In this document: positions 1 to 64,000 of the stretch, in pieces
Layout: every line of letters begins with the position of its first letter
Numbering within the stretch: position 1 is the stretch's first letter
DNA from: Eledone cirrhosa
Taxonomy: Eukaryota
DNA length: 64,000 nucleotides
Direction: 5' to 3'
NCBI GenBank assembly: GCA_964016885.1
Contig: OZ024740.1
Coordinates: 283,960,001-284,024,000 of the forward strand
The notes under the pieces: model-generated
What the model was told of the DNA's origin: nothing
The model's database searches: none
What the model saw: only the letters and a program-made list of their open reading frames with translations
Program-made: the position numbers and the translations under genes

Positions 1-608
1 CAAAGCATAAATGAATTGAGAGAGAGACTGAGCATAAGAGGAATCAAATGCTGTGTGCAGGAGAGGCGGTTGCATTGGTATGGACATGTGATGCGTATGA
101 AGGATGACAGCTGCATAAAAAGGTGCAGAGCACTAGAAGTCGATGGAAACCGCGGAGTGGGGAGACCCAAGAAGACCTGGCATGAGGTGATAAAAGCCGA
201 CATTACCCAATTACACCTCTCAAAGTCGATGACACGACCGTGCCCTCTGGCGACATGCAGTAATACAGAAGACACCGACACCCATGGGTACAAGCCGAAG
301 CTGAAGTATATAGACAATATGCCCTCACACCCTCCCATTGCAAAGTGGTCATGGAGGTGCCACAGCAAAAAAAGCACCCAGCCCACACTGTAAAGTGGAC
401 ATGTAGGCGCCACGGAAAAAAGCACCCAGCACTCACTGTAAATGAGGTTGGTGTTAGGAAGGGCATCCAGCTGTAGAAATCAAGCCAGAATCAGTTCCTG
501 TATGAGCAAGACAAGGTCAGCCAACCGGACACTACTCACAACAGGACAACCCGTTTAACCCATGCTAGCATGGAAGAACGGACGTAAAACGGTGATGATG
601 ATGATGAT
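1..608 (+). mobile_element. RTE-clade LINE 3' fragment (ORF end, 3' UTR, (GAT)n tail)
   Basis: RRLHWYGHVMRM...GRPKKTW motif typical of the RTE ORF C-terminus; 3' UTR shared with many copies in the window; ends in gatgatgat. Confidence 0.85.
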
Positions 609-803
609 TACTCTATATTTACTATTATATTTTTATGGTAAAAGCTTTACTTCACATAGTATCGAATTTAAAAGATTTTTATATTATTTATTTTGAGAAC
701 TGTAACTTAACATCAGTATGGGTGGCCAGTTACAGCCAGTTTGATTAGAAAGAGATGAGAGAATTCTGGCCTGATTCTGCCAGTTTAAATGCTAAAGGGT
801 TAA
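609..803 (-). mobile_element. piggyBac-like MITE, partial copy
   Basis: Ends TAAATGCTAAAGGG-TTAA; reverse-complement homolog of 3446-3647 and 4701-4903. Confidence 0.7.
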
Positions 804-921
804 ATAGAATTTCATTAGAAGTTTATAATCTGAATTTATGTATATATTTCATGATGATGCTGTTAAATTTTAAATGATAATGTTTCTAGTTTTAAATATT
901 AAAATATATATTTATATATAA

Positions 922-1790
922 CCAAAATTAAATTAAGGGTGTCATGTCCGAGAGACGTGCGCCATATCCACTGTAGAATATGCTCAAAGATTCCAATGAA
1001 TAAATCCGAGCATTTTATATCAACTAGAAATTGCTTAACATATATATATATCTAAAATAAACATATGAAACAATCACAGCGAATAATTTGTAAAAAAAAC
1101 TAGCAGCACGTGTTGCATTTTTTAAAAATACACACATCGTACCTAGCTGTGTGTGCTTACACACTTTTACAAATTATTCCCTGTGATTGTTTCATATGTT
1201 TATTTTAGATATATATATATGTCAATCAATTTCTAGTTGATATAAAATGCTCGGATCTATTCATTGGAATCTTAGAGCATATTCAACAGTTGATATGGCG
1301 CATGTCTCTCGGACATGACACCCTTAATTTAATTTTGGATATATATATATGGCCCCTTAATTGTAGAGCTAACTCAGTTGAAAGGACTCGGCTGCTATTT
1401 CTAGTTGTCGATAATCCTATTCACGCCACTGGGATGAAGCTGGTATGATGTGTGTATTTTAAAAAAATGCAACACGTGCTGCTGCTAGTCATTCACAGAT
1501 TTGCATTTGATGTGTAAACACAGATAGTTAAATCTTCTCCCTTGTTGAAAATCCGGGATTTAGCTACTGTGGTTTACCGATCGATTGATGGTGAAATATA
1601 TTTCTTTAATGAAATATATACAAGGAAGATGAATCATTTTAAAAGATATCTATATTTAAAGTTCTAGTTAAACTTTAATTAGTTACCTACTTAGCTGTGT
1701 GTGCTTACACACTTTTACAAATTATTCCCTGTGATAGTTTCATATGTTTATTTTAGATATATATATATGTCAATCAATTTCTAGTTGATA
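922..1790. repeat. Compound inverted/direct repeat element among (TA)n
   Basis: ~173-bp inverted arms 922-1094 / 1164-1338; 1100-1143 is the reverse complement of ~1442-1488; ~1144-1241 recurs directly at ~1692-1790. Confidence 0.85.
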
Positions 1791-1833
1791 TATATATATA
1801 ACATGATTAATCTATATTTTATTTATATTGCAG

Positions 1834-1981
1834 AGGAATTGCTACATCATTTGAAGGCAAACATGGCAGCATCCGATATTGGCTAAAAGCAGAAATGGAC
1901 AAACCTTGGGCTTTCAATCATAAAACCAAAAAAGCATTTACTGTAATATCTCCAATTGATATAAACAAACCTGAATATCAG
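1834..1981 (+). CDS. ARRDC3: ARRDC3-like coding exon (148 nt, end of arrestin-N domain)
   Basis: Acceptor ttgcag|A, donor CAG|gtagat; translates GIATSFEGKHGSIRYWLKAEMDKPW...PIDINKPEYQ. Confidence 0.93.
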
Positions 1982-4900
1982 GTAGATATTTTCAGCTTTG
2001 AAAATTTTAACTTCTCTTAAAATAATAATTGTTATTTTGAAGGTTATATATGAGTAAGTTTCTAGCAGAAAACTAATGCAGTGTTTTATTTATGATTCAA
2101 AGAGGGTTTGCTTTTGATTTTAAATGAATTTCAGTATTTTTATAAAATCCTAAAAATACTTGAAGAGAAAATGTTGGGAAATATATTTTATTGCAAAATA
2201 TTTGCTATTTTCTTATAGTTTACTTATAATTACATTTTTGTAAAAAGTTAATATTGTAACATTATTTTCTCCATTACATCTTAAATATAGTTATGAAAGA
2301 TTAGAATCAGTTACTGATATTTTATGTAGAAACATAAAATAATTAAGTTGGAAATAAAAGAAACAAAATAAGAAATGGTAGTTTATGTAATTTTTGTAGA
2401 CCTTTTTAACCATTAACGTTGCAAACATTCAAATAATTGAAGCACTGCTACTCAAATAGTAAAATAAAGTTCACCACCTAAGGATGATCTATTCTTGGTG
2501 TGTTTTTCACAGAAAAAAAGCCAAACAGCTCCAACTTCAAAACATGGATGTAAAAGCTTCCAGAATTACTGAAGGTACCTCTTTCAAATCCATCAACATT
2601 TTCAATAGAATTATTTCATTCTCAGTTTTTTAGTTAAAATAACCTATCCCTCCCATTTTTTATCTCATAATTTCTTTGTTGCACATATATGAAAAAAATT
2701 ATTTTCAAGAATATAAATTTTCCTCAAATTTAGCATCAATATATTCTATTTATATAATTATGAATTTATTTTTTAAAATTGCATAGTGATTTTATAGTTG
2801 ACAGTATAGACTAAATAATTCAATTTAATTTGATAGAAAGATTTAGAGGTACTGTTTGATATCCCCCTCTTTTTTCAACTTCAGGTTTATTTAAATTTTT
2901 TATACATAAATTCATTTATAAATTGAACACAAATTTTATATTTCATTTTATTATTTCATACTGATCTAATATTTATATGAAGCTTCAAATTCATTAAATG
3001 TTATCCTTTAAAAGGAATACCATCATGTTTACTGCTGAAAAATTGCCCATGTGTATATCCTTCAAAATTATTTACTTATCTTATAAGTGCATTTTGAAAT
3101 TACTTGCATCTTCTATTATAAGTTAATAGTTAATATGTCTTTGATTAAAACTTATTAATTATTTAAAGTATTAAATAGTGGTTATTGCAGAACTCTAATG
3201 GACAGATTTTAAATTAAAATAAGTTAAATCAGAGAAACTATGTATAATTTATGTTCATTTAGCTGAAAAACTCTGCAATCTCTCTACAGAGATCTATCCC
3301 AATTTTTAAAAGTGTGTTACAGTCTCTTATACACAAGAAAGGCAACTCCTCCTTTCTTACCAACTATTAATCCATTGCTCTCACTTCCAACATCTCAATG
3401 GTGTTGGAGACAGTCATTGACAACCACATTCTCTAACATCTTTAACCCTTTAGCATTTAAACCGGCTGTATTTGGCCAGAATTCCCCCACCTCTTTCTGT
3501 TCAAACCGGCCATAACTGGCCACTCATACTTATGTTAAGGTATTGCTCTCAAAATAAATAATATCAAAATCTCATAGATCGATATGTGAGATAAAGCCTT
3601 TATCACAAAAATGCAATAGTAAAAAAAGTAATATAAATGCTAAACAGTTAATTCCTTTCTCTCCTGTAAAGGTGAATCTACTAAAGATTTACTCTCCTCT
3701 GTTATTCATCAACAGCCCCTCCCCCTCAAGAAATTTGGTGGATCTACTGTTATTGGCATGTGACTATCCTAGATAAACTTCAGGTATATGGGCTGAGACA
3801 GCATGTCACCTCATATTCAGAGTGCTACTGAGTGACTCTGCTTCTTCTACCTTTACTACAGTGACCTCTGCTCCTGGAACTTGATTTCATGCCACTGTCA
3901 ATCAGATCCACTCAATGGACTTATCTCTTCTCCTCTTGTCACCGACCTATATTGTGTCCACCCTTTCAGGTCACACCATATCTCTTATGCCAAATATATT
4001 TTTGCATCAGAATGTCCCAGAACTATTTTCCTGCAGCTGCTACCTTGAACTTGAAGTTGCTCAAAAAGAACATCAACCACATCAGTTTCATCCATCTTGG
4101 AGAGCATGCAAAGGTCATGGAGACAGACCCTTCCTCCAGACCAAAGCAATAAAAATAAGTCTAGCCTATTAAAAAAACAACAAAAACAATAATTATACTC
4201 CTCACTATAGAAAATGTCATATGACACTTATTAATCAACCAAATTACTAATGAAATGTTGAATTAATGAATTAGTCTGTGGTCTGGTTCACTCTGAATTG
4301 AGTGCTGTATTCAGTGTACAATTCAACAACAACAAAAACAGTAAAAAGAACATTTATGACAATATATGATAATTGAACATTGTTTTAAATAATGGTAAGA
4401 TAGGAATTTTTTCAACTGTTCATATTTATAAATGTTGTTGTTGCTATTATATACCTGTTCTATTTAAAGTAAACAGTTTCAAATCCTTTGAATTAAACTA
4501 TGTGTATTTTAAGTATTTTGTATTTTCTTTTTTTCTAAATTGTAGATGCATATAATTGATATAACTATTTATAAAAGTACTCCTTTATTAGTGTACTATA
4601 TCTAGCAATGTAGTTTTATAGGTATACTTAACTCTTTCTCTCTCACAAATTTTATTGAAAAGTTTAAGCTTATAAATCCAATATTACTGTACAACGAAAT
4701 TAGCATTTAAACTGGACATATCTGGCCAGAATTCTCTCACCTTTTTCTGTTCAAACTGGCTGTAACCGGCCGCTCATGCAGACATTAAGGTATTGTTCTC
4801 AAAATAAATAATATCAAAATCTTGTAGATTCGATATTATGTGAGGTAAAGCCTTTACCATGAAGATACAATAGTATATATAAAGTAATGTAAATGCTAAA

Positions 4901-7900
4901 GGGTTAAGAAAAACATTTCAAAGTTACCTTCTTTAACACTGTCTTTCCATATCAAGACTAATTTCTTTAAATAAGATAGTCGTCAAAAGCTTGAATTTTA
5001 TGAAATTGGCAATTTCAACAATTTGATCTTATACTTTCTTTAAATTCAACTGTTCACATTTTAAAAATAAATATCTACCTATGAGGAAGACTATCTATCT
5101 TAATAACATTAGTATTTTGCTGTTTTGCAAAGTCTTTTATAGATCCTATCATAAATGGAGCTTCAGTGCCTTGTTAGCATAACATCCATAAATATTTCAA
5201 TGTTTTAAAGTAAGCAGCTAAACTGTCGAAGCCATCTTGACCTCCTATATTGCACAGCATTTCTCTGCAACATAAAGCCTTTACCACAAAAATACAATAG
5301 TAAATATAGAGTAATGTAAATGCTAAAGGGTTAAACATGTTTACATATTTTCATATCCTGATTTTTTTTATGGCCTCTTGATAGATTCATTAATATTGCA
5401 GTTTAACTATTAATGGTAAGACAAATGAAGGACTGTAGAAGCCTAAGAGATCCAAGTAGATTGAAAAACCTTGGTATTATAACTACAATATTCTACAGCA
5501 TTAGTACCACTGCTATGAGATGCGATCTCACTGTATTTCTCTGACAGCCAAGAAATCTTTAATAAGTTTAATTTCCTGATTTTCTTTTCTCTGTATCCCA
5601 GCTAGACTTTACATATTATGGACACTCATTTTTTTTTTCTAATGTTTCCTTTTGATTTTTTTATCTCTGATGTAGGAGTGGCATCAGTGTAGGCTACCTT
5701 AAGCAAGTGGATTGTCTGTTTCTTACTCTGGGTAATAATGCAATAATTGTAGCTTTAGTATGAGTAGCATTAAGGTTTTAACTTTTACCTCATGGTCCAT
5801 GCTCCAGCACAATAGTGTCACAGATATTGTGTCTTGTAGCAATTAAATTCTATTTGATATAATTCAAAAGAGAAAAAAACCATTCTATTAATATGATTAT
5901 CATAATCTAAATTTAACTATTTCAAGGGAAGAAGATGCAAACACTTCTTTAGAAACACTGCTGAACATTTCAAGTTTGACCAATGGATCTTAAAAACGTT
6001 GTAATAACTAATTGATATTCATGATATAAATTAATCATAACTTTTATTATTCAGATTTTGGTTCATGTCATGTCAAATATCTTGAAAATTTTGATTTTAA
6101 ATTGATCCCTTTTTTTTGTTAAAAAAAAAACCTTTAAAATATTGAAAATCTTTTTTCATTCAGATTCAGGTTGAAAATAATATTGAAAAAACCTTATGCT
6201 GCTGGTTATGTCCATCTGGACCTATTTCTATTACTGCACGCACAGATCGAAAAGGTTATTGCCCAGGTCAGTTATTTTCTATCTTTTGGAGTACTTTGCT
6301 TCAACACTTTCTGTTTCTGAAATAATTTATTTTTTTGTAGGCAGTAAAATAGCAAAGCTGTGGTATTTGTTCCAGATCTGTGCTCTCAGTTCAGATTCTT
6401 CCAAGGCCAAGGAGTTGATAAAATAAAGTACCAGTCCATGACAGTGGATTGGCAGAATTCTTAGAGTGTCAGATGAGATGCGTTCCAGCCTTTTGCATTC
6501 TCAGTTCAAATTCTAAAGACTCAATCCTTTAGCAGAATTCACTCAGTTATAAGCATTTGGGCCAGGCCTTTGGTATGAGGATGCCCTTTTCTCTTCCAAC
6601 TGTGTGAGAAACCCTGAAAAACAGAAGCCCTGATTAAACAGTAAAAAAAAAAAAGGGTAAAATAGCTAGTAGTCATATCTGTTGTCAGAGCCTCTGAAAG
6701 TGGTGGAGAGCATGGGAGAAATAATTCACAACTGAGGTGTAGCTACTGTAGGAAGCAGTGCATCAAGATATAAAGTTATGAAGACTTCCTTCATATGCTT
6801 GCAGCCAAGTGGACTCTGCTAAAGGCACTCGTGAGCCAGGTATGGTCTAAAACTGGTCAACAAAATAAGTCTACCACTCAAGAACAGCTAGAGACCATCC
6901 TACTAGTTTCTGCTGTTTCAACATATCTAATTTCACTCAGAAAGCTTGGATCTGAAGTGTCTTTGGACTAATATTACTTGATAGAGTATGTGACTCGGAT
7001 ATGACGGAGTTGCTCGAAATAGAGCTATTACCTCTCCACATCAAAAGATCACAGCTTTAGTATTAGAGATATGTGGTTAAAATGCCTAAAGAAAGAATTG
7101 TTGAGCAGATTTTACATGTAAAGCCAACTGGCAGGACCCAGATATAGACCACCAGAAAGATGGTTGGATAACATCCATAAGCTCAGTTGGTCTTCCTTGG
7201 AGATCCAGCCAGATTATTTGGAGGTGGTTACTTCTGATAGGACCCTTAGAAAGGCATGTGTGAGGACTCTGCTCCCACAGCCATCTCAGAAAGATGGTGA
7301 TGGTAATTGGATCTGCCCAAAGTAATTTTGAAACACTTGCTCAAGGGGCCAAAGAATCAGGTAAATCTGCAACCATATCATCACAAAGTAAACTTTTTAA
7401 CCAGTTATTGATTTAAAAAGAAATACATTCTCATTGGAAAAAACTTAATCAGTGGTAAAATAAAGAAATTGGGATGTTGAAAATGAGTATATTATGTAAT
7501 CAAAAGATATTTGAATAACTAATATACCCTCTAATTATTAATAAAAAAATAATTTGGTAATGAAATTTAAACTCTTGCATCATTAGTACCAGTAATGCAC
7601 TGAGATAATTGCTGGTCTTTTGCCAAAAGTAGAAACAATTATTAGATGTAAGTACAGATATATATTATTATATAACAGTTTTCCACTTTAATATGGAATG
7701 CACTAACCTTTTGTTGACATTCTTCATTACACATTTACACAAAATTTTATACTTTCATGTAGACATAAATAGCTGAGAGGATAGGATATCAAGCTCAAAT
7801 CTGACTGCAGACATTCCATTGTCTCTGCTAAAGCACATAATTCTATGTTGACTTAGTTTTTCTTCTTAACTTTGTCTGGGATTATTAGATGTGATTTTGT

Positions 7901-10900
7901 GGCCAAAGGATAAATCCGAGATGAGTACCATTCTGATACACTATTGTTATTTGTTATACTGCCATCTGTTTCCATTGTATGACACTTCATTATTCTCAAG
8001 GCAAGGAACAAGTTTAAAAACAAAAAGAAAACATTAAATAAAGTAGTCCAAAATTCACACTGTTATATGTCTGCTTCATCAGGTGTGACTTGGAGCTATA
8101 GTACAACTACCTCATTACTTAGTTAGTTTCATTCACATCTTCAGTATTGTCTTTGCAAAGGGAACTTCTTGTATAATGTGCTTCAACTGTTTTACTGTTT
8201 ATATTGTCTATCCAATAAATTATACATATTTCATTCTCTTAGAATTTTATGCTTTCTTAATTCCTTGGCCATATTTTATGGCCATGTTTCATACATCATC
8301 CAATTAAGTTTTTCTATGAGAGTTTTCTAAACTTTAGACATAAATACTACTATCTCTCACCACTGGGAAAATTGGATATATACACGGTCATCTTGGTTTT
8401 TAGAACAGGTACAGCATATCCCTGCATGTCAGGTTATAAGAAGGGACTAAAAGGGTTGGCATTACGAAGGGCATCCAGTTGTGAAACATTGTCTTAAACC
8501 AATTTTGTCCAGCCCATGCCAGATGGGAAAAGTGGATGAAAAAATGATGATGGTGGCATACAATTTTGAGTAAATCATTGCTGCTTGATAGTCAATTTTT
8601 CTAAAAAGAAATCACCATATACTATTATTTTATGCTAATGATTTATGCTAATGAGTTCATACTTAAACATATACTGTTGAGAGTGGATTATGTCGGAATA
8701 ATTTCATTTTTAGCTGCACTGTTTTTAATTAAAATCGTTTCCACTAAATTCTTTTTTTTTTTTTATTGATAAATTGAGAACTAGGCTTTCAAGAGTATAT
8801 TCTCTGGATTACTGTATTAACTCTTTATGGATTTTGTGGGGAGGGGAAAGTTGATTAAATTGAACCTAGTGCATTACTGGTGCTTTATTTTATTGACCTT
8901 ATCAGGATGAAAGTCAAAACTAACCTCAGCAGGATTTGAACTGTGAACGTAAGGCTGTAACTCTGCCGCAAAGCATGTTCAATGCCTTACTGATACTGCC
9001 AATCCATCGCCCAATAATAATAATAATTATAATCATAATACTGCTAATGGCTACCTTTCTGGAAAAAGAGCTTAATACAAACAAGGGAATTGATGGTACA
9101 ATTATCATAAACATCATTACATCTGCTTTTCTATGCTGACATAGGTTAGTTTTTTTTTTCTATTGCTTGATGTCCTTCTTGGCACCAACCCATACTTTAA
9201 TTATAAGTATAGTATATCTGGTGACATTCATTGAAGTTCGAAGCTTCAGGATATATTATTTATGAAGGCCATAACCATTACTGCTTGCTATCAAAAATGT
9301 CACTATGTAAATGCAGAGACTTATGCACATACATGATGGGCTTGCTCACAAATTCCATTTACCAAATTTACTCACAAGACATTAGTTGATTTGAGTCTAT
9401 AATAAAAGATACTTGCGCAAGGTGACATGCAGTGCGATCAAATCAAAAGCCACATTATTGCAAAGTGATCTTTTTAATCTACAGCAGATTTCAAAACTGC
9501 ATTCTTGTAGAGGAAAATGTTGAAATTACAAAAATATTAAGAAGTCAGCAATGGTTTTCGAAATTTCTGAAATGCATGGAAAACATACAAAACATGATTC
9601 CCCACCCCAAAAAGCAAAAAATTTTTACTAAGTGAGACGACAAAAATCCCCAAGCCCTCCATATAAGGTTGTTATGTTAATGACACAACAAAAAGCACCT
9701 AGCCCACCCTGTGTGGTAGTCATGCTGGTGACACAATGAAAAAAGTACCCAGTCCAACCTGTCAGTTGATCATTTTGGTACCAAAATAAAAAGCATCTAG
9801 TTCACACTGTAAATGTAGTTGGCTTTAGGAAGAACATTCAGCTGTAGAAACCTCACCAGAAACAGTTCACCTGATCTGACGTGTTGCATAATTGGACAAC
9901 TCATCTAACCCATGTTAGTGTGGTAAATGGAAGTTAAATGGTGATATGATATATATTTATTTATTTATTTACATATATGTACAGCTATTTCACAACTTGT
10001 CACCAGATTCTCTACATACTAACTGGTTGTAAGTCAATATGGGTGAAACTTGAAAATCTATATGTGTGACCCATGTCTCACTACCATGCAGCATCACACA
10101 TCTCACACAGGCATCATATAACCGTCCTTTCGTATGCAGGGAGAAACCCTTCTTTGTCAACAGAGGGAGCAGCTCCCTAAACTTCTTCCAACCCGTCCTT
10201 ATTCTAGATACTATGGCCTCGGAACATCCCCCCCACCCTCATGCTAATCTGATCACCTAGGTACCGGAAGCTATCAGCCACTTCTATAGAACCCACCTGC
10301 ATTGGAAAAATGAGTCTATCACATCGATTACTACTGCCAACTTTCCCTGTACATCTACTACATACGTAGTTTTCCCTACCTGTTAGTTTGCCTGCTATCC
10401 TACTACATCTCTTGTGTACCCAAGATCTGCATTGCATACATTTTATGGAATTTATGCCAATTCCTTTCCTACATATCGAACATGGCCATTTCCCTGATGG
10501 AATCAGAGTATTGTCCTCTCTTCTACTTATCAACGCCTTTGTTTTAGCTATGTTCACTCTCAGGCCTCTTGATTCCAACTGCTGTTTCCATAGCCAGAAT
10601 TTATTCTCTAGCTCCTTTACTGATTCTGCTATAAGAACCAGATCATCAGCATAAAGAAGTTCCCATGGGCATCCAGTCTTAAACTCCTCCGTTATGACTT
10701 GGAGGACTATAATGAACAAGAGTGGGCTGAGGACAGAACCTTGATATACACCTACTTGTACCTGGAATTCCTCACTAAACTCCATTCCTATTCTCACTTT
10801 ACTGACAGCATCCCTGTACATAGCTTGCACTATATATATATATCGAGAGAGAGATATTATATAGAAGAGAGGCAGTTTTACTTGAATAATATATATATAA

Positions 10901-11467
10901 ATGAGCACAGGCTGAAACACACTTACAGTATGCACCACCTTCACATCCACTCACTTCCATTTACCTCCCATATCCTAACATTCCGCCCCTCACACATGCC
11001 CAAATCTCCACACACCTCCCCAGCAAAGTCTCCAGCCAACACTGTAAATGTGGTTGGCGTTAGGAAGGTCATCCAGCTGTAGAAACCAAGCCAAGAGCTG
11101 TTCTGTATGAGCAAGGCATGGTCACTTGACCTGGCATTTCTCACAACAGGACAACTCATCTAACCCATGCTGGTGAGGAAAAATGGACGTTAAACGGTGA
11201 TGATGATGATATATGTATCATCATCATTTAACGTCCATCTTCCATGCTAGCATGGGTTGGACTGCTTTGTCCCACTTGAGGCAAGATTGGTCGGGAGACC
11301 ATGTCTCACCCATACAGAACTGTTTCTGGCAGGTTTTCTACAGCTGGATGCCCTTCTTAACACCAACCACATTTACAGTGTGGACTGGGAGCCTTTTTAC
11401 CGTGTCTCCTACGCGACCACTTTGCAGTGTGGACTGGGTGCTTTTTGTCATGTCACCTACATGACCA

Positions 11468-11499
<32 letters not shown>

Positions 11500-14400
11500 C
11501 TAGTAGTGGTACCCAGCGTTGCACGGGATAAGGTATTTTGGAACGCAGGCTGCCAACAGACCTAATCGTGGAAAAACTGCATGTGTGGACAATATGTAAA
11601 GAAAATAAACCGGATACTCTGATGGCTGGATAATCTTTAAGATTTTCCTCGATGAAGCAGGAAAAATGCAGGTTTTCACCTAATGCGGGCCCTAGGGGAT
11701 CAAGAAAATGAATTTTTTTAATGTGCATAATATGCCTTGAAATTTCGGGAAAATCGGCTAGACATAATGCCTAAAAAAAGCCCTAAAAAGCTGAAAAAAT
11801 TAAGTTTTTCACCTAATGCAGGCCCTAGACCATAAAAAAGTTGGATTTTCTTTGCTCACGGTATGAAGAAGAGACTGACTAATACATAGTTACAATTTCA
11901 AGGAAATCAGTCTGACGTAACGACTCAAAAAACCCCTAAAAACCTGAAAAAACGCAGTTTTTCAGCTGATGTTGGCCCTAGGGGATCAAAAAGTTGAATT
12001 TTATGTGCATAACACTCCCTGAAACATAAGTAATACACATGTAAAGTTTGAAAAAAGTCGGTTGGGTACTTCTCGAGTTTTAGGGATTCAAACTCACAGA
12101 CACACACACACATAGACAGACATCCTCAAGGACGTGACGTAATGCAGACAGCCAGACATACAGACAGATATTATAAGGGCATGACGTTATATGTATGTAT
12201 CTATCTAAAAAGAGAAAGACTAAGAATTATAGAGAGAGATCCCTAAATCGCCTAATGCGGTCCCTAGGGCATTGAAAATTTGAAATTTTTTTTACTCAGA
12301 ACACTCCCTGAAACAAGTATTATATGTGTAAAGTTTGAAATGAGTCGGTTGGGTGGTTCTCGAGTTTTAGGGATTCAAACTCACACACACACAGACAGAC
12401 ATCCTCAGTTTCATATATATATATAGTCAAGCTTAAGTTGTTTCATATATATATATAGTCAAGCTTAAGTTGTTTCATAGCTATAGCTAAATGAGAATTT
12501 AATTAAATGCTTTGTGTTAATTCCATCTACTTCCATCTCCTTGGAGACGTAGAAGAGAAAGTGACAATATAACCAAAATAAAAGTAAAAATATAAAAATC
12601 AAAACAAGAATAAAATGGTATTTACAACATTCAGTGGCCAATAAATGCTAGACAGTCATATAGCCAGTGTAGTATAAAGTTATTTTGTGGAAGCAGGGTT
12701 AAAGAGTGTAAAAAATGTGTTGCGGGATTGAAACAGGTAATTAAGTTTTAAAACTTATGTATTATCTGCAAACTATATGTTATCTGCAAAGAAATGTTTT
12801 AAGGATGGATTTAACCATCGATTTTAATTTTTTTTATTATTCTTAGTTTTTGGTTTAATCTTTCTAGGAGAATCTATTGCCATATCAGCTGAATTTGATA
12901 ATTGGTCATCCAGAACTGTTACACCCTATGCTTCCTTGCATCAAACACAAGCATTCTTTGCAAATGGAAAGTCTCGAGTACGCCGAACCAAATTTACTGT
13001 TCTCACAGGTATGTTTTTTACAGAATATATGTCATTTCATATTTTCTTATGTGATGATTCAAGGGAATTTTGAAAGCAAGTTCTGATGTTGTTGATTTTT
13101 AAAAATTAACTGGAAATAATAGATGGAAATGGTATGTTGCAAAGAGCTACAAAACGAGTGAGAGGGAGAGAGAGATGCTGGAAAAAACTCTCTTAATCTG
13201 TTGATTTATCTATTCTCTCAGCCAGTATAAAAAAAATGAAGATATTTGAAACTGTGTCAGACTTTTGTAATAAGGGATGAAAAAAGTATGTTTTTGTTGT
13301 TCAGATCCAGGTCTGTCTGCATTGGGCTGATATATGATCAAATGTTTTCCATTTGTGACCATCTAGTCTTATCTTCAAATATAGTATATCTGAGACTACA
13401 TTACCCAATGTACCCTGCCTCGTTTTGGGCATTAGGTGATTTAAGGGAGGTTTGGTTGCTATAACCGGTAAGTTGAATGAGCACTCTTTATTCAGTTTGA
13501 AGTCTGCTGTTGTACCTACTGGTCAGATTAGATTGTGATACCAAATCCTCCTAGAAACATAATCTTTGTCTGCCAAATTGAAAATAGATACCAATTCAAT
13601 TTCTCCATATTGAGAACATCAAAATATAGGATCGATGTATCATCATCATCGTTTAACGTCCATCTTCCACGCTAGCATGGGTTAGACGGGTTTGTCCCAT
13701 TTAGAGGAAAGTTGGGTCAGGTGACCATGTCTTGCTCATATAGGACTCTTTCTGGCTGGTTTTCTACAGCTAGATGCCCTTCCTAGTGCCAACCACATTT
13801 ACAGTGTGTGCTGGGTGCTTTTTGCCATGTATTTTACACTACCACTTTTCAGTGTGGGCTGGGTGCTTTTTGTTATGACACCTACACAACCACTTTACAG
13901 TGTTGGATGTTTTGTCGTACCAACCTAACATGCACACACACACACATATCATGATAATGGTATATATATATATTTGTGTGTATATACATATATCATCATC
14001 ACCTCCGTCTTACATCTATTTTCCACACTAGCATGGGTTAGATGGGTTGCCCTGTTGTAGGCAATGCTAGATCAGGTGACTATGTCTAGCTCATACAGGA
14101 CTGATTCTGATGTATGTTAAACAGTAATTAATGCAAGTATCTATATTTGTAGAAGAATTTTGTTTGATATATTGTATTACAAGGAATTTTCACCAGAGAT
14201 AAAATGTGTGGCTACATGTATGTACAAGGTGGAATGGCTGTTCCACCTTGGGAACAGTCACCTTATGGCAATGTCTTCCCTATCCTACTGGCCTAGACCA
14301 AGAGGCAGATGACATAATAGAGAACATGACTTCAACTAAATAGATTGGTTCATGCTGTCCTTGTTTTTCACCTTTTTTCATTTTTGCCTCCCTCTCTTTC

Positions 14401-17400
14401 ATTCAATAGTTAACTCTCGCTAACAAATCATAGCAGTAAATCCACACGTCTGATTTAGAAGAAGCTTAAATAATAGATTAGCTGAAACCATTAGGCTGCT
14501 AAGTAGAACTAGTAGACCAGTAATGGTCTGCATTGGCAGGAATTAGATTGGAAATCAATTTGGAATTAAATTCATTTGGTTCTATCTGCAGTAGAAAAGA
14601 TATTGTTATAGATATTCAATGGAAATAGATAAGAACTTAGAAAAAGGACATAAATCTTGAGCAATGACGTAATTGAAGCTAACTGAATGAGGATAGAACA
14701 AATGAAAAAAGGTACATGATTAGATCTGATTAAATCATACAAGCATATTAACATAATCACAGATGGATGGTTGTAACCACTAAGATAGTATATGAAGGGC
14801 AATGGAGTAGTAGACTTGTTAATTTATGGGCAAGACTCCTGTCCAAGGTTGGCAGCCTATGTTAGGTTTAGAGCTGGTACCATAATTAAATGCATCTAGT
14901 GCACTCAGTAGTGTGGTAACGTATGTAAGTGAGAAGTGGGTTCTTGGCCCAGTTGAGAAGTCAATAGCTCTGATTAAATACTGACTTGGACTGTGACAAC
15001 TCAGCTAACCTTTGCTAGCTGGGAGAATAGACATTAAACAATGATGATGGTGATGCATCATCATCATCATATGTCTATTTTTCTGTGTTGGCATAGGTTA
15101 TATGTATAATATTGATATAAAAATCAGAATATATGTCTGCCCTTGCTCTGAAACATGGGAGATGATATTGGTCTAATATAATTTCAACTTTGTTGCTGTT
15201 AAAACTACACATACTGTTTTAATATCTGGAACAAATCATCTGATAGATTTGTCAATTAGTAGCTTAAGAAAAACTACATAACATACTATAGAGCAGTATT
15301 TCCCAACCTTTGGGCACAAACTTTTTTGTCAAAGTTCCCCTGTGAAATTTAATTTCGAATGTTATACTTAATTCATCTTTCATAGCAAGATAACACTTAG
15401 GTATTAATGCAATATTGTTTTCATTTCTATTATAAATGGTTGAACTACAAACAAATATTTACTGTCCAGCGGGTGTTGTAAGAGTGAAACAGGAATTGAC
15501 TGGACACTTCTTAACCTAAAAGGGTTCCCTGCTAAATAAGGGTTTTTAAGGGAAGATAAAAAAGGGGGTAATAAATTAGGTGTAGCAAAATAGACAATAT
15601 ATCAGAAACCTCAATATTGAATAATTTTTGAAAATTTGAAAAAAAACCCCCAAAAATGGATAATTGCCTCACCCCTGTGTGTGTTCACCACCCCAGCAAA
15701 TGAAATAAATACTCCCAGCACCCCCTTTCAATGCAACAATGACCACATTGGGAAACTGCTGTAGAGCATAGGAAATAATTAAACTAGCAATATGAAGCAT
15801 ATAAAATGTTGATCTTGTTTGATAATGTTGTTGGTTTTTTTTTTTGTTAATGAAGTTGTTATCTCTCTTTACTTGTATCTTTTGTAGGGTTACCTGTTTC
15901 TCCTGGCAGTGGTGGCATGTGGGAATCTCAGCTTCTCAAAATTCCAGCAGTCTCTCCTTCTATAATGAATTGTTGTGTTATGAAAGTGGATTATTTTGTT
16001 AAGGTATTGCATTCCACCGTTTTATCAGTAATTTTTTTGTTAAGGTATTGCATTCCACCGTTTTATCAGTAATTTTTTTGTTAAGGTATTGCATTCCACC
16101 GTTTTATCAGTAATTTTCTAGTAATACTTTAAGAGTTTTTAGTCTTCTGAAAAAATGATTTTAATTGATATTTTTTATATGGTTTAGCCAGCTGAAAGGG
16201 TTTATCAGGTCCTATGTCCTTCACTAGCATTATGAACTATGGAACTGGTAAAATCAGTGTGCTTTATTTTCAATTTGAACATACTTAAATCAATATTTTT
16301 TTCTGTCAGAAAAATATGGGTGAAAAAGTGAATTTCAGACAATTGATATTTTGGGATGAAACAATTGTGCAGGATCTGGGTGGTGAGACAGTGTCGGGGA
16401 TATTAGGAGGTGTAGAAACAGGTATATTGGGTGGGCCTGAAAGGAAGATTTCTTCCTTTCAGGCCCACCCAATATACCTGTTTCTACAGCTAGCTAGTTA
16501 AGAGATACAGAGGCTGTTGGAGCAGTAGAATATGCAGATAGAAAAGGCAGTATGTTTGTGGGCTAGATTTTGTAATATTGGTGAGTGTGTCTTTGTCTAT
16601 CATTTAGTTGGCTTTCTTTTGCATATAGTCTAGAATGTTTGTGTATGTGATCAGTACTTCGCTGTGGGTCTTACTTGAGCTTCATTGAGGGTCAACAATT
16701 GATCAGGGCTGAATTAATTTCTGGCTCATCAGAAATTGTAGGGCGAAGCATTTGTAGTGACTTTGTAAGTTTAACTCTACATTATTGAAGACAGAAAGGA
16801 GGAAGTATAAGATTTGTTCATTGATTGTTTATTGAAAGGACTATCATGTTTATATTAAATAATGCTTGGTAGTAGTGGGGTCCTGCCCCAAAGTAACCAG
16901 TTCAAAAGCCAAATATATCTAGTTTGAATGTTTAAATTTGGATCTATGGAAATAGATATTACATTTGAGATCTAAGTCAATCATTATCAAATGCAGAGAA
17001 GTTGTCATGTCTTTTGACACAAACTGAAGGATCCTCCTAGCCCCTTGTTTGATGAGCTTTCTATGGCTAAATGCCTTTCCTAACACTCCACCACTTTACA
17101 GCATGTACTGGGTGCTTCTTTTGTGTACATCACCAGTACTATGGAGGGTGTCATGTCCTTGACATAACTAAAGAATCCTCCCAACCTTTTGTTTAGCAAG
17201 CTTTCTATATATAATATATTTCTTTCAATTTGTAGGTTGCATTGCACATCCCTGGATCATACAATCTAACATTGCAGCTCCCTGTGGTGATAGGAACTGT
17301 ACCTTATAGAAGGGCACGACCTTATCATTACTCTTCTGAACCTCGATACTGCCGACCACTACAACCACAAACATGTGGCTTAAACCTATTACCTTTACCA

Positions 17401-19286
17401 CCACCTTACAGAGAAACTGTTACTCCACCACCTCCATTTGAAGGTAAGTTGGTCAGTTATAAATATTACCAATAAAAGCACATTGCCTTCATTGTAAATC
17501 TTCATTTTAAATGTCAGTATCTCTATATATTGACCTAATTTTCACTTAATCTGCTGTTTCAAACCTTTGCTCACACACATACATACAAATGCATGTATGT
17601 GTGTAAAAATATGTGGTATCTAGCAAAGAAGTAACAGATTTAGAAGAGGCTAGCATGTTAGGAACAAATGCTATTACTGAGAGAAAGTAACAGCCTGATT
17701 ATTCTGTTATTTTTCATTACATCATTGAACGATGTCTGAAATTCTTTTTAAAATGAAAAACTTCAAACAGATACCATATTTAAGCATGTATTATTTACTT
17801 TAAATATGCTTTCTAGCATAGTTACGTCCCTTTATGGTCTGAGTTCAAATCCCGTCGAGGTTAACTTTACCTTTCATCCTTACGGGGTCGATAAAATAAA
17901 GTACCAGTAATGTACTGGGTAATTGCTGGCCTTGTGCCTAAAGTAGAAACAATTAATTACTTTAAATATCTAAAAGACTTAAGGACAAATATATGTGTGT
18001 ATAGGGTAGCGAATTGGAAATCATTAGGATGTCGGATAAAATTCTTTGCGATATTCGTTCCATCTCTCTGCTCTCAAATCCCGTCGGGGTCAACTTTGCC
18101 TTTCATCCTTTCGAAGTCGAGAAAAAATGTACCAGTCAAGTACTGTCATCGATTTTTCCTTTATATCTCTTTCTCACTTCCATTCTTTCTCTCTCTATCC
18201 TTCTCTGGAAGAAATCTGCTGTATTCAGACCTGGAGAGGAGATGGGCTCCACCAGGTATAAAAAATGCCCTAGAAATGCTGTAGGTTCATATGGTGCCCC
18301 TATGATTCCCTCTGGATTTACGGGACCGTGCATGCATATGTGTGTGTGTGAATAGATTTTTTTTTTTATTGTTGAAAGAAGCTAATTATTCTTAGATTAG
18401 CGACCTGGTTTAAATGTATGCATCAAAGTGATTCTTTCTTTTAAATCACCATGTATTGTATGCAACATCTTTGATGAATCATCAAAGAAAGAAATCACAG
18501 GGTGTAATGTCATTGCACCTCCATGATAAATTCCCCTGTTTGGGAATGTCATATTTAGGGACTTGCAGATGTTGAAAGTTTTATGTGGTAGTTGTGCTGT
18601 CTTGTTGATAAATGATACATGGTTGCAGTTCTTTCAGTTGCTAATAATGTGTTGAAACATATCCAGGTGGGTATTGAAAATCACAGTTAATTAACCAAAG
18701 AAGAATGGTCCAACCGTGTGATCATATAACAGCTCACACCACATATTAACTTTAGGTCTGTCTCTAATGTGCTCTGCTGTGGTATGTGGATTTTGAGACC
18801 TGCATTTGCACACCTTTTGTTTGTTAACCTTCTCTGAAACATGAAATGTTGCCTCATCAGAAAAAATGGTTCTGGCTAGAAAATTATTGTCCTAGGCAAC
18901 TCTATCAAGCATAGTCATTGCAAATTCCTTACATGTGCCTTATCTTCTTGCATAATCTGTTGCAAGATTTGCAGCTTAGGTTGCAACTTCAAACATTTAT
19001 GCAAGACATCATGCACTGTTGAATGAAGTAACTCTAGTTCTGATACAATGCATGGTTTGCATGAGCAGCAAACAAAAGCATCTCCAATGTGCTCTACATT
19101 TTCTTCAGATATATATATATATAGGAAAATGTTTGACCCCGACGGCAGAGCTCAAGCCGTTTTGTCGAAACAGCTTGAGCTCTGCCGTCGGGGTCAAAGA
19201 TTTTCCTATTACCCACTCTACTACCCTAAGTATTGAGTACTCTGGTGCGTTATGGTCCATCTGGTTCCTTACCACACCTCCTTTGT

Positions 19287-19327
<41 letters not shown>

Positions 19328-20287
19328 GTAATGAGTATAATTGAAGTTGTAGCTGCAAGTAGCAGATTAGCCCTGATTTTCAAAGACTGTCACAAAGCAC
19401 TCAATGATAGAGTAATTCATAAATTTCTCCTCAGACTGAACACAAGTTAGGTAAAAATGACACAATGAATAATGTGACCAGACCCATGTTGCCACATTAA
19501 TATTACAACAAAAAATACAGACAGGTTATATATATCATGTCTCCTTTTTCTTCTTCCCTTTTTTTCTTTTTTCTTTTTCCTTTTCTTCTCCTTTTTCCTG
19601 GGAGGCCTGTTGGAGCAATGCTCCAACACCTGTCAGAAGCAACTTTTATCAATTAAAATCTCATTAGCACTTGGAATTTCCATCAAAGTTATCTTCTGGG
19701 TATGTCCTGACCTGGCGTGGCTTGATATCTTTAGGATTTTGGGGTCAGCTAGCAATACTTATGGAGCCACTGTTGTCACTGTGTCTAGATTACACAACAG
19801 CCTGACCTGATAAAGATGCGTTAATATGCTACTGTCTATGAAAATGGAGGAAGGGTTGAACGTATCACATTCTTGCTTTTACTGTGGATAATCCATTGTT
19901 TCTCCCCCTCTCACCTTTCTTCCTCTCACAAAGCCCCCCCCCCCCCCCAAAAAAAAAATCTATTTACATCTCTGTGTATATTTCAACCATTCCTTGCAGA
20001 ACCTCCAACGTATGCAGAGAGTGTTGGCGGTGCAGTTGACATTCGTGATGAAGATGATGATCTTACTTGTAATATGGGAGATCTCACATATACACCAATG
20101 TATACATATGTATATGATTACAGACCCCCACCAGCCTATTCAGAGGTAAATTTCAAGTTTCTTACACTTATATATTGTTTTGATACAACTTCCTCTTATT
20201 ATATATGTATTTTGTTCTCACCATGTAATCGTACATAAATTCTGCTTTGTTTTCATCTGGTAAAATACTCCAGGACATACATACACA

Positions 20288-20357
<70 letters not shown>

Positions 20358-23300
20358 AAGGCGCATGGCTTAGTAGTTAGAGCATTGGGCTTGCAATCGA
20401 AAGGTTGTGAGTTGAATTCTCGGACCGGGTGATGTGTTGTTTCATTGAGCAAGACACTTTATTTCAGATTGCTCCAGTTTACTCAGCTGTAGAAATGAGA
20501 TGATAGGACTGCATTCCACTGCAAAATGGTCGTGGAGGTGCCATGGCAAAAAAAAGCACCCAGCCCACACTGTAAAGTGGACGTGTAGGCTCCACGGAAA
20601 AAAAAGCACCCAGAACTCACTGTAAATGAGGTTGGTGTTAGGAAGGGCATCCAGCTGTAGAAATCGAGCCAGAATCAGTTCCTGTATGAGCAAGACAAGC
20701 TCAGACAACCGGACACTGCTCACAACAGGACAACCCGTCTAACCCATGCACGTAAAACGGTGATGATGAGATATATATATATTTATTTATTAAAATAACA
20801 GATTAAAGTTTAAGCAAAGAATCGCTGCTTTCACCCTCATTATTACTATATATATATATCACCTTGATCCCCTTGACCGACCAGTCTGTCGGGCGCCAAT
20901 CAGCGCCGCTGGTCATAGCATGCCATGCTGTTTTAGGCCGATACAGGCAGCTCTGTAACCCCCTCTTCTACTGCCCTCTACCCTCCGACTCCACACCCCT
21001 CTACCAACAACAAGTTTCCTCCACCATCCAACACCTTGTCTCCTCCCCCCCCCCACTGCTTCCCACCTCATCGTCCGCACCCCCCGCCCCCCTACTATCT
21101 ACTTCCTCCCCAAACTCCACAAACCCGGCCACCCCATCGTCTCCGCTTGCAACTGCCCCACCGAACTCATCTCCGCCTTTCTTGACTCCACCCCCCCTCG
21201 TCACCCCCTCCCCTCCCACATCTCTGACACCAACCACGCCCTTCGCCTGTTCGACTCCTTCACTTTCCCACCCGGCCCACACCCCCTCCTCTTCACCTTA
21301 GATATCAAGTCGCTTTATACTGTCATCCCCCACGCCAACGGCCTACGTGCCCTCAAGCACTACCTCGACCTTCGCCCCTCCCCCCCCCACCCTCCTTCGC
21401 CTCGCCGAGCTGGTCCTCACCCTCAACTGCTTCTCCTTCTCAGGTGAGTTTTACCAACAGGTCACGGGGGTAGCCATCAGCACAAGAATGGGCACAAACT
21501 ATGCCAACCTTTTCGTTGGCCATGTTGAGGCCCAAATCTTTGCCCAGTACACTGGCCCCACGCCCGAACTGTACGGTCGTTACATCGACGACTGTATCAG
21601 AGCCACGACCCTCACCCGAGAACAGCTCGACTCCTTTCTCTCCTTCTTCTGCTCCTTCCACCCCTCTCTCCACTTCACCACCTCTATCTCCACCACCCAC
21701 GTCCACTTCTTAGACATCTCCGTCGACTTCACCTCCTCCCACCCCACACACACTAAACACTCTATTCCCTACTCCCAACTCCTCAGAATCCGCCGCCTCT
21801 GCAGCCGAGATGCTGACTTTGAGTCCCAGGTCCTTTCCCTAGTCAGCCATTTCATCCGCAGAGGTTAACCCCACCTCCCTCCCTCGTCCACACCGCCCTC
21901 ACTCGCGCCCATGCTGTCCCCCGCTCCACCACCCTCACCCCACGCCACCGCACACCCACCCACCATCTCCCCTTCCCCATCACCTACCACCTCTCCACCC
22001 TACCCCTCGACCGCATCATTCTCCGCCTCTTCCGACACCTCCAGTCCGACCCCTCCACCTCCCACACCTTCCCATCCCCATCCTCCCCTCCTTCAAACGC
22101 GCACGCAATCTCCGCACCCTCCTCGTCCGCAGCTCCCTACCCCCCCCAACCCATGCTCTTCTTTCCCCCTCGATTCCCTTCCATGTTCCAGGCCTCGTTG
22201 TAACACGTGCCCCCACATTACCAACAACACCATCTTCCAGGGTCGCAACGGCCACTCTCTCTCTGTCCGGCACGCCTTCCGCTGCACCTCCTCCAACCTA
22301 GTCTATGGACTACGTCGGACAGACTGACGTCTCCTGGCGGACCGTTTCACCGAACACCTCCGGGATATTCGTCTCGGCGGGAGTTCCCCCATCGCCCGCC
22401 ACTTTGGCTCCCCTGGACATTCTGCGCACTACCTCACAGTCTGTGGCCTACTCCAATGCCACGGAACACCCGCCACCCGCCTCACAGTCGAACAACGCAC
22501 CATCTTCACCCTACAGACCCACACTCCCTCCGGCCTGAACTCCCCACCCCTATTCCTTTAGCCTTCGACCGCCCTGTTCCCCCCCCCCCCACTAACACAC
22601 TCCTCCTTTTCACTACCCGCCCCCTTGTCTCACCCCACAACTAACAATACTAACAATACTAACATCCCCACCCCTCCCCCTATCATGCACACACCCACCT
22701 GTGCATATATACAAGCACTCACACTATCCACACACCCTACTACCACCACTCACCCCCACTAACACACCAGCATTCAACCCTTTCTCCACCACCAGTATAC
22801 TAACACCCCCTTCACCACACACACACTCATCCAAACACGCACACACACCAGTACACTACACTCCCTCCACCGTCCCCCACACCTTTTCTCTCCCTCTCCT
22901 CGCTCCACCCACACCCCTTCACACACACCCCTTCACACACACACATCCCACTAACACCTCTACTAATACACACCCCATCCCCCCACATGACCCCCTCCCC
23001 ACTCCACCTTTCACACCTACCCATCCTCTCCCCTGTCCACCGCACCTCCGCACACAGACTCACTGACTTTCTCCACCTGCCATTCTCCTCTACTGCTGCT
23101 ACGCCTTCTCCTGCCTTGACCCTCCGACCACTTCCTGTTGTGTGCACACCCCACATCTCCCCTCTTCCGACCACCACAACCAACGGATTACACACCACCG
23201 GCCATCGTTCCAACTATCCACTCCATAACATGGAAAATATCCGGCAACTCACCACACCCTCTACGGAACTACCTTAGGAACTTACCCAGGGACATACACT

Positions 23301-23892
23301 CACAATTTTTTTCGAACCACGCCACCTACACCACAAAACTTATAAACACCAACACACATGTGCGTACCCCCACATATATACACACTCAGCCTCCGGAATC
23401 CTCCCCCCCCCACTCCCCATCCACACACGCGCACACACCGACATACACCCCACCCCACACACAAACCTTTTCCTGAACATGGAACCTCATTCTTCCCCCA
23501 ACTCTCACATACACACACACACACACACGTACACCTAGACACATACACAAACACCACCTTCATCCCTCCCTGCTTGGACACCCCACCTCCCTCTCCCCAC
23601 TACACCCACCACCACCCTACACGCCCCACACCCTTCTTCCACCACTTGTTTATCTTCATGTTTATATTTATTTTTATTTTTACCCCTTCCACCGTTTCCC
23701 CCCCTCCTTTTTTTTCTAAATGTCTCTCCACCACTCCCCCACACACCCCCGGAACTCTCTTTCCACCCACTTTTCTCCTGAAGAAGGGCTTATGCCCGAA
23801 ACGTCGTTCCCCACCCTCCACCCTCAAGCACGTGAAACTAATAAACCTTTGTTTGTACTGCCCCTGTTTTGTTCCTGTTCCATTTTTCACTA

Positions 23893-23943
<51 letters not shown>

Positions 23944-24887
23944 ACAATTGCACCCCCTCAAAGGCGATGATGCAGGACTGATTTCTGGTGTTATGCAGGA
24001 ATGATTTCTGGTGTTATGCAGGAATACAGAAGACCTGCCTTCCTATGTGCAGGGGCTGTGGCATACATCTAGTAAGCGTCACCTACCCCTCCGTCACCAC
24101 TCCCATACAGCCCCTACGTTGTAACACCCTCACCCATACCACTAGATATACCTCCACAATCCCCATGCACACCCCCACCTAAGTCCCCAGTCCACACTGT
24201 AAAGTGGTCATGTAGGTGTCATGACAAATAGTGCCCAACCCACACTGTAAAGTATTCATGTTGGTGACACGACAAGGAGTGCCCAGCCCATACTATAAAG
24301 CGGTCGTGTATGGTGTCCCGACAGTGGTTGTGTAGGTGTCGCGATAAAAAGTGCCCAGCCTACAAGTAAAAGTGGTTGGCGTTAGGATGGGCATCGAGCC
24401 GTAGAAACCAAACCAAAATCAGTCCTGTATGAGCAAGACACCGTCATCCAACCTGGCTTGTCTCACAATGGGGGCAGCTCATCTAACCCATGCTAGCATG
24501 GAAAATGGACGTTAAACAGTGATGATGATGCAAACATACATATATCATCATTCATCATTTCATTTTACGTCCGCTTTTCCCTGCTTGCAAGGGTGGGACG
24601 GGAACTGATTTTGGCTTGATTTCTACAGCTGAATGCCCTTCCTAACACCAACCTCATTTACAGTGAGTGCTGGGTGCCTTTTTGCCGTGGCACCTCCACG
24701 ACCACTTTGCAGTGGAATGATAGGGATCCCTACCATCTCATTTCTACAGCTGAGTAAACTGGAGCAATGTGAAATAAAGTGTCTTGCTCAAGGACACAAC
24801 ACATCACCCGGTCTGAGAATTGAACTCACAACCTTTCGATTGCAAGGCCAATGCTCTAACCACTAAGCCATGTGCCTCCATATATGC

Positions 24888-24953
<66 letters not shown>

Positions 24954-27900
24954 TCACACACAGGTAAAATTCTGGTATAATAAATTTGTCAGTATAACGT
25001 CATTTATTTCAATCCCTGAAGTAAGAACAAAATATATCTGTATCAGCAAGACATGGTCTCCTAACCTGACTTTTCTCATAAGGCAACAATCCATCTAATC
25101 CACGCAAACATGGAAAATGGACATTAAACAATGATGATCATACATACACATGCGCGTGTATACATATGTGTGCAAAAAGTAAATAGAAATAACAAAGCAA
25201 ACAACACAGTACAAAGAAGAAATATATTAGTTTAACACTTTAGAAAAAGTCTCAATGTTTCGAACGTTAATTCTTCATCAGAAGATTGACTGAGAAATAA
25301 AAGAAGAAATAGAAAGACAGATGAAAGAAAGAAATGGAAAAAGAAATGTTTGCGGGAGTGAAAGCATGAGTGTGTTTAGTCAGCTATTTCAGATACACTG
25401 GTTGGCTGATAAATTGGCTTGCAATCATTAGTTATGTCCCTTTATATTTTGAGATCCAAGTCAACTTTGATTTTCATCTTTTTGAGATTGGTGAAATAAA
25501 TACCAGTTAAGTGTTGTGATAATTGGCAATATCATCATTATGGCAGAGATGATAAAGTGCTGAGCAAATATTTTCAGAATTAAAATCTTGCCAGGTTTAT
25601 CTAATTTAGCTGTCAAGAAAATGTGTACCAATATTAAGCTAGAAGTCAATTAAATAAGCTATATCCTTTCCCCTATAAATTTGTAGACTTGTAAGTGAAA
25701 AATCTTACCAATATTTAGTTGTTTCTTTGCTTTCATTTCAATCCATTTTGAGTGCCCTTTATTTTATTCATCTCTCATCTGCCATAGGCATCACTTGTCC
25801 TTACCAACACAGCCTTCTCTCTCTTGTACATTACATTTCATTCATCTTATAACCATTTTTCCTATCAGCTAAATTTGCCCTTAATCATTCAGGTACTCTA
25901 ACATTCCACATTCACTGGTGCATGGTCATTTTATTTCTTTATAATTTTCACAAATACTCTGGATGTCTTGCTACCATGCAGTATCACACTTCAGACACAA
26001 GCATCATAAAATCTACCTTTTACTCTATGTGAAAAAAAAACATGTGTTGTTAGAGAAGTAATAGCTCAACTGCTTATTAGGTTACCTAGTGCATCTGCTA
26101 CATATGAAGTCTACATTCTTTGTTAGCCTGCTACTACATCACTTGTGCATCTATAATTTACATTGGGTATGCAATATGGAATTCCTACCTAATTCTTTTC
26201 TGCATATCAAGCATGACCATTTCCCTGGGACCATCTTTCCTACTTTAGTCTTTGCTAAGTTTACTCTGAGGTTTTTTGATTCCAAGTTTTGCTTTCATTC
26301 CTGGAATTTCTTCTCTAACTCTACAGTAGATTAAGCTATAAGAACTAGGTCATCTATAGGAGTTCCCATAGACAACCAGTTTTAACTCTGTTATGGCCTG
26401 AAGACTATGATAAATAGAAGAAAGCTGAGGACTGATACCTTGTGAATCCTTGCCTACATACTAAATTTGCTGCTATTCATTGGTAATCCTCGCCTGTTGA
26501 CTGCACCTTTGTACATGGCTGACATAGCCATCACATTCCATTCATCTATGCCTAGTTTCTTTAGTGTCCAGCAGATCACAGAGCATGGTACTCTGTTAAA
26601 GGCCTTCTCTATGTTGACAAATGCAAGATAGAGCAGCTTATTCCTCAGACATCAGTAGTTCTTTTTCTAGAACAAAATCAAACTGCCTAGTTTAATTTTG
26701 TCCCTAAATAATTGTTTCTACTTTTGGCACAAGGCCAGCAATTACCCAGTGCATTACTGGTACTTTATTTTATCGACCTCGTAAGGATGAAAGGTAAAGT
26801 TAACCTCGGCGAGATTTGAACTCAGAATGGTAAGGGCCGTAACTCTGTGTGTCAAAGCATGGCGTCCCGGTAGCTTTCATGATCTGCCGTATAAAAACCT
26901 AATGTACTAAACCAACAAATATTGATTTAATAAAGTTATTCCTAGCCAAGACATAACAACCTCTCTGTTACTGGAGCCATAATAAAATGTACCCAGCACA
27001 CTCTGTAAAGTGGTTTTTGATCAAACAGAGACAATGTAAGGTAAAATGGATTCTTTTGACTTATTAAGAACGTAACTACTTCTCTAATGCTGGTATCATC
27101 AAAAATGCATCTTGAACACCCTGAAAAGTGATTAGTGTTATGAGGAGCATTCAGTCATAGAAACCATGCCAAAATAGAAAAGCACAAACATGATATGGTC
27201 TTTCAGCCTATCTAGGAAGATAGTAACTCCAAATAAGGACTCAGTCTGTAATGACTTATCCAACCATACTACCATGGAAAGTTGATGTAAAATGATGATG
27301 ATGCATTCAGTGACAAGAATACAACTATCCTAAATAACTAATTCTGGTCTTAACATGGCTAGAGAGGCAACATCAAAATCTTAATTAATTAAAATTAATT
27401 AAATATGAAATGCAGTGAATAGTGAATGTGTCTAATCTTTAGCAATACAATGACAAGTCTGGACATGTTTTCATCTTATTACATTTCCCCAACAAAGCAC
27501 ACTCCGTTATTGCTGAATAACTAGTTGCATTATAATTTAAAAGAAAGGCTGGAGAGTGGCAGAGGAGAATAATCAGGGACATCTTCTGCAGTAATATTTA
27601 ATAGTAAAATGGGTACTAACATATTTAATTAGTTGTTTAAACTGTTCTTTATTTTAAGGATTAAAAATGTAATATTTAATTTTTTCACTTTTTTTTTTTG
27701 CATAGGCGTTTATTGTGTATTTCAGATTTTATCGTTAAATTCTTTAGATAACAATGATGCTGATGATGATGATTTCTTTATTAGCCACACAAGGTTCACA
27801 TTAAGGAAACATTAAAGACGGTACAGGACGTGTGGGTTTTTTTTGTGTAAAATAAAATTTATAACAGAGACTAAGAAAAATAAACATTCAAAAAAACAAA

Positions 27901-30900
27901 CATAAATTCCCCAAAGGTGAGGAGACTCCAAGGGTTAATCATGGAGAAATCCCACAAAAATCCACGGTCACCATGTCCACTATAGGGCAAAGTGCCTTCT
28001 CCCAGTTGTTCTCCAATCTACAAGAATAAGAATAATGATAATTTGTTTCTGAAATGCTGGTGTTGTTTATGTTTTTGTTTATTGCTATTTTGTGTGTGAG
28101 GATTGTATCTTTTTGTTGGATTTGCTTTTGTTGTTGTTGTGGATGTGGGTTTGGTTTTGTTTGGGATGATCTTGGTGTCAGTTGTGGTGTTAATGGGGCT
28201 AGCTGTGAGGGGTTGATGGTGGTGGTGATGAGGCTTTAGTTTTATTTTATTTTCCAGTTTTGAGTATTCCATTTTGAACTTATTGTTTTGTGCTATATTT
28301 GTGACAATGGCTATATTTGTACTATATTTGACAATGGCTATATTTGTACTATATTTGACAATGGCTATATTTGTACTATATTTGACAATGGCTATATTTG
28401 TACTATATTTGACAATGGCTATATTTGTACTATATTTGACAATGGCTATATTTGTGCTATATTTGACAGTGGCTATATTTGTACTATATTTGACAATGGC
28501 TATATTTGTACTATATTTGACAATGGCTATATTTGTACTATATTTGACAATGGCTATATTTGTACTATATTTGACAATGGCTATATTTGTACTATATTTG
28601 ACAATGGCTATATTTGTGCTATATTTGACAATGGCTATATTTGTGCTATATTTGACAATGGCTATATTTGTGCTATATTTGACAATGGCTATATTTGTAC
28701 TATATTTGACAATGGCTATATTTGTACTATATTTGACAATGGCTATATTTGTACTATATTTGACAATGGCTATATTTGTACTATATTTGACAATGGCTAT
28801 ATTTGTACTATATTTGACAATGGCTATATTTGTGCTATATTTGACAATGGCTATATTTGTACTATATTTGACAATGGCTATATTTGTGCTTTATTTGACA
28901 ATGGCTATATTTGTACTATATTTGACAATGGCTATATTTGTACTATATTTGACAATGGCTATATTTGTGCTATATTTGACAATGGCTATATTTGTACTAT
29001 ATTTGACAATGGCTATATTTGTGCTATATTTGACAATGGCTATATTTGTACTATATTTGACAACGGCTATATTTGTGCTATATTTGACAATGGCTATATT
29101 TGTGCTATATTTGACAATGGCTATATTTGTGCTATATTTGTGACAATGGCTATATTTGTGCTATATTTGACAATGGCTATATTTGTGCTATATTTGACAA
29201 TGGCTATATTTGTACTATATTTGACAATGGCTATATTTGTGCTATATTTGACAATGGCTATATTTGTGCTATATTTGACAATGGCTATATTTGTGCTATA
29301 TTTGACAATGGCTATATTTGTGCTATATTTGACAATGGCTATATTTGTGCTATATTTGACAATGGCTATATTTGTGCTATATTTGACAATGGCTATATTT
29401 GTGCTATATTTGACAATGGCTATATTTGTGCTATATTTGACAATGGCTATATTTGTGCTATATTTGACAATGGCTATATTTGTGCTATATTTGACAATGG
29501 CTATATTTGTACTATATTTGACAATGGCTATATTTGTGCTATATTTGACAATGGCTATATTTGTGCTATATTTGACAATGGCTATATTTGTGCTATATTT
29601 GACAATGGCTATATTTGTGCTATATTTGACAATGGCTATATTTGTGCTATATTTGACAATGGCTATATTTGTGCTATATTTGACAATGGCTATATTTGTG
29701 CTATATTTGACAATGGCTATATTTGTACTATATTTGACAATGGCTATATTTGTGCTATATTTGACAATGGCTATATTTGTGCTATATTTGACAATGGCTA
29801 TATTTGTGCTATATTTGACAATGGCTATATTTGTGCTATATTTGTGCTATATTTGACAATGGCTATATTTGTGCTATATTTGACAATGGCTATATTTGTG
29901 CTATATTTGACAATGGCTATATTTGTGCTATATTTGACAATGGCTATATTTGTGCTATATTTGACAATGGCTATATTTGTGCTATATTTGACAATGGCTA
30001 TATTTGTACTATATTTGACAATGGCTATATTTGTGCTATATTTGACAATGGCTATATTTGTGCTATATTTGACAATGGCTATATTTGTGCTATATTTGAC
30101 AATGGCTATATTTGTGCTATATTTGACAATGGCTATATTTGTGCTATATTTGTGACAATGGCTATATTTGACAATGGCTATATTTGTGCTATATTTGACA
30201 ATGGCTATATTTGTGCTATATTTGACAATGGCTATATTTGTGCTATATTTGACAACGGCTATATTTGTGCTATATTTGACAACGGCTATATTTGTGCTAT
30301 ATTTGTACTATATTTGACAATGGCTATATTTGTGCTATATTTGTGCTATATTTGACAACGGCTATATTTGTGCTATATTTGACAATGGCTATATTTGTGC
30401 TATATTTGACAATGGCTATATTTGTGCTATATTTGACAATGGCTATATTTGTGCTATATTTGACAATGGCTATATTTGTGCTATATTTGACAATGGCTAT
30501 ATTTGTGCTATATTTGACAATGGCTATATTTGTGCTATATTTGACAATGGCTATATTTGTGCTATATTTGACAATGGCTATATTTGTGCTATATTTGACA
30601 ATGGCTATATTTGTGCTATATTTGACAATGGCTATATTTGTGCTATATTTGACAATGGCTATATTTGTGCTATATTTGACAATGGCTATATTTGTACTAT
30701 ATTTGACAATGGCTATATTTGTGCTATATTTGACAATGGCTATATTTGTGCTATATTTGACAATGGCTATATTTGTGCTATATTTGACAATGGCTATATT
30801 TGTGCTATATTTGACAATGGCTATATTTGTGCTATATTTGACAATGGCTATATTTGTGCTATATTTGACAATGGCTATATTTGTGCTATATTTGACAATG

Positions 30901-33316
30901 GCTATATTTGTACTATATTTGACAATGGCTATATTTGTGCTATATTTGACAATGGCTATATTTGTGCTATATTTGACAATGGCTATATTTGTGCTATATT
31001 TGTGCTATATTTGACAATGGCTATATTTGTGCTATATTTGACAATGGCTATATTTGTGCTATATTTGACAATGGCTATATTTGTGCTATATTTGACAATG
31101 GCTATATTTGTGCTATATTTGACAATGGCTATATTTGTGCTATATTTGACAATGGCTATATTTGTGCTATATTTGACAATGGCTATATTTGTACTATATT
31201 TGACAATGGCTATATTTGTGCTATATTTGACAATGGCTATATTTGTGCTATATTTGACAATGGCTATATTTGTGCTATATTTGACAATGGCTATATTTGT
31301 GCTATATTTGACAATGGCTATATTTGTGCTATATTTGTGACAATGGCTATATTTGACAATGGCTATATTTGTGCTATATTTGACAATGGCTATATTTGTG
31401 CTATATTTGACAATGGCTATATTTGTGCTATATTTGACAACGGCTATATTTGTGCTATATTTGACAACGGCTATATTTGTGCTATATTTGTACTATATTT
31501 GACAATGGCTATATTTGTGCTATATTTGTGCTATATTTGACAACGGCTATATTTGTGCTATATTTGACAATGGCTATATTTGTGCTATATTTGACAATGG
31601 CTATATTTGTACTATATTTGACAATGGCTATATTTGTACTATATTTGACAATGGCTATATTTGTGCTATATTTGACAATGGCTATATTTGTGCTATATTT
31701 GACAATGGCTATATTTGTGCTATATTTGACAATGGCTATATTTGTGCTATATTTGACAATGGCTATATTTGTGCTATATTTGACAACGGCTATATTTGTG
31801 CTATATTTGACAATGGCTATATTTGTGCTATATTTGACAATGGCTATATTTGTGCTATATTTGACAACGGCTATATTTGTGCTATATTTGACAATGGCTA
31901 TATTTGTGCTATATTTGACAATGGCTATATTTGTGCTATATTTGACAATGGCTATATTTGTGCTATATTTGACAATGGCTATATTTGTGCTATATTTGAC
32001 AATGGCTATATTTGTGCTATATTTGACAATGGCTATATTTGTGCTATATTTGACAACCGCTATATTTGTGCTATATTTGACAATGGCTATATTTGTGCTA
32101 TATTTGACAATGGCTATATTTGTGCTATATTTGACAATGGCTATATTTGTGCTATATTTGTGACAATGGCTATATTTGTGCTATATTTGGCAACGGCTAT
32201 ATTTGTGCTATATTTGGCAACGGCTATATTTGTGCTATATTTGACAACGGCTATATTTGTGCTATATTTGACAACGGCTATATTTGTGCTATATTTGACA
32301 ATGGCTATATTTGTGATGTCTGTATTGATGTTAGTGAGAATGGGGATAGTGATGACATTGCTATTATTTTAGCTGTTATTCATTTGGCTGTTCTGTTCAG
32401 TGGGTGTAAAGCAGGTGTTTGCCTTCATTTGTAATTTTTTTAAAATCTTGGTGGCACAAATTTCGAATATAAAATTCAAATATTTGTCACCTTTCCAACA
32501 AAAATTATATCAAAACAAGCGTTTTAAAAAGGTAAAAATAATACTTATGAGAGTAAATCCACAACTCCACCACGTGCAAGTAATAATAATAATGATAATG
32601 ATAATCATCATCATTAGAGCAACAGACAAAATATTTTGCACTATTTATTTGGTGCCCTTTATATTCTTAGTTTAAATCCTATTGAGATCCACTTTTCCTT
32701 CCATCATACCAGAGTTGATAGAATGAAATGCCAGTCAAGTACTGGGGTTTATATAATCGACTAGCCCCTTTCCTTAAATTTCTGGCCTTCTGCCATCTGT
32801 TAAAAATTATTACTATTATTATTTATGTATAAGTCCTTTGTGGTTAATAAAAGAAGAGCAGAATGCTAGACTAGAGGCTTTATAGTATTTAGTTATGTCC
32901 CTTCGTGTTCTGGCTTCTAATTCTTTCGGGATGGATTTTTTTTTTCACCTCACTAGGTTTTATAGCCAGATAGTTTACCAAATGCCATTCACTTTAACTA
33001 CAAGTGGAACAGTTATCTATTTTTCATTTAACTCTACTGAGATAGGTAATATCTTGCTCAAAGAAACAATACTATATCTAAGTGTGGTTTGAACCATGGA
33101 TTCAATATTCTAAATCATTTAGTCACCATGCATTTCTATCAGTTCAGCATCAATCTATATACTGAAAATTGCAGTAAGCTAAAATATGTAACAAGAAAAA
33201 AAATACTCTCTTTTTTTTGTGTGTGTATTCATTGTTATACTACTGTCTTTCAGATCGACCCAAATCCTTCAACTCAATCCACCACAGTACGTTTTTTGGA
33301 AGATGGTCATTCATGA
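1834..33316 (+). CDS. ARRDC3: Alpha-arrestin / arrestin domain-containing protein (ARRDC3-like; ARRDC2/3/4/TXNIP group), 5'-partial. join(1834..1981,6164..6266,12868..13008,15888..16003,17236..17443,20000..20145,33254..33316)
   Basis: Manual splicing gives one open frame: GIATSFEGKHGSIRYWLKAEMDKPWAFNHKTKKAFTVISPIDINKPEYQ|IQVENNIEKTLCCWLCPSGPISITARTDRKGYCPG|ESIAISAEFDNWSSRTV...|...KIPAVSPSIMNCCVMKVDYFVK|VALHIPGSYNLTLQLPVVIGTVP...LPPPY...|EPPTYAE...RPPPAYSE|IDPNPSTQSTTVRFLEDGHS*. Motifs TSFEGxHGSxRY, KTLCCW, GYxPGESI, LPxVIGTxP and PPxYSEIDPNP are those of ARRDC3-type proteins. One-to-one orthology is not established. Confidence 0.92.
3446..3647 (+). mobile_element. piggyBac-like MITE (~200 bp)
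   Basis: TTAA-CCCTTTAGCATTTA ... TAAATGCTAAACAG-TTAA: terminal inverted repeats, CCC start, TTAA target duplication. Confidence 0.75.
4701..4903 (+). mobile_element. piggyBac-like MITE copy (another 3' piece at 5271-5330)
   Basis: Same internal sequence as 3446-3647; ends TAAATGCTAAAGGG-TTAA. Confidence 0.75.
6164..6266 (+). CDS. ARRDC3: ARRDC3-like coding exon (103 nt)
   Basis: Acceptor ttcattcag|ATT, donor CCAG|gtcagt; IQVENNIEKTLCCWLCPSGPISITARTDRKGYCP(G). Confidence 0.92.
6870..7305 (+). mobile_element. Decayed RTE-like LINE 3' remnant
   Basis: Degenerate 'IEVAQLRYxxxVVKMPxERIVxQILxxxPTGRxPRxRPPERWxD' reading with stops, followed by a gatggtgatg tail. Confidence 0.5.
8780..9010 (-). 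mobile_element. SINE with Meta-like central domain
   Basis: Reverse complement of GAGTTCAAATCC...TTTCATCCT...GGTCAATAAAATAAAGxACCAGT, as in the copies at 17.8, 26.7 and 48.4 kb. Confidence 0.7.
10066..10830 (-). pseudogene. RTE LINE reverse-transcriptase fragment
   Basis: GVYQGSVLSPLLF and LLYADDLVL RT motifs, then a Cys-rich CSIC...C..C..WVHKRC segment; truncated at (TA)n. Confidence 0.9.
10890..11470. mobile_element. Two RTE/SINE 3' tails in tail-to-tail orientation
   Basis: + copy ends (GAT)n at ~11210; - copy starts (ATC)n at ~11218; shared GGAAGGGCATCCAGCTGTAGAAA and AACCCATGCTAGCATGGAA blocks. Confidence 0.8.
11500..12426 (-). mobile_element. Non-autonomous Helitron
   Basis: Minus strand begins CTATATATAT and ends with hairpin CCCGTGCAACGCTGGG, 8 nt, then CTAG followed by T; internal sub-repeats (~12030-12128 / ~12320-12407) and an ACAG microsatellite. 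Confidence 0.75.
12868..13008 (+). CDS. ARRDC3: ARRDC3-like coding exon (141 nt, arrestin-C domain)
   Basis: Acceptor tttctag|GA, donor ACAG|gtatgt; (G)ESIAISAEFDNWSSRTVTPYASLHQTQAFFANGKSRVRRTKFTVLT(G). Confidence 0.92.
13640..13925 (-). mobile_element. RTE/SINE 3' tail fragment
   Basis: (ATC)n start, then reverse complement of the shared 3' UTR blocks. Confidence 0.75.
15294..15758. mobile_element. hAT (Charlie-like) MITE
   Basis: Termini CAGTATTTCCCAA / TTGGGAAACTG; 8-bp flanking duplication CTATAGAG / CTGTAGAG. Confidence 0.7.
15888..16003 (+). CDS. ARRDC3: ARRDC3-like coding exon (116 nt)
   Basis: Acceptor ttttgtag|GG, donor AAG|gtattg; (G)LPVSPGSGGMWESQLLKIPAVSPSIMNCCVMKVDYFVK. Confidence 0.92.
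15994..16117 (+). repeat. 41-bp tandem repeat x3 spanning an exon/intron junction
   Basis: TTTTGTTAAG|GTATTGCATTCCACCGTTTTATCAGTAATTT; AAG at 16001, 16042 and 16083. Confidence 0.95.
17236..17443 (+). CDS. ARRDC3: ARRDC3-like coding exon (208 nt; end of arrestin-C, first PPxY)
   Basis: Acceptor tttgtag|GTT, donor AAG|gtaagt; VALHIPGSYNLTLQLPVVIGTVPY...LPLPPPYRETVTPPPPFE. Confidence 0.92.
17815..18150 (+). mobile_element. Two adjacent Meta-like SINE copies
   Basis: TCAAATCCCGTCG.GGT.AACTTT.CCTTTCATCCTT.CG..GTCGA occurs at ~17845 and ~18074. Confidence 0.75.
18430..19108 (-). pseudogene. Tc1/mariner transposase relic
   Basis: Minus strand reads SEENVEHI...STVHDVLHK.LKL, FSDEATFHVSEKVNKQ...SQNPH, YQQD and DITPCDFFL*, matching the three DDD/E catalytic regions; has stops and frameshifts. 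Confidence 0.8.
19121..19290. repeat. (TA)n-flanked fold-back element, probable PLE pLTR remnant
   Basis: GC-rich inverted arms 19121-19163 / 19168-19209; unique tail containing ATTGAGTACTC; flanked by (TA)n on both sides. Confidence 0.75.
20000..20145 (+). CDS. ARRDC3: ARRDC3-like coding exon (146 nt; PPTY and PPAY motifs)
   Basis: Acceptor ccttgcag|AA, donor GAG|gtaaat; EPPTYAESVGGAVDIRDEDDDLTCNMGDLTYTPMYTYVYDYRPPPAYSE. Confidence 0.92.
20357..20770 (+). mobile_element. tRNA-derived SINE with RTE-type 3' tail
   Basis: A-box TGGCTTAGTAGTTAG and B-box-like GAGTTGAATTC; central TTGAGCAAGACACTTTA...GCTCCAGTTTACTCAGCTG; 3' part matches the RTE 3' UTR at 330-600. Confidence 0.85.
20945..23890 (+). 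mobile_element. Penelope-like retroelement (Neptune-type), 5'-truncated and frameshifted: RT + Cys linker + GIY-YIG, long C/A-rich 3' region, terminal hammerhead
   Basis: FTLDIKSLYTVIPH, FYQQVTGVAISTRMGTNYANLFVG, YGRYIDD, HTKHSIPYSQLLRIRRLCS, CSRPRCNTC...FRCTSSNLVY, YVGQT, RFTEHLRDI, ARHF; ORF remnant ends at ~22560; element ends at (TA)n. Confidence 0.9.
23773..23810 (+). ncRNA. Minimal hammerhead ribozyme motif of the PLE pLTR
   Basis: CTGAAGA-A-GGG-cttatg-CCC-GAAA-CGTC; stem I is weak. Confidence 0.7.
24020..24530 (+). mobile_element. RTE 3' UTR/tail fragment
   Basis: Repeated CCCAGxCCACACTGTAAAGTGG units and a (GAT)n end. Confidence 0.75.
24545..24878 (-). mobile_element. tRNA-derived SINE (same head as 20357-20770)
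   Basis: Reverse complement of GGCACATGGCTTAGTGGTTAGAGCATTGGCCTTGCAATCGAAAGG...; (GAT)n-like tail. Confidence 0.85.
25251..25286 (-). ncRNA. Degenerate minimal hammerhead motif (PLE pLTR remnant)
   Basis: Minus strand: ctt-CTGATGA-A-GAA-ttaacg-TTC-GAAA-CATT-gag. Confidence 0.5.
25960..26700 (-). pseudogene. Decayed RTE LINE RT fragment
   Basis: Homologous to 10066-10830 (QVSVLSFLLFIIV, TGCLWELL, GKWSCLICRK); many stops. Confidence 0.8.
26710..26890 (-). mobile_element. Meta-like SINE copy
   Basis: ACTGGTACTTTATTTTATCGACC.C..AAGGATGAAAGG.AAAGTTAACCTCGGCG.GATTTGAACTCAG. Confidence 0.75.
27760..32460 (-). mobile_element. Probable decayed non-LTR (L1/Tx1-like) remnant hosting the minisatellite
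   Basis: Minus strand ends AATAAAGAAATCATCATCATC; T/N/K-rich low-complexity reading on both sides of the array; no RT or EN motif seen. Confidence 0.35.
28290..32315. repeat. 27-bp minisatellite (~4 kb, ~148 units) in the last ARRDC intron
   Basis: Unit TGACAATGGCTATATTTGT(G/A)CTATATT, highly homogeneous with few indel variants. Confidence 0.99.
33254..33316 (+). CDS. ARRDC3: ARRDC3-like terminal coding exon with TGA stop
   Basis: Acceptor tctttcag|ATC, phase 0; IDPNPSTQSTTVRFLEDGHS* completes the conserved PPxYSE-IDPNP C-terminal signature. Confidence 0.88.
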   Translation: MDPNPSTQSTTVRFLEDGHS

Positions 33317-36300
33317 CGCTGAACAGTCAACATTGTGTAATATAGTCCACTATTGTTTGAGCTGGCCAGATAAATATTGCCATCTAAATTAAACTCTAAC
33401 TCACATGAGTAGCCTTTACTTGTTGGCTGTTGCTGGTCAATCTGTCTACAAGCTATGCTGACCAAGAAGAGTAATTCAAATGTATGTTATATATGCAGCT
33501 TTCTTTTATCCCTTCCCCCCCATTCCTCTAATGTAACTGGACTGACATACATTCATCACTGATTATCACAACAGAGGATTTTAACTCTTGAAAGAAAAGA
33601 AACAGATTTATGGATTAATGATTTAAACTTATACATTCTTTTTTTTTCTTTTTAAAATATTTTCATTTTCAAAAGACAATAATTGAAACATAAATACTAT
33701 TTCTATTCAAGAGAATGAAAAATCACTTATATTTCTAAGTTAAGCTATTCATTAAAATACAATAATTTTTCACTCATCAGTTATCTGATACCTTATATTT
33801 TTGAATTGATGCTTTTAAAAGTTGTACATTTGACTATTAACAGATGTATCAATATTTCATCTCTTATTTTAGAATATTATTTTTGTTATCCATGTCTAAC
33901 CCATGCCAGCATGGAAAAGCAGATGTAAAACGATGATGATGATGTTAATTGTAAAGTTAAAAATTCATCTTATCCACCATTCAAATGTAATCATTTTATT
34001 TATATTTGTATCCTCTATTTTCATTAATTAAATTTCACCAATCTGTCTATCTGCACATACATACAATTCTGTGCATGTGTATGCTAGCTAAACTTCTGAA
34101 TTAATAAACTTCTCAAGAGATCCTTAGTTTTCCAATATGTAAATAATAGTTAGTAGTTTTAATTAGGTTCTTATATCACACAACAAGTTATATTTCAGTT
34201 TGATAATACTGAAAATTAGTCCTAATCGTTAATTATTTGTTCCAGAAGACATTTTGTAAATTCTTTTCAGTTGTATATATAATTTAAAATTCTAAAAGCT
34301 CAGCAACCAAATTCTCCATAATTTAATTTACTATTTCTTTTGTTTTCTAAAATTTGAAATATCCAAAAAATGTTTGTAAAATTCTTTTCATGATCATACA
34401 TAATTTCTAACCATTGGGCTTAAATTCAATTTTATTTTGTTATCTCTTTTATATTGTAAAATGAAGAAGTAAAAATTGATTAAACTATTGGAATTTATGT
34501 ATATTTTGATAACAGAATCCATCACTTTGATGTTTATAAATAAGAATTATCTGTCTATCTATCTGTCTATCTTTCTATCTATCTAGTGACTAAATGGTTA
34601 CGTGTCAAATATTCACACACACCAAAAGGTATTTTTCTAATTTTATAAATTTTTTGGGTAGCTTACAAGGATACTATCAGGAATATTTTAATAGGGTCAC
34701 ATTAATTACTACTTGATATTGAAGGCTTATACCTCTACCTCTTAATAACATAGAAAGTAATCATTGCTAACAATATATAGTCATCATTCTATGTATACAT
34801 ATCCATTTACTTAGAAACTCTTTGTTTAAAGAAATGTATGGAATTAGCACTGATTTATTCAGTAATTCTTACCGAAATATGAGAATCATTGATGGCTTAC
34901 AAGAAGTCTATGATATTTGACACATGATGAACTTATAATTTGAAAGAGCAGTAGCGTATTTGACTATATGCCTTACTGTATTTAGTTTTAATTCTCTATG
35001 TGCTGAACTTAATCCCCACTGAGGCTGACATTACCTGTTACACTCTTTGTTTGATAAATATGTGTACCATATGTGCATGGCTGGTTGATTCGACTAGCTA
35101 TATGCTCCTCTCTTAAAATGTGGTTTTTGTAGCAATGTAAAAAAAAAAAAATCAACCTTTATAAACTTTTTTTTTTTTTTTACTGAATCTAAAGTCAAAT
35201 ATAATTGAAAATATATAATCTGAAATATAACTTTCATTTCCAGCAGTGATATATAAATATAATTTCCTCTAAATGTTGGATATTTCTGTAAATTAATTAG
35301 ACTTATGTAAATATATATATATATAATAATCTACATGTATTGTGTCTTAAATATTTAAACTATCAGTTTATTTATTTGCCACAATGAAAGTGGTAATTTT
35401 AATGCTGAAAGTTTATTATTGTCAGAGGGAAAGCTGTCTTTATATTGATATAACATCTTTACCTACATTTCTGTTTAATATAAACAACTTTTAAAATTCA
35501 AAAAACATATTTTTATTTTTTAAAATCTCAGTTAGTCATTTGTATATGATTTCAATTGCATTCTTGAAAACAAAACAAAAAAAAATTAATGTCTGCCATT
35601 GTTACCCCACTGATGTTCTCAATATATTTTCCATTTCAAATTTAACTATCTAGCACATTATATAAATATATATATTTTCTTAATGTGCAACTTATTTTCT
35701 AAATTCACAGGTATTGAATATTTTTTTTAAATGTCTTTCTTTATCTGTTATATGAGAAAAATGGACCAGAACCCTCTCCTAATAATTTAAAGAAGAAAAC
35801 AAAAGATAGTTTTCTTTTTCAAATTTATAAATTATAATTCAAGAAAAATAGTTACTTGTGTTGAATATATTGTCAAATTGGCATTGAACATATTTAATTT
35901 TTTTTACTTCAGTCAATTTTAAAGACTTGATGCTGCCTGCTGCTAATCTCTCACACTTTTGGTTTCAACATCATTGGTCTAAAATTGAAAATATTGAAAT
36001 TTTAAACCAAGCCTTATTTCATTTCAGAAAAGCAAGTAACTTGCAATGATTTTTATTAAGTTTAATCTAAAAAACTTCCCATATGCAGTTAATTTATTGT
36101 AGCTGAGAATTTGTGAAATAATCCAATCTACTCTAATTATTTTTAAGCTAGTTGTTGATTTAAAAGCAAATGCTTATATTATTTAAAATATTTTTTTTTT
36201 CAATAATTTTCTCTGTCAATATGTAAATATATTTGTATAGAAATGCTTTCAATTGTTCCAACAACACTATTACACTATTATTTTTTACAATGCATTTGTA

Positions 36301-36661
36301 AAACAAATGAAGTCAAACTGTAACCACTGGGTTACAATTTAGAAACAAAAATGGGAAGGGGGTACTTTGTGTTGTTTGATCTTATGTCTGTAAATTTCAT
36401 ATTTTAATGTAAGGTATATTTATAATTATAAATCTCACTTAAATGGAAGACAGAAAAAATCCATAGCTGGAATTAGTCAAACAATAGTTTCTATATATAA
36501 ACTGGACCCACTTTACAGTCAAATTTGTCATAAAGTAATAAGAGCTATTCTTAATTAATTTTCTGTCAATTTTGTAACAAGCTTCTTCTTTTTTTAATTA
36601 TTATTTTAACTTAAGTTTCAAAAAGTCACTTCTATTACTTTTCCTCCACTTTAATATGTGT

Positions 36662-36816
36662 ATATTCTTTATTATGACTAAGTGGTGAGTCTTGTTACTC
36701 TGGAGTTTCACCTGTATACTCATAGGATCATCAAACAAGAGTGTCTGATGATCTTGTGAGTACACAGGCAAAACTCCAGAGTAACATGATTCACTACATA
36801 GTCATAATATAGAATA
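36662..36816. repeat. Fold-back palindrome made of two head-to-head hammerhead copies
   Basis: Arms ~36662-36737 / 36742-36816 around the spacer AGAG. Confidence 0.9.
36742..36786 (+). ncRNA. Type I hammerhead motif, mutated (inverted copy at 36693-36737)
   Basis: TGT-CTGATGA-TCTTGTG-AGTA-CACAGGC-AAAA-CTC-CA-GAG-TA-ACA; the minus copy has GAAA but TTGATGA. Confidence 0.75.
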
Positions 36817-38639
36817 TTTAATTCTACTTCAGTATTGAGTACTCATTCTCACGTCTGTCAATATCACATGGATATATATAATGTCCAACCCTTGCTAACA
36901 GGGAGAACGGACAGTAAATGATGATGATATATATAAATCAAAAATAAAAGCAACTTATATATGGTCTATATATTCATTTAATTAAAAAGCATATGTTGTT
37001 CAATGTTTGTGTATGTGTGTGAGAGAGATAACTGAAGTTATATGTGGCTTCAAAATACAAGATGAGAACTGAACAACAAAAGTAATGAAATTCAGCAAAC
37101 ACAATGACTAGAAACAGTTTTTAATATGGCTCTTATTGCTTTGGTTGATGTATTTTATTTTTGTTTGAATAAATTGCATATTTTTTCTATTTTTGTCTTT
37201 CACTGGTTAGTTTTTCTGTAATATCTGTGTATAATGTATACTTCATACCTGAAAGTATCTTAATCTTTATAACTCTGCCATTCATCCTTGTATTGAGTAC
37301 TCTTGCCAAATCTGGTCTGGTGCTTCTTTTGTACAGCTTGAGAGTCTGGATAAAATCTAAAGAAGAATAATCAACATTATTGGTCCTGACTTATATCAAC
37401 TTCAGTCACTATCACACCATTGAAATATTGCCTCCCTGTGCCTTTTCTATAAATGTTCTCATGGAAATTGTTCTGATGAGCTTTCTTCTTTGTTGCCACG
37501 TCTTCATCAGTACCAGATTTGCAGCTAGGTCTCATCCCTTTACAGTTGAAGTTCCTGGAATTCTCTTCTGACTTCTTGCTTCCCTGACCACTACAATTTG
37601 CAAAAATTCAAAAGCAACATCAATCATTATCATCTCTATTCTTGAACTATTTTCTCTTCTCAGAAACTCTTTGCATTTTGGTGACTTTATTGCCTTGCTT
37701 GGGGTGGGGGAAAATATCTGCTTAATAAAAATTAATCAAAATATGGACAAGATGCTAGACTACTGACCTTAATATATATGACCTGTTTACTGCAGCTCTT
37801 AGGGAAGGTATGAGTCTACATTGTTCCTGTTTGTCTGACTGACAAAAATGGGTTCATGATTGAGTATATTGTGACAGAAAGACTAAACATGATTTTATTC
37901 AGCTATTTTGCTTTTGTTTATCATTATCGTTAATTTATTAATAACTGAGACTCCCGATATGTTAAGAAATATGTTGATGGCTGTCAGCATGTTCCACCCT
38001 CCTACCCCTCTCCAAATTCTTCCTGAAGAGGGCTCTCCCACCTGCCCATGTGATATGCTACTTACTAGGTAATGATAATCAAAGTCATAACCATATTATA
38101 TATTCCCCATTGGTGGCCAGAAAATTAGCTAAACTATCTTTTGGGATAGACATAGGTTCTGTTGGCCACAGGTAAGGCAGCCTGCCTAAGAGAGCAGTAA
38201 CACTGATGAAATAAAGCTGTATAGGGTAGACATTGACACTGTAAACTGCATTGAAGGAGAACAGTCATTCCAAATATATGATTGCATGGGGTAGATGTAA
38301 AGTTGTTGGTGCTAAGAAGGGCATCCAGCCTGAAAGCTTCTGAAAAAAAAACGTGACTAGCACAACATATAGTATATAATGATTTTGTATACAAGGCTAA
38401 CTTGAACCATGTTAGAGCTGAATATGGTAGTAGGGGTAAGTAGCCAAGCCTAGTGGAAGGGAGCTACAGTAGGAGGCCAAGTAAGACTTAGGCAGAGGTT
38501 GGAAGAGCTGATCTCAAATCACTGAAGCTCATAGAAGATCCAATGAGTGGAAAGATGTGATGTGGGGAAAGACTTGTCTAATCCATGCTAGCATGGTCAA
38601 ATGGACGTAAAACAATGATGATAATATACACATACATGT

Positions 38640-39930
38640 CATCAACATCATTTTTATATCCGTTTTATTTGCCATGCTTTCATGGGTTGGATGGGTCCTT
38701 TGCAGCACTGCATCTCTCCACTTGCTGCATTTTTTCATCATCTCCTCAATGAGTCTCAGCTACTTGAGATAAGCTTTCACCACCACTGCCCAGGTCTTCC
38801 TTGGTCTACCTTTACTGTGGCTTCCTTCAACTAGGATTTCCTGACACTTCTTCACCCAACAATCATCCATGAGCATCACATTTATAACAATACAGTCTTC
38901 TCTTGCACACCACTTTGGATTCCACTTAAACCCAGTTTCACCCTCAGTCCAATGAAGCATGGCTGCTTCATTTCTTTCCAGTCTACACATCCTCTGCAGT
39001 CACTGCCCATGTAGCATTGCACTTCACTCACAGATTTCATACAGCCGTCTTTTTGTACGTAGGGAGAAACCTTTTGTCAACAGTGGCAGTAGCTCTCTAA
39101 ACTTTTGTCAATCTATCATTATTTTAGCTATTTTGCTCTCAGAACACCTTCCTCCAAGCTAATTAAGTCACATAGATAGCAGAAGCAATCAACCACTGCT
39201 ATGAATCCTTCATGTAATTGGAAAAGTTTATATCACTGATGTTCTTCTCGTCAATTACCCCTCCCTGTGCATTTTCTACATACAAAGTCTTCCCTTCCTG
39301 TTATCCCAATATAGCTCTTGTGTATCCAAGATTTACATTGTGTACATTTTATAGAGTTTATACTTACTCCTTTTCTACACCTAGCCCTTTTAATTCTAAA
39401 TTTTGTTTTCATAATTGGCACTTATTCTCTAGTTTTTTTATGGATTCAGGTATAAGGACCAGATTATCTTCATAGAGAAATTCCCATGAACAACCAGTTT
39501 TAAACTATGATGAACAGCAGTGGGCTAAGAACCAAATCTTGATTAATTCCTCCCTGTACCTTGAATTTCCTCACTGGATTCACTTCCTACCCTCACTTTA
39601 CTGACAACTCCTCTGTACATGGCTTGCACTGCTCTCACAAGCCATTCTTCTACACCTAATTTTCTTAAGGACCACCAGATAACAGAACAAGGTACTCTGT
39701 CAAAAGCTAAATATAGCAGCTATTTCTTGGTTGGGAACTTCTCTTGTAGTTGTCTCACTAAGAAGAGGGCACCTGTAGTACTTTTCTCAGGCATAAAACC
39801 AAACTGCATCTTGTCTAATTTGACTCTTTCCCTAATTAGCTGTGCTATAACTCTGTCACTTTCATAATTTAGTCCATTAGTTTTATTCCTCTGTAGTTGC
39901 TCCTTTCAAGAACCTCACCTTCTCCCATAT
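38640..39930 (-). pseudogene. Decayed RTE LINE fragment
   Basis: RLERNEAAMLHW, GRPRKTW, QDLVLSPLLFII and MQFGFMPEKSTTGALF remnants. Confidence 0.8.
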
Positions 39931-39932
39931 AT

Positions 39933-40760
39933 CATCATCATCATCATCTTCGTTTAATGTCCATTCCCACGCTAGCATGGGTTAGACGGGAGTTGTCCCA
40001 CTTGAGGCAAGGTTGGTCAGGTAACCATGTCTCGCTCATATAGGACTATCTGGCAGGTTTTCTACGGCTGGATGCCCTTCCTAACACCAACCACATTTAC
40101 AGTGTGGAACTGGGAATTTTTTACCGTGTTACCTACATGGCCACGTTACAGCGTGGACTGTTTTTTTCTCATGACACCTACACGATCTCGATCTCATTTA
40201 TTTGGACTGGATGTTGTGGTACCAACTTTATAGAGAGAGGGTGGTGTTGGTGGGAGGATAGGGTAGGGGTAGTGGATTGGGGTGTATATTTGGTTAGGAG
40301 GTGCCTACTGACTGTAGCTTTCGCTTTGTACATAGGCAAGGTGGGTCTTCTGTATTACTGCGTGCTGCCAAAGATCTCGGTCCAGTGACATTGTCTTAGA
40401 GAGGTGCAAGTGTGTAAGGTCGGAATTTATCAGATCGTCCCAGGTTTTTCTGGGTCTACCTACTCTGTAACTACCATCAATTTTGATCGCTCTGCACTTT
40501 TTTATACAGCTGTCGTCTTTCATGCGCATCACGTGGCCATACCAACGTAGTCTTCTCTCGAGTAAACAACATCTGATCCCTCTTATTCCTAATTTCTCAC
40601 TTAGTTCATTTATGCTTTGCCGTTCACGTATATTACTATTACACATCCAACGGAGCATGCATGCTTCGTTCCTTTCCAGTCTACGCAGGTCCTCTGCACG
40701 CAATGCCCATGTCTCACTGCCATGTAGCATTGCTGTTCGTATACAAGCATCATACAATCT
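39933..40760 (-). mobile_element. RTE LINE 3' fragment
   Basis: YDACIRTAMLHGSETW...RRLRWYGHVMRM...GRPRKTW in open frame, then 3' UTR and (GAT)n tail. Confidence 0.9.
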
Positions 40761-43700
40761 GCAATATATAATTGTACTGCTACACCAGTTATTGGGTTTG
40801 ATTCCACCCTGTATTAATCGATTAACTATGTAGGTTATATGTGTTTATATATAGGTATGGTGAAGTGATTAAATTCATAACATTCAATAAAATATTTGTT
40901 TTTCACAAAGGGAAAATAATTAAAGATGAAATATCTACATTGTATTACATAGTATTTTACATGCTGAAAAGTAATACGAGAACAATTCAAAAACAACTCT
41001 TTCGTTTAAGTAATATTTCTTCCTCAAATTTATTAAATTCAAGAAAAACAGAATTGACAATATGAAAAGAGTCTGAGCAGTAGTCAAATATGAGAAACAG
41101 TTGAAAATATCAATGAAGAAACAGTTGAACATTTTTGGGGAAAATAAGTTTAAAGTTTTCGTTAAAAGAGAAAAAGAAAATTTTATTAAAAATGAATGAG
41201 AAAATTTGACAGATTTTTTTTTTTTCATTTCATTTATCATTCATTGCCTGAATTTGTAAATGTATATTTTTAAGTTCACAAAAAAAAAAAAAAAAAAAAA
41301 GAAAAAAAAATATGAAAGAGAATCCATATGGAGAAAGGAAGAGCCTATTGTATCATGATTATTGATTTTATAATCATGTTGATATGGATATTTATAAAAA
41401 CTGAAATAATGAGTTATTAGTATGAATAAGTTACATTTTTCTGGACTAACTAGGGGACTGTTACAGGAATACAACCTATAATAATTTATTCTGAAGACAA
41501 GAAATATCATTATAAATATTCTGTTTTACTTATATATCAAAATGTTATTTGAAATCAATTATTCTGCGAAGAACCACACATGAAAAATAAATCATTCTTT
41601 ATTATGTTGCATATTTAAAGAAGGATATACTTCGGTTTGAAACTGAAATATTCTTTGCCTATATTTAGCAGCTTTAACATAATTTTTTAATCAAAAGACT
41701 GGTTTTATTATAGTCATGAATGTGACATAATTAAGGCATCAACACTTGGAAGAAGAGAAAATAACAGGTTCAAACTTTTTTTTTTTTTTTTTTTTCAAAT
41801 TTAATTTTGTCCATAAACCAATATTTGGAGATGTGGATATGGAAGCTAAAGACGATCATAAAACAAACCATTCTATTGAATTAGTGTCAGAGTTCTTGCA
41901 GTTAGAATTTTTTTAGAAGATTCACTGTAATAAAATTTGTTTTTAAAAAAATTGTCCATACTGTCAAAATGAAATAGATAAAGGCATAACAGTTGGTATC
42001 TGTTTTATGCTAATGTTAGTTAAATTCTTTTTTACCTCAATAAATTACATTATTTCATCCTACATCTGTTTAGCACCATCTATTATGAATAGTAAACTTT
42101 ACTGAGCTTAGTTACAATTAGTTACCATTGTGCTCAGCTGATCTTACATATTAATATGGTTTACTTCTCATAGTTATCTATCTGAAGAATCTTTTTTAAT
42201 TTTTTTTTTCATTTCCCCTGATCATATCTAACTTTAGCAGTATACAATCTACCTGTTTGTGCACTGGGGAGGGAGGAGCTTTCGATGTTCAGGGAAAATG
42301 TTTATTCAAAAACATTACTTATTCTTAAATTCCTGTGCAATATCATAATTAGATCAATAACTGATATGACCAACACTAATTATCAGGAAAATATTACAAC
42401 TTACTACAATACCATACATACATCAATACGCAATTAGTAGTTAGAAACAATGTTTCTTGAAATTACATTTAAAAAATGTTTGCATATGGTTTTATATTGC
42501 AATTAGCTTTTTTATTATTCAATGAATATAAACATTGGCCATCTTCACAGTTAAGTAAAATACATAGTAATAGTCAAAGACCATAATCTGGTTTTTAAAA
42601 AAGGCCATGCAGTTTAGTAGTGTTACTGAAAAAACATTGAAATTTTACAATATATATATATATATATTTAAAAAAAGAATTTGAAAATGGTTTAAGTTTA
42701 AATTTGAAATTTTTAATATTTAGCTGATTTCCAACATTGAAGAAAAAATAATCAGCTTTAAAACTTAGCAAGTTTGTAGTAGTGTTGAAAGTTTGGATGC
42801 TGATAGCAAATGCCTTTTATATAGGGCCAAAATAAGTAGGAAGGGATTTAACAAGCAGAAAGAACTAACTAACAAACATGCTGTCTTGCATGAAATATAA
42901 AATATCACATGTATAGATATAATATCATTTTATATTAATTGCATATTTCCCCTGAAACAAGATGTTTGTTAGTTATTTGTCCCCTATGTAACTACATTCA
43001 ACATAACTACACCATCTTTATCTTTGCATATAACTTATAATATAACCGGTGACTTAGGAAGTCGGTTTTGTGTCTCAAAATTGTCATGCCAAAATTACAA
43101 TGTAAGACAAAGTGGAAACTAAATACCTTTGCATAGAGATGGGAATATTAATTTTTTATATATAGAGCCACTTTGGATTGGTTGTTTCCCCTGATTATCT
43201 GGATTTTTGACAATAAAAAATGTAGAGGCTAAGCTAAAGGTGGAACAGCTTAAAATACAAAGAATTTCAAAATTTACAAATATATTTTGTTAATGCTTAT
43301 AAAATCTAGCTTTCCATAAAACCAATAGTCTGAAGATTAAAACAAAATTTAATAAACTCCCAAAATACCACAGAAGCAACAACATTGACATGATTTATGA
43401 ATTAAAATAAATAAAAATCTAATTACGAAACTACAATGAGGTCACAAGTTCATACCTGGCAAAGCCAAAGAACGCCGATGACAAATTATTTCATTGCTAA
43501 TTATATACTTGCGTCAATTCGATTGCATTCCTTTTTTATTCAGAATGCGTCTTCTATCTAGCTAATGAAATTAGCTATTAAAAGTATTATTAAGGTGACT
43601 AGAGATTAAAAAACTCTCCTTTCTTTAATTGAAGCCATGTACACTATGAAATGAAATTAATGTTACAGATTGTAATTAGGGATTCTGTACATATTGGAGT

Positions 43701-43832
43701 AAAAGGAAATGAAAGCAAGAAAAAATACTTCTATTTCCATGATTTAATGTGGAAGGATCAGTAAACATTTTCAAGGAAATGTACACTGGTTTGTTACTTT
43801 TTTCCAGTCCAGTAACAAAACAAACTTATAAA

Positions 43833-44146
43833 TTAGAAATAGCTTTCACCGTATTTTTTGACTAAAGAAATTTTAGCCTGATAGTGGGGTTTAGAACCCT
43901 CTAAGAAATGGAAAAAGATGAGTATTGACAAAACATACTTGTCATCATACTTGCTAAGAATGTAGCTTCTAATTTGAATGGAAAGAGGTGGTGATGTATT
44001 GGTGTAATGGTCTGGATAACCAAAGATGTGGATTCATCTCCCATATATGTCAGTACTCATCTTTTTCCATTTCTTAGAGAGTTCTAAACCTCACTATAGG
44101 CTAAAATTTCTTTAGTCAAAAAATACGGCTAAAGCTTCTATTTCTA
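43833..44146. mobile_element. MITE-like element with ~98-bp inverted arms
   Basis: TAGAAATAGCTTT..CCGTATTTTTTGACTAAAGAAATTTTAGCCT...GGAAAAAGATGAGTA.TGACA (43833-43930) is mirrored at 44048-44146. Confidence 0.8.
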
Positions 44147-44790
44147 TTTTCAAACTCGCTCGCTGTTTCAAAACATACTTACAAACTTATAAACTTCAAG
44201 CTAATTAATTAAACACTGGTTTAATAATACAACACTTCCAAAGCTTAACGTTATAATTTGTACCTGTATCATGGTACCTATTTCACAGCTAGGTTGACTG
44301 GGCTACTGAGAATTTGGTGTCTCAGTGAACAACAACAAACAATGCTAGTGGCTAGACATGAAACCATTGACCTGACTGGTAGTCCAACAACATACTGTCA
44401 CAACCTTCTGTGGCTCTCAATGATTTACATATCTGCATTTCTGAAATCGATTATTCTTAAAGTCCTAAGAACATTGATATGGATATTGACAAGCCCAATA
44501 TTGTGTTTGCCATTTAAACATTGAAATAAAAATATAATTAAATAAATAAAAAGGTGAATAATCACTTTTTTTTTTCAAAATTAAACATAAAACGGTATTT
44601 ATAATTCATTTCAAGGCAGCATTTCTCTATTTACACATAGATTTGTCTTTGAGATGTTTTCAAACACTTTATTAGAGTGAATTATAGATGAGATGATGAT
44701 GTTATAGATATTATTGTTCATGAAATAAAAGGGAATATGGAAATAAAGCACTTTTTTAAAGGTTTAATATAATTCTTCACACATCCTTAA

Positions 44791-44889
44791 CCTTCTGGAG
44801 GCTGAATTTTTTTTATAAATTGCTTCCCTTGATGTATTAAGATGAGATTACTCTATCGGCACATTCAGTCGCCTGCAGCACCAAGAGGG
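44791..44889. mobile_element. Short piggyBac-like remnant
   Basis: TTAA-CCTTCTGG...CCAAGAGGG-TTAA. Confidence 0.4.
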
Positions 44890-45842
44890 TTAAAAATAAA
44901 TGAAAAGATGTTTTAAGGTTAAACATATTACAGCAGCACCTCATGATCAAATTATTGAAAATGTATTACCTGTGCAGTGAATGTTTTCAAAAATGAAACA
45001 AATAAGCCATATAGTCACTAGTATGATCTATTTAAGAGTTTATGACTTCCATTGTAGACAATTGTTAAGTATGTATAAGGAATGATATTCAGACTTATTC
45101 TATTAAGGAAACTATTTGTGCAAAGTTAGGTTTATTTAAATTTTCTGTTGAAATGTGAAAATTGTGTGTGGATAAAGATGATCATCATCATAGAGAGAAA
45201 GGAAGGGAGGGATAAATTAGCTACTATTACTTTCCATCTCTTTAATTAATAAAAGCATCTGATAAATCACAGATAAGCTATACAAAATAAACTGAGTAGA
45301 ATGCTAACTGATCAACAAAAAAATATGTCTGATAGTAACTGGTGTAACTATAGTTTATGCTTTCAGTTGTAGGACAGGTTGTAGGAAGTTGCTAGTCTTT
45401 GTATGAATATTTTATTTGAGATCCAAAATCCCTCCCTTTTTAATTCTTGATCTCCATCCTAACTCAAATAATATGAGAAGAGTATGGAAACATTAAGGTT
45501 AGTACAATTGATATTTCTTTTAAAACACCGAATGTTAATATTTAAGGGAAATTATAAAGAGAGTAAGAATCAATTTGAGAGAAGAAAGGCTGTCCCTTTT
45601 GCATTAGAGCCAGTTTTACACTTATTTGTAAATAGTCGTTAAGACTATCATCTTATCCTTTGTCCATTTGTTACTGTTCCTTGTACACTAGAGCCAGTTG
45701 TATCGATCTTAAAGCACTGAAACAACATATCTCTAGTGTTCAATTGATAAGATGGGACTGTTTGTATTTGTTCATTTTCATGTCTTCACCCATATTTTTT
45801 ATTTATTCATGTTTTTAGCTACAAGGGATTCTTTTTTTCAAA

Positions 45843-45912
<70 letters not shown>

Positions 45913-45917
45913 TATAT

Positions 45918-46085
45918 AACCAAGACTGAAATTGAACCATCAACACAGTTGAGGTATGTCATACATCAATTTATATATTTTATCTGATGAGGATGTACTG
46001 AAAAAACACCACAGTACCTCTGAAATATATATAATAAAACATATATTTTGAGTACGTGAATGTCTCCATTTATTAATATTTTGAA

Positions 46086-46092
<7 letters not shown>
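45918..46092 (+). mobile_element. ~175-bp hammerhead-bearing element inserted in (TA)n
   Basis: Long (TA)n on both sides; ttttat-CTGATGA-GG..GTACTG-loop-CAGTAC-CTCT-GAAA-TATATA-TA-ataaaa at 45978-46039. Confidence 0.75.
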
Positions 46093-46147
<55 letters not shown>

Positions 46148-47495
46148 TAGCTTAGAGAAGAGTTGAACATAAGTAGCATAAATTTGAGTGTAGCAAGCAG
46201 AGAGAGAAATAAATAAAAGTTTTAATTGTAAATTTAGAGCTGGCAAAGCTAAGGGCCATTAATTTGCATAGCAATGCAATAGAAGGTGTGTCCTGTTCAT
46301 GTGAAATACTTCTACATGTACTGGTAGTAGCTCACTACATCTATTTCATTTTCCAACATATTTTATATGCTAATGTCATTTCTCACTAAATTAGATGGTT
46401 TAAATTTTTTTTTTTTCAATTCACATGAATGTACCTTGTTTATCTTTCTACAACAATTCTTTACCTAATTTTCAACTCTTTTTATGGTATTATAGTCAGG
46501 TAAATACTTTTAGATATTTAGGAAAAGTTTAATATATTTTAAAAATATATTAAGCTTTACAACTATGAATTTTTGATTTTTACCTCCTTTAACATATAGC
46601 TTAATGACATTTATTTACAGTGCATAATCATATGGTGCTTTAAAAGCAAATCTGCAGTTAATTCATTCATAGCATTCATCTTTTTTATTTTATTTTATTT
46701 TAGCTAAACCTTTTGAAAAAGACAGCTTTGATGTATATAAGATGCATTAAATGAAAAATGACCAATGACAAATATAATAAAAGAGAAAAATGTAATTAAA
46801 TCAAATCCGAATATGCTGCTTTGTTGTTATTCATAGTGACATGATGATGAGAAATGTAAGGAAGACATTTCAATTAATAAATTAAACAGAACGCCAATTT
46901 AATTTCTTGAAATATGTGGGTTAAGCCTTTGATATTTCATATTAGGTTAAACTAAATATTTCCCAAACTAGAAATCACTATAATACTTAAGATGAGAGTT
47001 TGAGTTAATGTGACAAATTGAGCAAGAAAAATATAAAATAAATAAAATACAAGCAATACAAGTGAGTAGTAAGATATCAAACATTAGAATAATTATCCTG
47101 GCAACTGTTTGAAAACTTTCTTACATGAAATTTTACACTAAAATTGATGGTTTGTATATAAAGAAAAAATATGTTGAATTATTTTTCTACTTTAACAAAA
47201 TATTTCACAGAATCAGCTTGATAAAATTTATTGCTATAATAATATATAACTTTAAAGTATTTCCTTTAATAAATAGAAGAAATACAATGATGACATGAAA
47301 AAAAAAAAATGATGCTTTTTTGTGTAACTAGCCATTTCACAAACAATATCGAAAAGATTAGGGTCCCAAAAAGATGAAATTTCTCAAATTGTATTTTGAG
47401 AAAAACTGATTCACATGCTGATTATCTGAGCTGCCAAAAAATGTGACTTGCAAAAAAAAAAAAATTATTCAGAATTTATTCATTTGTTTCTTTTC

Positions 47496-47499
<4 letters not shown>

Positions 47500-47537
<38 letters not shown>

Positions 47538-47808
47538 TTAATAACTAAGGTGGAGATGAAGTCAAGTTAAGTTTTGACTAAACAATTAAGAAAAAGTATT
47601 ACATGCACATATTCATATATATATATATATACATATACATACATATATATACACATATATATATATATATATATGCATACACATACATATATATCTACAT
47701 ATATATATATGCATACACATACATATATATCTACATATATATACATATATATATACATATATATATACATGTATATATATGTATACATTCATACATATAT
47801 ATATATAT
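47500..47808. repeat. (TA)n/(TACA)n low-complexity tract
   Basis: Direct inspection. Confidence 0.95.
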
Positions 47809-48409
47809 TTGAAATTAAAAGTTTAAAATGAAACATCAATCAATAAATATTTTAATAAGCTAAAATTTATAAACAGAAAAAAACAAATGAAAAACAAACA
47901 AAAAGTTTGTTTTGACAATTACAAAACTAAAACAGAAAAAGAATTAAACTAACATTTTTTTTCCCACAGAATGATATAGAGTAAATTGATAATGAAAGAA
48001 TGAGTTCAAAATGGTTTAAAATTGTAATATGTGGGATGAAAAAGAAAAAAAAAAAAAAAAAAAAAAAAAATCAAATATGTTTATTAAATATTTCAGGATG
48101 AAACAAATGAATGAAGCGAATTAAAAATTAGACCAAATATATTGTGTCCAATCAAATATGTTGTTTCGAATGATTGAAATACTGTCACATAAACTTTAGA
48201 TGGTATTCCCAGCTTGTGTGTAATGTGTGTGCGCATGTGTTTGTATTGAAAGCGAGAGAGAGAGAGAAGAAAAAAAAAAATGAGAAAAGAGAGAGATGTA
48301 AAAAGAAATTTTATCACAACGCTTTTTTCTTTGCTGTTATTGGATTTATAGTATTTTCTGGTCTGTATTCTCGATTTTGAAGCTGAAAAGAAAAAAACAA
48401 AGATGATAA

Positions 48410-48625
48410 TAGTTTCTTATATAGGCACAAGGCCAGAAATATGGGGGAAGGGAAAGTCGATTAAATCGAGCCCAGTGCGTGACTGGTACTTTATTTTATC
48501 GACCCCACAAGGATGAAAGGCAAAGTTAACCTCAGCGGGATTTGAACTCAGATCATAAAGGGTCGTAATTCTATGCTGCAAAGCATGGCGTCCAACCCTC
48601 TACTGATATTGCCAATCCACCATCC
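48410..48625 (-). mobile_element. Meta-like SINE copy
   Basis: Same blocks as 26710-26890. Confidence 0.75.
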
Positions 48626-48744
48626 TGATCCTAATCCTCATCATTTCATCATTTTACGTCCACTTTTCCCTGCTTGCAAGGGTGGGACGGGAACTGATTC
48701 TGACTTGATTTCTACAGCTGGATGCCCTTCCTAACACCAACCAT

Positions 48745-49215
48745 AATAATAATAATGAAATTATTGTGTACAGTGTTCAGGTGCACTACAACTCATCAAA
48801 GGTGCATGTATAGTACATAGAATAATGTACAGGAAAGTGAACAGTGTATGAGTCTAGATATACATGTGTGTGTGTGTATGGAGGGGGGAGATATCATGTG
48901 TAGTGTCGGTGAATTTCAGGAAGCATGGAGGTTTTAAATAATGCAGTTTCTTGACAGCTAACAACTGATGCAGGTAGTTTCTTCCATGCTTCAGTAACTC
49001 TGAACGTGAAAAAATGTTTCCAAAAGTCATTGGAGCTGTACTGTTTTCTGACTTTGTAAGCATGACCACAGGTGTTAGACACATGGAAATCAAAAAGGTA
49101 CTCAGGGTTGTTGTTGGCGAGATGGTTAATAATTTTGTGGGTGTTTACCAAGTCAGTTGCCAGACATCGGAGCTTCAATGTATTCATGCCCAGGGAAGCA
49201 AGCCGTTCATGAAAG
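48745..49215 (-). mobile_element. CR1-clade LINE 3' fragment (short 3' copy at ~62243-62327)
   Basis: LKLRCLATDLVNTHKII...TCGHAYKVRKQ...KHFFTFRVTEAWKKLPASVV is typical of the CR1 ORF2 end; (ATT)n tail. Confidence 0.8.
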
Positions 49216-50005
49216 TATAGCAGCTAAGCTGATCCAACCATGATATATATTTTCTTCAGCTATTTTATTGCTGGGTTTTAAAGAAATACACTGCCTATGT
49301 GTTTCAATTAATTTTGAAAATAACCAAAAAATTGGAAGAATTCAATAAATTAAGTTTTTCATTAGTAAGCTAATATTTAGAATATTACTGAACAAACATT
49401 TCTAAAACAAAATTATGGTAGAAGGTTTTAATACAAGTAGTTTTGTATCATAAATCCAGGGGTTTGTATCAAAAGGGTTAATTTATAATATTGAAGATAG
49501 TATACATAAACATGGAATTTAAAATATGAAATTTTTCTTAACAAAAGAGCTGACATCAGAATATGTGATATAGAAAAGAAATAGAAACAAGCCCTCCTCC
49601 CCACTCACACACACACACACCAGTTATAAGTGACTCCTAGTGGACCTCTATATAAAATATCTTTACAGTCTTAAGGGAAGTATAAACCTATGTACTTATC
49701 TACTGCTTTCATGAGGCTGATAGCAGAACACAACCCTGCAAGCTGATTAAGCACTTGTGGATTATACTGTGCTCCTACTGCTTACAGTAATTAACAGTTT
49801 CTACCTTTAAGAGAATCATTCAGAGCTATATATACTGCATTAATGACAGTTAAATATTTCATGGACAATGCACAATACTAGTGATGGAGTACCAGTCATT
49901 GTATCCTTAAACTGCAGTCGTAGTGTACGATACACACTACTCCAGGAAGCATCTTGAGTTTCAACACTGCTAACTGGTCATAAACACCATCAGTTCTATT
50001 GTAAT

Positions 50006-50205
50006 NNNNNNNNNNNNNNNNNNNNNNNNNNNNNNNNNNNNNNNNNNNNNNNNNNNNNNNNNNNNNNNNNNNNNNNNNNNNNNNNNNNNNNNNNNNNNNN
50101 NNNNNNNNNNNNNNNNNNNNNNNNNNNNNNNNNNNNNNNNNNNNNNNNNNNNNNNNNNNNNNNNNNNNNNNNNNNNNNNNNNNNNNNNNNNNNNNNNNNN
50201 NNNNN
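50006..50205. other. Assembly gap (200 N)
   Basis: Run of n. Confidence 1.
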
Positions 50206-50360
50206 ATATATTACATATGTAGCATGCCAATTCTAACACATATATGTCCTAGAAACGATCGTTAAATAATGAACTTTTTTTGTTTAATATAAAGAACTGT
50301 TTCATTGTTTTATTCATTATTTTTTTAATGTTTTATATATATATACATATATATATATAC

Positions 50361-50415
<55 letters not shown>

Positions 50416-50552
50416 TACATATATATATACATATATATATATACATATATATATACATATATATATATACATATATATATACATATATATATATATACAT
50501 ATATATACATATATACATATATATATACATATATATATACATATACATATAC

Positions 50553-50615
<63 letters not shown>

Positions 50616-50637
50616 TATATACATATACATATATATA

Positions 50638-51222
50638 TGGTGGCTGCCAACTCGTTTTCGAGTACGGCCACTACTTTATATCCATGTAGGAGAACCCCTA
50701 CCGATGCGCAGCCAGCGACTTGAAAACTCTGGTACAAACACTACACTTGTGACAATTATTGACACATAGTGCTTTGCCTTTGGTACCATGTGACGACAAG
50801 TGCAGAGAGATCTCCAGATACAAAGCAATGCCTGTGCCGTGAAGCTTTTATAGTGAGCAAAGGCACTGCACAAAGCCAGTCCCACTCTCTTAACCAAGAT
50901 GATATTTACCAAAAAGAAGAACAAGTCAACATCATTGGATACCATCAGGGTTGCAGGTGTTATATCAGAGTTTTCCTTCTCCTAGAATTCTGCCTTGACA
51001 AAGGCTAAGGGGTCATCTCTCCCACTGATTTTGGATGGCCATTGACTCTTAAGAGCTCCTTTGCCCTTTGACAGGTTTTGTTTTTAGTCCTGCAGGATGT
51101 CCAAAGTCACCCTTCTCACCAAGAAACCTTGGTGGGGTTGCCAGTTTAGTCGCCAACGACCCGACCATGAGACAGGTTGTACTGGGATACATGTTACCAG
51201 TAGCACCATGTGGTGACCTGAC
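50638..51222 (-). mobile_element. Probable RTE-type 5' UTR fragment
   Basis: Minus strand TTAGCCTTTGTCAAGGCAGAATTCTAGGAGAAGGAAAACTCTGA resembles a block I recall from RTE 5' UTRs; flanked by TA tracts. Confidence 0.45.
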
Positions 51223-51256
51223 ATACACATATATATATACATACACATACACATAC

Positions 51257-51287
<31 letters not shown>

Positions 51288-52029
51288 CATATATACATAC
51301 ACATACACACACACATATATATATATATATATACATACATATATACATATATATATACACACATATATACACATACATACACATATATATACACACATAT
51401 ATATATATATATATATATACATATACACATACATATATATATACACATATACATACACATATACATATATACATATACATATATATACACATACACACAC
51501 ATATACATATATATATACATACACATACACATATACACATACATATATACACATATACATACACACATATATATATATATATACATACATATACACACAT
51601 ATATACACATATATACATACATATATACACACATATATATACACATATATATATATACACAACATAAGATCAAAAGATGGCCAAAGGAGCTCCATGCACC
51701 CCACCATGCGCACCCCAAAAACAAACATCATCATGCAACAACACCCGTGTCTCCATCAGACAAAACAGGAGAACATGATAGCCTTCATATCATGCCCTCC
51801 CGTCCCACCCGACGAAAACACAAACACCACTGCATGACGATGCCCGTCCCCGAAATGCGCACAACAAAACACATGGAACTCCCCCAACCATCCCCCGATC
51901 CCATACTATGTATACTCCAGTCCTACAAACTGTAGAGTGCTTCTTATCCGATATTTGCATTGCTTTATTGTACTACAATAAAACTCACCTCCTACATATA
52001 TATACATATACACACACATACACGAAAAG

Positions 52030-52924
52030 CAGGCCGCACGATGCCCGCACACGAACAGCAATGCCGCATGGCAGCGAGACCTGGGCATTGTGTGCAGAGG
52101 ATATACGCAGACTAGAGAGGAACGAAGCTTGCATGCTCCGCTGGATGTGAAATAGTAATATACGTGAACGGCAAAGCATAAACGAACTAAGGGAAAAATT
52201 AGAAATAAGAGGGATCAGATGTTGTTTACTCGAGAGAAGGCTACGTTGGTATGGTCACGTGATGCGCATGAAAAACGACAGCTGTAGGCAGACCCAGAAA
52301 AAACCTGGGACGACCTGATAAATTCCGACCTCACACACTTACACCTCACCAAGACAATGTCACTGGACCGAGACCTTTGGCGGTACTCAGTAATAGAGAA
52401 GACCCGCCTTACCTAAATACAAAGTAAAACCTACTACAGTCAGTAGGCATCTCTAACAAAATACACCCCCTCCCCCCACCTCCACCCCATCCACACCACC
52501 CCTTTCAATGTAAAGTTATGTTGGTGCCACAACATCCATGCCGAAACAAATGAGATCGTGTAGGTGTCACGACAAAAAAACACACAGTTCCCGCTGTAAT
52601 GTGGCCGTGTAGGCAACACGGTAAAAACCTCCCAGCCCCACACTGTAAATGTGGTTGGTGTCAGGAAGGGCATCCAGCCGCAGAAAACCCACCAGACAGT
52701 CCACGCTGAAATGTGGCCGTGTAGGCAACACGGTTAAAACCTCCCAGCCCCACACTGTAAATGTGGTTGGTGCCAGGAAGGGCATCCAGCTGCAGAAAAC
52801 CCGCCAGACAGTCCCATGCGAGCAAGACAACCACTCCTGCCCCAAATGGGAAAACCCCCGTCCAAACCCACGCAAGCGTGGAACACGGACGCCAAACGCC
52901 GATGATGATGATGATGATGATGAT
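52030..52924 (+). mobile_element. RTE LINE 3' fragment
   Basis: RTAMPHGSETWALCAEDIRRLERNEACMLRWM; close homolog of 39933-40760 in the opposite orientation; internal ~112-bp duplication; (GAT)n tail. Confidence 0.9.
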
Positions 52925-52963
52925 ACATATATATATATATATATATATACACATACACACATA

Positions 52964-53266
52964 TATCACCGCACGTAAAACCATCCTTGAGTTCAACAAT
53001 GAATATTGGACCAGAGCTGATACCTCTAACAACTTCGACATCACAATGGGAGCATCCGATTCATCCCAATTGACAGATTTAATTGGTATCTTTATTTTGA
53101 ACTCTTTGAGTCGGAAAATTCCTCAACTTCGTGGTGGAATTTATCGTGACGATGGACTCTTTACTATCTTAAATTGCAACACAGTTAACCTTAATATTAT
53201 CAAGAACAATATACGTAATCTCTTTAACCAACATAACCTAAAAATTGAATTTGATAACAGCATCAA
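52964..53266 (+). pseudogene. Penelope-like RT core fragment (FDITMG...YRDD type)
   Basis: [15 protein letters not shown]...[26 protein letters not shown]...GGIYRDDGL...[14 protein letters not shown], bounded by TA tracts. Confidence 0.8.
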
Positions 53267-53331
53267 TATATATACATATATATATGTATATATATATATG
53301 TATATATATATATATGTATATGTATATATGT

Positions 53332-53369
<38 letters not shown>

Positions 53370-53493
53370 GTATATGTATATGTATATATGTATATGTATA
53401 TATATATAATATTTGATAACAGCATCAATATATATACATATATATATGTATATATATATATGTATATATATATATATGTATATGTATATATGT

Positions 53494-53531
<38 letters not shown>

Positions 53532-53544
53532 GTATATGTATATG

Positions 53545-53592
<48 letters not shown>

Positions 53593-53669
53593 CATATATA
53601 TATATACATATATATATACATATATATATATACATATATATATATACATATATATATATACATATATAC

Positions 53670-53718
<49 letters not shown>

Positions 53719-53731
53719 CATATACATATAC

Positions 53732-53769
<38 letters not shown>

Positions 53770-53859
53770 ACATATATACATATACATATATATATATATA
53801 CATATATATATATACATATATATATATACATATATATATATATACATATATATATATAC

Positions 53860-54068
<209 letters not shown>

Positions 54069-54081
54069 CATATATATATAC

Positions 54082-54132
<51 letters not shown>

Positions 54133-54185
54133 CATATATACATATATATATATATACATATATATATATACATATATACATATAC

Positions 54186-54216
<31 letters not shown>

Positions 54217-54313
54217 CATATATACATATATATATATATACATATATATATATACATATATACATATACATATATATATATATATATATAAATACATATA
54301 TACATATACATAT

Positions 54314-54347
<34 letters not shown>

Positions 54348-54635
54348 ATATATATATATATACATATATACATATACATATATATATATACATATATATA
54401 TATACATATATATATATACATATATATATATATACATATATATATACATATATATATATACATATATACATATACATATATATATATACATATATACATA
54501 CATATATACATATATACATATACATATATATATATACATATATATATATACATATATATATATACATATACATATATACATATATATATATACATATATA
54601 TATATATGTATATATATACATATATATATATATAC

Positions 54636-54682
<47 letters not shown>

Positions 54683-54880
54683 CATATGTATATATACATA
54701 TACATATATATATATACATACATATATATATATATATATACATATGTAGCATGCCAATTCTAATACATATATGTCCTAGAAACGATCGTTAAATAATGAA
54801 CTTTTTTGGTTTAATATAAAGAACTGTTTCATTGTTTTCATTATTTTTTTAATGTTTTATATATACATATATATATATAC

Positions 54881-54987
<107 letters not shown>

Positions 54988-55074
54988 CATATATATACAT
55001 ATATACATATATACATATATATACATATATACATATATATATACATATATATATATATATACATATATATATAC

Positions 55075-55107
<33 letters not shown>

Positions 55108-55156
55108 CATATATATATACATATATATATATATATACATATATATATACATATAC

Positions 55157-55189
<33 letters not shown>

Positions 55190-55310
55190 CATATATATAT
55201 ACATATACATATATATATATATACATATATATATATACATATATATATACATATATATATATACATATATATACATATATATATATACATATATACATAT
55301 ATATATATAC

Positions 55311-55461
<151 letters not shown>

Positions 55462-55819
55462 CATATATACATATATATATACATACATATATACATATAT
55501 ATATACATATATACATATACATATACATATATATATACATATATACATATATATATACATACATATATACATATATATATACATATATACATATACATAT
55601 AACATATACATATATACATATATATATACATACATATATACATATATATATATATACATATATACATATACATATATATATACATATATACATATATATA
55701 TACATATATACATATATGTATACATATATACATATATATATACATATATACATATACATATACATATATACATATACATATACATATATATATATACATA
55801 TATACATATATATATATAC

Positions 55820-55900
<81 letters not shown>

Positions 55901-55911
55901 CATATATATAC

Positions 55912-55942
<31 letters not shown>

Positions 55943-55981
55943 CATATATATATACATATATATATATATACATATATATAC

Positions 55982-56028
<47 letters not shown>

Positions 56029-56183
56029 CATATATACATATATATATATACATATATATATACATATATATATACATATATATATACATATATATATACA
56101 TACATATATATATACATATATATATATATACATATATATATACATATATATATATACATATATATATATACATATATATATAC

Positions 56184-56216
<33 letters not shown>

Positions 56217-56293
56217 CATATATATATATACATATATATATACATATATATATATACATATATATATATACATATATATATATACATATATAC

Positions 56294-56328
<35 letters not shown>

Positions 56329-56462
56329 ATATACATATATACATATATACATATACATATACACATATACATATATACATATACATATACATATATATAT
56401 ATACATATATATATATACATATATATATATACATATATATATATATACATATATATATATAC

Positions 56463-56641
<179 letters not shown>

Positions 56642-56656
56642 CATATATATATATAC

Positions 56657-56707
<51 letters not shown>

Positions 56708-56723
56708 CATATATACATATATA

Positions 56724-57208
56724 TGTAAAGTTATATTTAAAATTGTTGGGTTACAATTAAAATTGTTGGGTTACAACTAGTAAATATTTATAACTGATAT
56801 AAAAGCACTCGACAAATATTTGGAGTATATTTACAATATTAAATAAATGGAAAACTATATTTATAAAACCATATTTATTTCATTATATATATTTCGAGGA
56901 TATCATATTAACAATATGCTATGCCTTCATCAGACAAAATACAATATAAACAGTTTTATAGATAAATATATTCGATATACCGTAATAAACATCAACTTCA
57001 TTTGAAGAGGTTTACTCTGCTAGAGTAAACCTCTTCAAATGAAGTTGATGTTTATTACAGTATGTCGAATATATTTATCTATAAAACTGTTTATATTGTA
57101 TTTTGTCTGATGAAGGCATAGCATATTGTTAATATGATATCCCCGAAATATATATAATGAAATAAATATGGTTTTATAAATATAGTTTTCCATTTATTTA
57201 ATATTGTA
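56724..57208. repeat. Fold-back hammerhead element (186-bp arms) in (TA)n
   Basis: Arms 56833-57018 / 57022-57208 around the spacer GCT; one-sided extension 56724-56832. Confidence 0.95.
57099..57164 (+). ncRNA. Type I hammerhead ribozyme (mirror copy on - strand at ~56876-56941)
   Basis: TATTTTGT-CTGATGA-AGG..CATATT-gtt-AATATG..CCCC-GAAA-TATATA-TA|ATGAAATA; 8-bp stem I; predicted cut after 57156. Confidence 0.75.
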
Positions 57209-57291
57209 TATACATATATATATATTTACATATATATATATACATATATACATATACATATATATATATATATATATAAATACATATATAC

Positions 57292-57364
<73 letters not shown>

Positions 57365-57643
57365 CATATATATATATACATATATATATACATATATATA
57401 TACATATATACATATACATATATATATATACATATATACATACATATATACATATACATATATATATATACATATACATATATACATATATACATATACA
57501 TATATACATATACATATACATATATACATATACATATATATATATACATATATATATATACATATATATATATACATATATATATACATATATATATATA
57601 CATATATATATATACATATATATATATACATATATATATATAC

Positions 57644-57674
<31 letters not shown>

Positions 57675-57909
57675 CATATATATATATACATATATATATA
57701 TATACATATATATATACATATATATATATATACATATATATATACATATATATACATATATATATACATATATATATATACATATACATATATATATACA
57801 TATATATACATATATATATACATATATATATATACATATACATATATATATGTACATATATATATATACATACATATATATATATACATATATATACATA
57901 TATGTATAC

Positions 57910-57940
<31 letters not shown>

Positions 57941-57944
57941 CTAG

Positions 57945-57976
<32 letters not shown>

Positions 57977-57977
57977 C

Positions 57978-58008
<31 letters not shown>

Positions 58009-58057
58009 CTAGTATATATATATATACATATATATATATATACATATATATATACAC

Positions 58058-58090
<33 letters not shown>

Positions 58091-58127
58091 CATATATATA
58101 TACATATATATATATATACATATATAT

Positions 58128-58160
<33 letters not shown>

Positions 58161-58191
58161 TATATATATACATATATATATACATATATAC

Positions 58192-58244
<53 letters not shown>

Positions 58245-58245
58245 C

Positions 58246-58290
<45 letters not shown>

Positions 58291-58291
58291 C

Positions 58292-58339
<48 letters not shown>

Positions 58340-58381
58340 GTATATATATACATATATATATATATACATATATATATATAC

Positions 58382-58466
<85 letters not shown>

Positions 58467-58497
58467 CATATGTATATATACATATACATATATATAT

Positions 58498-58543
<46 letters not shown>

Positions 58544-58695
58544 GTAGCATGCCAATTCTAACACATATATGTCCTAGAAACGATCGTTATATAATGAACT
58601 TTTTTTGTTTAATATAAAGAACTGTTTCATTGTTTTATTCATTATTTTTTTAATGTTTTATATATACATATATATATATACATATATATATATAC

Positions 58696-58740
<45 letters not shown>

Positions 58741-58775
58741 TATATACATATATATATATACATATATATATATAC

Positions 58776-58820
<45 letters not shown>

Positions 58821-58891
58821 TATATACAAATATATATACATATATATATACATATATATATATACATATATATATACATATATATATATAC

Positions 58892-58922
<31 letters not shown>

Positions 58923-58971
58923 CATATATATACATATATACATATATATATACATATATATATATATATAC

Positions 58972-59002
<31 letters not shown>

Positions 59003-59063
59003 CATATATATATACATATATATATATACATATATATACATATATATATACATATATATATAC

Positions 59064-59094
<31 letters not shown>

Positions 59095-59233
59095 CATATA
59101 TATATACATATACATATATATATATATACATATATATATATACATATATATATATACATATATATATACATATATATATATACATATATATACATATATA
59201 TATACATATATATATATACATATATATATATAC

Positions 59234-59338
<105 letters not shown>

Positions 59339-59339
59339 C

Positions 59340-59378
<39 letters not shown>

Positions 59379-59437
59379 GATATACATATATACATATATA
59401 TATATATACACATATATATATATATATACATATATAT

Positions 59438-59999
59438 GTAGATAAATCTACCAAGAGTTTACGGTAGTGTCCAATCCGTATGAAGAACTCAATGTAATCC
59501 GGATATCATGGAAAGAAGAGATGCAATGAAAAATCACTTTCGGTGAAAGATAAACGGAATACAGAGTCAAGATAAAATATTAAAAAAATAATGAATAAAA
59601 CAATGAAACAGTTCCTTATATTAAACAAAAAAAGTTCATCATTTAACGATCGTTTCTAGGATATATATGTGTTAGAATTGGCATGCATATTCAACAGATC
59701 TATGTACAAAATTATACAAAATTATACAAACTATCAAAATTAAATATACATACCAAACACATATATATGCCGTCTTCAGAAATAATTATTTCTGAAGACG
59801 GCATATATATGTGTTTGGTATGTATATTTAATTTTGATAGTTTGTATAATTTTGTATAATTTTGTACATAGATCTGTTGAATATGCATGCCAATTCTAAC
59901 ACATATATATCCTAGAAACGATCGTTAAATGATGAACTTTTTTTGTTTAATATAAGGAACTGTTTCATTGTTTTATTCATTATTTTTTTAATATTTTAT
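59438..59999. repeat. Perfect 428-bp palindrome (59572-59999) with one-sided extension, in (TA)n
   Basis: Axis between 59785 and 59786 with no spacer (CTTCAGAAATAA|TTATTTCTGAAG); no mismatch seen by eye. Confidence 0.95.
59786..59932 (+). ncRNA. Type I hammerhead with enlarged stem II (mirror copy on - strand at 59639-59785)
   Basis: TTATTT-CTGAAGA-[116 nt: GG-C-ATATATATGTGTT...AACACATATATAT-CC]-GAAA-CGATCG-TT|AAATGA. Confidence 0.7.
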
Positions 60000-60004
60000 A
60001 TACA

Positions 60005-60082
<78 letters not shown>

Positions 60083-60323
60083 CATATATATACATATATA
60101 TACATATATATATATACATATATATACATATATATATATACATATATATACATATATATACATATATATACATATATATATATACATATATATACATATA
60201 TATATATACATATATATATATACATATATACATATATATATATACATATATATATATACATATATATATATACATATATATACATATATATACATATACA
60301 TATATATATATCCATATATATAC

Positions 60324-60354
<31 letters not shown>

Positions 60355-60355
60355 C

Positions 60356-60402
<47 letters not shown>

Positions 60403-60637
60403 CATATATATATATACATATATATATACATATATATATATACATATATATACATATACATATATACATATATATACATATATATATATACATATATATA
60501 CATATATATATATACATATATATACATATATATATATACATATATATACATATATATACATATATATACATACATATATATACATATATATATATATACA
60601 TATATATACATATATACATATATATACATATATATAC

Positions 60638-60842
<205 letters not shown>

Positions 60843-60995
60843 TATATACATATATATATATACATATATATATATACATATATATATATACATATATATA
60901 TATACATATATATATATACATATATATATACATATATATATATACATATATATATACATATATATATACATATATATATATATATACATATATAC

Positions 60996-61066
<71 letters not shown>

Positions 61067-61121
61067 CATATACATATATATATATACATATACATATATA
61101 TATATATACATATACATATAC

Positions 61122-61168
<47 letters not shown>

Positions 61169-61242
61169 CATATATATATACATATATATATACATACATA
61201 TATATATATATACATATATATATACATATATATATACATACA

Positions 61243-61319
<77 letters not shown>

Positions 61320-61737
61320 ACATATATATATATATACATATATATACATATATATATATACATATATATACATATATATATATACATATATATATATACA
61401 TATATATATACATATATATATATACATATATATACATATATATATATATACATATATATATATACATATATATATACATATATATATATACATATATATA
61501 CATATATATATATACATATATATATATACATATATATATATACATATATATATATACATATACATATATATATATCCATATATATACATATATATATATA
61601 CATATATATATATATACATATATATATATACATATATATACATACATATATATACATATATATATATACATATATATACATATATATATATACATATATA
61701 TACATATATATACATACATATATATACATATATATAG

Positions 61738-61802
<65 letters not shown>

Positions 61803-61829
61803 CACATATATATATATATACATATATAA

Positions 61830-62224
61830 GGCAGTCTTGCTGGTGACATAACAAAAGCACCCAGTCTACCCTATAAAGTGGTTGTGCTGGTGATATGACA
61901 AAACCATCCAGTCCACCCTGTAAGGTGCTCATGCTGGTGACATAACCAAAATCACCCAATCTACCCTGTAGATTATCGGGCAGGTACCATGATAAAAAAG
62001 CACCCAATCCACCCTGTTAGATGGTTGTTTCGGCGTCACAATAAAATGTACCCAGTCCTCACTGTGATGTGGTAAGCATAAGGAAGGGCATCCAGGTGTA
62101 TAAACCAAGCCCCAAACAGTTCTGTATGAGCAAGATATGGTCACCTGACCTGACTTGTCTCAATGTGACAGTACATCTAACCTATACAATCATGGAAAAT
62201 AGAAGTTAAATAGTAATGATGAGA
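61830..62224 (+). mobile_element. Decayed RTE 3' UTR fragment
   Basis: CACCCAGTC.ACCCTGTAA sub-repeats and the GGAAGGGCATCCAG block. Confidence 0.7.
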
Positions 62225-62526
62225 TATATATATATATAATATAAAATAATAATGAAATTATTGTGTACAGTGCTCAGGTGCACTACAACTCATCAAAGGT
62301 TCATGTATAGTACATAGAATAATATACAAATGTGTATATATATATATATATAATTTATGTTGTATGATTTACCAATGGGGTAGATCTGTAATAAGTTAAA
62401 GCACTTGACATTATGAAATACTTATTGTGATTTTGCAACATTAAAAGGATATTTCAAATACGACCTTCTGTTGTTATTGTCCTATATCTATTTTATTTAT
62501 TTACTTTTATATATATATATATATAT

Positions 62527-62836
62527 AGCATTGGCCTTGCAATCGAAAGGATGTGAGTTCTATTCTCAGACCGGGTGATGTGTTGCTTCCTTGAGCAAGA
62601 CACTTTATTTCCCATTGCTCCAGTTTACTCAGCTGTAGGAATGAGATGATAGGGACTGGGATCCATATCATTCCACTGCAGAGTGGACGTGTAGGTGCCA
62701 CAGAAAAAAAACACCCAACACTCAATGTAAATGAGGTTGGTGTTAGGAAGGGCATCCAGCTGTAGAAATGAAGCCAGAATCAGTTCCCGTCCCACCCTTG
62801 CAAGCAGGGAAAAGCGAACGTAAAATGATGATGATT
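62527..62836 (+). mobile_element. tRNA-derived SINE (5'-clipped)
   Basis: Same sequence family as 20357-20770 and 24545-24878. Confidence 0.85.
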
Positions 62837-62837
62837 A

Positions 62838-63700
62838 TGTAATCTGAGTTTTTTTTAATATTAATAATAACATTCAATTCATTTGCAATTTTGCAAACAA
62901 GCCTCAATTTTATGGCCATGTCATTCTTGCTCTTGTGTTGGCATGTAAACAGAACTGCAGACACTAATGTTTCTGGGTGTCACCCTTCATCAGTACAGCT
63001 CATTGTTCACCTGCCAAACTGTCAGAGCTAGTGAAAATATATGCTATTTTCAAAAATACACAGTGACTGATCGGCCTGATTTGCATATTAGCAGACTGGC
63101 TGATCAGTCAGATCTGCATATTAGCAGATCCACTGATCAGCCAGATTTGCATATCAGCAGACTGGCCAATCAGTTTCCTGTATACGAGCGATAAATGGCC
63201 AGCTTTGCCAAATTCAAATTTAAAAAAAATTTTGCTCTACATGGCTGAATACAATAAATGTAATCTGAGTTTTTTCGAATATTATTAATAACATTCGATT
63301 CGTTTGCAATTTTGCAAACAAGCCCCAATTTTATAGCCATGTCAGTAGAATGAACACTTCATTCTTGCTCTTGTGTTGGCATGCTAACAGAACTGCAGAC
63401 ACTAATGTTTCTGGGTATCAGCCAGTCTGCTAACATGCAAATCAAGCCGATCAGTCACTGTGTATTTTTGAAAATAGCATATATTTTCACTAGCTCTGAC
63501 AGTTTGGCAGGTGAACAGTGAGCTGTACTGATGAAGGGTGACACCCAGAAACATTAGTGTCTGCAGTTCTGTTCGCATGCCAACACATGGCTATAAAATT
63601 GAGGCTTGTTTGCAAAATTGCAAACGAATCGAATGTTATTATTAATATTAAAAAAACCAGATTACATTCATTGTATTCAGCCATGTAGAGCGAACATTTT

Positions 63701-63703
<3 letters not shown>
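62838..63703. mobile_element. Retrozyme/PLE-pLTR-like non-coding element: ~1.4 tandem 421-bp units plus an inverted copy
   Basis: TGTAATCTGAGTTTTTT recurs at 62838 and 63259; ~63417-63703 is an inverted copy; hammerheads at 62953-63000 (-) and 63521-63568 (+); ends at (TA)n. Confidence 0.85.
63521..63568 (+). ncRNA. Type I hammerhead ribozyme (identical copy on - strand at 62953-63000)
   Basis: AGCTGTA-CTGATGA-A-GGGT-gac-ACCC-A-GAAA-CA-ttag-TG-TC|TGCAGTT; 7-bp stem I, GUC triplet, predicted cut after 63561. Confidence 0.8.
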
Positions 63704-63747
<44 letters not shown>

Positions 63748-64000
63748 TATATATATAAGTACACATAATAAATAAAAATGTAACCAAATGTTCAGATAGA
63801 ATTTATAACATTTTTACGAGTCTTACATATGTTTCTACAAATGAAATAAAATTAAAGATAGGGATGATTTTAAAAAGATTTCATTTTAGTAAGATTCCAG
63901 TAATTGGAAGTAAATACTTTTAATAGTTACCAGGCTTAAAATAAAAGAAAAAGAAAAATTTCCCTCCTCATATTAATTTAATTTCATTGGTTATAAATTG

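What the first reader, a model, noticed from the sequence alone, without database searches (positions are those of the whole stretch)
59438..59999. Spacerless 428-bp palindrome encoding, on both strands, a hammerhead with a 116-nt stem II
CTGAAGA (59792) and GAAA-CGATCG-TT (59915-59926) are far apart. They are bridged by GG-C-ATATATATGTGTT / AACACATATATAT-CC pairing and closed by stem I TTATTT/AAATGA (AAATAA, a perfect match, in the copies at 50.3 and 54.8 kb). Such a large stem II would be missed by standard descriptors. Stem III is the palindrome ACGATCGT, consistent with dimeric cleavage. The axis coincides with the first base of stem I. The arms look identical, implying very recent origin, gene conversion, or an assembly artefact.
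Basis: partly seen in the sequence, partly recalled or inferred. Interest (0 to 1): 0.75.

Follow-up and report, generated by a model that had tools for sequence, protein, structure and literature searches.

The report
Penelope palindrome with giant-armed hammerhead
This 428-base mirror-image DNA is one of hundreds of identical-layout stubs of a Penelope-like jumping gene; its centre likely marks where the element's capped RNA begins, both halves were likely copied from one RNA, and it carries a hammerhead-ribozyme motif with an unusually long arm whose cutting is untested.

Summary
The palindrome is real (214-bp perfect arms, 59572-59999) and not an artefact. It is the front end of a Hydra-clade Penelope-like retrotransposon (full copy with an 813-aa RT/GIY-YIG ORF elsewhere in the genome), inserted head-to-head in (TA)n with a 134-nt tail: a known layout. 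708 genomic loci share this axis, 194 without spacer. In 43 of 50 such loci one arm is short (214) and one long (348). A non-templated G sits exactly before the axis base in 649 copies (50 and 25 at the neighbouring places), which likely records a 5' cap, so the axis is likely the transcription start, 4 nt inside a 10-bp stem I. Private A-to-G changes cluster in the RNA stems and can be shared by both arms, suggesting one edited, sense, unspliced RNA primed twice. The 116-nt stem II is a family trait, far longer than published Hydra hammerheads, with conserved splice-like signals; cleavage is untested and predicted to be off in this copy. The scan reached the same readings earlier on other families of this genome.

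The parts
59438..59571 (-). 134-nt 'tail': element positions 215-348 (5' UTR, ends about 155 nt before the ORF's ATG in the full copy); ends at the far inferred RT start site, joined to (TA)n
   Evidence: same end in the long arm of 43 of 50 junction loci
59572..59785 (-). Left arm: element positions 1-214 of the pseudo-LTR, continuous with the tail
59785..59786 (.). Axis: head-to-head joint through a 2-nt AT overlap; inferred 5' end (first base A) of the capped transcript, in an initiator-like TTCA+1TT context in intact copies
   Evidence: initiator consensus recalled
59786..59999 (+). Right arm: element positions 1-214; ends at the near inferred RT start site, joined to (TA)n
59785..59933 (+). 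Type I hammerhead motif: stem I 59785-59791 with 59927-59933 (7 bp here, 10 bp in intact context), core CTGAAGA 59792-59798, stem II 59799-59914, GAAA 59915-59918, palindromic stem III 59918-59925, predicted cut after 59926
59638..59786 (-). Mirror copy of the hammerhead motif (core 59779-59773, predicted cut after 59645 on the minus strand)
   Evidence: follows from the perfect palindrome; folded
59799..59914 (+). 116-nt stem II: C.A mismatch next to the core, then about 30 bp of near-continuous duplex and a variable apex (101-116 nt overall across the aligned subfamilies)
59818..59871 (+). Candidate 5'-UTR intron (GTATGT ... CATAG, 54 nt here, 42-54 nt in subfamilies), donor 33 nt after the inferred start; unproven
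   Evidence: GTATGT in 183 of 187 arms, CATAG in 186 of 187; no spliced genomic copy
58662..59437 (.). (TA)n-type microsatellite, left target flank; no target-site duplication can be read
60000..61827 (.). (TA)n-type microsatellite, right target flank
50222..50336 (+). 5'-truncated piece of the same family (positions 100-214), lacks the CTGAAGA core
54749..54860 (+). Second such piece, same breakpoint; likely a local duplication of one insertion
58547..58661 (+). Third such piece, same breakpoint

Best explanation
This is a stub insertion of a Penelope-like retrotransposon with Hydra-clade protein marks, made of two head-to-head copies of the element's front end in a (TA)n tract, likely produced when both cut ends of the target each primed reverse transcription on one capped, unspliced, uncleaved sense RNA and both copies ran to the RNA's 5' end. 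Shown: parent element, recurrence of the axis, the 214/348 asymmetry, the extra G, the A-to-G bias. Inferred steps: (1) an internal promoter starts the RNA at the A of ATTATTT, 4 nt inside hammerhead stem I; (2) the element's enzyme cuts (TA)n on both strands and starts one cDNA at position 348 and the other at position 214; (3) each cDNA runs off the 5' end, often adding a C opposite the cap; (4) the two cDNA ends are joined, here through a 2-nt AT overlap, giving a spacerless palindrome. The hammerhead with its 116-nt stem II is a passenger family trait: it is predicted to be misfolded (off) in RNA that starts at the axis, locked in a 212-bp hairpin in read-through RNA, and able to fold only in the element's 3' repeat, where it would cut weakly and probably as a dimer.
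For: Parent: L036 holds repeat - ORF - 3.3-kb 3' region - repeat - tail - (TA)n, ORF 813 aa from ATG, with RVRWRA, SDKTGN, YRDD, CNCRNKTNC, YIGAT, CxxC and CxH, the marks given for Hydra in PMC8557442 section 11. Copies: 10,120 matches of the 17-nt 5' motif, 6,043 with native upstream bases, controls 0; 708 head-to-head joints at this axis with 0-12 nt between, 194 with none, controls 0. In 43 of the first 50 listed joints one arm ends near 214 and the other near 348; 0 of 50 are 214/214 or 348/348; 7 had one arm unclassed. G directly before ATTATTT: 649; G one place downstream: 50; one place upstream: 25. In 40 of the 649 fetched, 0 had native upstream DNA, and the G stood on arms ending near 348 (16) and near 214 (18) alike. 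An extra G at full-length 5' joints is read as cap copying for L1 (PMC11702581, passage). Arms need not overlap (L044, L121, L138), so they are separate cDNAs. Private sense-strand changes in 187 arms: A>G 17 vs T>C 2 in the stems, 5 vs 17 downstream, Fisher p 2.5e-5; A>G shared by both arms 7 of 17 vs 14 of 98 for other changes, p 0.015; three such changes occur exactly twice in the genome, in the two arms of one insertion 8.1 kb apart. Joints of an axis arm to the region of the cleavage site: 8. In vitro, a Penelope protein cuts and extends both strands, starts at two internal sites and uses uncleaved RNA (PMC11167929). Predicted stem I probability 0.00-0.04 for RNA starting at the axis vs 0.26-0.64 with 30 nt upstream, 9 of 9 intact copies. 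Raw reads of another study show an opposite-strand joint at the axis (14 reads, 2 starts); contigs of two more studies show the same loose end.
Against: No RNA was seen, so the start site, cap, editing, splicing and cleavage are all read from DNA footprints. In 10 of the 40 G-start loci the G could come from the partner arm reading two bases further. 8 of the 14 two-armed A>G changes in stems are on one arm only, and selection for G.U on low-copy source elements, or conversion between arms, could give part of the pattern. The window's own joint has no extra G and no private change, and a zero-spacer joint with identical arms is equally what fold-back copying would give. Only one pair shows a change on both sides, and that count does not beat shuffles (476 of 500). 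Folding energies ignore dimers, tertiary contacts and protein help. No tree against published Hydra sequences was built; Pfam found nothing on the ORF. The raw-read joint rests on only 2 read starts and is not this locus.
Confidence: 0.75

Rival explanations
1. Same element, but the second arm arises by fold-back self-priming: one cDNA (or an antisense template) hairpins at the axis and is copied back, as proposed for head-to-head Penelope palindromes.
For: 194 perfectly spacerless joints; arms within a locus differ at only 60 of 9,879 aligned places; shared private changes are expected from fold-back too; proposed in PMC3846280 (passage).
Against: Non-overlapping or differently truncated arms (L038, L044, L121, L138, L031-L035); extra G on both arm classes and on both arms of single joints (spacer TCTGA); A>G, not T>C, on the sense strand; fixed end at 214.
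Confidence: 0.15
2. The hammerhead structure or its cleavage sets the axis: the enzyme stalls or turns at stem I, or copies cleaved RNA.
For: The axis is within 7 nt of the catalytic core in all 708 loci (the pattern was built on that place).
Against: The axis lies 4 nt inside the 5' strand of stem I, the side reached last by reverse transcription; a position-specific extra G is not explained by a stall; joints at the cut site are 8 against 708, and at most one begins exactly there.
Confidence: 0.06
3. The palindrome is an assembly or library artefact (fold-back chimeric reads), or a local gene-conversion product.
For: Arms are identical; the locus lies between long microsatellites and 9 kb from a 200-N gap; no long read over this very locus could be seen.
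Against: 708 loci on many contigs, ten joint lengths among 50, subfamilies 70-100% alike, each with the same asymmetric ends; same joint in short reads and contigs of three other studies.
Confidence: 0.02
4. On the ribozyme alone: it is a dead relic, and the long stem is kept for another job (intron, promoter or protein binding), not for cleavage.
For: C.A mismatch next to the core; misfold predicted at the 5' copy; no footprint of cleaved RNA; PLE hammerheads cut poorly in vitro (PMC4209133).
Against: CTGAAGA intact in all 186 arms shown of 187 and GAAA in all 182 shown; position 17 varies only between T and A; stem III palindrome kept; mismatches next to the core are common in published Hydra hammerheads (U.U, U.C; C.A in PLE-X1_cBra).
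Confidence: 0.35

Closest known systems
Hydra clade of C-terminal EN+ Penelope-like elements (Craig et al. 2021, PMC8557442: passages, sections 11 and 15, supplement part 2 of 59)
   Same: RW-type motif, DKT, CxCx5C linker, CxxC and CxH around the endonuclease end, C-terminal GIY-YIG, (TA)n targets, type I hammerhead with a mismatch next to the core; inverted 5'-truncated copy and a one-sided tail as described for Penelope-like elements in general.
   Different: Unit 6.2 kb with a 3.3-kb repeat-rich 3' region (Hydra 'generally short, <3 kb'); stem II region 101-116 nt, while the Hydra rows of File S2 are a few tens of nt at most; tail 134 nt against 30-40; its hammerhead differs from that listed for Hydra-1_oBim, so it is another family.
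PAc (Poseidon of Anolis) in vitro mechanism (Frangieh et al. 2024, PMC11167929: parts 1-2 of 4)
   Same: Two internal start sites that define the tail, both target strands cut and extended, AT-rich target, uncleaved RNA as template.
   Different: Other clade; start sites here lie 134 nt apart in the 5' UTR, not in the ORF; the parts read do not deal with how the two cDNAs are joined or with a cap-derived G.
Penelope of Drosophila virilis (Schostak et al. 2008, PMC2377424: passages)
   Same: Internal promoter with initiator in the pseudo-LTR, short 5'-UTR intron soon after the start (75 bp, 46 bp downstream), inverted terminal repeats, intron kept in copies.
   Different: There the intron ends at helix I of the hammerhead (PMC4209133); here the candidate intron lies inside stem II and is shorter (42-54 nt) and unproven.
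Minimal and palindromic-stem-III hammerheads of metazoan PLEs (Cervera and De la Pena 2014, PMC4209133: parts 1-2 of 4)
   Same: Type I, short palindromic stem III, predicted dimer, motifs found close together on opposite strands.
   Different: Helix II there is 6-8 bp; here about 30 bp plus apex.
Discontinuous Clec2 hammerhead (via review PMC6765202: passage)
   Same: A hammerhead split by a large insertion can still cleave.
   Different: Mammalian 3'-UTR, not a retroelement; insertion of several hundred nt; activity shown there, not here.

Membership tests
EN+ Penelope-like elements | Single ORF with RT and GIY-YIG endonuclease between pseudo-LTRs | tested here: met
   L036: 813 aa, YRDD and YIGAT motifs, flanked by two copies of the repeat; 14,123 relatives at E<=0.001, unnamed; Pfam gave no hit
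EN+ Penelope-like elements | Partial tandems, inverted 5'-truncated copy, tail at one end | tested here: met
   tail is 134 nt, longer than the 30-40 nt reported
EN+ Penelope-like elements | Internal promoter and start site in the pseudo-LTR | tested here: inconclusive
   Indirect only: truncation hot spot and extra G; no RNA
EN+ Penelope-like elements | Retained 5'-UTR intron (optional) | tested here: inconclusive
   Conserved GTATGT and CATAG; no spliced copy; no splice joint in eight laid runs, none on record as RNA
Hydra clade | RWK-like motif, DKT, CxCX5C linker, CxxC and CxH near the end | tested here: met
   RVRWRA (K replaced by R), SDKTGN, CNCRNKTNC, CRLCSQE, CNH
Hydra clade | C-terminal endonuclease, (TA)n targets | tested here: met
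Hydra clade | Short element (<3 kb) and hammerhead of canonical size | tested here: not met
   Unit 6,211 nt; stem II 101-116 nt. These are general traits in the paper, not the clade's definition
Hydra clade | Placement with published Hydra RTs on a tree | not tested
   No named reference sequences were held; membership rests on motifs
Type I hammerhead ribozyme | Core CUGANGA, GAAA, NUH | tested here: met
   triplet GUU or GUA
Type I hammerhead ribozyme | Three helices with pairing kept across copies | tested here: met
   99.2% of 1,219 cells pair, slid controls 18-61%; only one two-sided change; many one-sided changes may be editing marks
Type I hammerhead ribozyme | G10.1-C11.1 pair next to the core | tested here: not met
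   C.A mismatch in the register that holds in 36 of 36; similar mismatches are listed for Hydra and PLE-X1 hammerheads
Type I hammerhead ribozyme | Self-cleavage | not testable with these tools
   Needs an in vitro assay or RNA ends
Non-LTR retrozymes | Tandem monomers, each with a hammerhead, no coding partner | tested here: not met
   Two inverted stubs of a coding element, no tandem monomers; definition from 10.64898/2026.07.22.740005 part 1 of 5

The most novel reading that the evidence does not exclude
Thousands of genomic stubs of this family record the whole Penelope insertion cycle: one capped, ADAR-edited, unspliced sense RNA is primed twice, at two fixed sites, from both ends of a (TA)n break, and the giant stem II is the promoter-proximal intron folded into the ribozyme, which with the start site inside stem I makes a switch that keeps the 5' hammerhead off and the 3' one on.
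Probability: 0.3. Interest if true: 0.8.

Novelty: new variant of a known kind. Interest (0 to 1): 0.5.

Why it matters
How Penelope-like elements build their inverted ends, and whether they copy a sense or an antisense, spliced or unspliced RNA, was left open in PMC3846280 (discussion) and named as a next task in PMC8557442 (section 15). This family gives countable DNA footprints on that question (fixed 214/348 asymmetry, cap-like G, sense-strand A-to-G marks shared by arms) and names exact places for 5' RACE and in vitro tests. A hammerhead with a 116-nt stem II in about 10,000 copies also shows that size-limited descriptors miss large ribozyme families. The palindrome itself is a known product, and this single locus is an ordinary young copy.

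Tried and rejected
Rfam scan of the window: only microRNA-like matches to TA repeats and the hairpin among the 150 listed of 229, no hammerhead. Pfam on two ORFs: 0 families. The repeat finder was swamped by microsatellites. Naiad clade, considered from the YRDD context: rejected, the endonuclease is C-terminal. Spliced genomic copies: 0 matches genome-wide, 0 of 187 arms. Sequencing runs: no RNA holder listed; two Hi-C runs gave only 4 and 7 poor reads; four contig runs showed no GT..AG joint; none of this bears on expression. Joints at the hammerhead cut site: 8 loose matches, not a hot spot (only joints to an axis arm within 12 nt were asked). Literature searches for a published cap-G, twin-priming or ADAR reading in Penelope-like elements, or for a long stem II, found none in the held library; most subscription papers are not held, Lunse et al. 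2017 was not held, and only part 2 of 59 of the Craig supplement was read, so a long-stem variant may be in print. Rows dropped: alignment A1 uses 36 of 63 distinct hammerhead variants (near-duplicates and copies with deletions or duplications left out by hand); the 50 junction loci are the first 50 listed of 708, all on one contig; the 40 G-start loci are 40 of 649; the substitution count used 187 arms from 110 of 116 loci given. A first count on 136 arms gave A>G 13 vs T>C 2 in stem II.

Full report
Observation. The palindrome is exact: 214-bp arms at 59572-59999, centre between 59785 and 59786. The left arm carries a further 134 nt (59438-59571), and both ends run into (TA)n. The genome is a 3.0-Gb animal assembly; earlier scan notes call it octopus, which I did not test.

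Parent element. Searching the genome with the 348-nt left unit gave 54 matches from 40 of 133 candidates. One locus, L036, holds a whole element: repeat, about 155 nt more of 5' UTR, an 813-aa ORF, a 3.3-kb repeat-rich 3' region, repeat, tail, (TA)n; unit 6,211 nt. The protein has RVRWRA, SDKTGN, YRDD, CNCRNKTNC, YIGAT, CxxC and CxH, the marks of the Hydra clade in Craig et al. 2021 (PMC8557442, section 11), whose members insert in (TA)n. Inverted truncated copies and a one-sided tail are described there as typical, head-to-head palindromes in PMC3846280 (passage). No tree with named Hydra sequences was built.

Not an artefact. The 17-nt 5' motif occurs 10,120 times, 6,043 times with native upstream bases. 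708 loci have a head-to-head joint at this same axis, 194 without spacer; reversed-pattern controls 0. Among the first 50 listed, joints have ten different lengths and the arms belong to subfamilies 70-100% like the window copy, yet arms within a locus differ at only 60 of 9,879 places. Raw reads of another study show an opposite-strand joint at the axis (14 reads, 2 starts), and contigs of two further studies end in the mirrored sequence there. This very locus was not seen in long reads.

Asymmetry. In 43 of 50 loci one arm ends near 214 and the other near 348; none has two equal ends; 7 had one arm unclassed. This matches two internal start sites of reverse transcription, one per target strand, as shown in vitro for the lizard element PAc, which extends both strands and uses uncleaved RNA (PMC11167929). 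Longer insertions have arms truncated at unrelated points, and in L044, L121 and L138 the arms do not overlap, so neither was copied from the other.

The axis. Intact copies read TTCATTATTT before the core, pairing with AAATGATGAA: stem I has 10 bp and the axis lies 4 nt inside it. A G directly before ATTATTT, where the element has C, occurs 649 times; a G one place to either side 50 and 25 times. In 40 such loci fetched none had native upstream DNA; the G stood on long arms (16) and short arms (18); in 10 it could also come from the partner arm. An extra G at full-length 5' joints is read as cap copying for L1 (PMC11702581, passage), and D. virilis Penelope starts at an initiator in its pseudo-LTR (PMC2377424, passages); the TTCA+1TT context fits an initiator (consensus recalled). 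I infer that the axis is the capped 5' end. Joints of an axis arm to the predicted cut site number 8, so cleaved RNA left no clear footprint.

One edited RNA. A lead from note e1-10323346 was tested here. Private changes in 187 arms: A>G 17 against T>C 2 in the stem I and II strands, 5 against 17 downstream (p 2.5e-5); A>G changes are shared by both arms in 7 of 17 cases, other changes in 14 of 98 (p 0.015). Three such changes of L032 occur exactly twice in the genome, once in each arm, 8.1 kb apart. The simplest reading is editing of the folded sense RNA by ADAR (substrate preference recalled) before both arms were copied. Against: more than half of the two-armed A>G changes are on one arm only, and selection on rare source copies or conversion between arms could contribute.

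The hammerhead. On 36 of 63 distinct variants, 99.2% of cells pair, slid controls 18-61%; one pair changes on both sides (A-U to G-C, 7 rows), which alone does not beat shuffles. Mismatches there are usual in the published Hydra table, whose stem II regions are a few tens of nt at most; two other families in this window have 31 nt. Position 17 is T or A, and stem III stays palindromic; two copies pair through it at -13.8 kcal/mol. Because one-sided A>G changes may be editing marks, they show that the duplex forms, not that it is selected for cleavage. GTATGT (183 of 187) and CATAG (186 of 187) bound a 42-54 nt candidate intron 33 nt after the inferred start, like the D. virilis 5' intron, but no spliced copy exists, so it is unproven. 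For RNA starting at the axis, stem I is predicted almost never to form (0.00-0.04) because the core pairs with TAGAAA; with 30 nt upstream it forms at 0.26-0.64, in 9 of 9 copies. Read-through RNA forms a 212-pair hairpin at -322.8 kcal/mol. Both hammerheads at this locus are therefore predicted to be off.

Verdict. A real, young, ordinary-layout stub of a Hydra-type Penelope-like element; a new variant through its 116-nt stem II, 134-nt tail and 6.2-kb unit. The mechanistic footprints make an open question testable, but no RNA or bench evidence was available. My reading of element, axis and cap was written before I opened the scan's notes; those notes show the same readings on other families of this genome and long stems in other genomes, and none on this sequence. 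Searches of the held library found no paper with the cap-G, double-priming or editing reading for these elements; coverage is incomplete.

Noticed in passing
window 56728-57198: A second head-to-head palindrome (joint near 57019-57021) of another family, with a hammerhead motif of 31-nt stem II and TATATA-type stem III on both strands, in (TA)n.
   Followed up: partly
window 45918-46084: A further hammerhead-bearing stub (core at 45984, 31-nt stem II) between microsatellites.
   Followed up: partly
window 52969-53261: RT fragment 48% identical to residues 289-386 of the L036 protein: a piece of another Hydra-type family, its end duplicated at 53408-53423.
   Followed up: partly
window 16411-16488: 38-bp perfect palindrome with a 2-nt spacer.
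   Followed up: no
window 28000-32400: Long tandem array of a roughly 33-nt unit giving repetitive open frames.
   Followed up: no
window 20800-22650: Broken C-rich RT-like frames (RYIDD, PYSQ motifs) that look like another Penelope-like element (recalled resemblance).
   Followed up: no
window 10204-10950, 40305-40844, 51782-52150: LINE-like RT fragments (recalled resemblance to RTE-type elements).
   Followed up: no
window 50006-50205: 200-N assembly gap just before the first truncated copy.
   Followed up: no
L036:4234-6672: The protein has an asparagine/lysine-rich stretch between RT thumb and endonuclease linker, recalling the N-rich inserts described in rotifer Penelope elements (PMC3846280).
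   Followed up: no
L042:4762-6918: Another long Hydra-type frame (719 aa, 39% identical to L036) close to a copy of this family.
   Followed up: partly
L052, L068, L075, L082, L094, L114, L117: Joints with short repeated pieces of the element's first 10-25 nt, as if the enzyme jumped back to the RNA's 5' end several times.
   Followed up: no
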